Assembly: GCA_041742075.1 (NCBI GenBank)
Contig: JBGSJJ010000011.1
Location: 1-61,915, forward strand
Reading direction: 5' to 3'
From: Minisyncoccia bacterium
GTDB lineage: Bacteria > Patescibacteriota > Minisyncoccia > Phycocordibacterales > UBA918
DNA length: 61,915 nt
Position numbers and translations under genes: made by a program
Notes under the pieces: generated by a model
Seen by the model: the letters and a program-made list of their open reading frames with translations, nothing else
The model's database searches: none
Told to the model about the DNA's origin: nothing
In this document: positions 1-61,915 of the stretch, in pieces
How the letters are laid out: each line of letters opens with the position of its first letter
Position numbering within the stretch: position 1 is the first letter of the stretch

Positions 1-139
1 ACCAGACCTTGAACTACTACAACGAGCGAAGACTCCACTCCGCACTCAGGTTGTCGCCACGACAGTTTGCTGCTACACAACAACTCTAGTATTATCAAAA
101 GACTTTAGAAAAGGTGTGCCAAATTTGGGGTACCTTCCA
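1..139 (+). mobile_element. 3' end of an IS3-family insertion sequence (partial, runs off the window start). It carries the last codons of the DDE transposase OrfB (stop 87-89) and the terminal inverted repeat ending at 139.
   Basis: Translation from nt 3 gives QTLNYYNERRLHSALRLSPRQFAATQQL*, which parallels the C-terminus of the complete OrfB at 61122-61898 (INYYNQKRIHSALKLPPRLF). The terminal GGGGTACCTTCCA (127-139) is identical to the last 13 nt of the window. Confidence 0.8.
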
Positions 140-424
140 CTCACCATTGTTACCGGCAACCATAGTGTGGCAGAAATTCTTCATCGCGATTATTTCGATA
201 GACTAGCGAACCAGTACAGCAACGTAACAGTCACCTATGTTATCTCAGACAAAGCGCAGTCTGAGTATCCAACTGGGTATATTCAAGACCACATCGCCGG
301 CTATGATTTTTCTAACGCCGATATCTACATGTGCGGACAAGGAGTAGCTTGTACTGCACTAGAAACAGCAATCAAATCTAGTGATCCAAAAAACTCAAAT
401 TTTTTTGTGGAAGATTTCCACTAG
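140..424 (+). pseudogene. C-terminal fragment of an FNR-like FAD/NAD(P)-binding oxidoreductase, 5'-truncated by the IS3 insertion
   Basis: ORF 116-424 starts inside the IS end. The remainder (LTIVTGNHS...VTYVISD...GYIQDHI...DIYMCGQGVACTALETAI...FVEDFH) matches only the NAD-binding half of ferredoxin-reductase-type proteins. Confidence 0.55.
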
Positions 425-524
425 AAAAGATTTCTGATTTTTCAAAGTTTTCCCATCCTAGACGAGTCGCTCTATGTAGAACAAAATATCGTTGTTTTGA
501 CATTATTCGTGCTAGCACGAGTTG

Positions 525-551
525 GCTGGCAGTCTGGGACGATGTTAGAAC
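525..551 (+). repeat. 27-bp imperfect direct repeat, copy 1 (GCTGGCAGTCTGGGACGATGTTAGAAC)
   Basis: Matches 1295-1321 at 25 of 27 positions. The two copies bracket the two-ORF module 625-1225. Confidence 0.7.
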
Positions 552-624
552 CTATTTAAATATAATAATAGTTGAACCCGAACGTGCTCTATGCACATTC
601 GGGTTCATGAAACTAAATAGTCTA

Positions 625-924
625 TCAGGCGCAACCACTGCGGACTTCATGATCGCGCAAAATCGCAGCATCAGGATCAGGCTGGGTTCGTTTTTGGCCC
701 TCAATCTTTTCATCATACCGAAAGTACCAAGGTTCACTCGCTAACTCCTTGGAAACGTCAGACAATCGGGCAGATAATCCTTCTTTCCCTCGGCGATTGA
801 GATCATCACAAACGGCCTGCGGATCCTTACTACGCGGTCGAAGCCAACATACCATATTGTTCTGGCACGTAACCTTTATAACGTCGCCGTTTATGACAAG
901 AGCTACTTTGGGGTGGATTTTCAT
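625..924 (-). CDS. hypothetical protein (99 aa), visibly GC-richer than the flanks
   Basis: Intact ORF, followed by the hairpin GAACCCGAA...TTCGGGTTC (574-606). No recognisable motif. Confidence 0.45.
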   Translation of the reverse strand: MKIHPKVALVINGDVIKVTCQNNMVCWLRPRSKDPQAVCDDLNRRGKEGLSARLSDVSKELASEPWYFRYDEKIEGQKRTQPDPDAAILRDHEVRSGCA

Positions 925-946
925 TTGACTTACCTCTCCTAAAAGA

Positions 947-1225
947 TCAAAGACCCTCTTTATGGGTACGAGTGGCCCATAATAGGAATTCCGCTATTTC
1001 TCCCAGGCATACCTCTTCAAACAGACAATCATTGGCTGGAAAAAATGCATACTTTCGCCATTGCGGGTACCACTTCACGAGTCCCAACAAGTACCCACCT
1101 CTTTTGGCATTCACCTCCCAGACACAAGTCTTTTTATTGCTGGATTGCTCCGCATTAAAGTCAAAATTGATGTGTGTCCCAATCCAGGAGTCGTCATTTG
1201 ACGACTGAGCTGACATAAGTGGCAT
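947..1225 (-). CDS. hypothetical protein (92 aa)
   Basis: Intact ORF co-oriented with 625-924. No recognisable motif. Confidence 0.45.
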   Translation of the reverse strand: MPLMSAQSSNDDSWIGTHINFDFNAEQSSNKKTCVWEVNAKRGGYLLGLVKWYPQWRKYAFFPANDCLFEEVCLGEIAEFLLWATRTHKEGL

Positions 1226-1294
1226 AGAGTTCCCTCTTGGTACGTTGCATCTTATCTACTTATATCACAAAAACTTCTTTTTGGAAACAATTCT

Positions 1295-1321
1295 GCTGGC
1301 CGTCTGGGACGATATTAGAAC
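1295..1321 (+). repeat. 27-bp imperfect direct repeat, copy 2 (GCTGGCCGTCTGGGACGATATTAGAAC)
   Basis: Pairs with 525-551. Confidence 0.7.
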
Positions 1322-1391
1322 TTTTCTGAGAGTATAGAAATGAAAAGCCACCCAGGTGCAGATGGCTTTCCTGTGTGGCTAAGATTGACTG

Positions 1392-1844
1392 TTAGATTCG
1401 CGATTCGCGAAGCATACGCCAACGGTTGGCGATAAATTGACGAAGCGAGCGGAGGTCATTGCGAAGACCTCGTACGAACGACAGATCCTCAAAGTGACGC
1501 TTCGGGATCGGCAGCTGCTCGAAAGGAATACCGATGCGAGCATAGATGGCGTCGTAGAGGTCAATGAAGTCAGAGACGTCACTGCCCTCGATTGCAATCC
1601 TGTACATACGTCGACTGCCGTTGTCGAGCGTCTCGGTCACCCGAGCCTTGGCTCGTCCCATACTGAAGGTCCCGACGACTCCAGTCTGCTCCAAAATGGG
1701 TTTGGGAATGCTATGAAGGTACATTTCATCTCGGAGGCTCAAGATGTACTTTCCGCCTTCCAGGTCCACCGAGTCAAGAAGGAGGTTGCAGACAACCGGT
1801 CCGTGAGGAATGCCAGTCGAAGCGTTGATCGTCAGAATTTTCAT
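1392..1844 (-). CDS. hypothetical protein (150 aa from the ATG at 1844, MKILTINAS...)
   Basis: The ORF track extends to 1982, but that extension overlaps the tRNA-tail element and its promoter. The ATG at 1844 lies downstream of the TTGACA/TATATT promoter. A terminator hairpin AGCCAC...GTGGCTTTT follows at about 1343-1380. Confidence 0.5.
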   Translation of the reverse strand: MKILTINASTGIPHGPVVCNLLLDSVDLEGGKYILSLRDEMYLHSIPKPILEQTGVVGTFSMGRAKARVTETLDNGSRRMYRIAIEGSDVSDFIDLYDAIYARIGIPFEQLPIPKRHFEDLSFVRGLRNDLRSLRQFIANRWRMLRESRI

Positions 1845-1917
1845 GGAACTTCCCTTTCGGTCTGCCAGGAGTTTATCCTTGGTCAGGACGTAGGCGTGTC
1901 GACATTGACACCCAGTA

Positions 1918-1946
1918 AATATAACATATGTTAACACATATGTCAA
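1918..1946 (-). promoter_or_regulatory. sigma70-like promoter (TTGACA, 17-nt spacer, TATATT) immediately after the duplicated tRNA-Gln tail
   Basis: The minus strand reads cagcaagTTGACAtatgtgttaacatatgtTATATTtac. It points into ORF 1392-1844. Confidence 0.6.
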
Positions 1947-1950
1947 CTTG

Positions 1951-2083
1951 CTGCCGGTCAGGGAATCTCTCTTGTTACACAAGCAGTATACCTTTTGGCT
2001 ATATTTTCGCTACGCTCAATCTAGCTCAAAAGCTTTTCGAGCCCCTGACGCGAGTGACATATTAGTCACTCGCTATCTGGCAG
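1951..2083 (-). repeat. tRNA-tail mimic element, type 1 (Gln copy; candidate structured RNA)
   Basis: The minus strand reads, in order: CTGCCAG (anti-acceptor), hairpin GCGAGTGAC-taatat-GTCACTCGC, GTCAGGG (anti-T-stem), CTCGAAAAG, P2 CTTTTG...CAAAAG, GTATACTG, hairpin CTTG-TGTAA-CAAG, then CCCTGACCGGCAG. That last segment copies the tRNA-Gln 3' end with one change. Confidence 0.8.
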
Positions 2084-2126
2084 CTCTAAAGCAAAAATCC
2101 CCTATTCGGGGATTTTATGCTAAGAG

Positions 2127-2197
2127 CTGCCGATCAGGGACTCGAACCCCAATAGCTGGTACCAGAAACCAGAGTCCTACCATTAGACGAATCGGCA
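2127..2197 (-). tRNA. tRNA-Gln (anticodon CTG)
   Basis: Manual cloverleaf: acceptor TGCCGAT/ATCGGCA, anticodon stem CTGGT/ACCAG, loop TTCTGGT, T-loop TTCGAGT. It is followed by the terminator AAAATCCCC-gaat-AGGGGATTTT (plus-strand 2094-2116). Confidence 0.85.
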
Positions 2198-2452
2198 ATG
2201 TGGATATTTATAGCATACAGCCTTGGTAAAAGGAATTGCTTTTAGCTAAGTTGTCGAAAGAAAATAGTGCCAGCACGCTGGCACTAAATATGACCCGAAT
2301 TCTTCTTCTTTGGTTAAGCTTACCTAGCTCGTCGGAAACGTGTAGTTTCTGTTCATCAGGCCGTTTTTACCTCTTCAGGCAATCCGTAGCTATCCGAGAC
2401 CACTACCAAGTGAGTGCACTCTACAACAGAGTACTACTCGATACAAGTGACA

Positions 2453-3097
2453 CTAAGAGAGATGTCGGTCGTCATCAAACGTAACTACCTGCCAGTTACA
2501 CACTCCCTGTGTAGTCGCTTTTTGGCACTGTATGTGCGTAATACTACTGTTTTCAATTGAGGTAATTTTCAGAAAACGTAGCAGGGCCTTAACGTACGAT
2601 ATTGGCTTACCACTGCAAATATGCTCGACAAAAAAGTTAATAAAAACTGCATGTGAGACAACCACAATCCGGGCATCATCAGGATAGCTTTCGAGTATCG
2701 TTTTAGCTTCACCGATTCTTTCGAGAAGCGCTCGGTATGACTCGCCTCTTTTTTCATCTCGGAAAAAAGTGTTACCGGTCAGAAACCATCGTACGAGATA
2801 CACAATGGATGCCCATGAAAAATAATGTCGGTTATGAATCGACTCAGGACGAATAATTTCTACTACTGCCGGTTCTACTTCTACCACCAGGCCAGTTGCT
2901 TTTGCAATTGCCTCCGCAGTTTGTCTGGTACGAAAAAACGGACTGGTGATGAGGTGGGTCGGTTTATAGGAAACTAATACTTTAGCTACTGTTTCCGCCT
3001 GCTCTTGCCCTCGTTCATTAAGGGCCGAAGATGGTCGTTGGTGGATATGCAAACGATTCCCCTCCGTTTGTCCATGTCGTACAAAATAGATATCCAT
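2453..3097 (-). CDS. histidine phosphatase family protein (phosphoglycerate-mutase-like)
   Basis: N-terminal FVRHGQTEGN (RHG motif), SPFFRTRQTA, C-terminal VVSHAVF. Confidence 0.8.
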   Translation of the reverse strand: MDIYFVRHGQTEGNRLHIHQRPSSALNERGQEQAETVAKVLVSYKPTHLITSPFFRTRQTAEAIAKATGLVVEVEPAVVEIIRPESIHNRHYFSWASIVYLVRWFLTGNTFFRDEKRGESYRALLERIGEAKTILESYPDDARIVVVSHAVFINFFVEHICSGKPISYVKALLRFLKITSIENSSITHIQCQKATTQGVCNWQVVTFDDDRHLS

Positions 3098-3099
3098 AC

Positions 3100-3729
3100 T
3101 TATTCAGCGAAGTGTGCTTGGTCGTTAAAGGTATCAAGAAGCCAACGTTCCTTTTCGTCATTAAACTTTAAAACGGTTATACCGGTGTTAGCAGTATCAA
3201 AGCTATGCATCGAACTAAGCCATGCGTCAGGTGAAAGATTTTCTCCAAGAATCGTGTACATGACCATAAAAATAATCAGTCTGCCGTGCGTAATGGCGAG
3301 CACATCCCCTTCCAGGTCAGACATTGTCGCAAAAAGTTCACGTATACGTACAATGACATCATGAAAATTTTCTTCATCAGAAAAATGCCAGTCTGAGTTG
3401 TGAATATTTTCGTCAGCCAACCGTAGGTAGTTTTGAAACTCTTCACTTTTACGAGGTAGGCCAACAAATTCACTCGGTCGTTTTGTTTCCCTAAGAAGCG
3501 GAGTGTACTCAGGTTCAATTTGAATTTTTTCGAGCAGTGGCTCAACCGTTTGTTTGGTTCGATCATAATCACTGACGAGCAGATGACTAAATGAAAGATG
3601 TTGCAGACGATTCGCCAAAACGATTGCTTGGGCACGACCTGTGTCTGAAAGTTGACTACTTCCGTCTTGAAGTAAGTCACCTACATTTGAATCAGTTTGC
3701 CCATGGCGGACGAGATATACTCTTTTCAT
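3100..3729 (-). CDS. histidine phosphatase family protein (paralog of the neighbouring gene)
   Basis: LVRHGQTDSN, SDYDRTKQT, AITHGRL. Confidence 0.8.
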   Translation of the reverse strand: MKRVYLVRHGQTDSNVGDLLQDGSSQLSDTGRAQAIVLANRLQHLSFSHLLVSDYDRTKQTVEPLLEKIQIEPEYTPLLRETKRPSEFVGLPRKSEEFQNYLRLADENIHNSDWHFSDEENFHDVIVRIRELFATMSDLEGDVLAITHGRLIIFMVMYTILGENLSPDAWLSSMHSFDTANTGITVLKFNDEKERWLLDTFNDQAHFAE

Positions 3730-3734
3730 AGTAA

Positions 3735-4772
3735 TTATTTGTCTCCGAGTAAATCGACTAAGGCAATCTCAAGTGGTAGTTGTGGTAGGCTCATTTTTCC
3801 GGTCTGTTCGGCTGACTCAAGGAGACGAAGTAACATGGCGGAGTTGATAGGTGAAGCTTTTTCTTCAGCTAGCTTTTGTATCTGAGCTTGGTCAGCCTGA
3901 GAAAACGGTGCTAGCAAAAGCTCACTACGCGTTGGTGTATGTCTTAAAAGCATCACGGCGCGAACTCGCTCAAGTAAAAGCTTAATGAGTAGTTTAATGT
4001 CGACATTACTTTGTACTGCCTCCTCAAGTGACTGGAGTGCTGCGCCGAGGTCTTTGCTACCAAGCGCACCTAAAAGTCCTGCTAAACTAGAACTTTTTGG
4101 TGCGCCGATAATCCCCGCTACTTCGTCACTACTCCCGATTGTATCGGTTGAGGCCAAAATAACTTTTTGTAGCACTCCGAGTGCATCACGAAACGAGCCG
4201 TCGGCAGTGATAGCAATCAGGTCGGCTGCGTCAGGCGGCAGCGTAAAACCTTCACTTTTTGCCACGTCTATCACGTGCTCGGCCAGAACCGCTCGCCCGG
4301 GTGAACGAAACCGAAACACCTGACAACGGGAAAGAATAGTATCAAGGAGCTTCTCTTCTTCGGTAGTCGCTAGGATAAACACCACATGTGCTGGTGGTTC
4401 TTCAAGTGTTTTAAGGAGGGCATTAAATGCCTCCTTGGTGAGCATATGCACTTCGTCGATGATGTACACCTTCCGTTCACTTTGGTACGGCAGAGTGTGT
4501 ACCGCTTCACGGAGTTCACGAATATCATCAATCCCCCGATTACTCGCGGCATCAATCTCGTAGATGTCGACATCGCTCGTCCCGATAGCACTCGCAAAAA
4601 TTCGTGCTAACGTAGTTTTACCAGTTCCTCTCGTACCAGAAAACAGGATGGCGTGCGGGATTTTATTTTTCTTTATGGCTCCTTCGAGTACCGAGACAAT
4701 GTGTTCTTGGTTTCGGACCTGTGAGAAGGCACTCGGGCGATATTTTCGATAGAGTGCAGTGTATTCAGTCAT
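3735..4772 (-). CDS. dnaX: DNA polymerase III subunit gamma/tau (short form)
   Basis: Walker A GTRGTGKTT, IIDEVHMLT, sensor SRCQVFRF. Confidence 0.92.
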   Translation of the reverse strand: MTEYTALYRKYRPSAFSQVRNQEHIVSVLEGAIKKNKIPHAILFSGTRGTGKTTLARIFASAIGTSDVDIYEIDAASNRGIDDIRELREAVHTLPYQSERKVYIIDEVHMLTKEAFNALLKTLEEPPAHVVFILATTEEEKLLDTILSRCQVFRFRSPGRAVLAEHVIDVAKSEGFTLPPDAADLIAITADGSFRDALGVLQKVILASTDTIGSSDEVAGIIGAPKSSSLAGLLGALGSKDLGAALQSLEEAVQSNVDIKLLIKLLLERVRAVMLLRHTPTRSELLLAPFSQADQAQIQKLAEEKASPINSAMLLRLLESAEQTGKMSLPQLPLEIALVDLLGDK

Positions 4773-4816
4773 AGCTCAAACAGTATAACAAATCATTTAA
4801 GACCGTCACGTTTCAA

Positions 4817-5668
4817 CTACTTTAGTGTAGCCTGAACGTACTCCCGGAGTTCTTCGATGTCGGTTACCAGGTTTTCACTCCCTAAGACGATGTACCCAAA
4901 AGAGCGTTTATCTCCAGATACCTCTTCTTCAAAAATAACAGCTGCCGTCCTTCCGGCTTCGTGAGTGTACCCATGTTTCCCACCAGCATAGCCAGGGAGG
5001 TCTCTAAGCGGACTATTATTCATCCAGGTAGTTTGTGCGCCTACGTATTTAGTTAGTTTGGTGATATCAATTACATGTGGGTACTCATCATAAATAGCTT
5101 TAAGAATGATTGAAAGCGAACGAGCCGAAGATACGTTTCCGGACGAAAGTCCGGAGGCATCTGTGAAAGCAGTGTCGGCTATGCCGAGGGTAGAAACAAA
5201 TTCGTTCATAGCCGATGGCATATTTTTATTAAGTGTTCTCGCTTGGACTGATGACGCATCATTTGAAGACTCTAGTAAGGCTGGGAAAATAAGTTCGTTT
5301 AGTGTATAGGTATCTCCTACTTTTAGATGACCAGCTAAACCTTCAGTAGCTACGTCTGACTCTTGAATTCTAGTCTCAGTTTTCAAATCTGCTACTTTAT
5401 AGAATATCGTAGTACTGATAAGCTTTGTCACTGACGCAATCGGAAGTACTTTCTCTGACTGAAATGACACTACTTCATTACCACTTTCAAGTTCAAAAAC
5501 ATAGTACGCTGAAGCGCTGACAGTTGGCGCTTCGTGCATCACTTCAATAAGTGAAGCCGACTGGGCTTCCACACTGGTAACCGAAAGCGGGCTCGGTAAA
5601 ACGGCGAGGTAAAAAAATACCGCCAGTAAGCTGGCTCCGAGAGTGCCGATGAGAAGTATTTTGGGCAT
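4817..5668 (-). CDS. serine-type D-Ala-D-Ala carboxypeptidase (PBP5/S11-like)
   Basis: SxxK (ASVTKL), SxN (ESSND) and a KTG-like GKHGYT. The start was moved to MPKILLIG because the terminator hairpin at 5686-5710 overlaps the longer ORF. Confidence 0.8.
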   Translation of the reverse strand: MPKILLIGTLGASLLAVFFYLAVLPSPLSVTSVEAQSASLIEVMHEAPTVSASAYYVFELESGNEVVSFQSEKVLPIASVTKLISTTIFYKVADLKTETRIQESDVATEGLAGHLKVGDTYTLNELIFPALLESSNDASSVQARTLNKNMPSAMNEFVSTLGIADTAFTDASGLSSGNVSSARSLSIILKAIYDEYPHVIDITKLTKYVGAQTTWMNNSPLRDLPGYAGGKHGYTHEAGRTAAVIFEEEVSGDKRSFGYIVLGSENLVTDIEELREYVQATLK

Positions 5669-5735
5669 ATATCTATCATAACAAATGAGGGACGCCAAAG
5701 GCGTCCCTCATTTGCACTACTTGAAGTTCTACCAA

Positions 5736-6221
5736 CTACTTCTTGCTGACTGTCTTTTTTGCAACAGCTTTCGTGACGACTTTTTTCGCTGATGATTTTA
5801 CTACCGCTTTCTTGGCTGATGCTTTTTTAGCAGTTACTTTGGCAACTACTTTTTGTACGGCAGCCGCTTTCACTACTCCGCCTTTCATCAAATCTTGCCA
5901 ATTTGCCATCATCTCATTCTTAAAATCTTTGGCTTCTGCTTTTGATAGTTTTTGAACTTTTGTATAGGTATCAGTAACACCGTTTACAAGAGTACTGAAT
6001 TCCTCTTGAGTGATCTCTTTAGCGTTTTCAAGAGCCTCTAGCACTTCTGCCTTAGCCTTAAGTGACCAACTCTTTACCTTCTTGCGGTTCTTAGCTGCAT
6101 CCTTACTACCATACAGAAAATACGCGCCTGCGGCTGTCACCGCTGCCGCTGTAAGTCCGACTCCAATACTAAGTTTTTGGGCATTTGAAATTTCAACTTT
6201 TTTTGCTGGTTTTTTAGCCAT
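5736..6221 (-). CDS. Lys/Ala-rich protein with an N-terminal TM segment (hypothetical)
   Basis: Low-complexity AKK/KKA repeats at both ends and one hydrophobic helix. Confidence 0.55.
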   Translation of the reverse strand: MAKKPAKKVEISNAQKLSIGVGLTAAAVTAAGAYFLYGSKDAAKNRKKVKSWSLKAKAEVLEALENAKEITQEEFSTLVNGVTDTYTKVQKLSKAEAKDFKNEMMANWQDLMKGGVVKAAAVQKVVAKVTAKKASAKKAVVKSSAKKVVTKAVAKKTVSKK

Positions 6222-6241
6222 ACTATTTAAATTATTAGGAG

Positions 6242-6553
6242 TTAATCATCCTCGTCGGTTTTGGTTGTTCGTTTAGACCGAGCTCTACCTCTTGGAACAA
6301 AGAACCGTATAAGTTGTGAGACGAGACTTCCCTCCATCACGAAGGTTCGAAGTTGTGACACATCTTCAGCAATCATCTCACTTCCTGCTTCGAGCCGGTC
6401 GATAATCGAACGAATTTTTTTCACAATCTTTAGTACTTGATACAAAATCAAGCAGACAAGAATAGTGAGTACGACGATCCCAACACTTGCAATGAAGAAA
6501 AAAATGTTTGCTTGTAGTATCTCGCTCATACGTATTAGTGTACCAAGTATCAC
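6242..6553 (-). CDS. small membrane protein (hypothetical)
   Basis: One strong TM helix (FFFIASVGIVVLTILVCLILY) followed by an amphipathic tail. Confidence 0.55.
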   Translation of the reverse strand: MILGTLIRMSEILQANIFFFIASVGIVVLTILVCLILYQVLKIVKKIRSIIDRLEAGSEMIAEDVSQLRTFVMEGSLVSQLIRFFVPRGRARSKRTTKTDEDD

Positions 6554-6569
6554 AGCTCGTAGGAAACGT

Positions 6570-7613
6570 TTAGTTCAAATATTCGTGTACAATCCGTTCT
6601 ACCTCTCTTGCATCAGGTGCATCCATAAGCGTGGCCCGGAGTTCTGAAGCTCCCGGGAAGCCATTCACATATGCCTTGTAGTGTTTTTTCATTACTGCAA
6701 AATTTTTGTGTGGAAGTACGTCTTCAAAAAGTTTAGTGTGTTCGACCAATACCTTAAGCCGTTCAGGTAAGGAAATTATTTCAATATCGCTCGAGCTTGC
6801 TTCTGCTCCAGTCAGTCTCTCCGGTAAGCGCTTAGTTGGGTGAAAGAGCCAGGGGTTACCAAAAATTGCTCGTCCAAGCATTACTCCATCGGCACCAGTT
6901 TGTTCTGCTTTTGCTTTAGCGTCGTGAAGCGAAAGAGCGTCACCGTTGCCGATGATTCGCGTGGTACTACCAAGCTCATCTCTAAGTGTAACCACGCGCG
7001 CTACCCGTTCCCAACGCGCAGGAACTTTGCTCATCTCTTTTCGAGTGCGGGCATGGATAGTTAGTGCACTTGGGTTTTCAGCGAGTACCTCTGGTATCCA
7101 CTCCTCCACCTGGTCACGGTTATACCCGAGACGCGTCTTTACCGACACGGGGATACCGCCCTCATCACTCTTAGCGCCACGCTTCGCGGCCCGCACGATG
7201 GCCCTAGCAAGCGTAGGATTTTTAATCATCGCCGAGCCACAGCCCTGCTTTTCAATACTCCGGTCAGGGCACCCCATGTTGATATCGATACCGTCAAAAC
7301 CAAGCTCAAGACAAAGTTTGGCGGCTTGCTCCATGTACTCTTCGCTCGCAGAAAAAAGTTGCGCCACAATCGGTCGTTCCTCTTCACTATAGATAAGGTC
7401 AGCCATCAATTTCTGCTTTCCTTCGGGAGTCGCCCGCATGAGGCCATCCGCTGACACGAACTCAGTCCACATGACGTCTGGACCACCAATTGAACCATCA
7501 GCTCTCGTGTGAGCTGAATACTTCGCAATCATCTGCCGAAATGACGCGTCAGTCACGTCCGCCATCGGCGCAAGGACAAAGAATGGTTTTTTAAGCTGTT
7601 GCCAAAAAGACAT
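6570..7613 (-). CDS. dus: tRNA-dihydrouridine synthase
   Basis: LAPMADVTDASFR, DINMGCP, TIHARTR. Confidence 0.9.
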   Translation of the reverse strand: MSFWQQLKKPFFVLAPMADVTDASFRQMIAKYSAHTRADGSIGGPDVMWTEFVSADGLMRATPEGKQKLMADLIYSEEERPIVAQLFSASEEYMEQAAKLCLELGFDGIDINMGCPDRSIEKQGCGSAMIKNPTLARAIVRAAKRGAKSDEGGIPVSVKTRLGYNRDQVEEWIPEVLAENPSALTIHARTRKEMSKVPARWERVARVVTLRDELGSTTRIIGNGDALSLHDAKAKAEQTGADGVMLGRAIFGNPWLFHPTKRLPERLTGAEASSSDIEIISLPERLKVLVEHTKLFEDVLPHKNFAVMKKHYKAYVNGFPGASELRATLMDAPDAREVERIVHEYLN

Positions 7614-7662
7614 AGACGTTGTACTTTACTGGTAGAAGAAGATTCTGGCAAGGAGTAGCATT

Positions 7663-7917
7663 GTGAAAGACGCGAACATGCTCACACCCGAGGAGCTAAG
7701 AGAGAGGGCAAGTCACCGCCCCTTTTCACCGGAAGATAGAGCAATGATGGAGGATGCGGTTCGGAGATTAGCCGAAGTCGAAACGGAACTGGCCACCCTG
7801 AAAGTTGCCTCAGAAAATAAACCTTGGTTTAATTCGATGGAATTAATAGTAGCGGGGTATCTTCTATTTATTGCAATTTTCATGGGCATCTTCATTTGGT
7901 TCATGGTGAGGGCATAG
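7663..7917 (+). CDS. small C-terminally membrane-anchored protein (hypothetical)
   Basis: Coiled N-terminal part and a C-terminal TM helix (ELIVAGYLLFIAIFMGIFIWFMV). Confidence 0.5.
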   Translation: MKDANMLTPEELRERASHRPFSPEDRAMMEDAVRRLAEVETELATLKVASENKPWFNSMELIVAGYLLFIAIFMGIFIWFMVRA

Positions 7918-8017
7918 TAGATTGCTCCTCTACCCAAAAAGTTTCTTGAGCGCCAGGCTAACCGTCTGGTGCTTTTTTTATATACCTACAACAATGCAAA
8001 ATACGAACAGCGAATAC

Positions 8018-8983
8018 CTAGTTTGTACTTTCAGTTGTGGTACTCGCAGTTGTACTCCCCGTCTCACCAGACTGGACAATCGGTTCTTCATTTACAAACA
8101 CTTTGTCTCCAAACCGAAGGTCAATGTATTGAAAATTTCCAGGCTCTAGATGCTCAAACTCGCTCGAACTAAGTATCGTTTTTAAATTGCTATAACTGTC
8201 CGCAAACGACTTCGTCTGCGAAACTTTAATCATTCCACCACCCGCTAGAGTAAACTCAAGGTCATACGTTCCGCGCGAATGCACATGGGTTATGAACAAA
8301 CCAAGCTCACGCTCAACGTCTTCTACAAACACTCTGGCTTCGCGTAAAAAAGTACTCGGGAAAACGGATTGACCAAGCTGTGGTTCAGCTTCATCTTTAA
8401 GAAAACGGAGGAGGGCGTTACCAGACAGTTGCGGTGCTACGCCAAACGCATAGCCAACATTGTCGATAAATAGACACGTCTCATCATTTTTCTCCTGACA
8501 CCAAAGTGCGTATGGTTCAAACTCCGTAAACGTAACAATGAGTGTCCTCCCGTCTCTTAAAAGTGCTACCTCCTTCAGTCGAGGAAAGGTCTTAAGGGTG
8601 GCAATCATGTGCTCTTCTGGGTACAGCCATAAAAACCGCCTGGGAATGAGTCTGAAGTATTCACCAGACATTTCTTCTTCTACTACCTGAGTGACCGCTT
8701 CGTGAGAAATAGTAAACCCACCAACCACTTCCACTCGTTCAAGTTGAAAAGAATTAATCCTCGTGACATACCAGGTCGCCGTCATTAAAAGACCTACACC
8801 AAGTAAAAGTACTCCGCCAAATATCAGTTGTCTCTGTAGTGGTGAAAGTATAAAACGACGCTTTTTTTGCGCTCGGGTTTTGGGAGACGAAATTCTCGGA
8901 CCAACAGCCATAGGTTTGTCTATGGTAGCACATGGAAATATACAAAAGCGGGACGGCCTAAGCCGTCCCGCTTTTGTGGCCAC
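8018..8983 (-). CDS. ftsQ: FtsQ/DivIB-like cell division protein (POTRA domain). The true start may be the internal Met at 8911.
   Basis: TM helix followed by VERVEVVGG...LKEVALLRDGRTLIVTFTEFEPYALWC, a typical POTRA pattern. Confidence 0.7.
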   Translation of the reverse strand: MATKAGRLRPSRFCIFPCATIDKPMAVGPRISSPKTRAQKKRRFILSPLQRQLIFGGVLLLGVGLLMTATWYVTRINSFQLERVEVVGGFTISHEAVTQVVEEEMSGEYFRLIPRRFLWLYPEEHMIATLKTFPRLKEVALLRDGRTLIVTFTEFEPYALWCQEKNDETCLFIDNVGYAFGVAPQLSGNALLRFLKDEAEPQLGQSVFPSTFLREARVFVEDVERELGLFITHVHSRGTYDLEFTLAGGGMIKVSQTKSFADSYSNLKTILSSSEFEHLEPGNFQYIDLRFGDKVFVNEEPIVQSGETGSTTASTTTESTN

Positions 8984-10246
8984 TTAGGCAATCAAGTCTT
9001 TTCCGAAGTATGGGCGAAGTGCTTCCGGCACCACAACCGTACTATCTGCTTGCTGGAAGTTTTCAATCAGTGACACCAAGATACGCGGTGTCGGAATAGC
9101 GGTACAGTTAAGCGAGTGGGCGTAGCGCATCTTCCCTTCAGCGTCTTTATAGCGGATATTGAAACGCCTTGTCTGGAAGTCATGAAAGTACGAAGCAGAA
9201 CTAATTTCTCGATACTTGCCTTCAAGTGGTACCCAAAGTTCGATGTCGTACTTCTTCACCTGACCCTGGCCAATGTCTCCTCCGCAGTTCAGTACGGTGT
9301 GGTACGGAATACCGAGTGATTCAATAAACTCTTCGGTGTTGCGGTTGATTTCTTCATGCAAACGCACTGACGTCTCGTGTGAAGCTTCACAAAGCACCAC
9401 TTGCTCAACTTTGAAAAACTCATGGACGCGGATAAGTCCCTTGGTGTCTTTACCATGACTTCCCGCTTCCCGCCTATAGCAAGGTGAAAACGCTAAGTGC
9501 TTAATCGGAAACGCTGACTCAGGAATGATATCGTCAGCGTAATAGCCCATAGTAGAGACTTCACTGGTACCAATCAGGTAATCATTGTCTTGCGTGTTAT
9601 AAACATCTTCGGCATCATTTGGCAGGTGGCCCGTACCATAGAGGTTACTCTTGCGCACAATAGTGGGACCAAGCATTGGAGAAAAGCCCTTCTTGTCCCA
9701 AAACGCATTGGCGTAGTTCCAGATAGCCCAAGAAAGACGAGCTCCGTCACCGATTAAATAATAGCCTCGGAAGCCGTGCACCTTGGTACCGCGGTCAAAG
9801 TCAACCATCTTGAGTTTGGTCATGAGTTCAACATGGTCCTTCGGCGTGAAGCTGAAGTTTGGCTTCTCTCCCCACACCTTCACCTCTTCGTTATCAGCAT
9901 CACTGTCGCCATCGGGAACCGACATATCAGGAATGTTTGGCACCTGGAGCATCAGCGTCTGCCACTCCTCCATCACTGGCTTTAGTTTTTCCTCATCAGT
10001 TTGGATTTCAGTTTTTAACTGCTGCATTTCCGCAATCAGTTGATGACGAATAGCGCTATCACTCGCTCCGGCAATTTCGGTAGAGACTTTGTTCTGCTCA
10101 GCTTTTTTTGTCTCGAGCGAAGACATGATTTCTCGTCGTTCTTCGTCGAGTGTCATGAGTCGATCAAGGTCAACCTTGATTTTCTTTTTTGTTGCCGCCA
10201 TCTTCACGATGTCGAGATTTTCCCTGATGAATTTGATATCGAGCAT
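8984..10246 (-). CDS. serS: seryl-tRNA synthetase
   Basis: N-terminal coiled-coil arm (MLDIKFIREN...), class II core (FSPCYRREAGSHGKDTKGLIRVHEF, GQGQ). Confidence 0.95.
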   Translation of the reverse strand: MLDIKFIRENLDIVKMAATKKKIKVDLDRLMTLDEERREIMSSLETKKAEQNKVSTEIAGASDSAIRHQLIAEMQQLKTEIQTDEEKLKPVMEEWQTLMLQVPNIPDMSVPDGDSDADNEEVKVWGEKPNFSFTPKDHVELMTKLKMVDFDRGTKVHGFRGYYLIGDGARLSWAIWNYANAFWDKKGFSPMLGPTIVRKSNLYGTGHLPNDAEDVYNTQDNDYLIGTSEVSTMGYYADDIIPESAFPIKHLAFSPCYRREAGSHGKDTKGLIRVHEFFKVEQVVLCEASHETSVRLHEEINRNTEEFIESLGIPYHTVLNCGGDIGQGQVKKYDIELWVPLEGKYREISSASYFHDFQTRRFNIRYKDAEGKMRYAHSLNCTAIPTPRILVSLIENFQQADSTVVVPEALRPYFGKDLIA

Positions 10247-10400
10247 AGTAGGTAAATATTATAGTTATCTATTATACACAAGCCTCTCATACAATCTAGG
10301 TAGTGCAAACACAGAAATTAATTCTACCTATCATTAATGATAGGTAGCAATTTTGTCGATAGTTTCTTTGCCAAGGCCTTAGAAATGATACAATTTCAAA

Positions 10401-11285
10401 ATGACTTATCCTATTTATTCCCTTTCGCCTCGGGAATTTCCGACCTCAGGACTGGGTTTACTGACGGAAATCCCCCAGCCGCCAAAGTCTCTTTATTACC
10501 GTGGAGTACTTCCTCCTTCAGAAATTACCCTACTTACCGTTGTCGGTTCACGGAAGTACAGCACGTACGGTAAGCAAGTAATCGATCACCTCATTGGTGG
10601 ACTTCGCGGATATCCGGTTGGAATTGTCTCTGGTCTAGCGCTTGGCACTGACTCGCTGGCGCACGAAGCTGCACTAGCAAACAATCTATACACCATGGCA
10701 GTTCCCGGCAGTGGCATACAGGACGACACGCTCTACCCAAGAACAAACCACGGACTTGCTAAAAGAATCCTTGAACGAGATGGGTGTCTCTTATCTGAGT
10801 TTCCCCCTGAGACCAAGGCTGCTCTTTGGACCTTCCCGCAGAGAAACCGGATTATGGCAGGTCTCGCACCGGCTACCCTCATTATCGAAGCCAGTGAAAA
10901 GTCGGGCACGCTCATCACCGCCCGGATGGCGACTGACTACAACCGCGAACTACTGGTGGTACCAGGAAATATTTTTTCCAAGAACACCGTCGGTCCACAC
11001 CAATTTTTAAAACTCGGCGCAACGCCTGTTACCAGTGCAGTCGATATCTTATACGCGCTAGGGATTGACCCGGAGAACAACACCAAGAGTAGCCAGGCAA
11101 ACATATATAAAGACCTTAGCCCTGAGGAGCTTTTGGTTATTGAGCTCTTAGTCGAGCCGACCGAAAAGGACGAACTCATTAGAAAGTTGAACCTGCCAGC
11201 GCCGGTTCTAAATGTGCTGTTAATGCAAATGGAAATCAAGGGTTTAATCGCTCAAGAACGAAACCAGTACCGGGCTGTTATTTGA
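10401..11285 (+). CDS. dprA: DNA-processing protein DprA/Smf
   Basis: VVGSRKYSTYG, IVSGLALGTDSLAHEAAL, GTLITA. It sits directly upstream of topA, the usual synteny. Confidence 0.9.
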   Translation: MTYPIYSLSPREFPTSGLGLLTEIPQPPKSLYYRGVLPPSEITLLTVVGSRKYSTYGKQVIDHLIGGLRGYPVGIVSGLALGTDSLAHEAALANNLYTMAVPGSGIQDDTLYPRTNHGLAKRILERDGCLLSEFPPETKAALWTFPQRNRIMAGLAPATLIIEASEKSGTLITARMATDYNRELLVVPGNIFSKNTVGPHQFLKLGATPVTSAVDILYALGIDPENNTKSSQANIYKDLSPEELLVIELLVEPTEKDELIRKLNLPAPVLNVLLMQMEIKGLIAQERNQYRAVI

Positions 11286-11327
11286 CATATATATGTAGAG
11301 GTAGTATTTGTATCAGGACTACTCTCT

Positions 11328-13694
11328 ATGGTAACAAAAGTAAAACAAACTCTGGTAATCGTTGAATCCCCTGCCAAAGCCAAAACAATTGAGAAATACT
11401 TAGGCGCTGGCTATACCGTCACTTCCTCAATTGGGCACGTTCGCGACTTACCGAAAAGCAACAAAGACGCCGTCGACATCGAGGGGGGTTTTATTCCGCG
11501 CTACATTATTTCTCCTGGCAAAGAGAAGGTTATTAAAGAACTTCAAAAAGCGGCCAGCAAAGCTGACGAGGTACTTCTGGCGTCTGACCCGGACCGCGAG
11601 GGAGAAGCGATTGCCTGGCATGTGGCTGAACTCATTAAAGGTGACAATGAGAACCTAAAGCGCATCGTTTTTAACGAAATTACTGAGGGTGCAGTGAAGG
11701 AAGCAATTAAGCATCCGCGCGACCTTGATATAAACCTAAAAGAAGCCCAGGAAGCACGGCGCGTGCTTGATAGACTGGTCGGGTACGACCTGTCTGGTCT
11801 TATTTGGAAAAAAGTCCGCTATGGCCTTTCCGCTGGTCGAGTACAGTCACCAGCTCTTCGTATCGTCATGGAACGTGAACGCGAAATCCGGGCTTTCATT
11901 CCAGAAGACTTCTTCGTCTTAACTGCGCACACTGAAAAAGCCAAACTGGCCATTCCGTTTACCTGCACAGTTGAACCAAAAACAAAAGAAGAAGCTGAGC
12001 GCATCAAGAAAGTCGGAGAAGCCCATCCGTGGGAAGTAACTGAAATAAAAGAAGCAGAAGCCAAGCGCTCTCCTCGCCCTCCGTTCACTACCTCTACTCT
12101 TCAACAAGCCGCCTCAACCCGCCTTGGCTTCTCACCTTCACGCACCATGGGAGCGGCTCAGAAACTCTATGAAGGAGGATTCATTACCTACATGCGAACC
12201 GACTCTACCAACATGAGCGCTGTCGCGCAAAAACAAATTATTGCGCTGATTCATAGTGACTACGGTAAAGAGTACGTAGCACCACGCACCTATAAAACGA
12301 AGAGCAAGTCTGCTCAAGAAGCCCATGAAGCCGTTCGTCCAACCAACTTTGCGAAGCATACTGTCGGCGCCACCGGCGACCAAAAAGCCCTCTATGAACT
12401 CATCTGGGCTCGAGCAGTTTCTTCACAAATGAGCGATGCGCGCACCTTGCGGACGAAGGTGCTCACAAACATAACTGGATCAAAAGAAACTATTCCTGAC
12501 TTTGCGGTAAACGGCGCACGAGTGATGTTTGATGGCTGGCTGAAGGCCGACCCACGAGCGCGTGGTGAAGACACCGAAGTACCTAAGCTCGCCGTTGGCG
12601 ATAGTCTCACGCTGAAAGAAATCGAGCTTGAAGGCAAGCAAACTCAGCCACCAAATCGCTACTCAGAAGCCGGTCTTATTAAAGAACTAGAAAAGCGCGG
12701 AATTGGCCGGCCGTCGACCTACGCGTCTATAATGAAAACTATCACTGACCGCGGGTATGTGCTTAAAGAAGGCCGAACCCTTATCCCGACCGATACCGGT
12801 GACGTCGTGTCTTCGTTTCTTGAAGAACACTTTGCTGACTACATCAGCGACACCTTTACGAGTGAAATGGAAGACGAACTAGACCAGATAGCTGAAGGCA
12901 AGCGTACCTACGAAAAAACCCTACGGGAGTTCTATACGCCATTTCAAAAAGATGTGGCTGGAAAAGAGCACATCGAGAAACTCACCAACTTAGGCGCTGG
13001 ACCAAAAGAGTTCCCTTGCCCCAAGTGTGGGAAAGACATGGTGATTAAGCTCGGCCGGAATGGCAAGTTTCTTTCTTGCGCTACCTTTCCTGACTGCGAT
13101 GGTGCACGACTCATAAACGGTAATGAGCTTACTGCGGGCGAACCGCTTGGAAAACATCCTGACACTGGCGAGGACATCTTTGTTCTTGATGGTCGCTTTG
13201 GACCATACGTACAGCTTGGACCAACCCCTGATAAAGCTGACAAGAAAGCACCCAAGCCAAAACGAGCCACGCTCCCTGCTGGCAAGAAACCTGAAGAGGT
13301 TACCCTGACTGATGCGGTTGAGTACCTACTCCTCCCCCGAGAGCTTGGCGTCCACCCAACTACTGGTGAACCCATTGTCGCAAACACCGGTCGCTTCGGC
13401 CCATACATCGCTCACGCGGGTGATTTCCGCTCACTGAAAGGAGCTGACAATCCATACGAAATTACTTTTGAGAGAGCCATGGCTATCCTCAAAGAACCAA
13501 AACAAGGCCGTAAGGGTGAAAAGCTGGTAAAGGAACTTGGGGTCCACCCAAAGACCAAGAAACTAATCAACGTCTACGAGTCAAAGTCGGGACGCTACCT
13601 TAGGAAAGGCTTTAAGCGTATCTCACTGCCTGACACGGTAAAACTTGAACACTTCACTCTGGAGGATGCGGTTGTACTGCTTGGAGGAAAATAG
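11328..13694 (+). CDS. topA: DNA topoisomerase I
   Basis: TOPRIM start LVIVESPAKAKTIEKYLG, the active-site Tyr region (ITYMRTDS) and C-terminal zinc-ribbon repeats. Confidence 0.95.
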   Translation: MVTKVKQTLVIVESPAKAKTIEKYLGAGYTVTSSIGHVRDLPKSNKDAVDIEGGFIPRYIISPGKEKVIKELQKAASKADEVLLASDPDREGEAIAWHVAELIKGDNENLKRIVFNEITEGAVKEAIKHPRDLDINLKEAQEARRVLDRLVGYDLSGLIWKKVRYGLSAGRVQSPALRIVMEREREIRAFIPEDFFVLTAHTEKAKLAIPFTCTVEPKTKEEAERIKKVGEAHPWEVTEIKEAEAKRSPRPPFTTSTLQQAASTRLGFSPSRTMGAAQKLYEGGFITYMRTDSTNMSAVAQKQIIALIHSDYGKEYVAPRTYKTKSKSAQEAHEAVRPTNFAKHTVGATGDQKALYELIWARAVSSQMSDARTLRTKVLTNITGSKETIPDFAVNGARVMFDGWLKADPRARGEDTEVPKLAVGDSLTLKEIELEGKQTQPPNRYSEAGLIKELEKRGIGRPSTYASIMKTITDRGYVLKEGRTLIPTDTGDVVSSFLEEHFADYISDTFTSEMEDELDQIAEGKRTYEKTLREFYTPFQKDVAGKEHIEKLTNLGAGPKEFPCPKCGKDMVIKLGRNGKFLSCATFPDCDGARLINGNELTAGEPLGKHPDTGEDIFVLDGRFGPYVQLGPTPDKADKKAPKPKRATLPAGKKPEEVTLTDAVEYLLLPRELGVHPTTGEPIVANTGRFGPYIAHAGDFRSLKGADNPYEITFERAMAILKEPKQGRKGEKLVKELGVHPKTKKLINVYESKSGRYLRKGFKRISLPDTVKLEHFTLEDAVVLLGGK

Positions 13695-13725
13695 TATTTC
13701 TCAAATCACATAATGGACGCAAAAA

Positions 13726-13746
13726 GGGTCGCGCGCTGCGCGACCC
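13726..13746. terminator. bidirectional GC hairpin between topA and ORF 13776-13988
   Basis: GGGTCGCGC-gctg-CGCGACCC. Confidence 0.6.
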
Positions 13747-13775
13747 TACCCTTCTCCTCACAATGTATTGAATCC

Positions 13776-13988
13776 TTATCTCCCCATAATGCTAAGCAGT
13801 TCCGAGGGATCTGCCGTGTTTAAGGATTCCATCACCCTTGCAATCACTGCTGGATTAGTGATTTTCCGCACGAGTTTGGGTTCGATCCAACCGCAGATGG
13901 CTTTAGCCATGGCTTTATCTGCGCATGACTCGCCTGGTGCGTAGAGTTGACCGCAGAACTTGCAGGCTACTTCGGTATTATTCGGCAC
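13776..13988 (-). CDS. small Cys-containing hypothetical protein (70 aa, GTG start)
   Basis: An AGGAG box lies 8 nt upstream of the GTG. CKFCG...C motif. Visibly GC-richer than its neighbours. Confidence 0.45.
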   Translation of the reverse strand: MPNNTEVACKFCGQLYAPGESCADKAMAKAICGWIEPKLVRKITNPAVIARVMESLNTADPSELLSIMGR

Positions 13989-14052
13989 GATGGTGGCTCC
14001 TGTTATATGTACTTCATCTCCTTAGATGAACTCAATTTATAGCATATATAAT

Positions 14053-14080
14053 TTGCATTGTAAAAATCCCCACGTACAAT
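14053..14080 (+). promoter_or_regulatory. sigma70-like promoter (TTGCAT, 16-nt spacer, TACAAT) ending 6 nt before the rel start codon
   Basis: TTGCAT 14053-14058, TACAAT 14075-14080, ATG 14087. Confidence 0.45.
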
Positions 14081-14086
14081 GACTTT

Positions 14087-15646
14087 ATGCATACCGCTAA
14101 AGAAATTATTGCTCAGCTCAAGAACCCGAACGAGGCGGATCGGCTCTTGATTGAAAAAGCGTTTGAATTTAGTGCCAGAGCTCATGACGGTCATAAACGC
14201 TACTCCGGAGAACCCTACATGTCGCATGTGGCGGCAGTAGCGTACCAACTGGCTCAGATTGGTATGGGTCCGCGTACCATCGCGGCCGGCTTGCTCCACG
14301 ACACTATTGAAGATACAGACATTACGAGTGAAGACATCATGCGCGAGTTTGGTGAAGAGATACTTTTCCTCGTTGAAGGTGTTACCAAACTGAGTTCTGT
14401 TCGTTACTACGGTAGTGATAGACATAACGAAAGTTTGCGAAAGTTGTTTGTCGCTACCAGCCAAGATATCCGTGTGGTTATTATCAAACTGGTTGACCGC
14501 CTGCACAACATTCAAACATTGGAGTTCGTTCCTAGAGAAAAGCAACTGCGAATCGCCCGCGAAACCCTGGAGATTTACGTACCGGTAGCACACCGTCTTG
14601 GTATTGGGCGGATTCGAAAAGAACTCGAGGACTTGGCCTTTCCCTATGTGTACCCGGAAGAGTTCAAACGAGTCCGGACTCTCCTTGACCAGAAATCAGA
14701 AAAGCTGGAACACATCTTAGAGAAGGAACGCAAAACTGTTCAAAAGCGACTCGCTGAGTCTGGACTCCTGACCTTCAATACTTCTTATCGCGTCAAAGGT
14801 TATTACAGTCTGTACCAGAAGCTCAAACGAAGAGAGTGGGATATCGAAAACGTGTATGACCTACTGGCGATGCGAATAGTTGTCGATTCGGTTGAAAACT
14901 GTTATCGAACTTTGGGAATTATTCATGAAATGTGGCGACCGCTCCCAAAACGAGTAAAAGACTACATTGCATTTCCTAAACCAAACGGTTACCAATCACT
15001 TCACACCACAGTAACCACCCCCCATGGCACGATAATGGAGATTCAGATTCGTACCAAAAAAATGCACCAGGAAGCTGAGTTCGGTGTGGCTTCGCACATT
15101 ATCTATAAAGATGACCCCGAAGCGGAAACCCCCCAAAGTAAGGGTTCATGGTTTAGCAACCTCGTTCCGTCTCTTTTCCGTCCATTTGCCCGACCAGAGA
15201 TTGTTCCTGATAAGGAAATTAAAGTAACTCGTGATAAACCGCACCAAGAAAAAATTCCGTTATGGATCAATCAGATTGGCGAGATGTACACCAGTGAAAA
15301 AGCGTCAGGACAAGAGTTTGTCGATGATATGCGCAAAGATTTCTTTAGTAACCGGATCTTTGTTTTTACACCGGTTGGTGATGTGGTTGACCTACCGGTA
15401 GGAGCAACTCCGATTGATTTTGCCTACGCGATTCACTCTGAAATTGGCGACCACATAGCTGGTGTGAAGGTCAACAAAAAATTGGTTCAGCTTGATACTG
15501 AGCTGCAAAATGGTGACATTGTAGAAGTTGAAACCAAGAAGAATGCGCACCCGTCACCCAAGTGGCTCCAAATAGCCAAGACTTCGATTGCGAGAAGAAA
15601 AATAAAAGCTACTCTCCAAGAGCGTGACGTACAGAATGGAAAATAA
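14087..15646 (+). CDS. rel: RelA/SpoT homolog (HD hydrolase, (p)ppGpp synthetase and TGS domains; no ACT region)
   Basis: HD motif LLHDTIEDT, synthetase block YDLLAMRIVV...GYQSLHTTV, TGS GDVVDLPVGATPIDFAYAIHSEIG. Confidence 0.9.
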   Translation: MHTAKEIIAQLKNPNEADRLLIEKAFEFSARAHDGHKRYSGEPYMSHVAAVAYQLAQIGMGPRTIAAGLLHDTIEDTDITSEDIMREFGEEILFLVEGVTKLSSVRYYGSDRHNESLRKLFVATSQDIRVVIIKLVDRLHNIQTLEFVPREKQLRIARETLEIYVPVAHRLGIGRIRKELEDLAFPYVYPEEFKRVRTLLDQKSEKLEHILEKERKTVQKRLAESGLLTFNTSYRVKGYYSLYQKLKRREWDIENVYDLLAMRIVVDSVENCYRTLGIIHEMWRPLPKRVKDYIAFPKPNGYQSLHTTVTTPHGTIMEIQIRTKKMHQEAEFGVASHIIYKDDPEAETPQSKGSWFSNLVPSLFRPFARPEIVPDKEIKVTRDKPHQEKIPLWINQIGEMYTSEKASGQEFVDDMRKDFFSNRIFVFTPVGDVVDLPVGATPIDFAYAIHSEIGDHIAGVKVNKKLVQLDTELQNGDIVEVETKKNAHPSPKWLQIAKTSIARRKIKATLQERDVQNGK

Positions 15647-15679
15647 CAATCGCCGACCCATGGGTCGGCGATTATTATT

Positions 15680-17035
15680 TTAGAGATTAAAGTTTCTCAT
15701 TGAATACAACGAATCATCATCCTCACTTTTCTTTGGTGGTGGCGGTGGTGGTACTTGCACTACCTCAGGTTGTGGGTTAATTGTATGTGGTACCTGCGGG
15801 ACCTGCGGTTTGTATTCCCACTGCTGTTCTTCTTCAACCAGTTGATAGCGACTTTGGTCATAAACGGGAGTTGCTAAAGATGCAGTTTCTTCATTGACTC
15901 GCATCTCAGCTACATAATCGCTCACTGGAATAGCGTGGTGTACAGTTTCTTCGGCCTTATCTTCTAAGTCGGCTGACAAACTAGCCACTTCAGCACTATA
16001 GACTACCGCGTCTTCAATTGACTCAGAAACTGCCTGCTCTACTTCGAGTACTGTCTCGATGTCTGTCCTTGGTAGTTCCTCCTGAGAATCTACCTGTTCT
16101 ACTTCAGGCACAGCCTCAAGTGGTGTTGCGGAAACCAGCCTCTCTACTACTACCGCACTGCTTTCCTCTCCTTCCTCAGTACCGGCCAAATGAAAATCAG
16201 TAATTTTACCTTGCGACTTTACGATAGCGAGTAGTTTGTTCAAATCCTCCTCTGAGAAGTAATCAATAGTGAGTTTACCGCCAAAGTCTGTTTTAGAAAT
16301 CTGTACACGGGTACCAAGACTATCGGTAAACTCTCGCTCAATTTCAATCAAGTGCGGGTCTGTACCAAGCCAGTCATGTTTTCGTACTTTGTCAGTCGCA
16401 ATCTTGCGCGCAATCCGCTCTACTTCACGAACTGAAAGTTTTTTAAGAAGAATCTCTCGATAGACAACATCTTGTTCTTCTGGACGTTCTTTAAGCATGA
16501 GAAGCGTACGCGCATGACCTTCACTGATGTCTCCGACTCGAAGTGAAGATAGCATATACTCAGGCAAGCCAAGCAAGCGGATAGTGTTTGAAACATACTC
16601 TCTAGAACGGCCAACTTTTTTTGCCACTTCAGCATGCGAGAGTTCAAACACCTCAGCAAGTTGTTGAAACGCTAGCGCCCGATCAACAGCATTAAGGTCT
16701 TCACGCTGGAGGTTTTCAATAATTGCCAGTTCAAGTTTTTCTTGCTCGGTATCCTCGCCAGAGCGAATAATAACCGGCACTTGTTCAAGTCCAGCCAGTT
16801 TTGACGCACGCAGACGTCGTTCTCCGGCAATTAATTCGTACTCTGTACGGAAAGAACCATCATCTCGCGGAATTTCTTTACGAGTTACGGTAAGTGGTTG
16901 CAAAATACCGTACATGCGAATCGACTCTGACAACTCTTTAAGCTTGTCTTCGTTAAATTCGCGCCGTGGTTGATACGGATTAGGAACAATTTTTTCTACT
17001 TCCACCCAAAAAATGGAATCACCTTGAAATGACAT
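15680..17035 (-). CDS. parB: ParB/Spo0J-like partition protein with a long acidic, Pro-rich C-terminal extension
   Basis: PNPYQPRREF, LIAGERRLRASKLAG, an HTH region, then roughly 170 aa of low-complexity sequence ending PPPPPPKKSEDDD. Confidence 0.85.
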   Translation of the reverse strand: MSFQGDSIFWVEVEKIVPNPYQPRREFNEDKLKELSESIRMYGILQPLTVTRKEIPRDDGSFRTEYELIAGERRLRASKLAGLEQVPVIIRSGEDTEQEKLELAIIENLQREDLNAVDRALAFQQLAEVFELSHAEVAKKVGRSREYVSNTIRLLGLPEYMLSSLRVGDISEGHARTLLMLKERPEEQDVVYREILLKKLSVREVERIARKIATDKVRKHDWLGTDPHLIEIEREFTDSLGTRVQISKTDFGGKLTIDYFSEEDLNKLLAIVKSQGKITDFHLAGTEEGEESSAVVVERLVSATPLEAVPEVEQVDSQEELPRTDIETVLEVEQAVSESIEDAVVYSAEVASLSADLEDKAEETVHHAIPVSDYVAEMRVNEETASLATPVYDQSRYQLVEEEQQWEYKPQVPQVPHTINPQPEVVQVPPPPPPKKSEDDDSLYSMRNFNL

Positions 17036-17155
17036 ATACGAAAATACCTCCGAGCGGTTACCTCTTTACGATGCTCGTTTCTGTCATTCTAGCACAACCC
17101 TCTTAGACCCTCTGTTTATAACTTTGTCATTTTCTGCTACACTCTTCCTGGCATT

Positions 17156-17237
17156 GCCTCGGTGGCGGAATTGGTATACGCGCACGACTCAAAATCGTGT
17201 ATCGCAAGGTGTGAGGGTTCGACCCCCTCCCGAGGCA
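17156..17237 (+). tRNA. tRNA-Leu (anticodon CAA), class II with a long variable arm
   Basis: Acceptor GCCTCGG/CCGAGGC, anticodon stem CACGA/TCGTG, loop CTCAAAA, T-arm GAGGG-TTCGACC-CCCTC. Confidence 0.9.
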
Positions 17238-17246
17238 CAAAATTCA

Positions 17247-17275
17247 GAGTCAGACTTTTGTCTGGCTTTTAATTT
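17247..17275 (+). terminator. Rho-independent terminator after tRNA-Leu(CAA)
   Basis: AGTCAGAC-tttt-GTCTGGCT followed by TTTTAATTTT. Confidence 0.65.
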
Positions 17276-17279
17276 TGTT

Positions 17280-17377
17280 GGAGGGGGTTGAAAACCTTTT
17301 GAGATAGATTTGACTGAAAGGAAAATATATCCAAAAGGTGTACTGAAGTAGTAAACTTCGACCCCCTCCCGAGGCAC
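17280..17377 (+). repeat. tRNA-tail mimic element, type 1 (Leu-CAA copy 1)
   Basis: GGAGGGGGTTGAA (antisense of the T-loop/T-stem), P2 CCTTTTG...CAAAAGG, GTGTACTGA, hairpin GAAGT-agtaa-ACTTC, then TTCGACCCCCTCCCGAGGCACAAA. The last segment is 24 nt identical to the tRNA 3' end. Confidence 0.85.
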
Positions 17378-17440
17378 AAATTGACAAGTCGTAATTAATG
17401 GTGAATCGGGAGGCACAGCTTTTTTGCTAAAAAAAGCGTT

Positions 17441-17520
17441 GTGCGGGGTCGAAGCCGTTGCCAGTTGCCTGCAACGTCAACGGGTACTGAAACTGTAAGT
17501 TTCGACCCCCTCCCGAGGCT
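17441..17520 (+). repeat. tRNA-tail mimic element, type 1 (Leu-CAA copy 2, short core)
   Basis: GTGC-GGGGTCGAA, P2 CCGTTG...CAACGG, GTACTGA, hairpin GAAAC-TGTAA-GTTTC, then the tail CGACCCCCTCCCGAGGCT (one mismatch to the tRNA). Confidence 0.8.
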
Positions 17521-17600
17521 CAAAATTTAAAGTCGGACTTCTAATTGCACTTTAGTGAAAATACTTTACACTTTGACCTGAACTGAACAGGAGAATAAGT

Positions 17601-17774
17601 ATGTCTGAACCACTGACCCAAGAACAAGCTGAAACTGCCCTTGTGAGAGCTCGTAACGCACTTCGCGATTCTGGTCTTGAAGGAGATGATCTCAGGCTTG
17701 CTCTGGACGCACTGAACCTTTGGACATTCGCACTGGAAAAGCTAACAAGGGGTATTCCAGTGTCAAAAAAATAG
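17601..17774 (+). CDS. small helical hypothetical protein (57 aa; below the ORF-track cutoff)
   Basis: ATG preceded by AGGAGAATAAGT. Translates MSEPLTQEQAETALVRARNALRDSGLEGDDLRLALDALNLWTFALEKLTRGIPVSKK*. Visibly GC-richer. Confidence 0.4.
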   Translation: MSEPLTQEQAETALVRARNALRDSGLEGDDLRLALDALNLWTFALEKLTRGIPVSKK

Positions 17775-17900
17775 TAAAAGTGGGATATGTTTTTAAGCTC
17801 GCGTCGACCACAAGTCGACGCCTTTTCATATTATTTAATTAAAGGTATTGTAAGAGTATCGCCAAAACCAGCACACGGAACATGGAAGGATACCGTACAC

Positions 17901-18599
17901 ATGAACGCTCTTCTTAAACTACTCATTAGAGAAGGTCAGTTTCATACCGGTAAACATTTTGTTTACACTAGTGGGCGTCATGGTGAAGTGTATGTAAATT
18001 TGCGTTTTTTGGATACTCCAAACTTCGAAAATGACATTAGACTTCATAGCTACTCGCTTTTATTGCAGGCACTCAAGGCCATGAAACCAGACTTCACTCG
18101 ACCAATTGTCGTAGTTGGTGTTGAAACTCTTGGTGCTAAAATGGCCAGGTACAGCGTTGAGGAATACAATCGAAGACACAGCACTCGCATTCGCTTCGCT
18201 GTGCTTGAAGCAAACAAACACGAAGACGGTTCAAAATCATTTGTTTGGTCAAGCAAGAATCCAGCTATCAATCACCTACTTCAAGAAGACACGCAGGTGA
18301 TTTGGATGGACGACCTACTCAATACTGCTTCGACATTAAAGCGCACGAGGCAAATCATCGAAACCTTCGCGCCAATCATGACTGTCGCAGTATTGTTTGA
18401 CCGGAGAAGCTTCAGCGTAGAATCACTCCATGTACCATTCACGGTATCGCTTATCAAACGCCCGATTGAAACATTTGACCCTGAAGTAAACCCTTGCCCG
18501 TTCTGTAGAGCAAGTATTCCAGTTGTCACAAACCTAGGTCATGGTGCCAATTGGAAGAAATCCAATCCTGCCTACAAGGGTGGATTTGAAGAAGTTTAA
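17901..18599 (+). CDS. phosphoribosyltransferase-family protein (OPRTase-like)
   Basis: FVYTSGRHGEVYVN and the PRPP loop VIWMDDLLNTASTL. The start was set at MNALLKLL rather than the longer ORF. Confidence 0.65.
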   Translation: MNALLKLLIREGQFHTGKHFVYTSGRHGEVYVNLRFLDTPNFENDIRLHSYSLLLQALKAMKPDFTRPIVVVGVETLGAKMARYSVEEYNRRHSTRIRFAVLEANKHEDGSKSFVWSSKNPAINHLLQEDTQVIWMDDLLNTASTLKRTRQIIETFAPIMTVAVLFDRRSFSVESLHVPFTVSLIKRPIETFDPEVNPCPFCRASIPVVTNLGHGANWKKSNPAYKGGFEEV

Positions 18600-18676
18600 T
18601 CAGCGTTTTTACCCAGCGAATCAATTTGGATTCGCTGGGCTTTTCATTTATGTATAATTATTGGTACACTCGCACT

Positions 18677-19579
18677 ATGACTGAAGAAGAAAAGCTCAAT
18701 ATCGTAGTGATTGTCGGACCGACCGGGTCAGGTAAAACTGCGCTTTCACTGATGATTGCTGGAAAGTATAACGGTGAGGTTATTTCAGCTGACTCCAGAC
18801 AGGTCTACCGTGGACTGGATATTGGAACCGAGAAAATTACTGAAGAAGAAAAGCTCGGTATCCCGCATCACCTTATCAGCATTATTCCCCTCGAGCAGGT
18901 CTATACTGCTGTCGACTTCAAACATGACGCCGAAAGAGCTATTGCTGAAATGGCAAGTCGAGGAAAGTTGCCGGTGATAGCTGGAGGAACTTTTTTCTAC
19001 ATTGATACACTTCTTGGCCGTGTCAGTACACCACCTGTAGCAATAGACGCTTCAATGCGTGCCATCCTTGAAGAGTGGTCTACCGAAGAACTATTTGCTG
19101 AACTCCTAAAGCGTGACCCGCGTCGCGCTCTCACTATTGACAAAAATAACCCACGAAGACTCATACGTGCCCTCGAAATTACTGAAACAATGGGTACTGT
19201 TCCCGAGACAATACTAAAAGAGTGTCCCTATAATGTGCTTATGCTCGGAATTAAAACTAAACCAACAGAATTACGAGAACGACTCCAGGCACGGGCAGAA
19301 AGAGCTATAGACCGAGGTTTGATAGAAGAGACGAAGCAGTTACTTGCTCAGGGTGCGAGCGCAGAGCGTCTGAGAGAGATTGGTCTTGAGTATCGACTCG
19401 TCCTCGATTATCTAGACGGCACAATGACAAAACAAGAACTCATACAAAAGTGTACAGAGAAAAACTGGCAATATGCGAAGCGACAACGTATGTGGCTCAA
19501 GCGCGATACTTCAATAGTTTGGGTAAACATCAACGATACGGAATCAATTCTCAAAATCGTACAAAACTTCCTCAATTGA
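18677..19579 (+). CDS. miaA: tRNA dimethylallyltransferase
   Basis: P-loop VIVGPTGSGKT, SADSRQVYRGLDIGT, GGTFFY. Confidence 0.92.
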   Translation: MTEEEKLNIVVIVGPTGSGKTALSLMIAGKYNGEVISADSRQVYRGLDIGTEKITEEEKLGIPHHLISIIPLEQVYTAVDFKHDAERAIAEMASRGKLPVIAGGTFFYIDTLLGRVSTPPVAIDASMRAILEEWSTEELFAELLKRDPRRALTIDKNNPRRLIRALEITETMGTVPETILKECPYNVLMLGIKTKPTELRERLQARAERAIDRGLIEETKQLLAQGASAERLREIGLEYRLVLDYLDGTMTKQELIQKCTEKNWQYAKRQRMWLKRDTSIVWVNINDTESILKIVQNFLN

Positions 19580-19636
19580 CCAAATGCCCTCTTTCGCCTA
19601 CTATTACTGCCACGCATATTAAGCGTGAAGCAAATT

Positions 19637-19792
19637 GGACCTATAGTTCAGTGGTAAGAGATGTTCTGAAGAACACTCTTTCTGTCATCGTTCGCTCGGT
19701 CATGTGAGAGTAAACTCTCCCCGACCCTCGCTCACTCGACAGGAGAATGCCTAGGTTTCAAATACAAGATATAGTGATGTAATAAAAATTCA
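19637..19792 (+). repeat. tRNA-like 5' mimic upstream of tRNA-Trp (a copy of the acceptor 5' strand and D-arm, followed by hairpins). Not a functional tRNA.
   Basis: GGACCTATAGTTCAGTGGTAAGAGA versus GGGCCTATAGTTCAGTGGTAGAATG of tRNA-Trp. The would-be anticodon arm is TGTTC-tgaa-GAACA (4-nt loop). Also present: hairpin GAGAG-taaa-CTCTC, long-range TTCTGTC/GACAGGA pairing, and TAGGTTT able to pair with the 5' strand. Confidence 0.6.
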
Positions 19793-19863
19793 GGGCCTAT
19801 AGTTCAGTGGTAGAATGCCGGTTTCCAAAACCGTTGACCGAGGTTCGAATCCTCGTGGGCCCG
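19793..19863 (+). tRNA. tRNA-Trp (anticodon CCA)
   Basis: Acceptor GGGCCTA/TGGGCCC, loop TTCCAAA, T-arm CGAGG-TTCGAAT-CCTCG. Confidence 0.9.
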
Positions 19864-19875
19864 CAAAATGAAAAG

Positions 19876-19906
19876 GCCAAAGCGTTTACATAGCTTTGGT
19901 TTTTTC
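19876..19906 (+). terminator. Rho-independent terminator after tRNA-Trp
   Basis: CCAAAGC-gtttacata-GCTTTGG followed by TTTTTT. Confidence 0.7.
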
Positions 19907-19912
19907 TTATTT

Positions 19913-20023
19913 TGCGAGGTCCACGAGGATTCGAAAAGCTTTTGAGATAGATTTGACTGAAAGGAAAATATATCCAAAAGGTATACTGGTCATGTAATGA
20001 CCGAAACTCCTCGTGGGCCCGCA
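19913..20023 (+). repeat. tRNA-tail mimic element, type 1 (Trp copy)
   Basis: TGCGAGGTCCACGAGGA is a near-complete antisense of the tRNA-Trp 3' end. It is followed by TTCGAAAAG, a core 44 nt identical to the Leu-CAA copy, TATACTG, hairpin GGTCA-TGTAA-TGACC, then TCCTCGTGGGCCCGCA (identical to the tRNA tail). Confidence 0.85.
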
Positions 20024-20096
20024 GTAGCAAACAAAACAAACCAGAAGCGCGAGCTTCTGGTTTGTTTTGTTTAGAACGAGCACTTCTGCTCGTTCG

Positions 20097-20278
20097 GCTA
20101 CTGCGGGAGCCGGAGCGGTGTGAGCTTGCGAACCGCGAGGCGGGGTCGCGAGCGCGAGTGGCGACGAGCGACTTGTGACCGCAAGGGAGGTCCACGAGGA
20201 TTCGAAAAGGTTAACTAATATTTTGTGACGCAGGAGCAAAAATATTGATAACCTGTACTGATACTGTAAGAATCGAAA
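20097..20278 (+). repeat. Variant tail-mimic element: inverted copy of the preceding tail, a GC-rich junction module and a type 1-like core, but no 3' tail
   Basis: GCTACTGCGGG (20097-20107) is the reverse complement of CCCGCAGTAGC (20018-20028). It is followed by AGCCGGAGCGGTGTGAGCTTGCGAACCGCGAGGCGGGG, then GGTCCACGAGGATTCGAAAAGG, P2 GGTTA...TAACC and TGTACTGA...TGTAA. Confidence 0.65.
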
Positions 20279-20287
20279 TACTAAATT

Positions 20288-21553
20288 TTAGCTACCATAA
20301 ATCGAGAAGTGTGGGGCTGATATCCAATCACCTAAAACTTTGATATCAGCAGGATTAACTCCGCCAGCTACCAGCTGGTCACGTTGACCACTTGTTACTA
20401 CTTCATACACAGGACGAAGGCCATTCGCTCGAGCAGCATTAATGACTGTAAGTACTTCTTGAGCGTTCATCCCACCCGCCTTACTATAGTCAACGCACGT
20501 TCCATTCATATGGCACTGACTTTTGTGTACCCGTGACGGAGGCATCGCTTCTGTTACCCGCGAACCGATTACCCCAGCTGACACAATATCGGAATGAAAG
20601 GCATTAAATCTACCAACCAAATCGGGAGCAATTGAACAGCTATTTGAATTTGAGCAGGGTACGTTAAGTGGTACACAGGTGCCACCACTGCAACCCTGAC
20701 TCTGAATAGGGTCTTCATCAGTACCACCACCTGGGTCAGTGGTACAGAAGCCACCAATGGTAGAATTCCCTGTCGGCGGAGTCCAAACTCCTCTCATAAA
20801 TCTACAAGTCTCAACGGCTCCGCTACAATCAGCTACCGCGTCAATTCCGCCACCAGCAAGACACGTAATCGGTACTTGATTTGGTCGTCCCACTGCCCCT
20901 TCACGAATACACGTTACCTGGTTATTTTCTGAGATGTCGGCATCGAGGCGACCTCGAATACACGCTTCTACTGCCGGCTGACAGTCAAAGGAGTTAGTCA
21001 AAATAACAAAGAGACATTGAGTGGTCTGATTCAGTTGACCGACTGGCCCTTCTTCAAAGTTAAACCCAAGGTCTTCAAGCGTTGCTCGAGTATTATTAAA
21101 GTCAATTCCATTCCTGTCACTCTCGACTGGTTCCGGTCGATAGATCTCCCCACACTCAACTGGTTCCCAAACACCATAATCACTTCCCGTTAAAGCTTTC
21201 ATGATAGTGTCAACAATTGTCCACGCAGCGACCAGTAGTATCAATCCAATCATGGCATTAACAAAATACGTCTTGGCGTTTTCATACGCCGACTGGTTCC
21301 CGGCTGAAGTCACGAGACCAAAACCAGCATACGCCAACACCATCACAATGAGCAGAATCGAAATGGTAACAATCCAGTCAACGATGACGTCAAACAACTC
21401 GACAAATAAACAAAAATTACAATCTGTTCCACTACAGGTCACTAAGCCGGCAGGTCCGCTGTCTTGCCCAAACGCTATACTTGGAAATAAAAATAGAAAA
21501 AAAACTAACACTGAAGGGATTTTCATAAGATTGTATAATTTTATAAAATTCAT
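20288..21553 (-). CDS. secreted/membrane fusion protein: pilin-like (VirB2/TrbC-like) N-terminal domain, Cys-rich linker and a LAS/M15-like zinc peptidase C-terminal domain
   Basis: Signal peptide, CSGTDCNFC, two TM helices and YGVWEPVEC. The C-terminal HMNGTCVD (H-x6-D) and APHF resemble VanY/M15 D,D-peptidases. Confidence 0.6.
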   Translation of the reverse strand: MNFIKLYNLMKIPSVLVFFLFLFPSIAFGQDSGPAGLVTCSGTDCNFCLFVELFDVIVDWIVTISILLIVMVLAYAGFGLVTSAGNQSAYENAKTYFVNAMIGLILLVAAWTIVDTIMKALTGSDYGVWEPVECGEIYRPEPVESDRNGIDFNNTRATLEDLGFNFEEGPVGQLNQTTQCLFVILTNSFDCQPAVEACIRGRLDADISENNQVTCIREGAVGRPNQVPITCLAGGGIDAVADCSGAVETCRFMRGVWTPPTGNSTIGGFCTTDPGGGTDEDPIQSQGCSGGTCVPLNVPCSNSNSCSIAPDLVGRFNAFHSDIVSAGVIGSRVTEAMPPSRVHKSQCHMNGTCVDYSKAGGMNAQEVLTVINAARANGLRPVYEVVTSGQRDQLVAGGVNPADIKVLGDWISAPHFSIYGS

Positions 21554-21580
21554 AAAAAATATTTATTTTAATCTAAATCG

Positions 21581-22093
21581 TCACGGTTGCTTGCAAAACG
21601 TTAGATCAAATCTTCTACCTTGATAATCAGGATTCACTGAGTATGGCACACCTATATATACATTAAGCTTGCAGGCGTCGACATCTGAAATCTGAAGTAG
21701 TTGCGAAAAGTACCGGCTTGCCAACTCATGATTTAAAGCTATTGGCTCATTTTCAATAGCGATTGAAAATGAGTTATCTATCTCTGAATAAAGAAGTGAA
21801 AATGGAGCATCTGGGTCCCCTACCTCTCCTCTAAGGTGATAAAAGCCTTCTCCAGGTTTTGTAACTTCAGGCAGTGTGCGTATATCAAAGATTTCTATCA
21901 CTCCCGCATCGGTAGGTATAAGGGTTGTGTATGGATCTTCACTTTCTGGACGTTCTACAGTACCAAGATCTTCTAGATCTGTATACCCTGAATTTTTATC
22001 TTTCTGAGAAGTATCCATAAAATATTGAAAAATAATTGTTCCTAAAACAAGAACGGTGATAGTACCAAGAGCTAAGATTAGTATTTTTTGCAT
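21581..22093 (-). CDS. membrane-anchored hypothetical protein
   Basis: MQKILILALGTITVLVLGTIIF anchor. The start was set at the internal Met so it does not overlap the upstream gene. Confidence 0.5.
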   Translation of the reverse strand: MQKILILALGTITVLVLGTIIFQYFMDTSQKDKNSGYTDLEDLGTVERPESEDPYTTLIPTDAGVIEIFDIRTLPEVTKPGEGFYHLRGEVGDPDAPFSLLYSEIDNSFSIAIENEPIALNHELASRYFSQLLQISDVDACKLNVYIGVPYSVNPDYQGRRFDLTFCKQP

Positions 22094-22101
22094 ATTTAAT
22101 A

Positions 22102-23229
22102 CTATTGTAACCCACAACCAGCCGCTGTTGACCATGGTCTCCAGCTATTTCCGGCCTCACGATAAATACGAGCTCCGTTTCGAATGTTACAGGCATGATT
22201 TTGTGCAGCTTCAGCACACTGCTGGTACAAGGCTTCGTTTATTACCACAGCGTCATAGTTACGACCAGAAAAAGCGTCGAGACAACGCATTGTAGCTGGG
22301 TAGCCGGGACAGTCTCGGAGTTCATGTACCGTGAGATTGATCTGCATTGGTCCAAAAGAGAAGGCTCTTCCGTCTACTCGCATTACGTCTGTTCTACTCA
22401 CTCCTGAAGCACCGCACGAACTTTCTGCTTCAATAATACACTGAGCATTACCAGTGTTGCTTCCAAAAAATGGTCCAATAACAGAAGTACTGCAAGCCCC
22501 ACCCGCTGATCGATCAGGGGGCCGTCTTCGGTCTGAAGGAAGTACTGAAACATCATTGGTTATAACACACTCAAACTGTCCAAGACCTTCGCCTGCTCTA
22601 ATTTGCCCCCCTTCCGCACGACACCAGTCAATACAGCCACCCGGAACAGCTGTAACTTCATCTGGACAATCTATCACATCAAAACCTCCCGCAATAAGCC
22701 TGTCTCTTGGCGTAACGCGAAGTTCATCGATAATCCAACCGCAATTAAGTCTTTCAAATTCAGGCGGTGGTAAGTCAGGATTGGTACAAGAAACCAAGTC
22801 AATACCCTGTCTATCACTTTCAAACTCCTGAGGTTCATAAGCACTCTGGTCAACACACTCAACACTATTCCACACGCCATACTCTCCCTCCCTGAGCAAA
22901 CCTTTCAAGACAGTATCAACAATAAGCCAAGCCGCGAGTGCAATTACAATCCCGAGCGCAAGGTTTGAAATAGTTTTCTTAATAAACGTTAAACCATTAT
23001 CATTACCCATTGAAGTAACCGAAACCAGTCCAGCGTACACAATTGCCACCCCAGCCAAAATAGCGAGCATACTAATGAGCCACGTCATCACGTTGCTAAT
23101 GAGTGGAATAATGTGACAGGTCTGACACGCTTCCTCACCGGGATTTCCACATGGCACGAGATTAGCTGAGAAAACAGACTCTGGGACAAGAGCACACGCT
23201 ACTAAAAATATGAACGCGATATACCGCAT
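22102..23229 (-). CDS. secreted/membrane fusion protein: pilin-like N-terminal domain and a lytic-transglycosylase (SLT/lysozyme-like) C-terminal domain
   Basis: Signal peptide, CGNPGEEACQTC, two TM helices and YGVWNSVEC. The C-terminal IIEAESSCGASG...SFGPMQINL matches the E-S...G-x-MQ pattern of family-1 lytic transglycosylases. Confidence 0.6.
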   Translation of the reverse strand: MRYIAFIFLVACALVPESVFSANLVPCGNPGEEACQTCHIIPLISNVMTWLISMLAILAGVAIVYAGLVSVTSMGNDNGLTFIKKTISNLALGIVIALAAWLIVDTVLKGLLREGEYGVWNSVECVDQSAYEPQEFESDRQGIDLVSCTNPDLPPPEFERLNCGWIIDELRVTPRDRLIAGGFDVIDCPDEVTAVPGGCIDWCRAEGGQIRAGEGLGQFECVITNDVSVLPSDRRRPPDRSAGGACSTSVIGPFFGSNTGNAQCIIEAESSCGASGVSRTDVMRVDGRAFSFGPMQINLTVHELRDCPGYPATMRCLDAFSGRNYDAVVINEALYQQCAEAAQNHACNIRNGARIYREAGNSWRPWSTAAGCGLQ

Positions 23230-23294
23230 ATATTATAGTAATGGTAGCACAGACCCATCTACCCTTTTCTTACTGCCGTGAATATGGTAGCTTT

Positions 23295-23545
23295 ATGCGC
23301 ATGCTCGGGTGGCAGAGTAGAAACAAATAGTTTTCTTTCTACTTGTAAATGACGAGCGATCTGAGTTTACAAAGCAGTGAGTCATAAACTCAAAACAACA
23401 TATAAAGTACAACTTAATAACTATGCGTCGATGGCAGATTTAAAGTAAACTGCTTTACTTTAAATCAAAAGCTGAGCATAATGCGAGTTTACGAGCTAGT
23501 GCGAAATAAACTCAAATGTACAATGTCTACAATTGAATAATAACA
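23295..23545 (+). repeat. Two tandem units of about 125 bp upstream of tRNA-Tyr, each beginning with a copy of the tRNA 5' end
   Basis: Unit A starts ATGCGCATGCTCGGGTGGCAGAG and unit B starts ATGCGTCGATGGCAGA; the tRNA context is ATGCGTCGATGGCGGA. Both units carry a variable first hairpin, then GAGTTTA...TAAACTC, then AAA..TACAA..AATAA. Confidence 0.7.
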
Positions 23546-23547
23546 AT

Positions 23548-23631
23548 GCGTCGATGGCGGAGTGGTCAATCGCAACAGACTGTAAATCTGTCGGACATCG
23601 TCCTACGAAGGTTCGAATCCTTCTCGGCGCA
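23548..23631 (+). tRNA. tRNA-Tyr (anticodon GTA), class II
   Basis: Acceptor GCGTCGA/TCGGCGC, stem ACAGA/TCTGT, loop CTGTAAA, long variable arm, T-arm GAAGG-TTCGAAT-CCTTC. The terminator ATACCC...GGGGTATTTT follows. Confidence 0.9.
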
Positions 23632-23728
23632 CTTTTTAAAATACCCTTATTTATAGGGGTATTTTGTTGAGACAGAACAACTGGTTAGAACCTTTGCTAT
23701 ATTTAATCTTTTGGACTAAGATTTGGAC

Positions 23729-24382
23729 ATGAAAAGTGATTACCAAGAAAAACTCACCTCCCTATCCTCTCACGTTTCTAAAACTCTATTAAAATGGCAG
23801 GGTTTTAAAAAAAGAAGAAACGCATTCAATCGAAAATTGGACGGCGGAATAGTCCAAATAATAAGTTTCCAAGCTGGCAGTTACGAGCCATTTGCTATAG
23901 ACGTCCCAAACATGAACTACTTCCCTAACAGTTTATATGGAAAGTTTACAATCAACTTAGGAATATACATTGATGATTTACAAATTTTCATGCATGGTAA
24001 GAAACCAAAAGATTTTGTAAACGAATACGATTGCCAATTGAGAACGAGAGCTTCACACTTAGTTACCTCAACAGATGAATGGATTTCAATTGATAAAGAT
24101 TTCGATAAATTATCGAAAGAAACTACTAATCTAATTGAAAAATATGCACTACCTTTTCTAGATAGGTTTAATTCAAGAGAAAAAATAGAAGAATATTTTA
24201 AAACTGAAGGGACTACATTAACTAATATCCCTTTGGCATATTTAGCAATAATGTGCCATAAAGATGGTAACAATGAAGCAAGTTCTTCCTACATGAAAAA
24301 ACACATCGACTCAATCGTAAATCATGAAGGTCACAAAGAATATATGTTTGCGTTGGCTAAAAAACTTGGTCTGGATATTTAA
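23729..24382 (+). CDS. hypothetical protein (217 aa), AT-rich; the N-terminus resembles DUF4304-type proteins
   Basis: LLKWQGFKKRRNAFNRKLDGGIVQIISFQ follows the GFKK-x-GN-x-F-x-R...I-x-FQ pattern I recall for DUF4304 (from memory, unverified). The ORF is bracketed by GGTTAGAAC (23683-23691) and GTTCTAACC (24424-24432). Confidence 0.5.
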   Translation: MKSDYQEKLTSLSSHVSKTLLKWQGFKKRRNAFNRKLDGGIVQIISFQAGSYEPFAIDVPNMNYFPNSLYGKFTINLGIYIDDLQIFMHGKKPKDFVNEYDCQLRTRASHLVTSTDEWISIDKDFDKLSKETTNLIEKYALPFLDRFNSREKIEEYFKTEGTTLTNIPLAYLAIMCHKDGNNEASSSYMKKHIDSIVNHEGHKEYMFALAKKLGLDI

Positions 24383-24440
24383 CAAAATTTGGTAGAAAAC
24401 AGTAATCTGACTTAATAATCGCAGTTCTAACCTCTAGCAG

Positions 24441-24490
24441 TCCTGTGCACTTTTTAAAAACGAGCATCCACATTTGTGGGTGCCGTTTTT
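24441..24490 (+). repeat. Degenerate copy of the tRNA-Tyr tail plus downstream TTTTTAAAA and a terminator hairpin
   Basis: TCCTGTGCACTTTTTAAAAA compares with TCCTTCTCGGCGCACTTTTTAAAA at the tRNA, followed by GCATCCACA-ttt-GTGGGTGC and TTTTT. Confidence 0.6.
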
Positions 24491-24494
24491 ATTA

Positions 24495-24630
24495 GTGTGC
24501 CGAGAGTGAGTGACTCAATGTCACTCACGTAAAGATTCGAAAACCTTGCCTACTATTTTATGACGTTAGGAAATAAAATAGTGACAAGGTGTACTGAAGC
24601 TGTAAGCTTCGAAACTCCTTCTCGGCGCAC
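24495..24630 (+). repeat. tRNA-tail mimic element, type 1 (Tyr copy)
   Basis: GTGTGCCGAGA (anti-acceptor), hairpin GTGAGTGAC-tcaat-GTCACTCAC, GATTCGAAAA, P2 ACCTTG...CAAGGT, GTGTACTGA, hairpin GAAGC-TGTAA-GCTTC, then CGAAACTCCTTCTCGGCGCAC. Confidence 0.85.
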
Positions 24631-24635
24631 ATAAC

Positions 24636-24664
24636 TTGACAATACACTAGAAATGGTGTATTGT
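24636..24664 (+). promoter_or_regulatory. sigma70-like promoter (TTGACA, 17-nt spacer, TATTGT) 6 nt after the duplicated tail
   Basis: TTGACA 24636-24641, TATTGT 24659-24664. It points at ORF 24847-25236. Confidence 0.55.
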
Positions 24665-24846
24665 TTTGCATAAATCTAATCAGTATGGAGTCTGCTATGA
24701 GGTATCCCAGATAGCGGCTTCGGCTGCTTATTTTGTTCTTTTTCTTTCAAAAATCAAACCGCAACCCGCTCCCTATCAAATTCGTGATGGACCGCGTTCG
24801 GCCATAACCGCCGACCACCCATAACGAAGAAAGCTAGGAGCACAAC

Positions 24847-25236
24847 ATGAAGAAGCGTAACGAACATGGTCTGACTCAAAGTCAGGTTCGCAGGTTAGCG
24901 AATATTCTTTTGGAACTCCAGGGTGCACTCGAATCAGTGCGCAATGGGAACGGAACAACCGCCGACGTAGAGCAGTGGAAGAAACCCCTGTTCGAAAGAA
25001 CATCAGCGATTCTGGGTGAAAACCTAACGCGATACCATCAGACCATTGCCGCCCTCAGGCGACATGGAATCGTGGACGAGTTTCAGGAAGAAGCTGACCG
25101 AGAGGAAGCCGTGAAGCGTGATTTCAGGATGAGGCGTGCCGAACGATTCGGTCTCCCCTACGACTCCAAAGATAGCGCTTTCCTGGATAGGTACGAAGCG
25201 GAAGCAAATTGGCTCGACCAGTACGGTTCAAGCTAA
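24847..25236 (+). CDS. hypothetical protein (129 aa), visibly GC-richer
   Basis: Intact ORF with AGGAG 6 nt upstream. A hairpin and T-run follow at about 25271-25300. Confidence 0.5.
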   Translation: MKKRNEHGLTQSQVRRLANILLELQGALESVRNGNGTTADVEQWKKPLFERTSAILGENLTRYHQTIAALRRHGIVDEFQEEADREEAVKRDFRMRRAERFGLPYDSKDSAFLDRYEAEANWLDQYGSS

Positions 25237-25329
25237 TCGTAACCTCAATTATCAACAAGTCGTCACTCAAACGGAAAAGACCGTTTGGAGGGACGGCTTT
25301 TTCTATTGCCTCCTCACCACACAAAAGTG

Positions 25330-25354
25330 TCGAACCAGCTCCATCCCGGCGCAC
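25330..25354 (+). repeat. Further copy of the tRNA-Tyr tail (TCGAACCAGCTCCATCCCGGCGCAC) followed by TTTTAAAAAA and a terminator
   Basis: Same tail + TTTTAAAA + hairpin organisation as at 23612-23675 and 24441-24490. Confidence 0.6.
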
Positions 25355-25514
25355 TTTTAAAAAATGACCTTGTTTTGCAAGGACATTTTTCTTAGGAAAA
25401 GATAGAGTTCAAAAAATACTATATCCGTGCCATTTTTCTATAAATATTAAAGACTTGATCTTCTTGGATCCTTGTGTATAATTTGGATATCACGACGAAG
25501 AGGGTTCCGAACGG

Positions 25515-26040
25515 TTAATTGCCTAAGGAGCCCTTTTCTTTTGCTATCTTTTTTCTTACATCTAAATAGGACAGATCTGCAAAAAATTCAGCGCCCAATA
25601 CTTTATACAAAGACGACGCATAGCGTTGATTCGGAAACAATATTTTCTCCAGCTTATTCTCTTCCAGAAGAAAATCGACAAGCATTTTATAATCACCATC
25701 TCCAGACACAAGAACGATTTTAGCAAACGTGTCATCCTTATATACTTTTTTCATTATCGAAAAGATAATGTCAGAATCAACATTACCTTTCTTTTTACCA
25801 ATCATAGCTGAATTATGTTGGCGAAATACTAGAATAAATCCAGCCGACTGGATCTCTTCGTATAATTCTTGAGACCTTTCACTAATCTTGGACGTAACCG
25901 AGGAAATAGTATGCCTGATCAACATCGTACTTCTCCCTAAGGAAAACCCTAAATCTTGCCAAATCAACCTTCCACGAAGGTTCTCTCTTAGTGGTTCCCA
26001 TAAATAGATTCTGTCCGTCAACGTAAGTGAGATTTTTCAT
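25515..26040 (-). pseudogene. NYN/LabA-like (PIN-like) domain gene split by a 1-nt frameshift near 25885
   Basis: The N-terminal part lies in ORF 25882-26136 (MKNLTYVDGQNLF...YYFLGYVQD*). The C-terminal part lies in ORF 25515-26021 (...SQELYEEIQSAGFILVF...VLVSGDGDYKMLVDFL). Confidence 0.6.
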
Positions 26041-26059
26041 TGTAAAATTATACCAAACA

Positions 26060-26264
26060 AAGGTTCGAACCTTCTCCAATCTATACAGATTCCTTACAGG
26101 AACTGTCCACTCATTGGACCTTATGTTTCGCTTCACTTACAAAAGTTCCTCAATGAGTCTTGCGACAAGCTCCCAGCTTGTCTCACTATTCAGGTTGTAT
26201 GATATTTTTGCAAAATATCGACAACTTCTTGCGACAGTTTCCCAAACTGTCTCACCCGGCGCAC
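26060..26264 (+). repeat. tRNA-Tyr T-arm copy, two tandem type 2 modules and an acceptor-tail copy
   Basis: AAGGTTCGAACCTTCTCC; then CCTTACAGGAACTGT, P2 ACTCATTG...CAATGAGT, CTTGCGA, hairpin CAAGCT-ccc-AGCTTG and TCTCA; then hairpin TTGTATGATATTTT/AAAATATCGACAA, CTTGCGA, hairpin CAGTTT-ccc-AAACTG, TCTCA and CCCGGCGCAC. Confidence 0.75.
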
Positions 26265-26267
26265 TAC

Positions 26268-26298
26268 TTGACAAACTCCTTAAATAGTGTATTATAAT
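26268..26298 (+). promoter_or_regulatory. sigma70-like promoter (TTGACA ... TATTATAAT) 4 nt after the duplicated tail
   Basis: TTGACA 26268-26273. TATTAT 26290-26295 overlaps TATAAT 26293-26298. It points at the glycoside hydrolase gene. Confidence 0.55.
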
Positions 26299-26364
26299 GA
26301 AAATTCCTTCTGCCGTGAAATATTTGTCCTCACACAACGTCTTCGAACGGAATTGGTAATAACT

Positions 26365-27393
26365 ATGTCAAAATCGCTTAAAATCACCCTTTTTATCGTG
26401 CTTCTCTCAGCTTTAATAGCGGGGTCATTTTTTGTATGGATTAATTCCCTTAAAGCCGAACCGGGCGATATTGTCTGGGGAGTCACCTTCTCAGACAGCC
26501 AAGCCGAGTACCTAGGACTTAATGCAGACGAAACCTACTCGGCAATCATTAACGATCTTGGGGCTAAGCAGATTAAACTCCATGTCAACTGGAACGCAAC
26601 CGAACCAGAAGCTGGCGTACTTGATTTCAAGACTCTTGATAGACGCGTAAAAGAAGCCGAGGCAAACGATGTGAAGCTTATTATCGTTATTGGTATGAAA
26701 ACTGGGCGTTGGCCAGAATGCCACACTCCAGAGTGGTTTATGGATGTTCCTACAGACGAGCGTCAGGATATAGTGATTCAATATGTGCGCACCATAGTGG
26801 GAAGGTACCACGACTCTAAAGCAATTGAATACTGGCAAATCGAAAACGAACCGTTTCTTCAGTTCGGTACCTGTCCAAAGTGGTATTACGACCAAGGCAC
26901 AACTATGCTTGAAGCGGAAGTTGCTGCGGTACGTTCACTTGACCCAGCTCGTAAGATAATTGTTTCTGAGTCTGGTGAGCTTTCGACCTGGACCAAGGCA
27001 GCGGGTATTGCTGACGTAGTCGGAGTGACTATGTATCGTAGCAGTTGGGACGCTACAGAAAAAACGTTCGGTATCAATCCTTACACTTTCCTCGCGCCAG
27101 AATTTTACTCAGCCAAGTCAGCCTTCATTGAAAATACCTACGGCAAGCCGGTCTTTAGTATAGAACTGCAGGCAGAGCCCTGGGCTTCTCGTGGCCTGGC
27201 TGACGCCAGTCTGGCAGAACAAGACCAATCGATGAACGTCGAACTTTTCAAAGAGAATATCGAATTTGCGAGGGAAGCCGGACTTGATGCCTACTATTTT
27301 TGGGGAGCAGAGTGGTGGTACTGGATGAAGGTAAAACACAACCAACCAGAAATCTGGAACCATGCACAAGAATTGTTTACAGAGCAAAACTAG
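26365..27393 (+). CDS. membrane-anchored clan GH-A (GH5-like) glycoside hydrolase
   Basis: N-terminal TM anchor (MSKSLKITLFIVLLSALIAG), acid/base motif WQIENEP, and a later ELQAEPW. Confidence 0.65.
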   Translation: MSKSLKITLFIVLLSALIAGSFFVWINSLKAEPGDIVWGVTFSDSQAEYLGLNADETYSAIINDLGAKQIKLHVNWNATEPEAGVLDFKTLDRRVKEAEANDVKLIIVIGMKTGRWPECHTPEWFMDVPTDERQDIVIQYVRTIVGRYHDSKAIEYWQIENEPFLQFGTCPKWYYDQGTTMLEAEVAAVRSLDPARKIIVSESGELSTWTKAAGIADVVGVTMYRSSWDATEKTFGINPYTFLAPEFYSAKSAFIENTYGKPVFSIELQAEPWASRGLADASLAEQDQSMNVELFKENIEFAREAGLDAYYFWGAEWWYWMKVKHNQPEIWNHAQELFTEQN

Positions 27394-27468
27394 CAGAAAG
27401 TTTTAAAATCACTCAAATAGTTTTAAAAAATACACTTGGTCAAAACCAAGTGTATTTTAGTAACAGTA

Positions 27469-28056
27469 CTAATTCCTTAGGGCACGGAGTGCCTCCCCCC
27501 ACTTCACCAGTTGTTTTGCCATGGACTGCGCTTTTTCAGAATACTTGGCAAACATTGCTTCTGGATCAGTTCCGCCAAAATACATCGGGAAATAATCACT
27601 TCCTTCAAAGTGAATCGCTTCACGTATTGGCGCCATTTGGAGCTCAATTGCGTTTAGTCGCAATTGCTCGACTGCTCGAGCGCCACCCACACTACCGTAC
27701 GCTACAAACGCAATCGGCTTATTGCCCCACTCTTGATAGACCCAATCCAAGGCATTTTTAAGCACTGCTGAAGTCCCTCGGTTGTATTCCGGAGTAACAA
27801 CGACGAACGCTTCGCCCTCAGCAATTTTTTTAGTAAAGCGGGCTACCGCGTCATTAGTATATGGTTCTTGTTTAAAGCTCGGACTAACGGAGCTGTCAAA
27901 AAACGGCATTTCATAATCGCGTAAATCGAGCACCTCTACCTCAACGTTGTCGTGCTTTTTAAATTCTTCCGCAATCCACGTAGCGGCTTTGTCGCTAAAC
28001 CTCCCTTCGCGGGTACTTCCGGCTATAACTTTGATCACTAATTTTTTACTTTCCAT
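27469..28056 (-). CDS. NAD(P)H-dependent FMN reductase family protein
   Basis: VIAGSTREGRFSDK, VVVTPEYNRGTSAVLKNALDW. Confidence 0.85.
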   Translation of the reverse strand: MESKKLVIKVIAGSTREGRFSDKAATWIAEEFKKHDNVEVEVLDLRDYEMPFFDSSVSPSFKQEPYTNDAVARFTKKIAEGEAFVVVTPEYNRGTSAVLKNALDWVYQEWGNKPIAFVAYGSVGGARAVEQLRLNAIELQMAPIREAIHFEGSDYFPMYFGGTDPEAMFAKYSEKAQSMAKQLVKWGEALRALRN

Positions 28057-28098
28057 ATATTCAAAAACAAATTTTACTAAGACATACATGGTACCATT

Positions 28099-28162
28099 TA
28101 CTACTTTACAAAGTAAAGTAGTAACATATTAGAGAACAGTTACTTTACATTGTACAGTAACT
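28099..28162. promoter_or_regulatory. Candidate HxlR operator(s): two palindromes sharing TACTTTAC half-sites in the divergent promoter region
   Basis: TACTACTTTAC-aaa-GTAAAGTAGTA (28099-28123) and AGTTACT-n11-AGTAACT (28138-28162). Confidence 0.5.
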
Positions 28163-28187
28163 AATTTAATGCTAGGCTACACAAATC

Positions 28188-28487
28188 ATGCCAAGGAAAA
28201 CTACCCACAAGACGTGTGCGATTGCTAAAACTGTCTCACTCCTCTCTGACAGCTGGACGATGCTCATTATGCGTGCCTTAACAGAAAGTCCGAAGAGATT
28301 TTGTGAACTTGAGCGCTGGCTCGATGGCATCTCGACCCGTACCCTTACCCTCAAGCTAAAAAAACTGCAAGCTGACGGCATGCTTAAAAAGTCGAAAGAC
28401 GGTGTGTACTCAGCAACGAAAAAAGGAATGGGGTTACAGATTATCGAGGAAGCCATGATTAAGTACAGTACTCTGTATTTACGATAG
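28188..28487 (+). CDS. HxlR-family winged-helix transcriptional regulator
   Basis: CAIAKTVSLLSDSWTMLIMRAL...PKRFCELERWLDGISTRTLTLKLKKLQADGML. Confidence 0.85.
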   Translation: MPRKTTHKTCAIAKTVSLLSDSWTMLIMRALTESPKRFCELERWLDGISTRTLTLKLKKLQADGMLKKSKDGVYSATKKGMGLQIIEEAMIKYSTLYLR

Positions 28488-28585
28488 TTTAAAACATATC
28501 CTAAAATGTTTTGACGAATTGTCAGAAGCCAGATTATACCGTAGGCTAGTAGTTAGGAAGTTGTACCCCGAAGAGGAACCGGCCC

Positions 28586-29101
28586 ATGCGTACTCTCTTG
28601 ACGTACCTTACACTCTGCTTTTCTCTTGCATGGAGCGTCGCTTATGCCAGAACCCGTGAGGAAGACTGTGTCTTAAAGCTGGGCAGTGATATCCAGTCTC
28701 TCTCATCTAGACCTCAGATAGAAGGGTTCATAGAACGGCACATTGATTTCATGTACATTGTAAAGGAAGCCTACCGCAGAAATGCCAGTGCTAGTCAACC
28801 TGGTTGGGACTCACTGCCCAAAAGCCGGCAAAAGCTGTACAAAGAAGCCGCCATTGTTGAGATTGCCTCTGACATCATTCCGAGCCTGCAGGGTCAGAAT
28901 ATCGGCTCAATTAACCGGCTCACCACTTCAAATGGTAAAGCTGGGGGTCGGACAACGAAACGTGTATCAGGCCTAGTTGGCCGGACCGAAACAATTGTCG
29001 TACTATGGCCAAACGAATGCCGAATCGTGGATGCGAAATATAGTGAGTTTTCAGTTATAGGCAACATACAAGACAGGTTTGCTGGAATTAGATTTGACTG
29101 A
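28586..29101 (+). CDS. secreted hypothetical protein (171 aa), visibly GC-richer
   Basis: Signal peptide MRTLLTYLTLCFSLAWSVAYA. A TTGACG ... TATAC promoter-like site lies at about 28521-28550, and the terminator at 29108-29138 follows. Confidence 0.5.
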   Translation: MRTLLTYLTLCFSLAWSVAYARTREEDCVLKLGSDIQSLSSRPQIEGFIERHIDFMYIVKEAYRRNASASQPGWDSLPKSRQKLYKEAAIVEIASDIIPSLQGQNIGSINRLTTSNGKAGGRTTKRVSGLVGRTETIVVLWPNECRIVDAKYSEFSVIGNIQDRFAGIRFD

Positions 29102-29107
29102 ACCGCT

Positions 29108-29138
29108 GGCCGGAGCTTTGCTCCGGCCTCTTTTTTTT
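29108..29138 (+). terminator. Rho-independent terminator
   Basis: GGCCGGAGC-tttg-CTCCGGCC followed by TCTTTTTTTT. Confidence 0.8.
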
Positions 29139-29170
29139 AAAGAACCAAAACTGCTATACTGGCGGTACCT

Positions 29171-30733
29171 ATGGAAAAATACATCCGACCTATTCTATTC
29201 ACCACTGTTTTTCTTACTGGCGCTGGGGTACTGATTATGGAAGTCTCGGCAGTCCGTATGTTGGCCCCCTACTTTGGTTCGTCGCTCTATGTGCTGTCTA
29301 GTGTCCTCACGGTAGTTCTGTTTGCTTTAGCGCTTGGCTACTACTACGGCGGAAAGTTGTCTGACCGCTTTCCGTACCACCTTCCGTTATACGTGCTAAT
29401 TACGCTCGGGGGTCTTTCGTTACTTCTCATGACAGTCGTGGCTTCTTATACACTCCCAAACACAGCTGTCATGATGCCTCTTCTCCTCGGCCCACTTATG
29501 TACTCGATTGTGTTCTTCTTTCTTCCAGCTTTTTTACTTGGAATCGATTCCCCGTTTGTGATAAAACTTCTTTCACAAGAAACTACTGAAGCGGAGTCAG
29601 GGAGCGTCGTGGGGGCAACTTTTTTTTGGAGCACAGCCGGAAGCATTAGCGGTAGTCTCCTTTCAGGGTTTTTTCTCATCCCTACATTTGGACTCATTAT
29701 GACCATGACCATGACAGGTATAGTGATTGTTGCACTTGGTATTGGTGGCGGACTCGTACTGAGGACCATACTGCGTAAGCGAAAAAACTACGATCAGAGA
29801 AATGAGCTCCGGATGAAACCATTTATCCTTGGTGTGATTACACTACTCATCATCGTCACCTATCTTTTATTTACAAACCCCGCTTATGCCGATTCACTGT
29901 ACGCTAAAGACGGGTACTATGCCCACATCAATATATTTGACGGTAGTTACTTCGGCCAGACAGTGCGTTTCTTAAAGCAAGATACCAACAATTCCTCAGC
30001 AATATATCTCGAAAGTGACGAGTTGGTATATCCCTACACCCAGTTTAGCCACGTGTATAAGGAACTATTCCCCGAGCCAAAAAACTTTTTAATGCTGGCC
30101 GGTGGTGCCTACACTATTCCGCGAGCTCTCAACCAAGCCATGCCTGAACTCGAGATTGACGTCGTAGAAATTGAACCAGAGCTATTTGAACTGGCACATA
30201 CCTATTTTAAACTTCCGATTACTGACAAAATCCAAAACCACACCATGGACTCCCGTTCCTACTTAGCTCGAACAGACAGAACGTATGATTATATTTTTGT
30301 GGATACATTCTCAAGCGGTCACTTCGTACCACCACACTTAGTTACCAAAGAATTTTTGGAGCTCATGAAAGCGAGGCTTTCACCAAACGGTATTGTGGTA
30401 ATGAATTTTATCGCTTCTCGCCCAGTTGCTACCGAACGCTCACTGACTGGTTCGTTTACCAAAACCGTAGCCAGTGTGTTCTCTAATTTCTCTATCTATA
30501 CGATGCGTCGTGAAATACCCGAACAGCCCCAAAACCTCATGTATGTCATGAGAAATGGAGATGAATCTCTTGAACTGAGCGCAAGTAGTAGTGTACGCAT
30601 CAAAAACAGACAGGTACTGCTCTCAACTTTAAAACTTGACCCTAACTCACTTGTATCAACGTCAGACATTGTTTTTACTGATGACCACGCACCAGTAGAA
30701 ACGCTCCTGTTAAAGGAGCGTTTCCGGTTCTAA
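29171..30733 (+). CDS. fused polytopic membrane domain and spermidine-synthase-like aminopropyltransferase/methyltransferase
   Basis: About 6-8 N-terminal TM helices, then LMLAGGAYTIPRAL and YDYIFVDTFSS. Confidence 0.75.
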   Translation: MEKYIRPILFTTVFLTGAGVLIMEVSAVRMLAPYFGSSLYVLSSVLTVVLFALALGYYYGGKLSDRFPYHLPLYVLITLGGLSLLLMTVVASYTLPNTAVMMPLLLGPLMYSIVFFFLPAFLLGIDSPFVIKLLSQETTEAESGSVVGATFFWSTAGSISGSLLSGFFLIPTFGLIMTMTMTGIVIVALGIGGGLVLRTILRKRKNYDQRNELRMKPFILGVITLLIIVTYLLFTNPAYADSLYAKDGYYAHINIFDGSYFGQTVRFLKQDTNNSSAIYLESDELVYPYTQFSHVYKELFPEPKNFLMLAGGAYTIPRALNQAMPELEIDVVEIEPELFELAHTYFKLPITDKIQNHTMDSRSYLARTDRTYDYIFVDTFSSGHFVPPHLVTKEFLELMKARLSPNGIVVMNFIASRPVATERSLTGSFTKTVASVFSNFSIYTMRREIPEQPQNLMYVMRNGDESLELSASSSVRIKNRQVLLSTLKLDPNSLVSTSDIVFTDDHAPVETLLLKERFRF

Positions 30734-30754
30734 GTATGAATGAGAGGTGACTAC

Positions 30755-33475
30755 CTAGACTGAGACTGGGGTAGCTCTCTTTGTGCGAGTAATTTGAGCA
30801 GTTGCTTCCGTCTTCTTTTTTCGTGGAGTACGGGTACGTTCGATATCGAACTCAAGTTCACCTTTTTTAAGAGTGACCCGAACCACTCCACCCTGAAGCA
30901 TACCTTCCTGTACCATTTGAGAAGCAATCGGAGTCAAAATTTTGCTCTGAATAACTCGCTTGAGTGGTCGTGCTCCAAACTTAGGGTCGTACCCTTCAGT
31001 AGCCAGATACGCGTAGACTTCTTCGCTTACCGTAAGCTTAATATCTTTACCAGCTAGACGCTTAGCTACTTCTGCTACTTGGATCTCAACAATGTTTCGA
31101 ATAGTCTCCGGTGAAAGAATATCGAAGATGATTGTTTCATCGAGACGATTAAGAAACTCTGGCCGGAAATACAGCTTAAGACTTTCCATTACTTTATCTT
31201 TTGCTTGCACATACTGAGCTTTTTCACCTTTGTCTCTTGTAAAGCCAAAGTTCGACATACGGTCAATATGCTCAGCACCAATGTTTGACGTCATAATGAT
31301 GACGGTATTCTTGAAGTTTACCTTGCGTCCTTTGGCGTCAGTTAAGTGACCTGAGTCGAGTACCTGCAGAAGCACATTGAAGACTTCCGGATGAGCTTTT
31401 TCGATTTCATCGAGCAAGATAACTGCGTACGGTCGGTGACGGATTTTTTCCGTAATCGAACCTGCTTCTTCGTGACCAACGTAGCCTGGCGGAGCACCCA
31501 AGATTTTTGAAACCGAGTGCTTCTCCATAAATTCTGACATGTCGATTCGTACCAGGGCGTCTGTGTCATCAAACATGAATTCAGCCAGCGCTTTAGAAAG
31601 CTCAGTCTTACCAACGCCGGTTGGGCCGAGAAAGAGGAATGAGCCAATCGGTCGATTTGGGTCGGCAATTCCAGCTCTCGAACGTTTTACCGCGTCAGAC
31701 ACTAGCTTCACAGCGTGTTCTTGTCCAACCACTTTTTTATGCAGTTCTTCTTCCATCCGTGACAGCTTCTGTGCCTCTGCTTCGAGCATGCGCGAGACAG
31801 GTATACCAGTCCACCTTGAAACTACTGCGGCAATGTCTTCTTCAGTTACCTCTTCTTTAAGGAGACGACGACTACGTTGTAGTTTTTTGAGCTTTTGTTG
31901 CCGATCAAGAAGTTCGCGCTCTACCGCTGGGATAGTGTCGTAACGGATTTCTGCGGCTCTCGTGAGGTCAGCCATCGCTTCTGCACTTTCTGCTTCGAGC
32001 CTGAGTGTTTCAAGCTCTTTCTTGCGCGCACGTATTTCACCAAGCGCTACACGTTCATTGTTCCATTTCGTTTCAATGGCGGCTGTCTGTTCGCGCAACT
32101 CACCAATCTCTTTATCAATTTCTTTTAGTCGAACCGTGAGTTTGCGCTTAAGTAGCGGTTCAGCTACCACAGAGTCTTTTCGAAGTGCTTCGCGCTCTAT
32201 CTCAAGCCGACGTACACTCCGGTCTGACGCCACGAGTTCTTCTGGCTTGTTTTCAAGCGCAATCCGAAGTGCAGAGGCAGCTTCGTCGATTAGGTCAACT
32301 GCTTTGTCAGGCAAAAAACGATCACTAATGTAGCGACTTGAAAACTGCACCGCCGACACAATAGCGTCGTCAGTAATCCGAACACCATGAAAGAGTTCAT
32401 ACTTTTCGGCAATACCGCGCAAAATAGCGATAGCATCTGCTTCGTTCGGCTCCTGGACGTAGACTGGTTGGAAACGCCGAGTGAGTGCTGGGTCACGCTC
32501 AATATACTTTTGGTATTCTTTGAGTGTGGTGGCACCGATAATTCTTATTTCGCCACGAGCAAGGGCCGGCTTCAACATATTTGAAGCGTCCATGGAGCCT
32601 TCCGCTGCACCAGCTCCGACGATTGTGTGAAGCTCGTCGATAAACAAAATAATGTTTCCTTGTGCGGATTCAACTTCTTTCATCACTGCTTTGAGTCGTT
32701 CTTCAAACTCACCACGAAACTTTGTCCCAGCTACCAAGAGACCGAGGTCAAGGGTCAGAATTTCTTTTTCCTTAATTGACTCTGGTACATTCCCTTGACT
32801 AATCATTTGTGCGAGACCTTCAGCGATAGCTGTCTTACCGACACCAGCCTCGCCAATGAGGACTGGGTTGTTTTTGGTTCGCCTGGATAAAATCTGAATC
32901 ACTCGAGACACTTCGACGTCACGACCAATTACTGGATCGAGGTTATTTTCTTGAGCCAGTTTGGTTAAGTTACGAGTGTACTTTGAAAGAGCGCGGAATT
33001 TTTTTGGTTGCTGAGCATCAGAAACATTGTTTTCTCGAATGTCCGCGACCGCTTTCATGACCTGGTCACGGTCAACACCAGCTCGTCTCAAGGCTTCAGT
33101 GGCTGGCCCGGCCGATTCGATTCCAGCAACAAACAAGTGCTCAACACCCACGTATGAGTCACCAAGCTCAGTAGCAATTTGTCCTGACCGTTCGAGGGCC
33201 TTAGCAAGCTCAGGCGTAAGGTAAAGTTGGTAGGACTGAGAAACTGAAGATTGCATTTCTGGTGTTTCCAGTGATTCAAGCAAGACGTCGGTAAGCGCAA
33301 TAATGTCGATATCGAGTTGATCGAGAATAGAAATAACCGCACTCTCGTCTTGCATCGTAAGAGCGGTCAGCAAGTGAACTGGACTGACGTGATTCTGCCC
33401 ACGCTCAATCGCCAGCTCATGTGCTTTTCGAATGGCTTCTTTGGCACGTGAGGTAAAATTATTGAAGTTAGGCAT
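30755..33475 (-). CDS. clpB: ATP-dependent chaperone ClpB
   Basis: Two AAA+ modules (GEAGVGKTA and GPTGVGKTE), a middle coiled-coil, and the Clp N-domain beginning [15 protein letters not shown]. Confidence 0.95.
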
Positions 33476-33594
33476 AAAGTAATTCCTGTTTCCAGATTCT
33501 AGTAATAACTCTAGTATAAAGCACGGGCGGGTTAAAAGGCGTTCGGACAACTGTTTACTCTATACGTTCTTTATATATTGCAACTAAACAAAGC

Positions 33595-34806
33595 TTAAGT
33601 CAAGAATGGTGTTGTCGATCGAACTTTTTCTATATGCTGTTGTAGTTTTGAAACAAAAACAGCAATTTCTTCTTTAGTGGTTTCTTTTCCCAACGTAATT
33701 CGAAGTGTAGTTTCCGCTCGTTTTGTGTCACCAGTAATGGTTCGTACGACCACACTTCCGCCACCACTACCGCTACTACAAGCACTTTTCGTTGCTACGG
33801 CAACACCCCACGCGTCAAGGGAAATAACCGCAAACTCTGCATCGACTCCTTTGATAGAAATGTTGATGTTGTTGGCGACTCGATGGCTCTGACTACCGTT
33901 TAACACCACGTCCGGAAGCGCGAGAAGAAGGGTAAGACAGTAGTCACGTAAGCCAGAAACTCGTATCGCCAGTTCAGTATGCTCATTTTGCGCATGTACG
34001 ATAGCTTCAACTGCCCCCACTACACCGGGAGTGTTTTCCGTTCCGGAGCGAAGACCAAACTCCTGTCCTCCGCCATACAGATAGGGCGAAAGTGTCACGC
34101 CGTGACGAAACGCCAGTACGCCGACTCCTTTGGGACCATAACACTTCCCCGCATCAAGCGACATAATATCCACCTGCATCGAAGGTAGCTGGCACGGAAG
34201 CCAAAGAGGAGCTTGCGCGGCGTCAGTGTGCACCACAATTTTGACTCCCTGCTCTACTTCAAAAGCCCGAACTACTCTGGAAAGTGCTCCAATGTCTTGC
34301 ACTACCCCGATTTCACTATTAACGTACGCGACACTGACTAACTTAGTTTTTTTAGACAGTAGTTCAGGAAGGGATTTAAGAATTAATCTTCCTTCAGAGT
34401 CAACCGGGATCATTTTAATTACTACCCCTTTCGCTTGCAGTGCCAAAAGTGGCTCCATGATGGAAGCGTGCTCAATTTCCGTGGTGATGACTTCTATGTC
34501 TTCGTATAAAGCACCAGCCTCACGACAGGCGTCAACGACTCCAAACAAAGCAAGATTATTGCTTTCAGTACCACTGCCGGTAAACACAATTCCAGACGAC
34601 CGAATCCCCAATGTCCGAGCGAGCCGAGTCCGGGCACCTTCAACCACTCTCTTAGCCGTTGCACCTTCTGTATGTATTGCACTCGGGTTGGCAAACTGGT
34701 TGCTCCAGAATGGCTCCATCGCTTGCTTCACCCGTTCGTCAAGCGGGGTGGCTGAAGCATAGTCCAAATATATGCGCTTTTTCTTCGGTTTTAGAAACTC
34801 AAACAT
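33595..34806 (-). CDS. cysteine desulfurase (NifS/IscS-like class V aminotransferase)
   Basis: IEHASIMEP, PLP-lysine context SLDAGKCYGPKGVG, C-terminal active-site region ATKSACSSG. Confidence 0.85.
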   Translation of the reverse strand: MFEFLKPKKKRIYLDYASATPLDERVKQAMEPFWSNQFANPSAIHTEGATAKRVVEGARTRLARTLGIRSSGIVFTGSGTESNNLALFGVVDACREAGALYEDIEVITTEIEHASIMEPLLALQAKGVVIKMIPVDSEGRLILKSLPELLSKKTKLVSVAYVNSEIGVVQDIGALSRVVRAFEVEQGVKIVVHTDAAQAPLWLPCQLPSMQVDIMSLDAGKCYGPKGVGVLAFRHGVTLSPYLYGGGQEFGLRSGTENTPGVVGAVEAIVHAQNEHTELAIRVSGLRDYCLTLLLALPDVVLNGSQSHRVANNINISIKGVDAEFAVISLDAWGVAVATKSACSSGSGGGSVVVRTITGDTKRAETTLRITLGKETTKEEIAVFVSKLQQHIEKVRSTTPFLT

Positions 34807-34972
34807 AGCTCAATATTCTCTCATCCTAGCATCCACTCCCACTTGCGTCACGGGTTCGGTTTGGTTAGGCCTACCTTTCCAAAGACAGTGAATTGTGGTA
34901 TTGTTTTCGGCACACATTACTGCCGGAACTACGGCTTTTTTGATTACCAGACCTTATACTCACAATCCTTAA

Positions 34973-36469
34973 ATGGCAAAGAAAATCTCCCTAAAAACTG
35001 ACTTCGTAAAACGACCACCGGTAGTGGTGGTGATGGGTCATATTGACCACGGAAAGTCGACGCTCCTTGACTACATTCGAAAAACTAACGTCGTTGGTGG
35101 CGAAGCCGGTGGTATTACCCAGCACCTCTCTGCCTACGTAGTTGAACATAAGACAAAAGACGGTGCTGATGAACGTATTACCTTTCTCGACACCCCAGGA
35201 CATGCTGCCTTTCAGCAAATGCGCCTCCGCGGAGCTGATGTAGCTGATATCGCCATCTTAATTGTTTCAGCTGAAGACGGTGTGAAACCTCAGACGCTTG
35301 AGGCACTCGAGTGTATTAAGTCTGCAAAAATTCCTTACATTGTTGCGATAAACAAAATCGATAAGTCGGGAGCTGACATCGTCCGTACCCAAACGAGTTT
35401 GATTGAAAACGAGATCTATATTGAAGGTATGGGTGGCGATATTCCATGGGTAGGTGTGTCAGCTAAAACTGGTGTCGGTATCTCTGACCTACTCGACCTC
35501 GTGGTACTTGCTTCTGACCTGGCCGAACTAACCGCCGATAGAAATGCCCCAGCGGAAGGCACGGTGATTGAAGGGTACTTAGACGGAAAACGCGGAACTA
35601 CCGCCACGCTCATTATCCAAAACGGTACTCTCAAGAGTGGAAGTTTTGTCGTAACAGGTCGCGCGTTTGCACCGGTCCGTATCATGGAAGACTTTGCCGG
35701 ACGAAGTATTAAAGAAGCCCATGTCTCAGAACCAGTAGCAGTAGTTGGTTTTAGTAGTACACCTAAGGTCGGTGAGCGGTTTGTAACTGTCGGTAGCAAA
35801 AAAGAGGCTGAGGTACTCGTCTCAGCGGTTGAAGGAAAAGTTGGTAATGAGTTCAAACGAACCACCCTACCTTTGGTACCAATTCTGATTAAAGCTGACA
35901 TGCTCGGTACCCTTGATGCGATTACGCATCAACTCGATACTTTTGAGTCTGACCGTATTTCCGTCCGGATAACCGAAGCGACAGTTGGCGACATTACGGT
36001 AACTGATGTCCAAAATGTAAGCGCTACTAAAAACGCTATCATTGTCGGTTTCAACGTAAAGGTTGAACGCGCCGCTCAAGAGCTAGCCGATAGACTCGGT
36101 GTAGAAATTGAGACCTTTAGTATTATTTATGAACTCGCTGACTGGCTTGAAACAGCGCTTAAGAACCGCACCCCTAAACTTGAAGAGGAAGTAAAAACAG
36201 GTACCGCTAAGATTCTCAAAGCCTTCAGTGTGCAAAAAAATACCCACGTACTGGGCGGTCGGGTTGAAGAAGGTACCCTTAAACTTAAGCAACTGGTACG
36301 AATCCTTCGTCGCGATATTGAGGTAGGTAAAGGAACACTCATCAACCTTCAGCAACTGAAGTCCGACGTCAGCGCAGTTAGTGAAGGCGAGTTTGGTATG
36401 CAGATCACGACCAGGGTAGATATCGCTCCAGGAGACCTGATTGAAACCTACGACACCATCATTACCTAA
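34973..36469 (+). CDS. infB: translation initiation factor IF-2 (short form lacking the N-terminal region)
   Basis: GTPase motifs GHIDHGKST, DTPGH, NKID. Confidence 0.93.
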   Translation: MAKKISLKTDFVKRPPVVVVMGHIDHGKSTLLDYIRKTNVVGGEAGGITQHLSAYVVEHKTKDGADERITFLDTPGHAAFQQMRLRGADVADIAILIVSAEDGVKPQTLEALECIKSAKIPYIVAINKIDKSGADIVRTQTSLIENEIYIEGMGGDIPWVGVSAKTGVGISDLLDLVVLASDLAELTADRNAPAEGTVIEGYLDGKRGTTATLIIQNGTLKSGSFVVTGRAFAPVRIMEDFAGRSIKEAHVSEPVAVVGFSSTPKVGERFVTVGSKKEAEVLVSAVEGKVGNEFKRTTLPLVPILIKADMLGTLDAITHQLDTFESDRISVRITEATVGDITVTDVQNVSATKNAIIVGFNVKVERAAQELADRLGVEIETFSIIYELADWLETALKNRTPKLEEEVKTGTAKILKAFSVQKNTHVLGGRVEEGTLKLKQLVRILRRDIEVGKGTLINLQQLKSDVSAVSEGEFGMQITTRVDIAPGDLIETYDTIIT

Positions 36470-36473
36470 CTAT

Positions 36474-36836
36474 ATGTCTGACCGTCAATTAAAAGTCCAG
36501 CAGGAACTTCAATCGCATATCGCGACCTTTATTCAACATGAGGCCAACACCAATCCCCTCATTACCGTGACTCATGTCGACATCTCACCGGAGTTTAAAA
36601 ACGCAACCGTGTATTTCACGACTATTCCAGCCGAAAAAGAAAATGACGCCCTCATCTTTCTCAAGCGTGAAGGAACAGCGCTTCGTACCTACGTAAAAAA
36701 CCACATGCGTATAAAACAAATCCCCCACTTCTCTTTTTCTGTAGACTATGGTGAACGTCACCGTCAACACATCGACGAGCTTGTACGTGAGACCGGCACC
36801 CCAGCCAGCGAGTATTTCGCTGAACCTGAAAAATAG
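36474..36836 (+). CDS. rbfA: ribosome-binding factor A
   Basis: Directly follows infB. VTHVDISPEFKNATVYF pattern. Confidence 0.8.
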   Translation: MSDRQLKVQQELQSHIATFIQHEANTNPLITVTHVDISPEFKNATVYFTTIPAEKENDALIFLKREGTALRTYVKNHMRIKQIPHFSFSVDYGERHRQHIDELVRETGTPASEYFAEPEK

Positions 36837-36902
36837 CTCAATCGGGCTTCGATTCCCTTTGACCAAAATAAAAGGCCTGACATAAAGTCTGGCCAATCAT
36901 TT

Positions 36903-36989
36903 TGGTGCCGGGAGCGGGAATCGAACCCGCACGGCCGTGAGGCCACAAAATTTTAAGTCTTGCGTGGCTACCAATTACACCATCCCGGC
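36903..36989 (-). tRNA. tRNA-Leu (anticodon TAA), class II, CCA encoded
   Basis: The minus strand reads GCCGGGA...CAAGA-CTTAAAA-TTTTG...GCGGG-TTCGATT-CCCGC-TCCCGGC-A-CCA. Confidence 0.9.
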
Positions 36990-37062
36990 AACGTCGCAAA
37001 TAATAGCACAAATGCTTGGTAATGTAAGGCGAAAATGATACAGTATTAAGCGCCTATTTAAT

Positions 37063-37134
37063 GGCCGGGTGGCGAAGTGGTAACGCAGCGGTTTGCAAAA
37101 CCGACATGCGCGGGTTCAATTCCCGCCCCGGCCT
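37063..37134 (+). tRNA. tRNA-Cys (anticodon GCA)
   Basis: Acceptor GGCCGGG/CCCGGCC, loop TTGCAAA, T-arm GCGGG-TTCAATT-CCCGC. Confidence 0.9.
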
Positions 37135-37154
37135 CAGCAACGAAGTTGATGAAT

Positions 37155-37254
37155 GGCGGGAATTGAAGACCTTGCGAGACAAGTTTGACTGAAAGGAAAA
37201 CATGTCCACAAGGTGTACTGAAACTGTAAGTTTCAATTCCCGCCCCGGCCTCAG
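37155..37254 (+). repeat. tRNA-tail mimic element, type 1 (Cys copy; minimal, no intervening terminator)
   Basis: GGCGGGAATTGAA (exact antisense of TTCAATTCCCGCC), P2 ACCTTG...CAAGGT, GTGTACTGA, hairpin GAAAC-TGTAA-GTTTC, then TTCAATTCCCGCCCCGGCCTCAG. The last segment is 23 nt identical to 37115-37137. Confidence 0.85.
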
Positions 37255-37325
37255 GGATTGATGTTTACGACAGTGCAATTTTAAACTTGTATTTTAGCGC
37301 ATATCTTGTACACTTTGCGCTACAT

Positions 37326-37398
37326 CCACCCTTAGCTCAGATGGTAGAGCAGCTCCCTCTTAAGGAGACGGTCCAAGGTTCGATCCCTTGAGGGTGGA
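37326..37398 (+). tRNA. tRNA-Lys (anticodon CTT)
   Basis: Acceptor CCACCCT/AGGGTGG, D-arm GCTC/GAGC, loop CTCTTAA, T-arm CAAGG-TTCGATC-CCTTG. The terminator TTAACCCTGGAC-ataa-GTCCAGGGTTAA follows. Confidence 0.85.
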
Positions 37399-37529
37399 CA
37401 TCGGTATACTAAAATTAACCCTGGACATAAGTCCAGGGTTAATTTAAATGACGACAAATAAGCCTGGGTTTCAACTAATGAAAATAATATTGAACTGTGA
37501 TACACTCTTTCGGCACACACATTTTAATT

Positions 37530-37611
37530 GCGCGGGTGGTGAAATTGGTATACACGTTAGTCTTAGGAACTAATGGGGCAACCCGTGGAGGTTCAAGTCC
37601 TCTCCCGCGCA
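37530..37611 (+). tRNA. tRNA-Leu (anticodon TAG), class II
   Basis: Acceptor GCGCGGG/CCCGCGC, stem TTAGT/ACTAA, loop CTTAGGA, T-arm GGAGG-TTCAAGT-CCTCT. Confidence 0.9.
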
Positions 37612-37650
37612 CAAAGTAAAAGCTAGGCCTTGTGTCTAGCTTTTTGCTTT

Positions 37651-37852
37651 GTGCGTGAGCTTGCGTGGGGTGGACTTGAAAACCTTGTGTGACAGATTCG
37701 ACCAGAGGAGAATATGTCCACAAGGTGTACTGAACCTGTAAGGTTCAAGTCCTCTTCTTACAGAAGCTGTATACCTTATCAGTATTCCTCGCTTCGCTCA
37801 GAATACTAGATAAGGTCTTGCAAAGTGCTCCCAGCACTTTTCACCCGCGCAC
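37651..37852 (+). repeat. tRNA-tail mimic element, type 1 (Leu-TAG copy 1), with its tail split by a nested type 2 module
   Basis: GTGCG-TGAGCTTGCG-TGGGGTGGACTTGAA, P2 ACCTTGTG...CACAAGGT, GTACTGA, hairpin GAACC-TGTAA-GGTTC, CAAGTCCTCT, then an 88-nt insert, then CCCGCGCAC. Confidence 0.85.
37756..37843 (+). repeat. type 2 module nested between the T-stem copy and the acceptor copy of the duplicated Leu-TAG tail
   Basis: TCTTACAGAAGCTGTAT, P2 ACCTTATCAGTATT...AATACTAGATAAGGT, CTTGCAA, hairpin AGTGCT-ccc-AGCACT, TTTCA. Same 88-nt length and same first 22 nt as 45644-45731. Confidence 0.8.
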
Positions 37853-37880
37853 AAAATAAAACGCCTTCGGGCGTTTTATT

Positions 37881-38025
37881 GTGCGCGGAGCAAACGATAG
37901 TTTGCGGAGAGGACTTGAAAAGATGGAGTATATCGCACGGAGTGAAATAGTCTGGGAGACTATTTCATCGAGTACGATACGACATCTGTACCGCTCCTGT
38001 AAGGAGAAAGATTCCTCTCCCACAC
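37881..38025 (+). repeat. tRNA-tail mimic element, type 1 (Leu-TAG copy 2, divergent core, degenerate tail)
   Basis: GTGCGCGG, hairpin GCAAAC-gata-GTTTGC, GGAGAGGACTTGAAAA (exact antisense of the tRNA 3' end), P2 GATG...CATC, TGTACCG, hairpin CTCC-TGTAA-GGAG, then ATTCCTCTCCCACAC. Confidence 0.7.
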
Positions 38026-38060
38026 AAAATTAAAAGCCAGGCTTTGTGTCTTTTAATTTT

Positions 38061-38078
38061 GTGCGTGAGCTTGCGTGG
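38061..38078 (+). repeat. Truncated 5' piece of another Leu-TAG element (GTGCGTGAGCTTGCGTGG)
   Basis: Identical to 37651-37668. It is cut off by the 3' end of trhO. Confidence 0.6.
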
Positions 38079-38085
38079 TGATGAT

Positions 38086-39117
38086 TTATGAGCTCTTCAA
38101 GCGATGTTTCTTAAACTGAGCTGGGCGGAAATACTGATTATAGGTACGGGCATACCATTTCTTAAACCGTGCTGGCAAAAAGTCTGAAAGTAGACACCAA
38201 TACGAACAATACCCCTGCTTCTGTCTAATACACGAATCACACCCGAGGAACAAGACATGACAGACTTTGTTTTTGCAGTGGTAATGCGTGTCACTTTTTG
38301 CCGTATGGCAGAGGTGGCAGTTTGAAATAATTTCCTCACCAATTCGTTCTCCAAGCCGTTCGTCAAACACAAAGTTCTTCCCTAGAAATTTATTTGGAAG
38401 CCCCTCACGCTCCACCTGATGCTTGTAGTCGATAATTCCTCCTCGCAAATGGCGAACATCAGTATAGCCATTATGCTTAAGCCATGCGCTCGCCTTTTCA
38501 CAGCGAATACCACCAGTGCAATACAGCGCTATTTTTTTATTTTTATGAACGCGAAGTAGTTCAGGTGCCACCATGAGTTCTTCCCGAAACGTATCAACTT
38601 GAGGCAGGATAGCGCCATCAAAATGTCCAATTTCACTTTCATAGGCGTTGCGCATATCAACCACAATCGCATCCGGATCGGCTATGTACTCATTCATCTC
38701 ACGAGCCGTAAGATATGCTCCAGTGTTAGTCACGTCAAACGAAGCATCGTCAAGCCCGTCAGCCACAATCTTATCCTTCACCTTTACCGTGAGCTTATAG
38801 AACGAACTACTATCCCCTTCTTCAACCGCGATTTTATACGGAATACCCTGAAACTCTGGGATGTTTTTTATGAACGCATCAAACTGATCAAACAGATAGG
38901 CCGGCACATTCATTTGGGCATTGATACCTTCACAAGCAACATAGATACGCCCCAAACAACCAAGCGCATGCAGGCGTTCAAATAGTCTGTCCCGCATCGC
39001 TTCTGGGTCAGCAATCTCAACATATTTATAAAACGACAAGGTACGCCGTGGAATACCGTCACTCTGTACTGACTGACGTTTTTCGTCTCGCGGGCGCATG
39101 TCCTTTACTATAGCCAT
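38086..39117 (-). CDS. trhO: rhodanese-domain tRNA uridine(34) hydroxylase (UPF0176/YceA family)
   Basis: SFYKYVEIADPEAMRD...GRIYVACEGINAQ, rhodanese active-site loop YCTGGIRCEKA, C-terminal Cys cluster. Confidence 0.85.
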   Translation of the reverse strand: MAIVKDMRPRDEKRQSVQSDGIPRRTLSFYKYVEIADPEAMRDRLFERLHALGCLGRIYVACEGINAQMNVPAYLFDQFDAFIKNIPEFQGIPYKIAVEEGDSSSFYKLTVKVKDKIVADGLDDASFDVTNTGAYLTAREMNEYIADPDAIVVDMRNAYESEIGHFDGAILPQVDTFREELMVAPELLRVHKNKKIALYCTGGIRCEKASAWLKHNGYTDVRHLRGGIIDYKHQVEREGLPNKFLGKNFVFDERLGERIGEEIISNCHLCHTAKSDTHYHCKNKVCHVLFLGCDSCIRQKQGYCSYWCLLSDFLPARFKKWYARTYNQYFRPAQFKKHRLKSS

Positions 39118-39236
39118 ATTTCGTGGTGGGTATGATACCGCAGGGCCGGTTGCTACGCAACCGGCCCTGCGTACCTAAGTATCTAAAAATCCTTTATTTA
39201 AAGCCTCAAATATAGCCTAAAACACGCGTTCCTCTA

Positions 39237-39265
39237 TTGACTTATAAGGTGTTTTATGCTATTAT
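39237..39265 (+). promoter_or_regulatory. consensus-like sigma70 promoter (TTGACT, 17-nt spacer, TATTAT)
   Basis: TTGACT 39237-39242, TATTAT 39260-39265. It lies upstream of the GC-rich two-gene island. Confidence 0.6.
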
Positions 39266-39345
39266 AGTAATTGGAATGGGCGACTCATCGCTCAATAGTT
39301 TGCGGAAGCCTTCGTGGCTCCGCCCTGACAACAAAAGGACAACAC

Positions 39346-40137
39346 ATGGCCAAGTTTAATCTCGGCAACATGCTCGACATCATGAGCGTGTTTCACATGC
39401 TGGCTGACGGGCTGAAAGCCCTCCAAGGCAACGAACCTGCTTCTGAGGCAAAGCCGACCATCAAGGCGCTCTATGGCATCTTTGGCAAGGGCGACGAGCA
39501 AGCAGTGATGCAAATCCTGCTTGCCATGCCTTTGGCAAGTCAAGAACGCTTCGTCGACTTCTGTGGGTGGTTGTTTACACCCGCCCCTGGCGACGCAATA
39601 GAGTGGATTGAATCGCTCTTCTACCGGAACAGCTTCTTCACCTTCATTGCCCGAAAACACCAACTCGGGGAATCGGTCAAGATCGGTGACGACGTCACCG
39701 TGAGCGACCTCGAAGTACCGAATCTCAAGATAAAGAATACCAGAAACGTCGGTGTCTTCTCTCATCCCGAATCGGACGGCAAGAAGCTCGCTGACAACAT
39801 CTTGGCTCGCCTCCAGGCGAGCCTCGACAAGCATGGTGGAGACAAGGAACCGGCGTATAGGGAAGTGTATGCGTACCTGAAGACATCACCTGTTCCCTGC
39901 AGTAAGGTCGGCGAAACCGACTGGACACAGTGGATGGAAGACACCTACGGCTGGAGCAAAGCTCAAGCCGAAGCCTTCCGGGCCTTAGCCATCCCCTTCT
40001 ACCACGCCAAAGTAAACCCAAAACTCGAGCAGATGCAAACCTCGATTGCCGGTTTCGCCCAGGCCCGTCGCGAACGCGACAAGAAGGTGGGCGGGCTTCG
40101 TGCCTTCATCCGAAATATCAGCCGTCTCGGCGTCTAG
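39346..40137 (+). CDS. hypothetical protein (263 aa from MAKFNLGNML), GC-rich island gene 1
   Basis: Intact ORF. Long antisense ORFs across it are typical of high GC content. No recognisable motif. Confidence 0.55.
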   Translation: MAKFNLGNMLDIMSVFHMLADGLKALQGNEPASEAKPTIKALYGIFGKGDEQAVMQILLAMPLASQERFVDFCGWLFTPAPGDAIEWIESLFYRNSFFTFIARKHQLGESVKIGDDVTVSDLEVPNLKIKNTRNVGVFSHPESDGKKLADNILARLQASLDKHGGDKEPAYREVYAYLKTSPVPCSKVGETDWTQWMEDTYGWSKAQAEAFRALAIPFYHAKVNPKLEQMQTSIAGFAQARRERDKKVGGLRAFIRNISRLGV

Positions 40138-40156
40138 TCAAAGAAAGGGCTAAAAG

Positions 40157-41041
40157 ATGCTCAGCATCAAACAGACCGGAGTCGACGCGGTTTCCATCGT
40201 CGACAGCATCACTGAGGAAATCCACCAAAGGCTGGTCATCCTGATTCTCCAGATCGGCGGTTTGTTCCTGGGGATCTGGGGACTGAACGCTGTCGGCATG
40301 ATGCGTCTGAACTGGTTTTTCTTCTTCGCTATCTTAATTCTCTACCTAACGGCACTCTCTTCTCCGCGGAAACTCTTCGCGGTGATGGGTGTCGGGGTGG
40401 CGCTGCAAGGTGTGAGCCTGAGTGTGAAGGACATTCTTTCCGGCGCGGCAACGGGCCTGAAAGTGTACTACAGCATCATCTTGCATGTCCTCCTCTACCT
40501 CCTCACGATCACGGCGTTCTTCGCATCGTGGTCGTTTGAGAACAATCCGACCGCGGTATTCCCGTTCGTCGCTGGAGGAGTCATTATCTTCCTCGCTGCT
40601 GGCCGCATGAACGGTTCAGGACAGCTTGGAACGATGATTGCGCTCGCCCTTGGTGTCGTTATTGTCGGAAGCTCCCTCTGGTCGACCTGGTCAGACGCCG
40701 GCGCCAGTCAGCGTCAGTCGGTCAGTCAGTCTGAGGGTCCGGTCAGCTACGCCGAACCGCCCATGTTGCTCGAGGTCTGCACGGAGGGTAAAACGCCAGC
40801 GACGGGAAGAATCAGCGTCTTCAAGCCGCTCAAGCCTCCCTTCCCGGGGTCCTGGGTGCTCACCAACAACAACAACGTTGGCGACGTCAAAATCTGGGTT
40901 GAGGTGGCAAAGGATCAATTCGTCCTCCAGACCGAGCGTGACATTGCGGTCAGCTACGACTCCGTGTATGCGTGCGCAGAGAGCGTGAAGGCACGGTACA
41001 CCGGCTTCGTCTGGACGCCGGCTCGGACCATCACGAATTGA
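40157..41041 (+). CDS. polytopic membrane protein with a soluble C-terminal domain (hypothetical), GC-rich island gene 2
   Basis: About 6 TM helices. The terminator AAGCCCGAC...GTCGGGCTTTTT at 41107-41145 follows. Confidence 0.55.
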   Translation: MLSIKQTGVDAVSIVDSITEEIHQRLVILILQIGGLFLGIWGLNAVGMMRLNWFFFFAILILYLTALSSPRKLFAVMGVGVALQGVSLSVKDILSGAATGLKVYYSIILHVLLYLLTITAFFASWSFENNPTAVFPFVAGGVIIFLAAGRMNGSGQLGTMIALALGVVIVGSSLWSTWSDAGASQRQSVSQSEGPVSYAEPPMLLEVCTEGKTPATGRISVFKPLKPPFPGSWVLTNNNNVGDVKIWVEVAKDQFVLQTERDIAVSYDSVYACAESVKARYTGFVWTPARTITN

Positions 41042-41156
41042 CCGCGGACCATGTTCCTACAACCAACGTTGGCAGACACAGAAGCTGCCAACCAATCCAA
41101 CAACTCAAGCCCGACCTCATGCTATGCATGAGTGTCGGGCTTTTTATATTAAAAGA

Positions 41157-41504
41157 CTATACGGTTACGGTAAGACCAAACGTGCCAGCGGCAATACGCA
41201 GAATGGCGATAGCGGAAAGCATAATCACCATACCAATCACACCATAAAGCATATGGCGTTGCCCTTGTGAGCGGTCACTATAGCTACTGGCACCTTTAAT
41301 GTATTCAAACACGCCAAACATAAACACCGCAAAAGCGATTCCGAGCATTAGGGTAATCAGTGGGAAAACCAAGTTTGCTTCAAGACGCCCAACAAACTCT
41401 TGGGAAGCAGCGCGCGCTCTATCTTCGGCACTTTCAGCCAGCAAAAGAGAAGGGTACAAGAAGATTGTGAGCAAAAGTAATCGTAGGTGTTTCATAAATA
41501 TCAT
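41157..41504 (-). CDS. pilin-like small membrane protein (signal peptide and two TM helices; VirB2/TrbC-like architecture), divergent member
   Basis: Same architecture as the five paralogs downstream of it: signal peptide, TM, charged loop (KGASSYSDRSQGQRH), TM. Confidence 0.55.
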   Translation of the reverse strand: MIFMKHLRLLLLTIFLYPSLLLAESAEDRARAASQEFVGRLEANLVFPLITLMLGIAFAVFMFGVFEYIKGASSYSDRSQGQRHMLYGVIGMVIMLSAIAILRIAAGTFGLTVTV

Positions 41505-41561
41505 TAGCTAGTCCTTTAATTGTACTACACAGGAGATTTATAGTGACTCTTGTACACAAGT

Positions 41562-41921
41562 TTAGAAACCGGTAGTAGGGCCTTCTCCAAGGGAAGATAC
41601 AAATGAATCCAATATAAAATTAACAACACCCCAGATGGCTACTATGAGGACCAAACCAAGTACCCCCCACACCATAAGCGCCTTACCACTCTCCCGTGCC
41701 TCTTGATTGTCTGCGCCCGCAATAAAGTACCGAAAAATACCATAACAAAACACAAACACAGCCAGAGCAAATACGAGTGGTAGCAGGGTACTAGAAATAA
41801 AATCAGTAGCGCTCAAAAAAACCCGATTCAAACCTCCGAGATTATTAGCAGTTTGAGCAAAAGCGAGACTTGGAACAAGCAACGTAACTGTACCAAAAAG
41901 ACTACGTGGGATATGCTTCAT
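41562..41921 (-). CDS. pilin-like small membrane protein (paralog)
   Basis: AFAQTANNLGGLN...LLPLVFALAVFVFCYGIFRYFIAGADNQEARESGKALMVWGVLGLVLIVAIWGVVNFI. Confidence 0.65.
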   Translation of the reverse strand: MKHIPRSLFGTVTLLVPSLAFAQTANNLGGLNRVFLSATDFISSTLLPLVFALAVFVFCYGIFRYFIAGADNQEARESGKALMVWGVLGLVLIVAIWGVVNFILDSFVSSLGEGPTTGF

Positions 41922-42057
41922 ATATTATACCTACATTAAAGCATAGTCTAAGCAGACTGTAACAAACAATCTGAACACAACTTAAAACTCTTCTGCGAAA
42001 GCAGAAGAGTTTTAAGTAACAATTTTAGCCGGAAGGCGAAAGAGTTATAGTTTATAA

Positions 42058-42447
42058 CTATGCACCTGGAACAGTTGGAAGGTTTACACCTTGCCCATCG
42101 AGAGCAGTACCGCCTGTTGCGCCACTTAAGATATCGATCACGAGGTTTACAATACCCCATACCGCTACAATGAGTACTAGACCGAGGATACCCCAGATCA
42201 TGAGACTCTTGCCACTCTCTCGAGCTGCTTCGTCTCCACCACCAAGGATGAAGTACTTGAAGATACCGTATACGAATACGAGTAGAGCGAGTGCAAAAAC
42301 AAGTGGTAGAAGTGTGCTTGAAACAAAGTCTGTAATCGCAAGGAAAAAGTTGTTAAGACCACCAAGATCATCTGCTGTTTGGGCAAACGCAAATACTGGG
42401 AATAAGAAGACTGCTACAGGTGCTAAATAAGAAAATGATTTTTTCAT
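42058..42447 (-). CDS. pilin-like small membrane protein (paralog)
   Basis: AFAQTADDLGGLN...LLPLVFALALLVFVYGIFKYFILGGGDEAARESGKSLMIWGILGLVLIVAVWGIVNLVI. Confidence 0.65.
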   Translation of the reverse strand: MKKSFSYLAPVAVFLFPVFAFAQTADDLGGLNNFFLAITDFVSSTLLPLVFALALLVFVYGIFKYFILGGGDEAARESGKSLMIWGILGLVLIVAVWGIVNLVIDILSGATGGTALDGQGVNLPTVPGA

Positions 42448-42575
42448 AAACTAAATAAATATTAATAATTCCGACTTACTGGTAATGATAGCACCAAATT
42501 TTACGTAAACAAAGGCTCATTACACTGACTGTGTATAAGCTGTAATGGAGATTACAGGGAAAAGTGGGCTTGAAA

Positions 42576-42965
42576 CTAGACTGGCATCGCAGGCACATTT
42601 ACCGTGTTGTCAAACGGAGTAGCGCCGGTAGAGCTGTCAAGAACACTGATCACGAGGTTTACAATCCCCCATACTGCCACTATAAGTACCAAACCAAGGA
42701 TACCCCAGATCATGAGACTCTTGCCACTCTCTCGATCATCTTCGTTGGCGCCACCAAGGATAAAGTACTTGAAAATGCCGTAGACAAAGGCTACGAGAGC
42801 AATCGCAAACAGAAATGGCAATATGGTACTACCAAGAAAAGCGGTGATATTAAGGAAAAACGTGTTGAGTCCACCAAAAGCGGCAGCATCGCCTTGAGCA
42901 GCAAACACCATAAGGGGTGAAAGAATTGAAGCAATAACAGCTAAATGTAAAAATGTTTTTTTCAT
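42576..42965 (-). CDS. pilin-like small membrane protein (paralog)
   Basis: Start set at MKKTFLHLAVIAS. Contains ...ILPFLFAIALVAFVYGIFKYFILGGANEDDRESGKSLMIWGILGLVLIVAVWGIVNLVI. Confidence 0.65.
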   Translation of the reverse strand: MKKTFLHLAVIASILSPLMVFAAQGDAAAFGGLNTFFLNITAFLGSTILPFLFAIALVAFVYGIFKYFILGGANEDDRESGKSLMIWGILGLVLIVAVWGIVNLVISVLDSSTGATPFDNTVNVPAMPV

Positions 42966-42991
42966 ATAAGTATAATTATGGTAATCGTTGC

Positions 42992-43246
42992 CTAGTAAAA
43001 GAGACTCGACCGCAAGAGTTGCACCAGTCCCCAAAAGCCAAACATAACCACAAGACCAATAATAGTCGCTAAGAGCACCTGCTTCCCTTCTGAGACTTTT
43101 TTCTCGTCTCCACCATGGATAATCCAGATATTGATGATTTGCCATACTGCAAAAGCAAACGTAACGGCAAAGATAAGATACACGAGTGAATTCATTATCT
43201 CTAAGAAACGAGCGACGAGTCCAGCAAAGGTAGTTGGGGTTGGCAT
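42992..43246 (-). CDS. pilin-like two-TM protein without an obvious signal peptide
   Basis: LVYLIFAVTFAFAVWQIINIWIIHGGDEKKVSEGKQVLLATIIGLVVMFGFWGLVQLL. Confidence 0.55.
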   Translation of the reverse strand: MPTPTTFAGLVARFLEIMNSLVYLIFAVTFAFAVWQIINIWIIHGGDEKKVSEGKQVLLATIIGLVVMFGFWGLVQLLRSSLFY

Positions 43247-43254
43247 ATACGTAC

Positions 43255-43611
43255 TTAGCCTGTCATGGCGGTTATAAGGTTACTCACGATAGTAATTATA
43301 CCGTAGGCACCAAGTATGAGTAATCCCCCGATGATGGCGTAGAGCAAGGCTCTGTTAGCCTGGGTGATAGTCTGTTCATTACCGCGAGCCGTTACGTACA
43401 AAAAGCCAGCGTAAATAATGAAAAAAACAATAATCGGTGTTGCAAAGACGATGACGATCGCAATAAGCGCCATGAAGAAGTCTTGAATGTTGGTGGCGAT
43501 AAGCGGACTCTCTATCTGCACGGCGTAGACATGAGACGCTAGCGTAAGAGCTGTTAAAAGAATGCTAAGTTTTGTATACAGCCTCACAAAATTGTTTTTA
43601 AGCAGTAGCAT
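43255..43611 (-). CDS. pilin-like small membrane protein (divergent paralog)
   Basis: Signal peptide, then IVFATPIIVFFIIYAGFLYVTARGNEQTITQANRALLYAIIGGLLILGAYGIITIV. Confidence 0.55.
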   Translation of the reverse strand: MLLLKNNFVRLYTKLSILLTALTLASHVYAVQIESPLIATNIQDFFMALIAIVIVFATPIIVFFIIYAGFLYVTARGNEQTITQANRALLYAIIGGLLILGAYGIITIVSNLITAMTG

Positions 43612-43617
43612 ATAATT

Positions 43618-44922
43618 TTAATAGTTTAATCTCAAACGGGAATCAGCATCATTAGCAGCGTCGTTTACATTGGTTCGGTTAGAGACAACATCCTCAACCA
43701 TAATTGAAAAAATATCGTCACTCGTAGCAGAGTTTGGATCAAGCCAGGTTCTTGAAATTATAGCTGACTCAAAAGTAATTTGTTCATATTGATTCAAGTC
43801 ACCTCGAGAGAGAGAATCTCGCCTTGCTGGGGTTAAGCCAAGAGAAGTTGATAAGACACCACCAGTTTGACTATCTGTGAGTATCTGACTCACCGCTAAT
43901 GCGCCGGCTTTATTAGTCGATGCACGAGGAATCGCGAAGCCTATCAAGTCACCATAGGTTCGTCTCACCGTCGCGTTGCTTCCTTGTGGAACTAAGGCGA
44001 CATCGAAGTTTAGATTAGGGTTTTTAGCAGCAATGTTTTTAACTTCTGAACCAAAACCAAAATACATGGCTAAATCTCCGGCAATAAAGGCACTTTGGTC
44101 GTTTGGAAGTGATCGATTCCACGAGTACAGTGGGCTGTTTGAGTTACTAAAACTGGTATAAAACTGAAGTGAGGTGGCTAGTGGGGTCGCCTGTTCGTCA
44201 ACTAAAGAACGGTTAAGTTTGACTTCATAGCGGTTTCGGTCTTCGCGCACCATGGCGCTCCCAGACTGCAACATGAGTGAAACTAAAACGGCTTTGGCAT
44301 TTTCCACATTGCGATACTCACCAAAGGCGACAGCGCTTTTTTCGATAGTTCGTCTACTATCACGCACGGTTAATGTAGGCACAATGGTCGAAACCATAGT
44401 CTCCCAGGTCTGAGGTGGTTGAATGATACCTTTGTTTGAAAAGGTGTCTCGATTCCAATACATAATCAGTGGGTCAATTGCGAGCGGGAGCATATACACC
44501 CCATCACTTAGGAGTACAATATCTGAAATATCGACATAGGTGTCTTTAAACGTTCGAACAGGTATAGTTTCGTACGGGATTGGCTGGAGCTTATTTCGAT
44601 GACGCACCAATTTATCAACACTCACAAGGAGTAAGTCTGGTGACTGACCTTCAGCGAGCGCATTTACAAAATCATCGTCAATTGTCCGTTCGTCTTTCTT
44701 TACGTAATCAATCACCCCTAAGGCTGGATTGGTGTCGAGCAGTTCTGTTACCACCTTATCAAACACCACATCATCATAAATACCCCAAATAACCACTTTG
44801 TCACCGTAAGCCTGTTCAGCTTTATCATTGGAAGATTCATACCCATTAAGGAGGATAATCGCCAACACTGCCAAAAAGCCGAAGATGGAGAGGAGAACGA
44901 CTTGAAAGGGTCTAATATTCAT
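43618..44922 (-). CDS. membrane-anchored extracellular protein, possibly solute-binding-protein-like
   Basis: N-terminal anchor and a roughly 400-aa periplasmic-type domain. The assignment rests only on size and general pattern. Confidence 0.4.
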   Translation of the reverse strand: MNIRPFQVVLLSIFGFLAVLAIILLNGYESSNDKAEQAYGDKVVIWGIYDDVVFDKVVTELLDTNPALGVIDYVKKDERTIDDDFVNALAEGQSPDLLLVSVDKLVRHRNKLQPIPYETIPVRTFKDTYVDISDIVLLSDGVYMLPLAIDPLIMYWNRDTFSNKGIIQPPQTWETMVSTIVPTLTVRDSRRTIEKSAVAFGEYRNVENAKAVLVSLMLQSGSAMVREDRNRYEVKLNRSLVDEQATPLATSLQFYTSFSNSNSPLYSWNRSLPNDQSAFIAGDLAMYFGFGSEVKNIAAKNPNLNFDVALVPQGSNATVRRTYGDLIGFAIPRASTNKAGALAVSQILTDSQTGGVLSTSLGLTPARRDSLSRGDLNQYEQITFESAIISRTWLDPNSATSDDIFSIMVEDVVSNRTNVNDAANDADSRLRLNY

Positions 44923-44927
44923 ATCTA

Positions 44928-45479
44928 TTACTTGCGGAATGCCATACCATAGTGGTGGTCACCAGAGTCAAAAGTACGTTCAAACACAAAGCCGGTGGAT
45001 TCAACATAGGCTCGAGCGTCACGTTCAGTCACTATCTGTTCAAACTGTGGGCCAAGTCCCCCAAACGAATCAGTCCAGTCGATAAGGAAAAACTTCCCAC
45101 CAACTCGGAGCGTTCGGTAGACTTCTCGTAGTGCTGTACCTTTGTCGTCAAACTGAAACAGTGTGTTCACCATCACTCCCGCGTCTAGTGACCCGTCAGG
45201 AATCGGGAGTCCGCCCTCTGCTTCAATATCGCACCACTTGGGATCAATATTTAAAAGACCTTTCCGTCTGGCTGAATCGCCAATTTTTTCAACTAATTCT
45301 TTTTGAATTTCACACGCCACCACTCGCCCACTAGGACCAACAACGCGAGCAAGTATTTCGGAAAAAAAACCAGCGCCAGCACCGAAGTCTGCCACCACAT
45401 CACCCTCACGCAAGTGAAAATGCGACGCCACTACCGCTGGTTCTACAAAACGTCCTTGCATTTGAAGTGCGTTGCTCAT
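44928..45479 (-). CDS. class I SAM-dependent methyltransferase
   Basis: VVADFGAGAGFFSEIL motif I. The start was set at MSNALQMQ; the ORF track extends to 45572. Confidence 0.8.
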   Translation of the reverse strand: MSNALQMQGRFVEPAVVASHFHLREGDVVADFGAGAGFFSEILARVVGPSGRVVACEIQKELVEKIGDSARRKGLLNIDPKWCDIEAEGGLPIPDGSLDAGVMVNTLFQFDDKGTALREVYRTLRVGGKFFLIDWTDSFGGLGPQFEQIVTERDARAYVESTGFVFERTFDSGDHHYGMAFRK

Positions 45480-45643
45480 TTCTTTAAGTATACCTTGTCT
45501 GTTCGTAAAAAAACTGCACCGGGTGTGTAAAGAGCTTTGCTTATATAGTTTGCCCGACACGGATAGTGCCAAGCTCCCGCAGGACGCAAACGCGGTTCCT
45601 CCCTAGGCATATTTTCCTAAGCAAGACGCCAAGCGCCATTTCT

Positions 45644-45731
45644 TCTTACAGAAGCTGTATACCTTGTCAGTATTTTTCATTCTTCAAAATACTAGGCAAG
45701 GTCTTGCGAAGTGACATTGAATCACTTCTCA
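45644..45731 (+). repeat. type 2 module, orphan copy with no tRNA nearby
   Basis: TCTTACAGAAGCTGTAT, P2 ACCTTGTCAGTATT...AATACTAGGCAAGGT, CTTGCGA, hairpin AGTGA-cattgaa-TCACT, TCTCA, then CCCTGGTGGG. Confidence 0.75.
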
Positions 45732-45955
45732 CCCTGGTGGGTTGTGTAAATCACAGAGCGAAGCGACGCGCTGTGCGTATGAAAATCATAGTCACTTTGT
45801 TCCTTGATTTACACAATGATTTTCATACATAGAAAATTCTATTCCTAATGGATTTTCTATGCAGCTATTTATTATTTCCCTTTGTCCAGCGATTTTCTCT
45901 GGGGAGAAAAAATCGGGACATAAGTTCGCAATAGTCGCTACGCTCCTTTGCTTAC

Positions 45956-48427
45956 TTAAAAGAAGACAATCGAGGCAATTGAGTCCCCTGGTCGCATCTT
46001 CATCACCTTAACCCCTTGCGTGTCTCTACCAAGCGATGGTACGTCAGTAAGCGAAAGTTTAATTACCTGCCCCTTCTTACTCATGACGACGAGTTCTCCT
46101 TCTGCTTTATCTTCTTTGGTAACCACGGCTACTCCCACCACCTTACCAGTTTTGCTCGTCACCTTGGCGGTTTTAATACCAGAACCACCACGATTTTGGG
46201 TCTTATATTCTGAGGCTGGCGTTGTCTTACCAAAACCATTTTCCATCACCACGAGAATTTCACGACCAGAGTCACCTGGTGTAAGAATATCGGCTGACAC
46301 AATATGGTCACCCTTCTTAATCTTCATACCCGTTACCCCAGCAGCCGTACGGCCCATTTCACGAACATCATCTGAGCTAAATCTGATTGCCTGACCGTTG
46401 TAGGTAACGAGTGAAATTTCGTCTTTTTTACCGACAAAGCGAGCAGCTATCAAAGCATCGTTATCTTTAAGGGTAATTGCGATTAAGCCACTCCGACGGA
46501 CATCTTTAAATGCTCCAGCATCAGATTTTTTAACGACACCATTTTTGGTTACCATTAACAGGCTCCACTGCCCTACCCAGTCTTCTTTGCGAACGGCCAA
46601 AACCGAAGTGACTCGTTCTTCTCCAGTGAGAGAGAGGAAATTCATAATTGACTTTCCTTTGGTCGCTCGCCTCCCTTCAGGAATTTCATACATTTTGCAC
46701 TGATACACCTTACCTTTGTCAGTAAAGAAGAGAAGATCACTATGGGCTGAGGTGGTAAGAAGGGTTGTTACCACGTCCTCCTCCTTGGTATTTAAGTCAA
46801 CCACGCCAACTCCACCACGTTTCTGGGTTTTGTACTCAGCTGGGTTCGTCCGCTTGACGTATCCTCCGGCCGTTAAAACGAGCACGCTCTCTTCGTCAGC
46901 AATCAAGTCTTCAGCTGACATGTTTTTCACTCCGCCTTTGACAATCTTAGTCCGCCGATCGTCACCAAAACGCTCTGCTGCCTCAGCGAGTTCTTTTTTC
47001 ACAATTGACATCATTTTCTTCGCACTGCTCAGAATTGCTTCAAGCTCCTTGATGAGCGCTTGTACTTCTTTGAGTTCGTCCTCAATCTTCTTGCGTTCAA
47101 GGCCAGCGAGTTTCTGGAGACGCATATCAAGAATTGCCTGCGCTTGGATGGCGGAGAATTTAAATTCTTTCATTAAGGCAGCGTGAGCGGTTGGCACATC
47201 TTTAGCCGCCCTGATGAGCTTGATTATCTTATCGATATGATCAAGGGCTTTCTTGAGACCAAGCAAAATATGTTCACGGTCTTTTGCTTTCGTGAGGTCG
47301 TACTGTGTTCGACGCTTCACTACCTCAGCTCGATGCTTAATGTACTCTTCTAAAATCGCCTTAAGCGAAAGAGTTTGTGGTACACCATTTACCAGGGCCA
47401 CCATGTTGTAGTGGAAGGTATCTTCGAGCTGGGTATGCTTGTAGAGTTTATTTAAAACGGTTTGTGGGTTAGCACCACTTTTTAGTTCGATTACTACGCG
47501 AATGTCCGAAGTCGATTCGTCACGCATTTCACGAATACCTTCAATCTTTTTTTCACGAACCAAGTTGGCAATTTTCTCTTGCATGTCAGCCTTGTTCACG
47601 CGGAACGGAATAGAGGTAATCACGATAGCGTAGTTACCTTTCTTGTCTTCAATAATCTCCGCTTCACCGCGCACCACAACCCCTCCCCGGCCGTTGGCGT
47701 AGGCGTGGGCAATTGCTTTACGGTCAAACGCCACACCGCCCATCGGGAAGTCTGGCCCTTTTACAAAATTAAGGAGATCATCAGTTGTCGCTTTTGGATT
47801 GTCAATCAAATGCGCAATCGCGTCCGCGAGCTCACGCAAATTGTGCGGAGGGATATTGGTCGCCATCCCGACCGCAATTCCGAGCGTACCCATGAGAAGT
47901 AAGTTAGGGAGTCCCGCTGGCAGTACTTCTGGTTCTTTCTTTGTACCATCGAAGTTAGGTCGCCAATTGACCGTATCTTTCTCGAGGTCACGGAGCATTT
48001 CTTCGGCAATCTTCGACATCTTGGCTTCGGTGTATCGATACGCCGCCGCTGAGTCACCATCGATAGAACCAAAGTTACCTTGTCCAAGAATAAGCGGGTA
48101 GCGGGTCGAAAACTGCTGAGCAAGCTTTACCATTGACTCATACACCGCCGCGTCGCCGTGGGGGTGAAAACTTCCGAGCACATCTCCCACTACCGTTGCT
48201 GACTTTTTAAACTTTGCACTTGAGGTAAGTCCATTGAGACGCATTGAGTAGAGAATTCTTCGGTGCACCGGCTTTAAGCCATCGCGAACGTCAGGCAAGG
48301 CGCGCGAAGTAATCACGCTCATAGCGTAATCAAGATAGGCCGTCTCCATTTCAGAGGTAATACTCTGAGGCACGATGCGATTCCCTTCGTGTGGTGCAGC
48401 TTCCGGAATGATAGTCTTTTTCGGCAT
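45956..48427 (-). CDS. gyrA: DNA gyrase subunit A
   Basis: [12 protein letters not shown], active-site region [13 protein letters not shown]-terminal beta-pinwheel repeats. Confidence 0.96.
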
Positions 48428-48541
48428 ACGATTGCTTGGCTCTAACGATTAATAGTGGCGCTAGTATAGCATAAAACACTCTCTTAGTTCACCTAGCGTG
48501 CCCTAGTAAGGTAGTTTAAAGAGGTAGCGTGGTGGACGTTT

Positions 48542-49057
48542 TTACTGAGTACTGGTGGCTTTGGAGCTGGTTCCAATCAAGACCACTCTCGGTACAAACG
48601 GCGGAGTAACTGTTGCAGTAGCGCTGGCGCTTGTTTCGGTACTTGAAGACATCTCTTGTATTTCATACCCATCTTCATAATACTCTTCATAGTACTCTTC
48701 TTCGTAAGGCTCTGGTTCTGTTTCAATCATAGAACTAAAATCAAGTGTATTTGCGTCAGTTGTGGTCGCCACCACTTCAGTTGTCGTGGCAGTTTCTTCT
48801 GTTTTAGGTAGTTCTTCTGCTATATCAGACACTGTCGCTGTTAGATTTTCGCGCACATTTCTAATCACTCGAGCGAAGTTTCCTTCAGGCTCAGTCAGGT
48901 CAGTGACAGCTCCTTCTGAAATACGACTAACTTTACCTGGAATAAATGCCAACCAGCACACAGCGAGCACCGCGGTCACACCAAAGGCGTACCAAAAAGC
49001 GTAGTTCACTCGAACTGACTTTGGTCGCGCGCGCATTTTTTCGTGATACTTATGCAT
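48542..49057 (-). CDS. membrane-anchored acidic/Thr-rich hypothetical protein
   Basis: One TM helix and low-complexity EEYYEEYYEDGYE. Confidence 0.5.
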   Translation of the reverse strand: MHKYHEKMRARPKSVRVNYAFWYAFGVTAVLAVCWLAFIPGKVSRISEGAVTDLTEPEGNFARVIRNVRENLTATVSDIAEELPKTEETATTTEVVATTTDANTLDFSSMIETEPEPYEEEYYEEYYEDGYEIQEMSSSTETSASATATVTPPFVPRVVLIGTSSKATSTQ

Positions 49058-49102
49058 ACCTCATTTGACCAAGAGCCGGCTTGTCTCGGCGGATCTTTTT
49101 AC

Positions 49103-49723
49103 TTAGACAGACAGAACCGCCACTTCACCCTCCATCACACTGACGTCTTTTTTCTTAAGGGTGAGCTTATCAACCGGCTTTACGTCTTCTACCCCCTCTT
49201 CTTTCAAGAACGCTTTAAGGGCAGTTGCATCATAGTGCATCGGGATCACCAGCTTCGCTTCGAGCTTCACTGCCAACTTAGAAGCTTGCGGTACCTCAAG
49301 CACGTCACCACCCCCAATTGGCACAAACAGAATATCTATGTCACCCAGTTCACCAAGAATCTTAGGATCAATCTCTGGAGTACTCACGGCTCCGAGAAAG
49401 ATAATATTCATATCCTCTAGGCGCACTTGGTAAATAGTATTGAAGTGGGTTTTTTTATCGTAGATAGTTTCTACCCCAAAGCCTCGCACCGTCACGGTGC
49501 CGATTTCGTATTCACCAGGACCGGAGACCACAAATGGTTCTTTACTACCAAGCGCCACCTGCTCAGCCCCATTGAAGTCGGGATGGTTCATGGTAATAAA
49601 GGCAACATCTGAACCAAACTTCACAACTGGTAATTTTGATTGTTTTGAAATGGGATTAAAAGCCAGCGTAACGTCACCAAACGTGATTTTGAAACACTGC
49701 CCCCCGTGATGCGTAATAACCAT
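49103..49723 (-). CDS. metallo-beta-lactamase-fold hydrolase (UPF0173-like)
   Basis: MVITHHGGQCFKITFGDVTLAFNPIS start and about 200 aa, typical of the family. Confidence 0.7.
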   Translation of the reverse strand: MVITHHGGQCFKITFGDVTLAFNPISKQSKLPVVKFGSDVAFITMNHPDFNGAEQVALGSKEPFVVSGPGEYEIGTVTVRGFGVETIYDKKTHFNTIYQVRLEDMNIIFLGAVSTPEIDPKILGELGDIDILFVPIGGGDVLEVPQASKLAVKLEAKLVIPMHYDATALKAFLKEEGVEDVKPVDKLTLKKKDVSVMEGEVAVLSV

Positions 49724-49801
49724 AGTAATGAGAGTATAGCAGACTTAAGAAGTAGCGAGAAACCGGCCAGTCCTATGTCTGACTTCTTAGTCTGGGACAC
49801 T

Positions 49802-49829
49802 TTGACTTTTACCTTGTTTTTGGTATAGT
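49802..49829 (+). promoter_or_regulatory. sigma70-like promoter (TTGACT, 16-nt spacer, TATAGT) upstream of rpsA, giving a leader of about 120 nt
   Basis: TTGACT 49802-49807, TATAGT 49824-49829. Confidence 0.5.
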
Positions 49830-49953
49830 TCCCCCACCTATAAAGGTATTAATAGCTTCCTAGCGGCACACGTTAACCCCGGACTCAAGCACATGGCTAT
49901 GAGAGATGGTTGTCCGGACGCGTGTCGTCGGAAATAAACATATATAGAGAAGT

Positions 49954-51060
49954 ATGTCAGAGACAGAAACAGTTGCTACCGCAACTGAGCAAAAAGGCGT
50001 GATGGGTGGATTCCTCGCGGAAACCCCTGCGTCGCCAAAGGAGGGTGATTTAGTAGAAGGTGTTGTAAGTGCAATCGGTCGCGCTCGCGTGTATGTAGAC
50101 CTCCACCCATTTGGATCAGGTCTTATCTTCGGACGTGAGTACATGAACGCTCGCGATATTCTTCGCAAAGTATACGTCGGCGACACTATCGCTGCCAAAA
50201 TCGTTGACACGAAGAACGAAGACGGGTACTTCGAGCTCTCACTTAAAGAAGCTCGCCAAGCCCTCATCTGGGCTGATGCAGAATCAGCCGTGAAGAAGCA
50301 AAGTGTGCTTTCACTCGTGGTTAAAGAAGCCAACAAAGGTGGTCTTATCATTGAGTGGCAAGGCATCCAAGGCTTCCTCCCAGCTTCACAGCTTTCAGCC
50401 GAAAACTACCCACGAGTTGCCGACGGTGACAAGGACAAGATTCTGGTTGAACTCAACAACTTAGTGGGCAAGCACCTCAGTGTGGTCATCATCACTGCTG
50501 ACCCGAAAGAAGGTAAGCTTATCTTCTCTGAAAAGGGACCACAAGAAAAAGAGGATAAGGAAGAGAAAGTAAGTCGCTACGAAGTTGGAAATGTACTCCA
50601 AGGCGAAGTGACCGGCGCAGTAGACTTCGGTGTCTTTGTGAAGATTGAAGACGGCCTTGAAGGACTCGTACACATTTCTGAACTTGACTGGGGTCTCGTG
50701 GAAGACACTCGTGCCCTCTTCAAGGTAGGAGATAAGGTAAAGGTAAAAGTAATTGAAGTGAAAGACGACAAGATTTCTCTTTCTATCAAGCAACTCCGTG
50801 AAAACCCATGGACAACGGCGTCAAGTAAGTACAAGAAGGATGACGTCGTAAACGCAGTAGTGATTAAGTACAACAAACACGGTGCTCTCGCTTCTATCGA
50901 GGAAGGTGTGGCTGGTTTGGTACACATCTCTGAGTTTGCGAGTGAAGAAGAACTGAAGAACACCCTACCACTTGGTAGTGTGCACAAGTTTAAGATTTCT
51001 CTCTTTGAACCAAAAGATCAACGCATGACGCTCCTCTTTAAGGATGCTCAAGTAGCGTAA
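49954..51060 (+). CDS. rpsA: 30S ribosomal protein S1 (four S1 domains)
   Basis: Repeated G-x-V...GVFV...GL.H.SE patterns (GEVTGAVDFGVFVKIEDGLEGLVHISEL and others). Confidence 0.9.
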   Translation: MSETETVATATEQKGVMGGFLAETPASPKEGDLVEGVVSAIGRARVYVDLHPFGSGLIFGREYMNARDILRKVYVGDTIAAKIVDTKNEDGYFELSLKEARQALIWADAESAVKKQSVLSLVVKEANKGGLIIEWQGIQGFLPASQLSAENYPRVADGDKDKILVELNNLVGKHLSVVIITADPKEGKLIFSEKGPQEKEDKEEKVSRYEVGNVLQGEVTGAVDFGVFVKIEDGLEGLVHISELDWGLVEDTRALFKVGDKVKVKVIEVKDDKISLSIKQLRENPWTTASSKYKKDDVVNAVVIKYNKHGALASIEEGVAGLVHISEFASEEELKNTLPLGSVHKFKISLFEPKDQRMTLLFKDAQVA

Positions 51061-51242
51061 AGCTCGGTAAAAATCGCAATCTACTTCGTTGGACTACGAA
51101 AAAGGACCCTCACTGGACACATTCGTCCCGTTCGGGTCTTTTTTCTTATCCTCCTCGTATATCATCGATTTTTAACAAGCTTTAATGATAATGATAGATT
51201 TTATGAAATCGGTGGTGTTTTAGTATGCAGACAGGAGTTTTA

Positions 51243-51271
51243 TTGACTTTTTGCTTTAAATATGTTATTAT
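51243..51271 (+). promoter_or_regulatory. consensus-like sigma70 promoter (TTGACT, 17-nt spacer, TATTAT)
   Basis: TTGACT 51243-51248, TATTAT 51266-51271. Confidence 0.6.
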
Positions 51272-51299
51272 ACTTGTGAGTGTTCTCAAGGAGAAAGTC

Positions 51300-51464
51300 G
51301 TGAATAAAATCATCGCCTTCATCATCGTCGCCGTAATCGCCGTCGTGCTGTGTGCCTTATCCCTCATCGGTCTGCCGGTCTGGCTCGTCGTCATCGTCGG
51401 TGCCGTCTTATCCATCATCGGACTCGTTGTCTTCGACGTCCTTACCAGCAACCCGCACCGCTAA
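51300..51464 (+). CDS. small two-TM membrane protein (54 aa, GTG start), visibly GC-richer
   Basis: AGGAGA lies 5 nt before the GTG. VNKIIAFIIVAVIAVVLCALSLIGLPVWLVVIVGAVLSIIGLVVF. Confidence 0.5.
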   Translation: MNKIIAFIIVAVIAVVLCALSLIGLPVWLVVIVGAVLSIIGLVVFDVLTSNPHR

Positions 51465-51476
51465 GGAGACCCAAGC

Positions 51477-51803
51477 ATGAAACACCCTCACCCGGGTTCC
51501 GCGCTTCTCTACAAGATGATCCTGCTTGCCGCAGTCGGAATGATTCTCATCGGCATCTTTGGCGAAGTTGCATTGCTAGAATGGCCGCTCGTTGCCGCAG
51601 GAAGCTGTCTTATCGCCACCTGTGCCTGGGCCATCGGCGACCACCGCTACAAGTTGCAGAGTCACCGACTCTCACTTGTTAACCTAGAATTAAACGAACA
51701 GCTTCGCCGAGAAGGATACTTACCGTTTAATATATTCAAAAAAATGGACACTATGGATACGGAAGAAGAGGATGAATACAGCAGACTCCTGATTAAACGA
51801 TGA
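51477..51803 (+). CDS. small membrane protein (108 aa), visibly GC-richer
   Basis: AAGGAGA lies upstream. Two TM helices and an acidic tail. Confidence 0.5.
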   Translation: MKHPHPGSALLYKMILLAAVGMILIGIFGEVALLEWPLVAAGSCLIATCAWAIGDHRYKLQSHRLSLVNLELNEQLRREGYLPFNIFKKMDTMDTEEEDEYSRLLIKR

Positions 51804-51818
51804 GGGCTCATTTAAACC

Positions 51819-52409
51819 TCAATTAAACCGGTTCATCGCCACCTCCCGCCCTTCCGCGAGAAGTACACCAAGAACCAGAACCACCTCAGACGCCACAGCC
51901 TCAAGCTCGTGGCGTTCTTTTTTTGTAAACGGGGCGAGGACAAAGTTGCCGAGACGGTCACCACTCGGGCGACGCACGTCACCTTTTTCCCACGGCCACT
52001 GCGTGGTCTGAGCCACACCAATACGTACACGCACAAAATCTTTGGTACCCAGACTCGCAATGATGGACTTAATCCCATTGTGTCCTCCATCTCCCCTGCC
52101 GAACGAGACTTTCACTTCACCAAGCAGTATATCTACGTCGTCATAGAGCACTACTAACTGGTCTGCCTCACTTTTTGGAACTAGCTTTGTAACGGCGCTC
52201 CCCGAGTGATTCATAAAGGTATCAGGATACAGACACATGACTTCGACTCCACCGACTACTCCCGTACTCAGGCGCCCGCTATATTCAGCTGACGTATGTG
52301 GCGAGGGCAACCCTTCTCTTGTAATAAACGCATCGAGCATCAACCACCCGACGTTGTGTCGTGTATCGGCGTATTTGTCTCCCGGATTTCCGAGTCCAAC
52401 GATGTACAT
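51819..52409 (-). CDS. pth: peptidyl-tRNA hydrolase
   Basis: IVGLGNPGDKYADTRHNVGW, GHNGIKS. Confidence 0.92.
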   Translation of the reverse strand: MYIVGLGNPGDKYADTRHNVGWLMLDAFITREGLPSPHTSAEYSGRLSTGVVGGVEVMCLYPDTFMNHSGSAVTKLVPKSEADQLVVLYDDVDILLGEVKVSFGRGDGGHNGIKSIIASLGTKDFVRVRIGVAQTTQWPWEKGDVRRPSGDRLGNFVLAPFTKKERHELEAVASEVVLVLGVLLAEGREVAMNRFN

Positions 52410-52551
52410 CATAAATGTATTGTACACGATGAGTTGTCACTCGCACCTCTAAAACTTTGTTTCCTTTGCCCTAAAGGAACGAAAAATCAGTAAGTTTGTT
52501 TTTATATGGAACTTCACTTATACTAGTGAATATTATTTGCTCCCTCTGCAT

Positions 52552-53196
52552 ATGTCTATCACTGAATTAGAAGAAAATGACGCGCCACACGCACCAGAAA
52601 CAAACGTGAAAGCACGGTCTCTTCACCCCATTCTTGAGATTATTCAGTTTGCGCTTATTGCACTCGTGATTGTGATTCCAATCCGAATGTTTATTGCCCA
52701 ACCATTTATCGTGTCCGGCGCCTCTATGGAAGACACCTTCCACACTGGCGAATACCTGATTGTCGATCAAGTCACGTACAAGTTCAATGAGCCAACTCGA
52801 GGCGATGTGATTGTTTTTCGTTACCCACGTGACCCATCTAAATACTTTATCAAGCGTGTTATTGGTACCCCAGGAGACACTGTGGCTATCGACGGCAACA
52901 TAGTGACTATTTTCAACGAAACGTACCCAGATGGTCTCGTACTCGATGAAAGCTATATCAAGTCCATGGAGCCAAATACTGAGCTCAAAGAGACGCTCGG
53001 CGACCGGGAGTACTTTGTGATGGGTGACAATCGTGACCAAAGCTCTGACTCCAGGGTTTGGGGTGTACTCCAGGAAGAAAACATCATTGGCCGTGCTTTG
53101 GTACGACTCTTCCCGGTAAATGAAGCTGGAGTATTCCCTGGGTTTGTTCGGTTCACTGAGACAGGCGAAGCACGGGCGGGCATTATTACTGAGTAA
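52552..53196 (+). CDS. lepB: signal peptidase I
   Basis: SGASMEDTF (catalytic Ser), KRVIG (Lys box), GDNRDQSSDSR. Confidence 0.92.
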   Translation: MSITELEENDAPHAPETNVKARSLHPILEIIQFALIALVIVIPIRMFIAQPFIVSGASMEDTFHTGEYLIVDQVTYKFNEPTRGDVIVFRYPRDPSKYFIKRVIGTPGDTVAIDGNIVTIFNETYPDGLVLDESYIKSMEPNTELKETLGDREYFVMGDNRDQSSDSRVWGVLQEENIIGRALVRLFPVNEAGVFPGFVRFTETGEARAGIITE

Positions 53197-53207
53197 CCTC
53201 TATTTGT

Positions 53208-54380
53208 ATGGATATTCAAGTCACACAATTCTTAAAGCAGGGTATCTCGACTGCTGAGCACTTTGGTTTTCGAAATATTGAGACTTTGAAGAAACATCCA
53301 GACTGCCTCGCCTGTCCTAAAAAACTTGAGCACACTGTCTCCGCTAACTCAAAAAAGACCGACGCCCTTCATGGCATCCTCGCCGGTGGTACCCAGCAGT
53401 TCTGTGACGCGAAGCTTCACGGTATTACTGAACCCGTCTTGTTTTACTCTATAGAACAAGTACCAAGAACCGGTGAGGCTGCACTTGCTCTTCATATCTA
53501 TAACGTCGAACGGAGTATTGCTGAAGCCATCCTCATCCAGACTATGCGCTCACTAACCCTTGACCTCGGTATTCAAGATCACACCGTTCGTATTAACTCC
53601 CTTGGTGACCGAGACTCATCAGTCCGCTATGTACGCGAGCTCACCAACTACCTGAAGAAGCGTATGGATGAGATGCCAGAAACTGCCCGTGAACTGATGA
53701 AGGAGCACGTCCTCTATGCCCTCATGCACCTCATCGAAAAAGAACACGACCTGGCCTACCGCTCACCGAACCCACTTGAATACTTAAGCGATGGTAGTCG
53801 AAAACACTTTAGAGAAATTATCGAGTTTTTGGACATGAGTGAAATTGCGTATGAAATTGATCCAAAGCTCATCGGTCACCACGAATGCTACAGTGACGCT
53901 CTGTTTGCTATTGACCTCTTAACCGAAGATGGGGCTCGAGACCTTGAAACACCACTCCAAATCCGTGGTGGTCGCTATAGCGAGTTTGTACAGAGAAACA
54001 CCAAGCGCATCATTCCAGCAGCGGGAGCAGTTGCTATCTTGAAAAACAAAAAGGCACCGGTTCGACTCCCCCGCTCGCCTGAGCATAAGCCAGCCGTCTA
54101 TGTGGTACAACTTGGCTTTGGACCAAAGGTGCGCACCCTGCAACTTATCGACACACTCAGAAAGGCAAACATTCAGGTCTTCCAGAACCTGGCGAGCGAC
54201 TCACTGTCGACTCAACTTCGCGCTGCGGAGGCGCTCGGAGTGAAATACACGATTATTATGGGTCAAAAGGAATACGTCGATAAAACAGTCATTCTGCGTG
54301 ACATGGCCGCCCGTAACCAAGAGCATGTTTCACTGAGCGAACTGCCGGGCAAGCTGAAGCGAATGGCGGTAGCCGTCTAA
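53208..54380 (+). CDS. histidyl-tRNA-synthetase-like protein with a divergent catalytic core
   Basis: HisRS-type RGGRYSEF (compare GGGRYD) and a class IIa anticodon-binding-like C-terminus (VYVVQLG...KYTIIMGQKE). I could not find the usual motif-2 fRyErPQ.GR.ReF. Confidence 0.6.
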   Translation: MDIQVTQFLKQGISTAEHFGFRNIETLKKHPDCLACPKKLEHTVSANSKKTDALHGILAGGTQQFCDAKLHGITEPVLFYSIEQVPRTGEAALALHIYNVERSIAEAILIQTMRSLTLDLGIQDHTVRINSLGDRDSSVRYVRELTNYLKKRMDEMPETARELMKEHVLYALMHLIEKEHDLAYRSPNPLEYLSDGSRKHFREIIEFLDMSEIAYEIDPKLIGHHECYSDALFAIDLLTEDGARDLETPLQIRGGRYSEFVQRNTKRIIPAAGAVAILKNKKAPVRLPRSPEHKPAVYVVQLGFGPKVRTLQLIDTLRKANIQVFQNLASDSLSTQLRAAEALGVKYTIIMGQKEYVDKTVILRDMAARNQEHVSLSELPGKLKRMAVAV

Positions 54381-54428
54381 GACTACCCTTGCAGTACAAC
54401 CTTGTCCGTGCTATTCTTGCGCCCACAT

Positions 54429-54674
54429 ATGGCAACAAACGTACAAGTTGAGAAAAACCAAAATGAGAGTAGTGCGAACGTAATCCGTCGCTTTACCAAG
54501 CGTATGCAAAACGCTGGTGTAATCCCACGAGTACGAAAAATCCGCTACCATGCCCGCGTGAAAAGTGAGAACGTTCGCCGAGGCGCTAAGCTCAAAAAAC
54601 TGGTCAAAAAGGTTGAGTACGAGAAACAACTCAAGCTCGGAAAAGTCCAAGAACGACAACCGAGACGACGTTAA
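54429..54674 (+). CDS. rpsU: 30S ribosomal protein S21
   Basis: MATNVQVEKNQNESSANVIRRFTKRMQNAGV...RYHARVKSE. The terminator AAACAAATCCATCCCC...GGGGATGGATTTGTTT follows. Confidence 0.85.
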   Translation: MATNVQVEKNQNESSANVIRRFTKRMQNAGVIPRVRKIRYHARVKSENVRRGAKLKKLVKKVEYEKQLKLGKVQERQPRRR

Positions 54675-54744
54675 GAGAAACAAATCCATCCCCAAACACT
54701 GTTTGGGGATGGATTTGTTTTGGATGCTATACTTTCCAGTATCT

Positions 54745-55125
54745 ATGCAAACATTTACCCAATCCAGTACCGTGACCGGGGTTCCGGTACTTCCCTTTGA
54801 AGCAATGAAGAACACTATCTTAGGTAAGCGCTATGAACTTACTCTGAACTTTGTCGGAAGCACGCGAGCTCGTACCTTAAACCAAACCTCTCGCGGTAAA
54901 GACTACGTGCCAAACGTACTCTCATTTCCACTCACTGAAGCCTGTGGCGAAATCTATATTTGTCCACAAAAAGCCAACCAAGAAGCTAAAAGCTTTGGCA
55001 TGACTCCAACCGGACACCTCGGCTACCTCTACGTCCACGGCTTACTTCACCTCAAAGGCCTCGACCACGGCGCGGAGATGGAAACCCTCGAAAAGAAGTA
55101 CTCAAAGCAGTTCAAGCTCAGCTAA
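54745..55125 (+). CDS. ybeY: rRNA maturation RNase YbeY
   Basis: Zinc motif HGLLHLKGLDHG. Confidence 0.88.
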   Translation: MQTFTQSSTVTGVPVLPFEAMKNTILGKRYELTLNFVGSTRARTLNQTSRGKDYVPNVLSFPLTEACGEIYICPQKANQEAKSFGMTPTGHLGYLYVHGLLHLKGLDHGAEMETLEKKYSKQFKLS

Positions 55126-55147
55126 GTCAGCGTGGTACTATACTGGT

Positions 55148-56317
55148 ATGAAGGAACGTATTATTACGGGTATTGACGTCGGCACGTACCACATCAAAGT
55201 GGTCGTGGTGAAAGTTCCTGGTGAAAAAGATACTCGTATTTTGCCTCAAATCATTGGCACGGGCTACGCGGAAAGTCGCGGTCTTCGAAATGGCTACATT
55301 GTAAATGGACCAGATGTCACGAGAGCTATCCGCACTGCGGTTGGACAGGCTGAAAAAGCGTCTGGTCTAGAAATTAAAAAAGCCTACGTCAGTATTGGTG
55401 GAGTAGGTATTGATGAAGTCACCTCTAAAGGTGAGGTAATTACCTCACGCGCCGACTCTGAGATTACCTCAATTGATATTGACAAAGCCACTGTCGACAG
55501 TGAGGAAAGAATCATTGAACACATCCCGAACCGCAAAGTCCTCCACGCCATCCCGCTTAGCTACGCGATTGATGGCGTACCAGTCCTCGGCAGACCAAAC
55601 GGTATGCGTGGCACGAAGCTCGAAGTCCAAACACTTTTCATCACCACGATTGAACAGCACCTCAATGAACTGGTGAACTCAATCGAAAGCGCCGGCATAG
55701 GGGTTGAAGACATTATGGCCTCACCGATTGCAGCGAGCTTCGTGATGCTCACCAAGGCCCAGAAGCGAGCTGGGTGTGTCCTCGCGAACATCGGAGCGGA
55801 AACCGTCTCAATCGCGGTATTTGAGAACGGTACCCCTATCTCAGTCAAAGTCTTCCCTATCGGTTCAAACGATGTCACGAACGACATTGCGCTTGGACTT
55901 AAGATTCCCCTTGAAGAAGCCGAGAAGATTAAGCGCGGTGCCATGACTGGTGTGGTCTACACGAAAAAAAAGCTCGATGAAATCATTGCCGCTCGCCTCA
56001 CCGATATCTTTGAACTGATTGACCTCCACCTTAAGCGCATAAGGCGTGATGGCATGCTTCCAGCCGGTATCATCATTACAGGTGGTGGTTCAGCGATTGC
56101 TTCGATTCAAGACATAGCCAAAGCCACCCTGCGCCTCCCGGCCCGTATAACGACCCTTGACCCTGGCCAAAACGGCAAGATTCGTGACGCTTCCTGGGCT
56201 GTCGCGTACGGCCTATGCATGTGGGGAGCGAGCGATGAAGTCGACGAATCCGCTATCGGCATGGCTAAGAAAACCAAGAACAACATTCTCTCTTGGCTTT
56301 CTCAATTTCTTCCTTAA
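55148..56317 (+). CDS. ftsA: cell division protein FtsA
   Basis: Actin-fold start ITGIDVGTYHIKVVV, GGGSA, and a position directly upstream of ftsZ. Confidence 0.92.
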   Translation: MKERIITGIDVGTYHIKVVVVKVPGEKDTRILPQIIGTGYAESRGLRNGYIVNGPDVTRAIRTAVGQAEKASGLEIKKAYVSIGGVGIDEVTSKGEVITSRADSEITSIDIDKATVDSEERIIEHIPNRKVLHAIPLSYAIDGVPVLGRPNGMRGTKLEVQTLFITTIEQHLNELVNSIESAGIGVEDIMASPIAASFVMLTKAQKRAGCVLANIGAETVSIAVFENGTPISVKVFPIGSNDVTNDIALGLKIPLEEAEKIKRGAMTGVVYTKKKLDEIIAARLTDIFELIDLHLKRIRRDGMLPAGIIITGGGSAIASIQDIAKATLRLPARITTLDPGQNGKIRDASWAVAYGLCMWGASDEVDESAIGMAKKTKNNILSWLSQFLP

Positions 56318-56490
56318 TTAAGACTAACGTACCTTCGTTAAAAACATAAACCACTGATTCGTCAATCACACGAAACCGAGTGATGTCAATATCGTGACAG
56401 ACCCGAAACACACGTGTATGATGTGCCTACTTACTAGTTTCCATACCTAGGGATGGGTTTGGAGGTAATTGTTTAACAGAAATATTTCGT

Positions 56491-57735
56491 ATGGAACAAA
56501 TTAAAACAGACGTTGAATCCTTTGCACGTATTCGTGTCATCGGTGTTGGAGGTTCAGGAAACAATGCAGTCAACCACATGGTCTCTTCAAAGATTAAGGG
56601 CGTTGAGTTTATTGCTATAAACAGTGACGCACAAGACCTACACCACTCACTCGCGAAGAAAAAGATTCACGTTGGCAAAAACCTCACTCGTGGTCTTGGT
56701 GCCGGCGGTAACCCAGACATGGGCCGCAGAGCAGCTGAAGAAACTCGTGAAGAGATTGCGAACTCACTCAAAGGCTCAGACATGATCTTCATCACTGGTG
56801 GTATGGGTGGTGGTACTGGTACTGGTGCTGCACCGGTCGTCGCTAAGATAGCGAGAGACAGTGGCGCCCTCACTGTGGGTGTTGTAACAAAGCCTTTCCT
56901 CTTTGAGGGTCAGGAACGAATGCGCCTCGCTCTCCAAGGTATTGAAGAACTGAAGAAAGAAGTAGACGCACTCATCACCATCCCAAATGATCGACTCCTC
57001 GCTATCGTGGACAAGGAAACAACTGTCCGTAGTGCCTTCGGCATGTGTGACGACATCTTGAAGCAAGCAGTTGAAGGTATTTCAGACCTCATCACGATGC
57101 CTGGTATCATCAACGTCGACTTCGCCGACATCAGAAGTGTCATGGAAAACGCTGGTTCAGCGCTCATGGGTATTGGTCTCTCAACTGGTGAGAAGCGAGC
57201 CGAAGAAGCAGCCCGCGCTGCCATCAATTCCCCACTCCTTGAAGTATCTATAACTGGAGCTAAGGGTGTCCTCTTCGCTATCGCTGGTGGAGATGACCTC
57301 GGTATGCTTGAAATCCAAGACGCTGCTCGGGTGATAACTGAAACCATCGACCCACACGCCAAGGTTATCTTTGGAGCAATCAAGGACGACAAACTTAAGA
57401 AGAATGAAATCAAGGTCACTGTCATCGCTACCGGCTTCCCTGAACCAGGCGGTGGCGGAAGTGGTCATAGCAATACGATTGTTCGTACTCCCCCTTCATT
57501 CCAAAGTCACGTGAGTGAACCAAAGGAAGAAGAAGACACTCGTGGAAGAATCTTCAACTCACTTTCAAACCCTCGCAAGAAGGAAGAAGAAGCCACTGAG
57601 GCACAAAATAAACCTCCTCTCTCTAAAATCTCTGACATCAAGCAGGAGTCAAAGCCTGTCGATGCCATCGACGAAGAGGATGATGATGATTGGGGCGCGG
57701 TTCCTGCATTTCTTCGTCGTTCAAAATTAAAATAA
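56491..57735 (+). CDS. ftsZ: cell division protein FtsZ
   Basis: [10 protein letters not shown], tubulin signature [15 protein letters not shown]-terminal peptide [12 protein letters not shown]. Confidence 0.97.
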
Positions 57736-57763
57736 TTTTGAACGCGAAGATGCAGGAACCGCG
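57695..57763. repeat. Inverted repeat of about 30 bp formed by the last 11 codons and stop of ftsZ together with the sequence immediately downstream
   Basis: Left arm 57695-57728 is GCGCGGTTCCTGCATTTCTTCGTCGTTCAAAATT. Right arm 57734-57763 is AATTTTGAACGCGAAGATGCAGGAACCGCG. The reverse complements match except for 3 bulged nt. Confidence 0.8.
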
Positions 57764-57815
57764 AGCCGGAGCGATGTGAGGTGCTATTACTAATGCACCG
57801 AACCAGCGAGGCCGG
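57764..57815 (+). repeat. GC-rich module shared with the tRNA-Trp locus (20108-20145)
   Basis: AGCCGGAGCGATGTGAG...CGAACCAGCGAGGCCGGG versus AGCCGGAGCGGTGTGAG...CGAACCGCGAGGCGGGG. Confidence 0.65.
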
Positions 57816-58002
57816 GCAGGAGGTTCTTAACGAACGAAGTGAGTTTAGAAACCTGACGCCGGTGCCAGCCTATCGAATCCCTACCTTCCTTTGAAGTTAA
57901 AATGAATATACAAAACACCGCACCCTCCTCGGGTGCGTTGTTTTGTACTACTGCCTGCGGTACAATATCGTACCTATTAAATAACCCGTAGAGCAAAAAC
58001 GT

Positions 58003-58923
58003 ATGTACGAACTTATAATCATCGGAGGTGGACCAGCGGGTGTTTCAGCCGGAGTATACTCAGCCCGAAAGCAACTGAAAACACTTTTTGTCACTAAGGA
58101 ATGGGGTGGCCAGAGTACGGTTTCGCCTGACATTCAAAACTGGATTGGTACACCAAGTATTGATGGACTAAAGCTAGCGAGCGACCTCAAAGCTCACCTA
58201 CATGCCTACGCAGATGGATACCTCGATACCAAAGACAACACCATGGTCACTCGGATTGAAAAGACTGACACTGGCTTTACCGTCACGCTCGAAAGTGGTG
58301 AGGTACACGAAACAAAAGCGGTCCTTATCACCAGTGGCTCAAAACGCCGTCAGCTACCAGCCCCGGGAGCCGATGTGTTTGAACACAAAGGACTGACCTA
58401 CTGTGCTAGTTGTGACGGACCGCTTTTTGCCGGGCAAGATGTTGCGGTGATTGGTGGAGGAAACGCCGGTTTTGAAACCGCTGCTCAACTCCTCGCATAC
58501 ACCAAAAGCGTCACCTTACTCCAACACGGACCTGCCTATAAAGCTGACCCAGTAACAGTCGAGAAAGTACTTGCCCACCCAAACATGCGCGGTATTTTGA
58601 ACGCCGACGTTGCTGAAGTCCAAGGTGAGACGTTTGTAAACGGCCTTACCTACCGCGATCAAGAGAGTGCAATCATTAGCCTCCCTGTTACCGGTATCTT
58701 TGTAGAAATCGGTATGATGCCAAATACAGACTTCCTCGCAGGTGTAGTGCCACTTGATGACTACAAGCGAGTCGTCATTGACCCATGGACCCAAAAAACT
58801 GAAACACCAGGTATTTGGGCCGCTGGTGATTGTACCAACGTAAAATACCACCAAAACAACATTGCCGCCGGTGATGCGGTCCGCGCCCTTGAAGACATCT
58901 ACCTCACCCTCCGCGCTCGCTAA
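58003..58923 (+). CDS. trxB: thioredoxin-disulfide reductase
   Basis: IIIGGGPAGVSAGVY, redox-active CASCDG, GGGNAGFE. Confidence 0.92.
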   Translation: MYELIIIGGGPAGVSAGVYSARKQLKTLFVTKEWGGQSTVSPDIQNWIGTPSIDGLKLASDLKAHLHAYADGYLDTKDNTMVTRIEKTDTGFTVTLESGEVHETKAVLITSGSKRRQLPAPGADVFEHKGLTYCASCDGPLFAGQDVAVIGGGNAGFETAAQLLAYTKSVTLLQHGPAYKADPVTVEKVLAHPNMRGILNADVAEVQGETFVNGLTYRDQESAIISLPVTGIFVEIGMMPNTDFLAGVVPLDDYKRVVIDPWTQKTETPGIWAAGDCTNVKYHQNNIAAGDAVRALEDIYLTLRAR

Positions 58924-58928
58924 ACACA

Positions 58929-59537
58929 ATGAAATCAACTCCTACAAAAAAATATTACGACAAAAATGCTTTCTTGTGGATTAACAACAAAACCAACTCG
59001 TTTCATCACGAGGAGCAACTTACAAAACTGTTTTCTCTTTTACCCAAGAAGGCGAACGTCATCGATATTGGTTGCGCAGGTGGAATACTTGTTCCGGTGT
59101 TTCTTGGTATCGGTCGTCATCTTTCCTATGTTGGAATAGATATCAGCAACTCTTTTATCAAGGTAGCTGCGCGACGCTACCCGCAATTACATTTTTCACT
59201 TGGTGACATTACTGAGAAAAAATCACTCCCTAAGAAAAAGTTTGATGGCTTTGTAGCTGCCGCCGTCATAATGCACGCCTCAGAAAATGAAATCGACACT
59301 ACACTTGATAATATTGAGTCAATTGTTAAGCCTGGTGGTTTCGGTTTTATAACCCTACCCACCTCTCACCCCAGCGGACCAAAAGCAGATAGTGACCCGA
59401 GGCACTTCACGCTACTTTCTCCTGCCGAGCAAAGACAACTATTTAAAAAACATAACTGGACGATTATCTCAAGAGGCACGATAGACGGTACCTATGTAGA
59501 AAAGGCCTGGCAGTGGTACATTGTGGAGTTGCCATAG
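58929..59537 (+). CDS. class I SAM-dependent methyltransferase
   Basis: VIDIGCAGGIL motif I. The terminator ACACAAACGCGCCG...CGGCGCGTTTGTGT at 59567-59600 follows. Confidence 0.8.
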   Translation: MKSTPTKKYYDKNAFLWINNKTNSFHHEEQLTKLFSLLPKKANVIDIGCAGGILVPVFLGIGRHLSYVGIDISNSFIKVAARRYPQLHFSLGDITEKKSLPKKKFDGFVAAAVIMHASENEIDTTLDNIESIVKPGGFGFITLPTSHPSGPKADSDPRHFTLLSPAEQRQLFKKHNWTIISRGTIDGTYVEKAWQWYIVELP

Positions 59538-59980
59538 CTGAATACACAAAATCAAAATCCATATACACACAAACGCGCCGAGGTATCGGCGCGTTTGTGT
59601 ATTTGTACAACGTAGAGCTTTTTTTAAGTTTGCACGCCTTTGTTGCCTACCACAGCAACTAAGTATGTAATTCACCACCGTGCAAACCTAGTACTAAGGT
59701 TCTCATATCTAAATAATACGTCAACAAAATCAAAAAACGTTATTTTAAGCCACTACTGTGCATAACCTGTGGAGATGTCTGTTGAGAAGTCTGTCTATAA
59801 GTCGGTGCATATACCCCCTTATAGCGTGATTGACAAAAGTCAGCTAGTTCTAGACAATTTTGCCCATTTTTATAGTTGTAGATGATTCTTTTGTACGTGC
59901 ACTCTGCCCTAGCTTTTTTCAGCTTATTTGGTACTATATGGCGCACTGCTTACAGCAGACACTGATTTTAAGTCAGAGCC

Positions 59981-60052
59981 GGTCCCATCGTCTAGCGGCT
60001 AGGACACTTGGTTTTCATCCAAGAAACCGGAGTTCGATTCTCCGTGGGATCA
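59981..60052 (+). tRNA. tRNA-Glu (anticodon TTC)
   Basis: GGTCCCA-TC-GTCT-AGCGGCTA-GGAC-A-CTTGG-TTTTCAT-CCAAG-AAAC-CGGAG-TTCGATT-CTCCG-TGGGATC-A. Confidence 0.9.
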
Positions 60053-60789
60053 CAAACAGCAACAAATCGGTTCTCAAAGGCTTCAAATCCTTTTTTAACC
60101 TTGTATTGCAACACATCTTGAGCGACATAAAGTTCTGAAAAGATAACTCGAATGATTTTCTCCTTTTCGTTTGGTTTTGCGAAATCATAAACAAGTACAA
60201 CATCTTTTATGAGTTCTGAAAGTTTCTCTATATCTTTCATTGTCTCTCGCATAGCAACGTCAGATACATCTTCACCATCTTTGAGTGCAGATAATTCTGT
60301 TTCGAGCTTCTCTTCTTCAGCAACGTATTCCTCTGGCGTATACACTCCTGATTTCAAGAGAGGGATTTTATTTGTACGAAGGTAACCTAGGTCCTCACGT
60401 ATCTTTTTCTTCTTTCGTTCCATTTGGTCAAAACCTTTTTGACGCTTTTCTTCAAGTAGTGCGATCTCAGTACCAGCACGTGCATCCATTTCGGCAATTT
60501 CATCTTCAGTAAAATAAAGATTTGACAGTAACCCTTTCACTTCTTTATCAATAAAAGCAAAGTTAAAGTTTTTGAATGTATTCTCACAGCCACTAATACA
60601 ACGGGCATTGTAATATTGAATACCTTTCTTCGGATATGGCGTGTACACACGACTACAGTGAGCACACCGAATAATGCCTCGAAGTGGCAGGTCGAGCTTT
60701 TCGGTATAATGAATGCTCACTTTCTTTTTTTTGAGGACTGCCTGTACATCATCAAACAACTCTTGGGTCACCAATGGCTCGTGACTGAT
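59992..60789 (-). pseudogene. large serine recombinase, C-terminal part only (recombinase domain tail, zinc ribbon, coiled coil). The N-terminal catalytic domain was removed by the IS3 insertion.
   Basis: The reading frame is open up to the IS boundary (ISHEPLVTQELFDDVQ...). It contains CAHC...C..GC zinc-ribbon cysteines and a long charged coiled-coil. The 3' end reads into tRNA-Glu. Confidence 0.7.
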
Positions 60790-60852
60790 TGAAAGGTACC
60801 CCTTTCTTAAGACAACAATTCTAAGTATTATAACTAAGCAAATACAAAGAAT

Positions 60853-61128
60853 ATGGCAAAACAGGGCTACCGAATTTCAACCGAAATAAAAGAAGAAATC
60901 ATCAAAAAGATAAAGCACGAAGGTTTAAGTGTGATGGACGCCGCCAAACAATACGGCATCAGTGATAAAACCATCTATAACTGGCTTGGTACCAAAGCGC
61001 GGGGTACGGTGAGTATCCTTGAACACAACAAAGTGAAGAAAGAAAACGAGCAGTTAAAACAGATCATCGGTGACCTCACCATCAAAATGTCCATGGACGC
61101 AAAAAAAGGGCTCTCCAAGGTTTGGTAA
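60853..61128 (+). CDS. IS3-family transposase OrfA (HTH and leucine zipper)
   Basis: MAKQGYRISTEIKEEIIKKIKHEGLSVMDAAKQYGISDKTIYNW. Confidence 0.85.
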   Translation: MAKQGYRISTEIKEEIIKKIKHEGLSVMDAAKQYGISDKTIYNWLGTKARGTVSILEHNKVKKENEQLKQIIGDLTIKMSMDAKKGLSKVW

Positions 61129-61898
61129 TTGGTTTCTCAAGAACACACCAGTACTATCACCATAGACAGCCAGCCAAGGACTGGGCGACCAAGCAGCTCA
61201 TAGAGATGGCTCTGCGTGATCACCCCAGCTATGGCCACAAACGTCTGGCACTCCACCTCAAACTAAACAAGAAACGTATCCTGCGAGTGATGCAGCTATT
61301 CGGTATTAAACCATACCGCCGGATCACTCCTAAACTCTATAAAAAGCCTAAGGACAGCGTCTTTCCTAACCTTCTAATGACGGAAACACCCCTTGGTCCC
61401 GGTGATATCTATGCGAGTGATTTCACCTATCTGAAGTACTACGGACGCTGGGTGTATGTGGCCACAATACTTGATGTGTTCACGCGGGAGATTGTGGGTG
61501 TCTCGGTATTAACGACTCACCACACCCAGCTGGTATTAAACGCGCTTGGTGCAGCCGTACTCAATCGTCCACCGCCTCGGATCATCCACTCTGATCAAGG
61601 GAGTGAGTATACTTCAGCAGACTATACTAACTTGGTGCAGTCTCTCAAGATTAAGCAGTCTATGAGTGCGCCGGGGTGCCCTTGGGAGAATGGGTACCAG
61701 GAGTCCTTTTATAAAGGCTTCAAACTTGATCTAGGTGACCCTAATCGGTTTGAGACACTTGGTGAACTAGTGGCAGCGGTGTATCAAACGATTAATTACT
61801 ATAATCAAAAGCGGATACACTCAGCCCTGAAACTACCACCGCGGTTGTTTAAAGAGCAGTTTGAGGTATCATTAATGGACTTAGAAAAGGTGTCTTAA
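61101..61898 (+). CDS. IS3-family transposase OrfB (DDE/rve core), expressed by a -1 frameshift at A AAA AAA G (61101-61108)
   Basis: DFTYLKY...HSDQGSEYTS...ENGYQESFYKGFK (D, D, E spacing). The -1 frame from 61101 reads KKRALQGLVIGFSRTH. Confidence 0.85.
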   Translation, partial: KKRALQGLVIGFSRTHQYYHHRQPAKDWATKQLIEMALRDHPSYGHKRLALHLKLNKKRILRVMQLFGIKPYRRITPKLYKKPKDSVFPNLLMTETPLGPGDIYASDFTYLKYYGRWVYVATILDVFTREIVGVSVLTTHHTQLVLNALGAAVLNRPPPRIIHSDQGSEYTSADYTNLVQSLKIKQSMSAPGCPWENGYQESFYKGFKLDLGDPNRFETLGELVAAVYQTINYYNQKRIHSALKLPPRLFKEQFEVSLMDLEKVS

Positions 61899-61915
61899 TT
61901 TTGGGGTACCTTCCA

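Follow-up and report, generated by a model that had tools for sequence, protein, structure and literature searches.

Four units of the structured repeat called type 2 are present in the window, i.e., the whole stretch of 61,915 nt (62 kb) that was analysed. All of them lie on the + strand, at the positions and with the sequences given in the original prediction, the fourth without the 5′ leader. The copy at 45.6 kb (45641–45734; 88.5 bits with covariance model (CM) R1, E = 8e-20) is located between gyrA (45956–48427, − strand) and a SAM-methyltransferase gene (44928–45572, − strand) and is antisense to both; the nearest tRNA gene is ~8 kb away, in agreement with the earlier reading of this locus as one with no tRNA nearby. 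Its helix P1 (45642–45646/45650–45654, CTTCT-TAC-AGAAG) is followed by CTGT at 45655–45658, the long helix P2 (45661–45676/45686–45702), CTTGCGA at 45703–45709, helix P3 (45708–45714/45722–45728) and TCTCAC at 45727–45732.

The second full module (37753–37846, 77.1 bits) interrupts a downstream 3′-end copy of tRNA-Leu(TAG), preceded by GGTTCAAGTCCT and followed by CCCGCGCACA, and the intact tRNA-Leu(TAG) gene is found at 37530–37612. The third (26089–26188, 83.9 bits), with a P2 of the CCACTCATTGG subfamily, is preceded by a copy of the tRNA-Tyr T-arm (26061–26077) and stands in tandem with the leaderless unit (26203–26257; 26.4 bits, E = 1e-4 with filters off, also matched by nhmmer). The latter consists of a P2-like hairpin, CTTGCGA, P3 and TCTCAC and is followed by CCCGGCGCAC, which repeats the 3′ end of tRNA-Tyr; tandem leaderless units exist also at the loci L022, L025, L068, L070 and L083. 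With a CM from 78 copies (filters off), the three full window copies reach E-values of 8e-20 to 5e-17. The leader CTTACAGRARCTGT has three exact + strand occurrences in the window and four matches there at up to two mismatches (1.5 expected), and a MAFFT alignment of the four units contains the invariant blocks CTTACAG..CTGT, TCTTGCRA and TCTCAC.

The pairing differences described previously were reproduced. The two copies first delimited as 88 nt share their initial 22 nt, TCTTACAGAAGCTGTATACCTT, differ by a compensatory change in P2 (ACCTTAT/ATAAGGT vs ACCTTGT/GCAAGGT) and are re-paired in P3 (AGTGCT..AGCACT vs AGTGA..TCACT), for which the 26-kb units use CAAGCT/AGCTTG and CAGTTT/AAACTG. The places of the copies were correct, and their extent had to be revised: the element is a little longer, since P1 is made up of the RAR triplet and the three complementary nt that precede CTTACAG. 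The CCC tail, regarded before as part of the element, is flanking sequence. CC follows TCTCAC in 38% of copies, compared with a background of 5%, and belongs to the host gene where the target is duplicated.

A superfamily with two branches

The pattern CTTACAGRARCTGT-N45-75-CTTGCRA, searched in one-genome-per-species contigs, returned at least 119 stretches. About 92 of the matches listed have the full architecture, and the expectation of further copies was borne out with more than 90 outside the window. The hosts of the matches listed are nearly all metagenome-assembled genomes (MAGs) of Patescibacteria/CPR, including Saccharibacteria, Kaiser-, Nomura-, Zambryski- and Vogelbacteria as well as Paceibacteria. 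R1 detected 125 copies in 680 kb of Patescibacteria loci, and the CM E-values in the window and these loci go down to 1e-17 to 1e-23. The exact pattern with which copies were collected accounts in part for the invariant look of the three sequence blocks, and the data are mostly MAG assemblies, in which repeats are open to misassembly (a run of N lies beside the L081 repeat). No earlier description was found in the literature searched.

Short patterns do produce false matches. Among the 119 matches listed, 27 lack the 3′ tail; they are mostly chance occurrences inside coding sequence and make up most of the matches from non-Patescibacteria genomes. Likewise, scans of 2.9 million viral contigs with two patterns yielded no true match, all seven matches being due to chance and mostly situated in coding sequence, and a phage or plasmid origin was rejected on this ground. 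The probability that the similarity as a whole reflects chance, low complexity or an assembly artefact is practically negligible in view of the CM E-values, of the same architecture at msrA and at rnhB in independent assemblies, and of the P1 complement, which the search pattern did not select: the exact 3-nt complement of RAR is present in 79 of the 84 tail-bearing matches listed. Shuffled and slid-partner controls, too, stayed far under the observed pairing.

The structure was derived with RNAalifold and curation from alignment A2 (78 copies) and comprises three helices, P1 (NNNCU-UAC-AGN′N′N′), the long P2, and P3 between CTTGCGA and TCTCAC. In A2, 92.9% of the cells are paired vs 76.4% after shuffling (0 of 500 shuffles as high), with 376 double-sided changes vs 129, and partner-slid controls gave 40–50% pairing. 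In A3, the alignment of the R1 model copies, 94.8% are paired vs 73.0% in shuffles, and double-sided changes occur in all 27 pairs. P1, P2 and P3 hence covary strongly, as anticipated for a structured repeat with compensatory changes, and this holds with more sequences aligned and with the covariance model that had been proposed as a check, built here as R1. P2 falls into discrete subfamilies (CCACTCATTGG/CTCAATGAGT, ACACCTTGTC/GGCAAGGT, TCAGGTTGT/GACAACCT), and at least three P3 loop classes exist. Viewed by eye, the module ends resemble, if anything, a direct repeat, TCT(TA)CA. On the CTGTAAG strand, the P2 apex is frequently GCGAAGC (the complementary strand has TCGCTTCGCTC), a hyperstable DNA mini-hairpin that fits hairpin or cruciform DNA. 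The possibility that P3 is a guide or flank copy, analogous to the type-1 arm described next, was dismissed, as the longest common substring with the own flank equalled that with permuted flanks.

Type 2 had been put forward as a second, separate family besides the tRNA-trailer modules called type 1. This separation does not hold: type-1 modules match the P1+P2 core of type 2 on the opposite strand (nhmmer and CM). Every type-1 tRNA-trailer module of the window is matched by the type-2 HMM and CM, with 24–45 bits and E-values from 3e-9 to 4e-4. On the − strand, these are the module inside the tRNA-Tyr islet (24518–24610; CM 45.1 bits, E = 3e-9; nhmmer E = 1e-4), those of tRNA-Cys (37143–37234; 41.0 bits, E = 3e-8) and tRNA-Leu(TAG) (37653–37746; 38.9 bits, E = 1e-7; also nhmmer), the first and second units after tRNA-Trp (19917–20002, 33.2 bits; 20188–20274, 37.5 bits) and after tRNA-Leu(CAA) (17285–17359, 30.4 bits; 17446–17503, 24.1 bits, E = 4e-4), and one more module after tRNA-Leu(TAG), the third there, which resembles type 1 and has a long P2 (37940–38007, 26.9 bits). 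The type-1 module of tRNA-Gln (gene at 2126–2197, − strand) is type-2-like on the + strand (1970–2051, 37.1 bits). With these matches, the superfamily has 13 members in the window.

The common core, read on the CTGTAAG strand, is TTG(A/C)AA(A/G)ACCTT-P2-AAGGT(G/A)TAC(T/A)G-NNN-CTGTAAG-N′N′N′. The arms of type 1 are an inverted and a direct copy of the T-loop/T-stem of the host tRNA, and type 2 has P3 and TCTCAC in the place of the inverted copy. At 37.7 kb, a type-1 and a type-2 module are arranged head-to-head with their P1 hairpins 6 nt apart, an arrangement found also at L078, L015, L092 and L047. Type 2 is one branch and type 1, on the opposite strand, the other branch of a Patescibacteria-wide superfamily.

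Target sites, duplicated gene ends and strand

The suggestion that type 2 is not strictly tRNA-bound proved right, with copies beside protein genes, beside 5S rRNA and in plain intergenic DNA. About 20 of the 92 full copies among the matches listed lie within 175 nt of a tRNA gene, compared with roughly 3% expected, an estimate based on 72 tRNAs in about 0.9 Mb. The flank right after TCTCAC recurs 7–390 nt upstream of P1 in at least 24 of 82 copies, and the repeated stretch begins almost always at flank position 0. Identities between flank and upstream repeat are 45/45 for 5S rRNA (the target at L078), 45/45 for tRNA-Phe, and 41/41 and 34/34 for msrA; further repeated flanks derive from rnhB and tRNA-Leu, -Cys, -Tyr, -Ile and -Val. 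The tRNA 3′ part is repeated in the window for Leu-TAG and, at the 26-kb copy, for Tyr (the latter seen by eye, only Leu-TAG having passed the repeat search), and elsewhere at L032 (Leu-CAA), L075 (Cys) and L092 (Tyr); a tRNA-Tyr-like flank at L015 stays below the repeat threshold. Repeats of tRNA 5′ parts together with their leaders were found at L006 (Ile), L036 (Val), L081 (Phe) and, beside a tRNA-Asn gene, L111. The same kind of repeat, with no tRNA called, is present at L033, L029 has the TCTACC flank motif only, and a hairpin locus of about 95–140 nt without assigned identity is repeated at L009 and L054. In the protein genes it is the 5′ coding end that is repeated, cut between ..GGCFW and G in msrA (L039, L072) and after ..DEVG in rnhB (L046, L105). 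Overall, the flanking repeats have lengths between 14 and about 140 bp, and about 70% of the copies have none, or none that can be detected.

The intact gene is always on the P1 side; the target gene stays intact because part of it is duplicated beside the module. At copies whose two flanks could both be matched against the intact gene, the module stands in place of ~2 nt: CT at 37.7 kb in the window, TG at L006, GA at L081, CA at L078, CC at L032 and TT at L075. The insertion positions coincide with helix junctions of the tRNA cloverleaf (about 25/26, 48/49, 60 and 65/66), the left flank is pyrimidine-rich and the right flank C-rich. An intron in a tRNA was considered and rejected, as the interruptions lie in partial pseudo-copies, next to which the gene exists intact, and as the orientation of the module relative to the tRNA sense differs between 5′-side and 3′-side cases.

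The 45.6-kb copy has no detectable flanking repeat. A metagenome scan with the methyltransferase identified ten loci with conserved gyrA→methyltransferase synteny, in which GyrA is 61–89% identical at the amino acid level over the aligned parts and ~84% where nearly full length. R1 found no module in any of the ten; two of them (L133 and L127) carry only a P3-like remnant, ..TGCTTCCAAGCATTCGCTTTCTCAC, in opposite orientation. A module is also absent from L117, with a gyrA 76% identical at the DNA level. These absences identify the 45.6-kb copy as a lineage-specific insertion. The gyrA-methyltransferase intergenic regions of the relatives are too diverged for a base-level alignment of the empty site.

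The original prediction implied a structured RNA, i.e., a functional ncRNA that would be self-transcribed or serve as a processing or stability element in neighbouring transcripts, with the hairpins as RNA helices and CUUACAG, CUGU, UCUUGCGA and UCUCAC as functional single-stranded sites. The very strong covariation and the conserved unpaired motifs agree with such an RNA, as do the enrichment of tRNA genes near copies and the existence of subfamilies that are up to 93–96% alike across genomes while paralogues within a genome have diverged, as in tRNA-like gene families. We consider it rather unlikely all the same, and the base appositions are one reason. G.U and A.C are balanced in the helices (49:51 in A2, 55:66 in A3; 48:37 in a strand-agnostic count), some positions favouring one or the other. 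Position 34/158 has U.G in 24 copies and never A.C, which supports an RNA; other positions have almost exclusively A.C, a mismatch in an RNA of the + strand. Moreover, in 66 of 78 copies the fold of the reverse complement is slightly the better one.

The check for strand bias of the copies relative to flanking genes gave none, the ratio being ~50:50 among the matches listed: orientation to the neighbouring gene is opposite in 40 and the same in 37 cases on the P1 side, and 41 vs 36 on the P3 side, with 22 copies pointing the same way as both neighbours and 26 antisense to the two. This equal use of both orientations to transcription speaks against an RNA as well, and so do the duplicated host-gene ends at the junctions and the absence of the module from syntenic relatives. 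Rfam searches of the whole window at the gathering threshold returned nine tRNAs and nothing else, and at E up to 10 the regions 37400–38100 and 45550–45960 had sub-threshold chance matches only. A conserved promoter or terminator is not evident either: the sole sigma-70-like match lies inside P2 of the 45.6-kb copy, and its hexamers are unconserved in the family alignment. A cis-regulatory leader or terminator was rejected owing to the lack of orientation bias and of a U-tract after any hairpin in the family alignment. A protein-coding role or in-frame peptide, as in Rickettsia palindromic elements (RPEs), was rejected too; the reverse strand has stops in each frame in 68 of 75 copies, and the forward strand of the module contains no consistently open frame and no conserved ORF. 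Taken together, the G.U/A.C balance, the better fold of the reverse complement, the random orientation and the lack of an ORF disfavour a strand-specific RNA, and the balance and random orientation, combined with the duplicated host-gene ends, favour a mobile repeat at the DNA level.

Proposed mobility and comparison with known systems

We regard a DNA-level insertion element mobilised in trans, rather than an RNA gene, as the most likely explanation, with confidence a little above even. The superfamily is best explained as small (about 95–105 bp), non-coding, non-autonomous DNA repeats with three imperfect palindromes. Insertion would be polar, the TCTCAC end joining precisely to a C-rich position within a conserved sequence, such as tRNA helix junctions, 5S rRNA or the catalytic-motif codons of msrA and rnhB; the CTTACAG (P1) end would face the intact gene copy, with a target piece of 14–140 bp present twice, and pseudo-copies with both flanks readable look like clean insertions of the module in exchange for ~2 nt. 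By analogy with RAYT acting on REPs, the IS200/IS605 transposase TnpA on end hairpins and the integron integrase on attC, a trans-acting enzyme encoded elsewhere may recognise the hairpins as folded single-stranded or cruciform DNA. The duplications could arise through long staggered cleavage, or the integrating unit could bring along a target-end copy of its own; in these small genomes, an insertion probably persists only if a working gene is left.

Several observations weigh against this DNA element. Many copies, including the one at 45.6 kb, have no flanking repeat, and neither terminal inverted repeats nor a target duplication of fixed length are present. The window encodes no mobility gene: its roughly 50 ORFs are housekeeping genes and T4SS-pilin paralogues, and no transposase, recombinase, reverse transcriptase or HUH-endonuclease is among them. 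A RAYT-like (Y1 transposase) gene was found neither in the 62-kb window nor in the 8-kb loci. Nor does a mobility gene recur beside the copies, and a neighbouring one was rejected: in clusters of the ORFs within 2.5 kb of 114 copies, no family occurs in more than five loci, and the top clusters, judged by eye from their sequences, are DnaK-, Fmt-, ribosome hibernation factor-, sigma-factor- and L32-like. The DNA element also has to accommodate that divergence between copies is the same within genomes (0.51) and between genomes (0.52), with certain cross-genome pairs 93–96% identical, namely L015/L092 at the same tRNA-Tyr site and L026/L081 at different sites; different MAGs, moreover, have the same subfamily at the same target, which applies to msrA as well as to rnhB. 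Equal divergence together with such pairs argues against a recently active, simple selfish MITE. The family rather looks like an old one under purifying selection or like horizontally transferred, site-specific lineages; the pattern fits homing-like lineages that move horizontally and site-specifically just as it fits very old insertions kept by selection. REPIN-RAYT systems persist for comparably long times.

Some loci are organised in arrays. The tRNA-Tyr array of the window consists of tRNA-Tyr (23548–23632), a DUF4304 ORF, a type-1 module, ORF129, a NYN ORF, the type-2 module, the leaderless unit and the tRNA-Tyr 3′ copy (26255–26264); this 2.6-kb islet codes only for DUF4304, an ORF of no known type and a NYN-domain protein, and for no integrase. 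At L092, tRNA-Tyr is followed by three modules. L046 has two tandem units of rnhB 5′ fragment plus module, followed by the intact gene, the fragments differing from each other and from the gene, and the tandem units in L046, L074 and L082 alike carry diverged copies of the same gene end. Such arrays would be explained if the module, by analogy with attC and the folded single-stranded attP of CTX phage, served an integrating cassette or islet system as its cis recombination site; units of module, optional cargo and target-end copy would then integrate site-specifically into tRNA and other conserved genes, and solo modules would be empty cassettes or scars. The inverted and direct T-loop/T-stem copies of type 1, which as folded single-stranded DNA would mimic a duplex target, and the attC-like conservation of structure despite sequence turnover point in the same direction. 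The inserts are, however, usually only 0.1–0.4 kb, no integrase was found in the window or beside the copies, inspection of the family alignment by eye shows no evident core sites of the attC type, a single genome has many targets, unlike any single classical integrase, nested copies resemble plain insertions of the module alone, and the viral-contig scans gave nothing but chance coding matches. On balance, we think this cassette system unlikely.

More speculative still, and in our estimate quite improbable, types 1 and 2 might be the cis elements of an unrecognised, Patescibacteria-wide integration system in which the module, as folded ssDNA or RNA, specifies or mimics its own target. If true, such a system would insert at catalytic-motif or helix-junction sites of essential genes and regenerate an intact copy, i.e., it would be a safe-landing homing element without intron or intein, possibly guided by nucleic acid.

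Patescibacteria have streamlined genomes of roughly 1 Mb with few recognised mobile elements. The trans-mobilised DNA element would constitute a so far undescribed force shaping them at tRNA trailers, 5S rRNA and the 5′ ends of housekeeping genes through repeated duplication of gene ends; fragmented MAGs and pseudo-tRNA calls are likely consequences of it as well. An unknown enzyme of recombination or transposition may become accessible through it, and a tool for site-specific insertion is conceivable if the hairpins are read as folded DNA and the targets chosen by conserved sequence; the host organisms have only recently become genetically tractable. The covariance model R1 can be used for the annotation of these elements.

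Among the systems considered for comparison, hammerhead, HDV, twister and pistol ribozymes, retrons, DGRs, bridge RNA, TnpB omega-RNA and group II intron fragments were weighed and could not be supported. The traits of MITEs are shared in part. The copies are dispersed, non-coding and present or absent between relatives, but no terminal inverted repeat is seen, the 5′ end (NNNCTTACAG..) being dissimilar by eye to the 3′ end in reverse complement (GTGAGAAG..), and there is no fixed short target duplication, the flanking repeats being variable and nested copies replacing ~2 nt. Flanking repeats of variable length, from tens to more than 100 bp, and small host genomes are features presumably shared with the IS1634 group (IS4 family). 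Members of that group are autonomous insertion sequences of 1.5–2 kb with terminal inverted repeats and a DDE transposase, and nothing such was found here.

tRNA islands and integrases, attC and the CTX attP provide another parallel, with direct repeats of the tRNA 3′ (or 5′) part bracketing an insert, boundaries at the anticodon loop or T-loop, arrays at a single tRNA and a structured site with sequence turnover. Here, direct repeats of tRNA ends bracket inserts in the window at Leu(TAG), Leu(CAA), Cys and Tyr and also in L032, L075, L092, L006 and L081. Unlike in tRNA islands, the insert is usually the 100-nt module alone, without integrase, and protein genes and 5S rRNA are targets too; attC sites have an inverse core RYYYAAC and a core GTTRRRY at the two ends of an imperfect palindrome and adjoin cassettes and an intI gene, and by eye no such core motifs were seen in the module, whose conserved ends are CTTACAG and TCTCAC.

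BOX of Streptococcus pneumoniae, RUP, Correia/NEMIS and ERIC are likewise modular, with a leader and variable internal units, comparable with the tandem leaderless P2+P3 or P3-only units here, and both kinds are intergenic in either orientation. Those elements are restricted to a species or genus and have terminal inverted repeats, short target duplications of fixed length, or both, features not observed in the present case. RPEs of Rickettsia are similar as palindromic repeats of ~100–150 bp in a reduced genome, inserted non-lethally into protein and RNA genes. They are tolerated in frame within the protein, whereas the element described here duplicates the 5′ or 3′ gene end and has no conserved frame.

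Like our element, the repeats of REP/REPIN-RAYT systems are short, palindromic and non-coding, have many diverged copies in each genome, often occur as inverted pairs (compare the head-to-head modules of types 1 and 2 at 37.7 kb), keep their structure through compensatory change and persist long without bursts. REPs are mobilised in trans by one distant gene, RAYT, which encodes an IS200/IS605-type Y1 HUH enzyme, a likeness that we propose for the present modules as well. REPs are single hairpins of 20–40 nt with a GTAG/CGTC tag, lineage-restricted, extragenic and without target duplication. The modules described here, by contrast, have three hairpins in ~100 nt, no such tag in the family alignment, a superphylum-wide distribution, sites in conserved genes and duplicated gene ends. 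We therefore rate the element as a structured interspersed repeat of the REPIN/BOX/RPE kind with an unusual target biology.

Type-1 modules and the tRNA-Tyr islet

Six of the nine tRNA genes in the window (Gln, Leu-CAA, Trp, Tyr, Cys and Leu-TAG) are followed on their 3′ side by one or two type-1 modules, the tRNA-linked repeats that match the P1+P2 core of type 2 on the opposite strand (window 1970-2110, 17277-17540, 19917-20280, 24518-24616, 37143-37245, 37653-37752 and 37900-38030). In the copies that were read (Leu-CAA, Cys, Leu-TAG and Gln), the T-loop, T-stem and acceptor 3′ strand of the module's own tRNA recur in both arms, reverse-complemented in the 5′ arm and directly copied in the 3′ arm. 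The G·U wobbles lie on the plus strand in the two modules examined closely (Leu-CAA and Leu-TAG). At tRNA-Leu(TAG) and tRNA-Leu(CAA), the terminator hairpin is prolonged to give a long inverted repeat, which also takes in the 3′ end of the tRNA.

A 2.6-kb islet (23548-26264) is flanked by tRNA-Tyr and a split copy of the T-arm and 3′ end of that tRNA, with modules in its interior as well as at the distal end. It encodes a DUF4304 protein (23723-24382), a 129-aa ORF with no assigned function (24847-25236) and, on the minus strand, a putative RNase with an NYN domain (25515-26021); no integrase was found within these 2.6 kb.

The gyrA-methyltransferase spacer and the P2 apex motif

Beyond its type-2 module, the spacer (45735-45900) is densely filled with overlapping inverted repeats (TTGTGTAAATCA/TGATTTACACAA; TATGAAAATCAT/ATGATTTTCATA; CATAGAAAAT/ATTTTCTATG), and 45766-45861 gives a weak match of 15.8 bits to the covariance model of the type-2 copies. 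Syntenic relatives have, in place of these repeats, one terminator hairpin with a ..TTTTTCAC end. Directly 3′ of the gyrA stop, AATAGTCGCTACGCTC is common to the window and L054, a locus outside it; L009 and L117, the latter a relative lacking the module at this site, have merely related versions (GCTATTGTCGCTACGCTC; GAAGTTCGCTCG).

The apex of P2 is the motif TCGCT(T/A)CGCTC, which reads GAGCGAAGCGA on the other strand, with GCGAAGC within. Small hairpins unrelated to P2, lying between genes in module-bearing genomes, also have this motif as their loop. It occurs at window 2007-2017, 26128-26138, 37789-37799, 45756-45766 (minus strand) and 45935-45945, and outside the window in L082 (2460-2520), L054, L020 and L017.

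Other repeats and occurrences outside the window

Five small T4SS-pilin paralogues (PF18895/TrbC) are clustered at 41157-43611, a region containing 230-nt DNA repeats (41610-42877); the window has a further two, larger genes with a pilin domain in another part (20288-23229). Near the left end, a 35-nt sequence (105-139) recurs at the right end (61881-61915) with 89% identity (TTAGAAAAGGTGT...TTTGGGGTACCTTCCA).

In L074 (4780-5040), three units whose P3 is enlarged (CGACGGG..CCCGTCG) abut one another directly and are continuous with the 3′ end of an ORF, whose predicted protein terminates within the first module. An 85-bit module (L052, 2107-2207) comes from a MAG labelled Patiriisocius (Flavobacteriaceae); this contig is more likely a mis-binned piece of Patescibacteria than a real module outside that group. 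In L009 and L054, a module is flanked on both sides by copies of a long-hairpin unit of ~95-140 nt (..CCAGCAGTTTCTGCTGA...TCAGCAGCAGAAACTGG; L009 about 780-970 and 1070-1210, L054 about 3380-3575 and 3680-3820). This unit has no Rfam match at the gathering threshold. It may represent a small RNA gene of this lineage that lacks annotation.

Follow-up and report, generated by a model that had tools for sequence, protein, structure and literature searches.

The 3' end of the ftsZ gene of this Minisyncoccia bacterium belongs to a small element of about 165 nt that carries its own copy of the last codons of the gene. A tail, an anti-tail and a core make up the cassette, which takes the place of gene ends, passes from one lineage to another, and accumulates in stacked arrays of relics. 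From its architecture and distribution, we consider that this is probably a gene-less insertion element with target-matched arms, which moves as a folded single strand through an enzyme acting in trans. The element family appears to be undescribed, and a full-text literature search found no description of such an element. The window analyzed here is the whole stretch of 61,915 nt from contig JBGSJJ010000011.1 (assembly GCA_041742075.1), and coordinates refer to it unless another contig is named.

The ftsZ gene (56491-57735, + strand, 414 amino acids, identified in the list of open reading frames and by the Pfam domains Tubulin and FtsZ_C) ends in a TAA stop codon at 57733-57735, and the last 40 nt of its coding sequence are element DNA. 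This replacement tail, T_e (57696-57735), runs from the third base of a Gly codon through the last 12 codons to the stop, and forms the 5' arm of a hairpin. It was delimited by the fold, by the point at which the sequences of strain pairs begin to differ (position -37), and by the limit of the anti-tail pairing, also at -37 in 43 of 64 loci. The 3' arm is the anti-tail, T' (57736-57763), which is the reverse complement of the ftsZ tail and has counterparts in 64 of 150 related loci as compared with none of 150 controls. A first-pass annotation of this DNA had proposed that the coding end of ftsZ pairs with a downstream antisense arm, and the fold bears this out: 57696-57729 pairs with 57733-57763 in 31 bp with three bulged bases, and its minimum free energy is -47.4 kcal/mol versus -14.3 +/- 2.7 for shuffled sequences (z = -12.1; 0 of 200 shuffles were as good).

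Directly after the hairpin comes the module AGCCGGAGCG[AG]TGTGAG, which has only two occurrences in the window, one at 57764 and one at 20108 (expected 0.18); that annotation had pointed out that it is shared with the tRNA-Trp locus. The existence of a shared module was therefore correctly recognized, but its extent was underestimated, given that it reaches on to 57859 as a second conserved hairpin. The core thus includes module 1, a rod hairpin (57764-57815; 75.4 bits with the covariance model R1, with compensatory changes), and module 2, a long imperfect hairpin (57816-57859, delimited in the R1 alignment) that ends with CTGAC, the GAC being placed at the junction. The whole copy (57696-57859) has no open reading frame and shows, from 5' to 3', the sense tail of the target gene, the antisense copy that pairs with it, and the two-hairpin core, which we refer to as the type 2 core.

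The DNA beyond module 2 holds two further features that the first-pass annotation had not included. The segment 57860-57905 reads directly as a decayed ftsZ tail (cg-gtg-cca-gcc, a 15-nt insert at 57871-57885, then ttcctt..aag-tta-aaa-tga), and corresponds to the displaced original end of the gene; it has suffered the insert and a small deletion and still keeps the KLK* end, and intact homologous copies occupy the same place in 36 related loci. The insert, tatcgaatccctacc, resembles a tRNA T-loop/T-stem segment, the kind of sequence carried at the right junction by the copies that target tRNA genes; judging from this resemblance, it may be the footprint of another element. Further downstream, a terminator scan identified an intrinsic terminator for the ftsZ transcription unit (57919-57947), the sole terminator-like site 3' of the ftsZ stop in the region 57500-58100. 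The conserved right neighbour is a thioredoxin-reductase-like gene (58003-58923, + strand; open reading frame list and Pfam), which in loci devoid of the element starts approximately 90-300 nt after ftsZ.

To characterize the core, copies gathered from the whole genome and from relatives were aligned (alignment A1), and the covariance model R1 was derived from this alignment. In module 1 the helix P1 is formed by 57765-67 and 57810-12, 57771-72 and 57806-07 are linked by a GC pair, and a variable helix, P2, spans 57776-57803; altogether the module is rod-shaped, with two internal loops that are conserved and purine-rich, GGA/GAG and GAU/CA, and a variable distal helix. Module 2 presents a conserved T.T mismatch within CTTAG/CTTAG, a mini-hairpin loop ACGAAGT of the GNA type, and a closing ..GTGAC sequence. 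Among 36 copies, 97.4% of the cells in the core helices are paired versus 25-44% when the partners are slid, and compensatory changes are present at 19 of the 25 core pairs. In these helices G.T pairs outnumber A.C pairs (41 vs 7), which indicates that the gene-sense strand is the one that folds; the mismatches between tail and anti-tail show no such strand bias (7 G.T vs 5 A.C), and this counts against the insertion model. The combination GTGAG/CGAAC had the look of a K-turn with tandem G.A pairs; this candidate was rejected because other copies have ordinary Watson-Crick pairing in this helix (GTTTTC/GAAAAC), so that GTGAG/CGAAC is one version of a variable helix and the tandem G.A look is not conserved. 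At the gathering score of Rfam the only matches in the window were tRNAs, and a permissive scan added nothing beyond hairpin (miRNA) noise of a generic kind. Rfam gave no support to group II intron domains or to ribozymes, whether hammerhead, HDV-like or other.

The core is a repeated component of this genome, where R1 has 23 matches, and of the genus, where it was detected in 38 of 40 genomes with a total of 435 copies (0-25 per genome). In a phylum-wide sample it was detected in 7 of 301 genomes, under filters stricter than those of the genus search, and from this rarity we conclude that the type 2 core is a lineage-level variant of a wider family. The idea of a phage vector was rejected, since in viral contigs a strict pattern gave no match and the R1 model turned down every one of 37 loose matches. 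In this genome the targets are tRNA genes, tmRNA, rplL (…GAKVTLK*), rplB, rpsI and ftsZ, and in relatives they include clpP (…VDKIYK*), rplL, rpsI and tmRNA. More than 20 different tails bear this core, and each time the arms match their own target. The joining of a shared module to an antisense copy of the tail of the upstream gene, proposed earlier from two loci, turned out to be true of all the well-scoring copies of this genome, and no module lacking an adjacent inverted copy was seen among the clear matches. A matching anti-tail together with a distal sense copy is present at tRNA, tmRNA, rplL, rplB, rpsI and clpP targets; of the 43 tRNA genes in this genome, about half have their own tail repeated after them, first in antisense and then in sense orientation, and the coding sense copies located after the core differ from the in-frame tail only by synonymous changes (6 of 24 nt for rplL, 4 nt for clpP).

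The second core copy of the window (20096-20179, + strand; 40.4 bits with R1) lies at the tRNA-Trp locus; its core is shortened (20108-20179) and is preceded by an anti-tail (20096-20107) that matches a relic of the tRNA-Trp tail. Within it, GCTACTGCGGG (20097-20107) is the reverse complement of CCCGCAGTAGC (20018-20028), and the fragment GTGAGCTTGCG, at 20120, recurs at 37655 and 38065 in both Leu-TAG elements (expected 0.05), as had been noticed earlier. The anti-T-arm of tRNA-Trp (gaggtccacgaggattcgaaaag) is present twice, at 19913-19935 and 20187-20209, and the core sits between the anti-acceptor and the anti-T parts of the second copy, which implies that it is nested in the arm of another element.

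The ftsZ locus was compared in 30 genomes, 80 metagenome contigs and 80 species genomes, that yielded 150 unique loci. An R1 core was found no more than 850 nt from the ftsZ stop in 85 of them, and an anti-tail of at least about 12 bp in 64, as compared with 0 of 150 in a control with shuffled partners. An intact out-of-gene copy of the tail, encoding VPAFLRRSK[LI][KR]*, is present in 36 loci, directly after the terminal GAC of the core; these second copies differ from the in-frame tail on average at about 8 of 36 nt, and all the differences are synonymous. In contrast, 49 loci are empty, that is, they have neither anti-tail nor core, and ftsZ is followed by ordinary, unrelated terminators and then by the thioredoxin-reductase-like gene; the closest relative, with 87% amino-acid identity, is one of these. 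The ftsZ locus is therefore polymorphic between relatives for the presence of the element (85 loci with core, 49 empty), and the comparison, which the first-pass annotation had put forward as a check, identifies the arm and the module as an insertion; that reading has to be extended, since the in-frame ftsZ tail is also part of the inserted DNA (see below). A scan of metagenomes with the ftsZ terminator of this strain retrieved no empty allele, and the absence of a near-identical filled/empty pair for the allele of this window counts against the insertion model. No locus was found to keep the distal arm by itself: the 13 loci with an anti-tail and no R1 match all bear other element cores, for instance the type 1 core GACCTT…AAGGTGTACTG-hairpin, which indicates that ftsZ has been struck by several types of element following the same logic.

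Two loci of this collection deserve a separate description. In L026 (genome G027), a relative of the same order, about 8 tandem copies of a 14-nt unit (agatagtagtaagt) follow the ftsZ stop and fill the ftsZ-trxB spacer instead of an element. On the MAG contig CAXRCZ010000007.1, the loci L187 and L191 (approximately 26-29 kb and 97-100 kb) are 100% identical and have opposite orientation, an arrangement that stems either from a large inverted duplication or from faulty assembly.

The origin of the in-frame tail was revealed by four pairs of near-identical strains, L007/L075, L071/L072, L094/L095 and L157/L161, whose ftsZ bodies are 99.9, 97.1, 99.65 and 97.8% identical, respectively. All four pairs are colinear up to the tail, where 8-16 synonymous differences appear at once together with a different element; the first difference is located at -37, -37, -46 and -31 from the stop, in the same order. 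Conversely, L007 and L072, with ftsZ bodies only 93% identical, have one common tail-plus-element cassette (2 differences in about 210 nt). Given that tail and element switch together within pairs and that a single cassette is common to L007 and L072, the in-frame ftsZ tail is brought in together with the anti-tail and the core. The fact that the tail travels with the element rules out two familiar mechanisms. A target-site duplication produced by a staggered cut is not compatible with two tails that differ by many changes, all of them synonymous, which must have evolved separately as working tails. A transposon with the anti-tail and the distal tail as terminal inverted repeats is also rejected, because the anti-tail matches the in-frame tail and not the distal copy.

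The ends of the inserted DNA can be placed from the same comparisons. As mentioned above, the paired segment starts most frequently at -37, the third base of the Gly codon that corresponds here to 57696, and L094 combines a longer anti-tail with a swap boundary located further upstream; these two facts suggest that the left junction is placed at the base of the tail/anti-tail hairpin. On the right side, the junction would follow the GAC with which module 2 closes. The identity of the relic begins 2-3 nt after the position of the hairpin base, which counts against the insertion model; the same offset occurs at tRNA targets, with an anti-tail that extends to G53/T54 and a relic that begins at T55/C56. 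Downstream of ftsZ in L075, L072 and L007, stacked tail relics are separated by bare module 2 ends (..ttgtgac), in the order relic A, ttgtgac, relic B. Arrays of this kind point to repeated insertion at one site, followed by internal deletion.

Because the arms of this core fit the local tail at each of more than 20 sites, we infer that the tail/anti-tail pair specifies the target. We propose a model in which the element would travel as a folded single strand, its anti-tail would pair with the tail of the target and in this way recreate the geometry of the hairpin base, and the cutting and joining at this base would be done by a putative trans-acting enzyme. Insertion sets the tail of the element in frame with ftsZ, and the resident tail is pushed downstream, where it decays (57860-57905). 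Against the model, the element was not observed in a free, circular or single-stranded form, and between close strains part of the transfer could be due to ordinary homologous recombination. A more general version of this model, which we put forward only tentatively, is that of a natural reprogrammable system of insertion guided by a hairpin, in which one trans-acting enzyme would work at the base of any tail/anti-tail duplex presented to it and the arms would be rewritable. If this were the case, rewriting both arms would be enough to redirect the element to a new site, and the system would persist by always supplying a working gene end, also where the gene is essential, as for ftsZ, clpP and the ribosomal proteins.

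A census of candidate enzymes in the 40 genomes of the genus gives one lead. Y1/HUH transposases are present in 24 genomes, and the mean number of core copies is 13.2 in genomes with such a gene versus 7.4 in those without it (Mann-Whitney p = 0.004, Spearman 0.45, values that ignore kinship); against this link, six copy-rich genomes (at least 8 copies) have no Y1 match. A transposase of the Y1/HUH type is thus the best lead for the enzyme, a lead and not a finding. In this genome the Y1/HUH protein (230 amino acids, with the motif HFHLL) is encoded outside the window, on contig C10 (13745-14443, - strand), and is a distant RAYT-like protein that matches the REP-associated tyrosine transposases weakly (34 bits). 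Its gene is flanked by its own GGCCACCCTTCGC palindromes, which are different from the element and occur 5-7 times in the genome, and the locus looks like a small REP/RAYT-like system.

The census covered four other enzyme families. Serine recombinases (31 of 40 genomes) bear no relation to the number of core copies (p = 0.53), and six genomes with at least 8 copies have none, which does not favour a serine integrase as the mover; the only large serine recombinase of this genome (contig C8, 10420-10857, in a 536-amino-acid frame) adjoins a tRNA-Ser gene (C8, 10173-10260). IS110 DEDD transposases above the cut-off (4 of 40 genomes) and the reverse transcriptase RVT_1 (10 of 40) were discarded as movers since both are absent from this genome, and a single Xer-like tyrosine recombinase gene is near-universal (38 of 40; in this genome on contig C4, at about 71.8 kb), so that its product may be the mover. 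The searches for serine recombinase, IS110 and RVT_1 found no enzyme gene linked to any core copy, which counts against the insertion model.

Several other explanations were weighed against the insertion of a mobile cassette. The element could be a passive structured module of the 3'-UTR, or a small RNA, with a function for the host (e.g. in transcript stability or processing), spread only by homologous recombination after DNA uptake. The strong RNA-like covariation of the core and its G.U pairs agree with this idea, as do the lack of a linked enzyme, the predicted co-transcription with ftsZ, given that no terminator precedes 57919, and the exchange tract of L094/L095, which begins further upstream, at -46. 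However, recombination at a single locus cannot place one core at so many unrelated targets with matching arms, the swaps have a sharp boundary, located at the hairpin base, the stacked relic arrays point to repeated insertion, and the half of the lineages that are free of the element show no sign of a lost function; we regard a passive module as unlikely. Slightly less probable still is that the element is a minimal non-autonomous derivative of integrase-driven islands (CIME-like), moved in trans by the serine or tyrosine integrases that target tRNA tails in Patescibacteria, with the duplicated tail as attL and attR. Accretion of attL/attR sites would indeed look similar, with a directly repeated target tail, a replaced gene 3' end and tandem arrays, and large serine recombinases and Xer-like recombinases are frequent in the genus; nonetheless, integrases recognize fixed sites, yet here one core serves dozens of unrelated sequences, the anti-tail has no role in such a scheme, and the distribution of serine recombinases described above does not follow that of the core.

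The two remaining explanations carry much less weight. In an RNA-guided or retrotranspositional mechanism, a bridge-RNA-like transcript would act with an IS110-type recombinase, or the co-transcript would be copied by a reverse transcriptase. The resemblance of the sense and antisense arms to guide loops, the folding of the gene-sense strand, and the predicted co-transcription of the element with highly expressed genes are compatible with it; but the scarcity of both enzymes in the genus, their absence from this genome, and the lack of any Rfam match, including group II intron domains and ribozymes, make it very improbable. The last one takes the hairpin for a common factor-independent terminator or attenuator that arose locally at the 3' end of ftsZ; it is suggested by a strong hairpin beside a stop codon, and a terminator function had been left as an option in the first-pass annotation. 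This option does not hold: the hairpin is followed by AGCCGGAGCG and not by a T-run, the real terminator is located 155 nt further on, the hairpin is absent from the closest relative and from 48 other loci, and a conserved mobile core and a tail relic come after it. We therefore give this explanation hardly any credence.

The insertion element proposed here shares features with several known systems. One group comprises integrative elements whose insertion gives the target gene a new 3' end, such as the islands that target tRNA and tmRNA genes, and phage 21 and e14 in icd of E. coli. As in these cases, the element is inserted in the 3' end of a conserved gene, a substitute end keeps the gene intact, the displaced end is left as a direct repeat or relic, and copies accrete in tandem; unlike them, it has approximately 165 nt with no integrase or other gene, it includes an antisense copy of the target, and a single core is used at dozens of unrelated targets, five protein genes among them. 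Folded single strands are also recombination substrates in the case of the integron attC sites and of the attP(+) site of the CTX phage, which is used by XerCD. The element resembles these in being gene-less, strand-specific and array-forming, in having an imperfect hairpin that rebuilds a duplex copy of the recombination site, and probably in depending on an enzyme that acts in trans. In contrast with them, it has no R and L boxes and no IntI, its hairpin copies the target itself and not a fixed site, and its targets are gene tails instead of attI or dif.

Similarities also exist with the Y1 HUH systems, i.e. IS200/IS605 with their PATE derivatives and REPIN-RAYT, which are likewise hairpin-rich and non-autonomous. 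Working as a single strand and reading the insertion site by base pairing with an internal guide would be common to both, and the Y1 family is the one that correlates, weakly and with exceptions, with copy number in the genus and has a RAYT-like member in this genome. However, the known guides have 4 nt versus 12-30 nt here, the known elements carry no copy of the target, and the RAYT-like gene of this genome has flanking palindromes of its own. With the IS110/IS1111 bridge RNA (seekRNA) the element would share a programmable choice of target written in a structured non-coding part; in contrast, its arms are long contiguous copies and not split guide loops around a core dinucleotide, and the DEDD transposase is missing from this genome.

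Taken together, these results indicate that horizontally moving DNA routinely takes the place of the last 12 codons of an essential and universally conserved cell-division gene in more than half of the lineages of the genus, while the protein remains unchanged. One small non-coding core reaches tRNA genes, tmRNA and at least five protein genes by means of matched sense and antisense arms, and this suggests that the principle of targeting is base pairing and not the fixed site of a protein. If the enzyme were found, this could turn out to be a very compact programmable insertion system. These elements account for much of the odd intergenic DNA of Patescibacteria, and the family of target-matched elements also overwrites the coding ends of essential protein genes; for this reason, the 3' ends of conserved genes in these genomes may differ in history from the rest of the gene.
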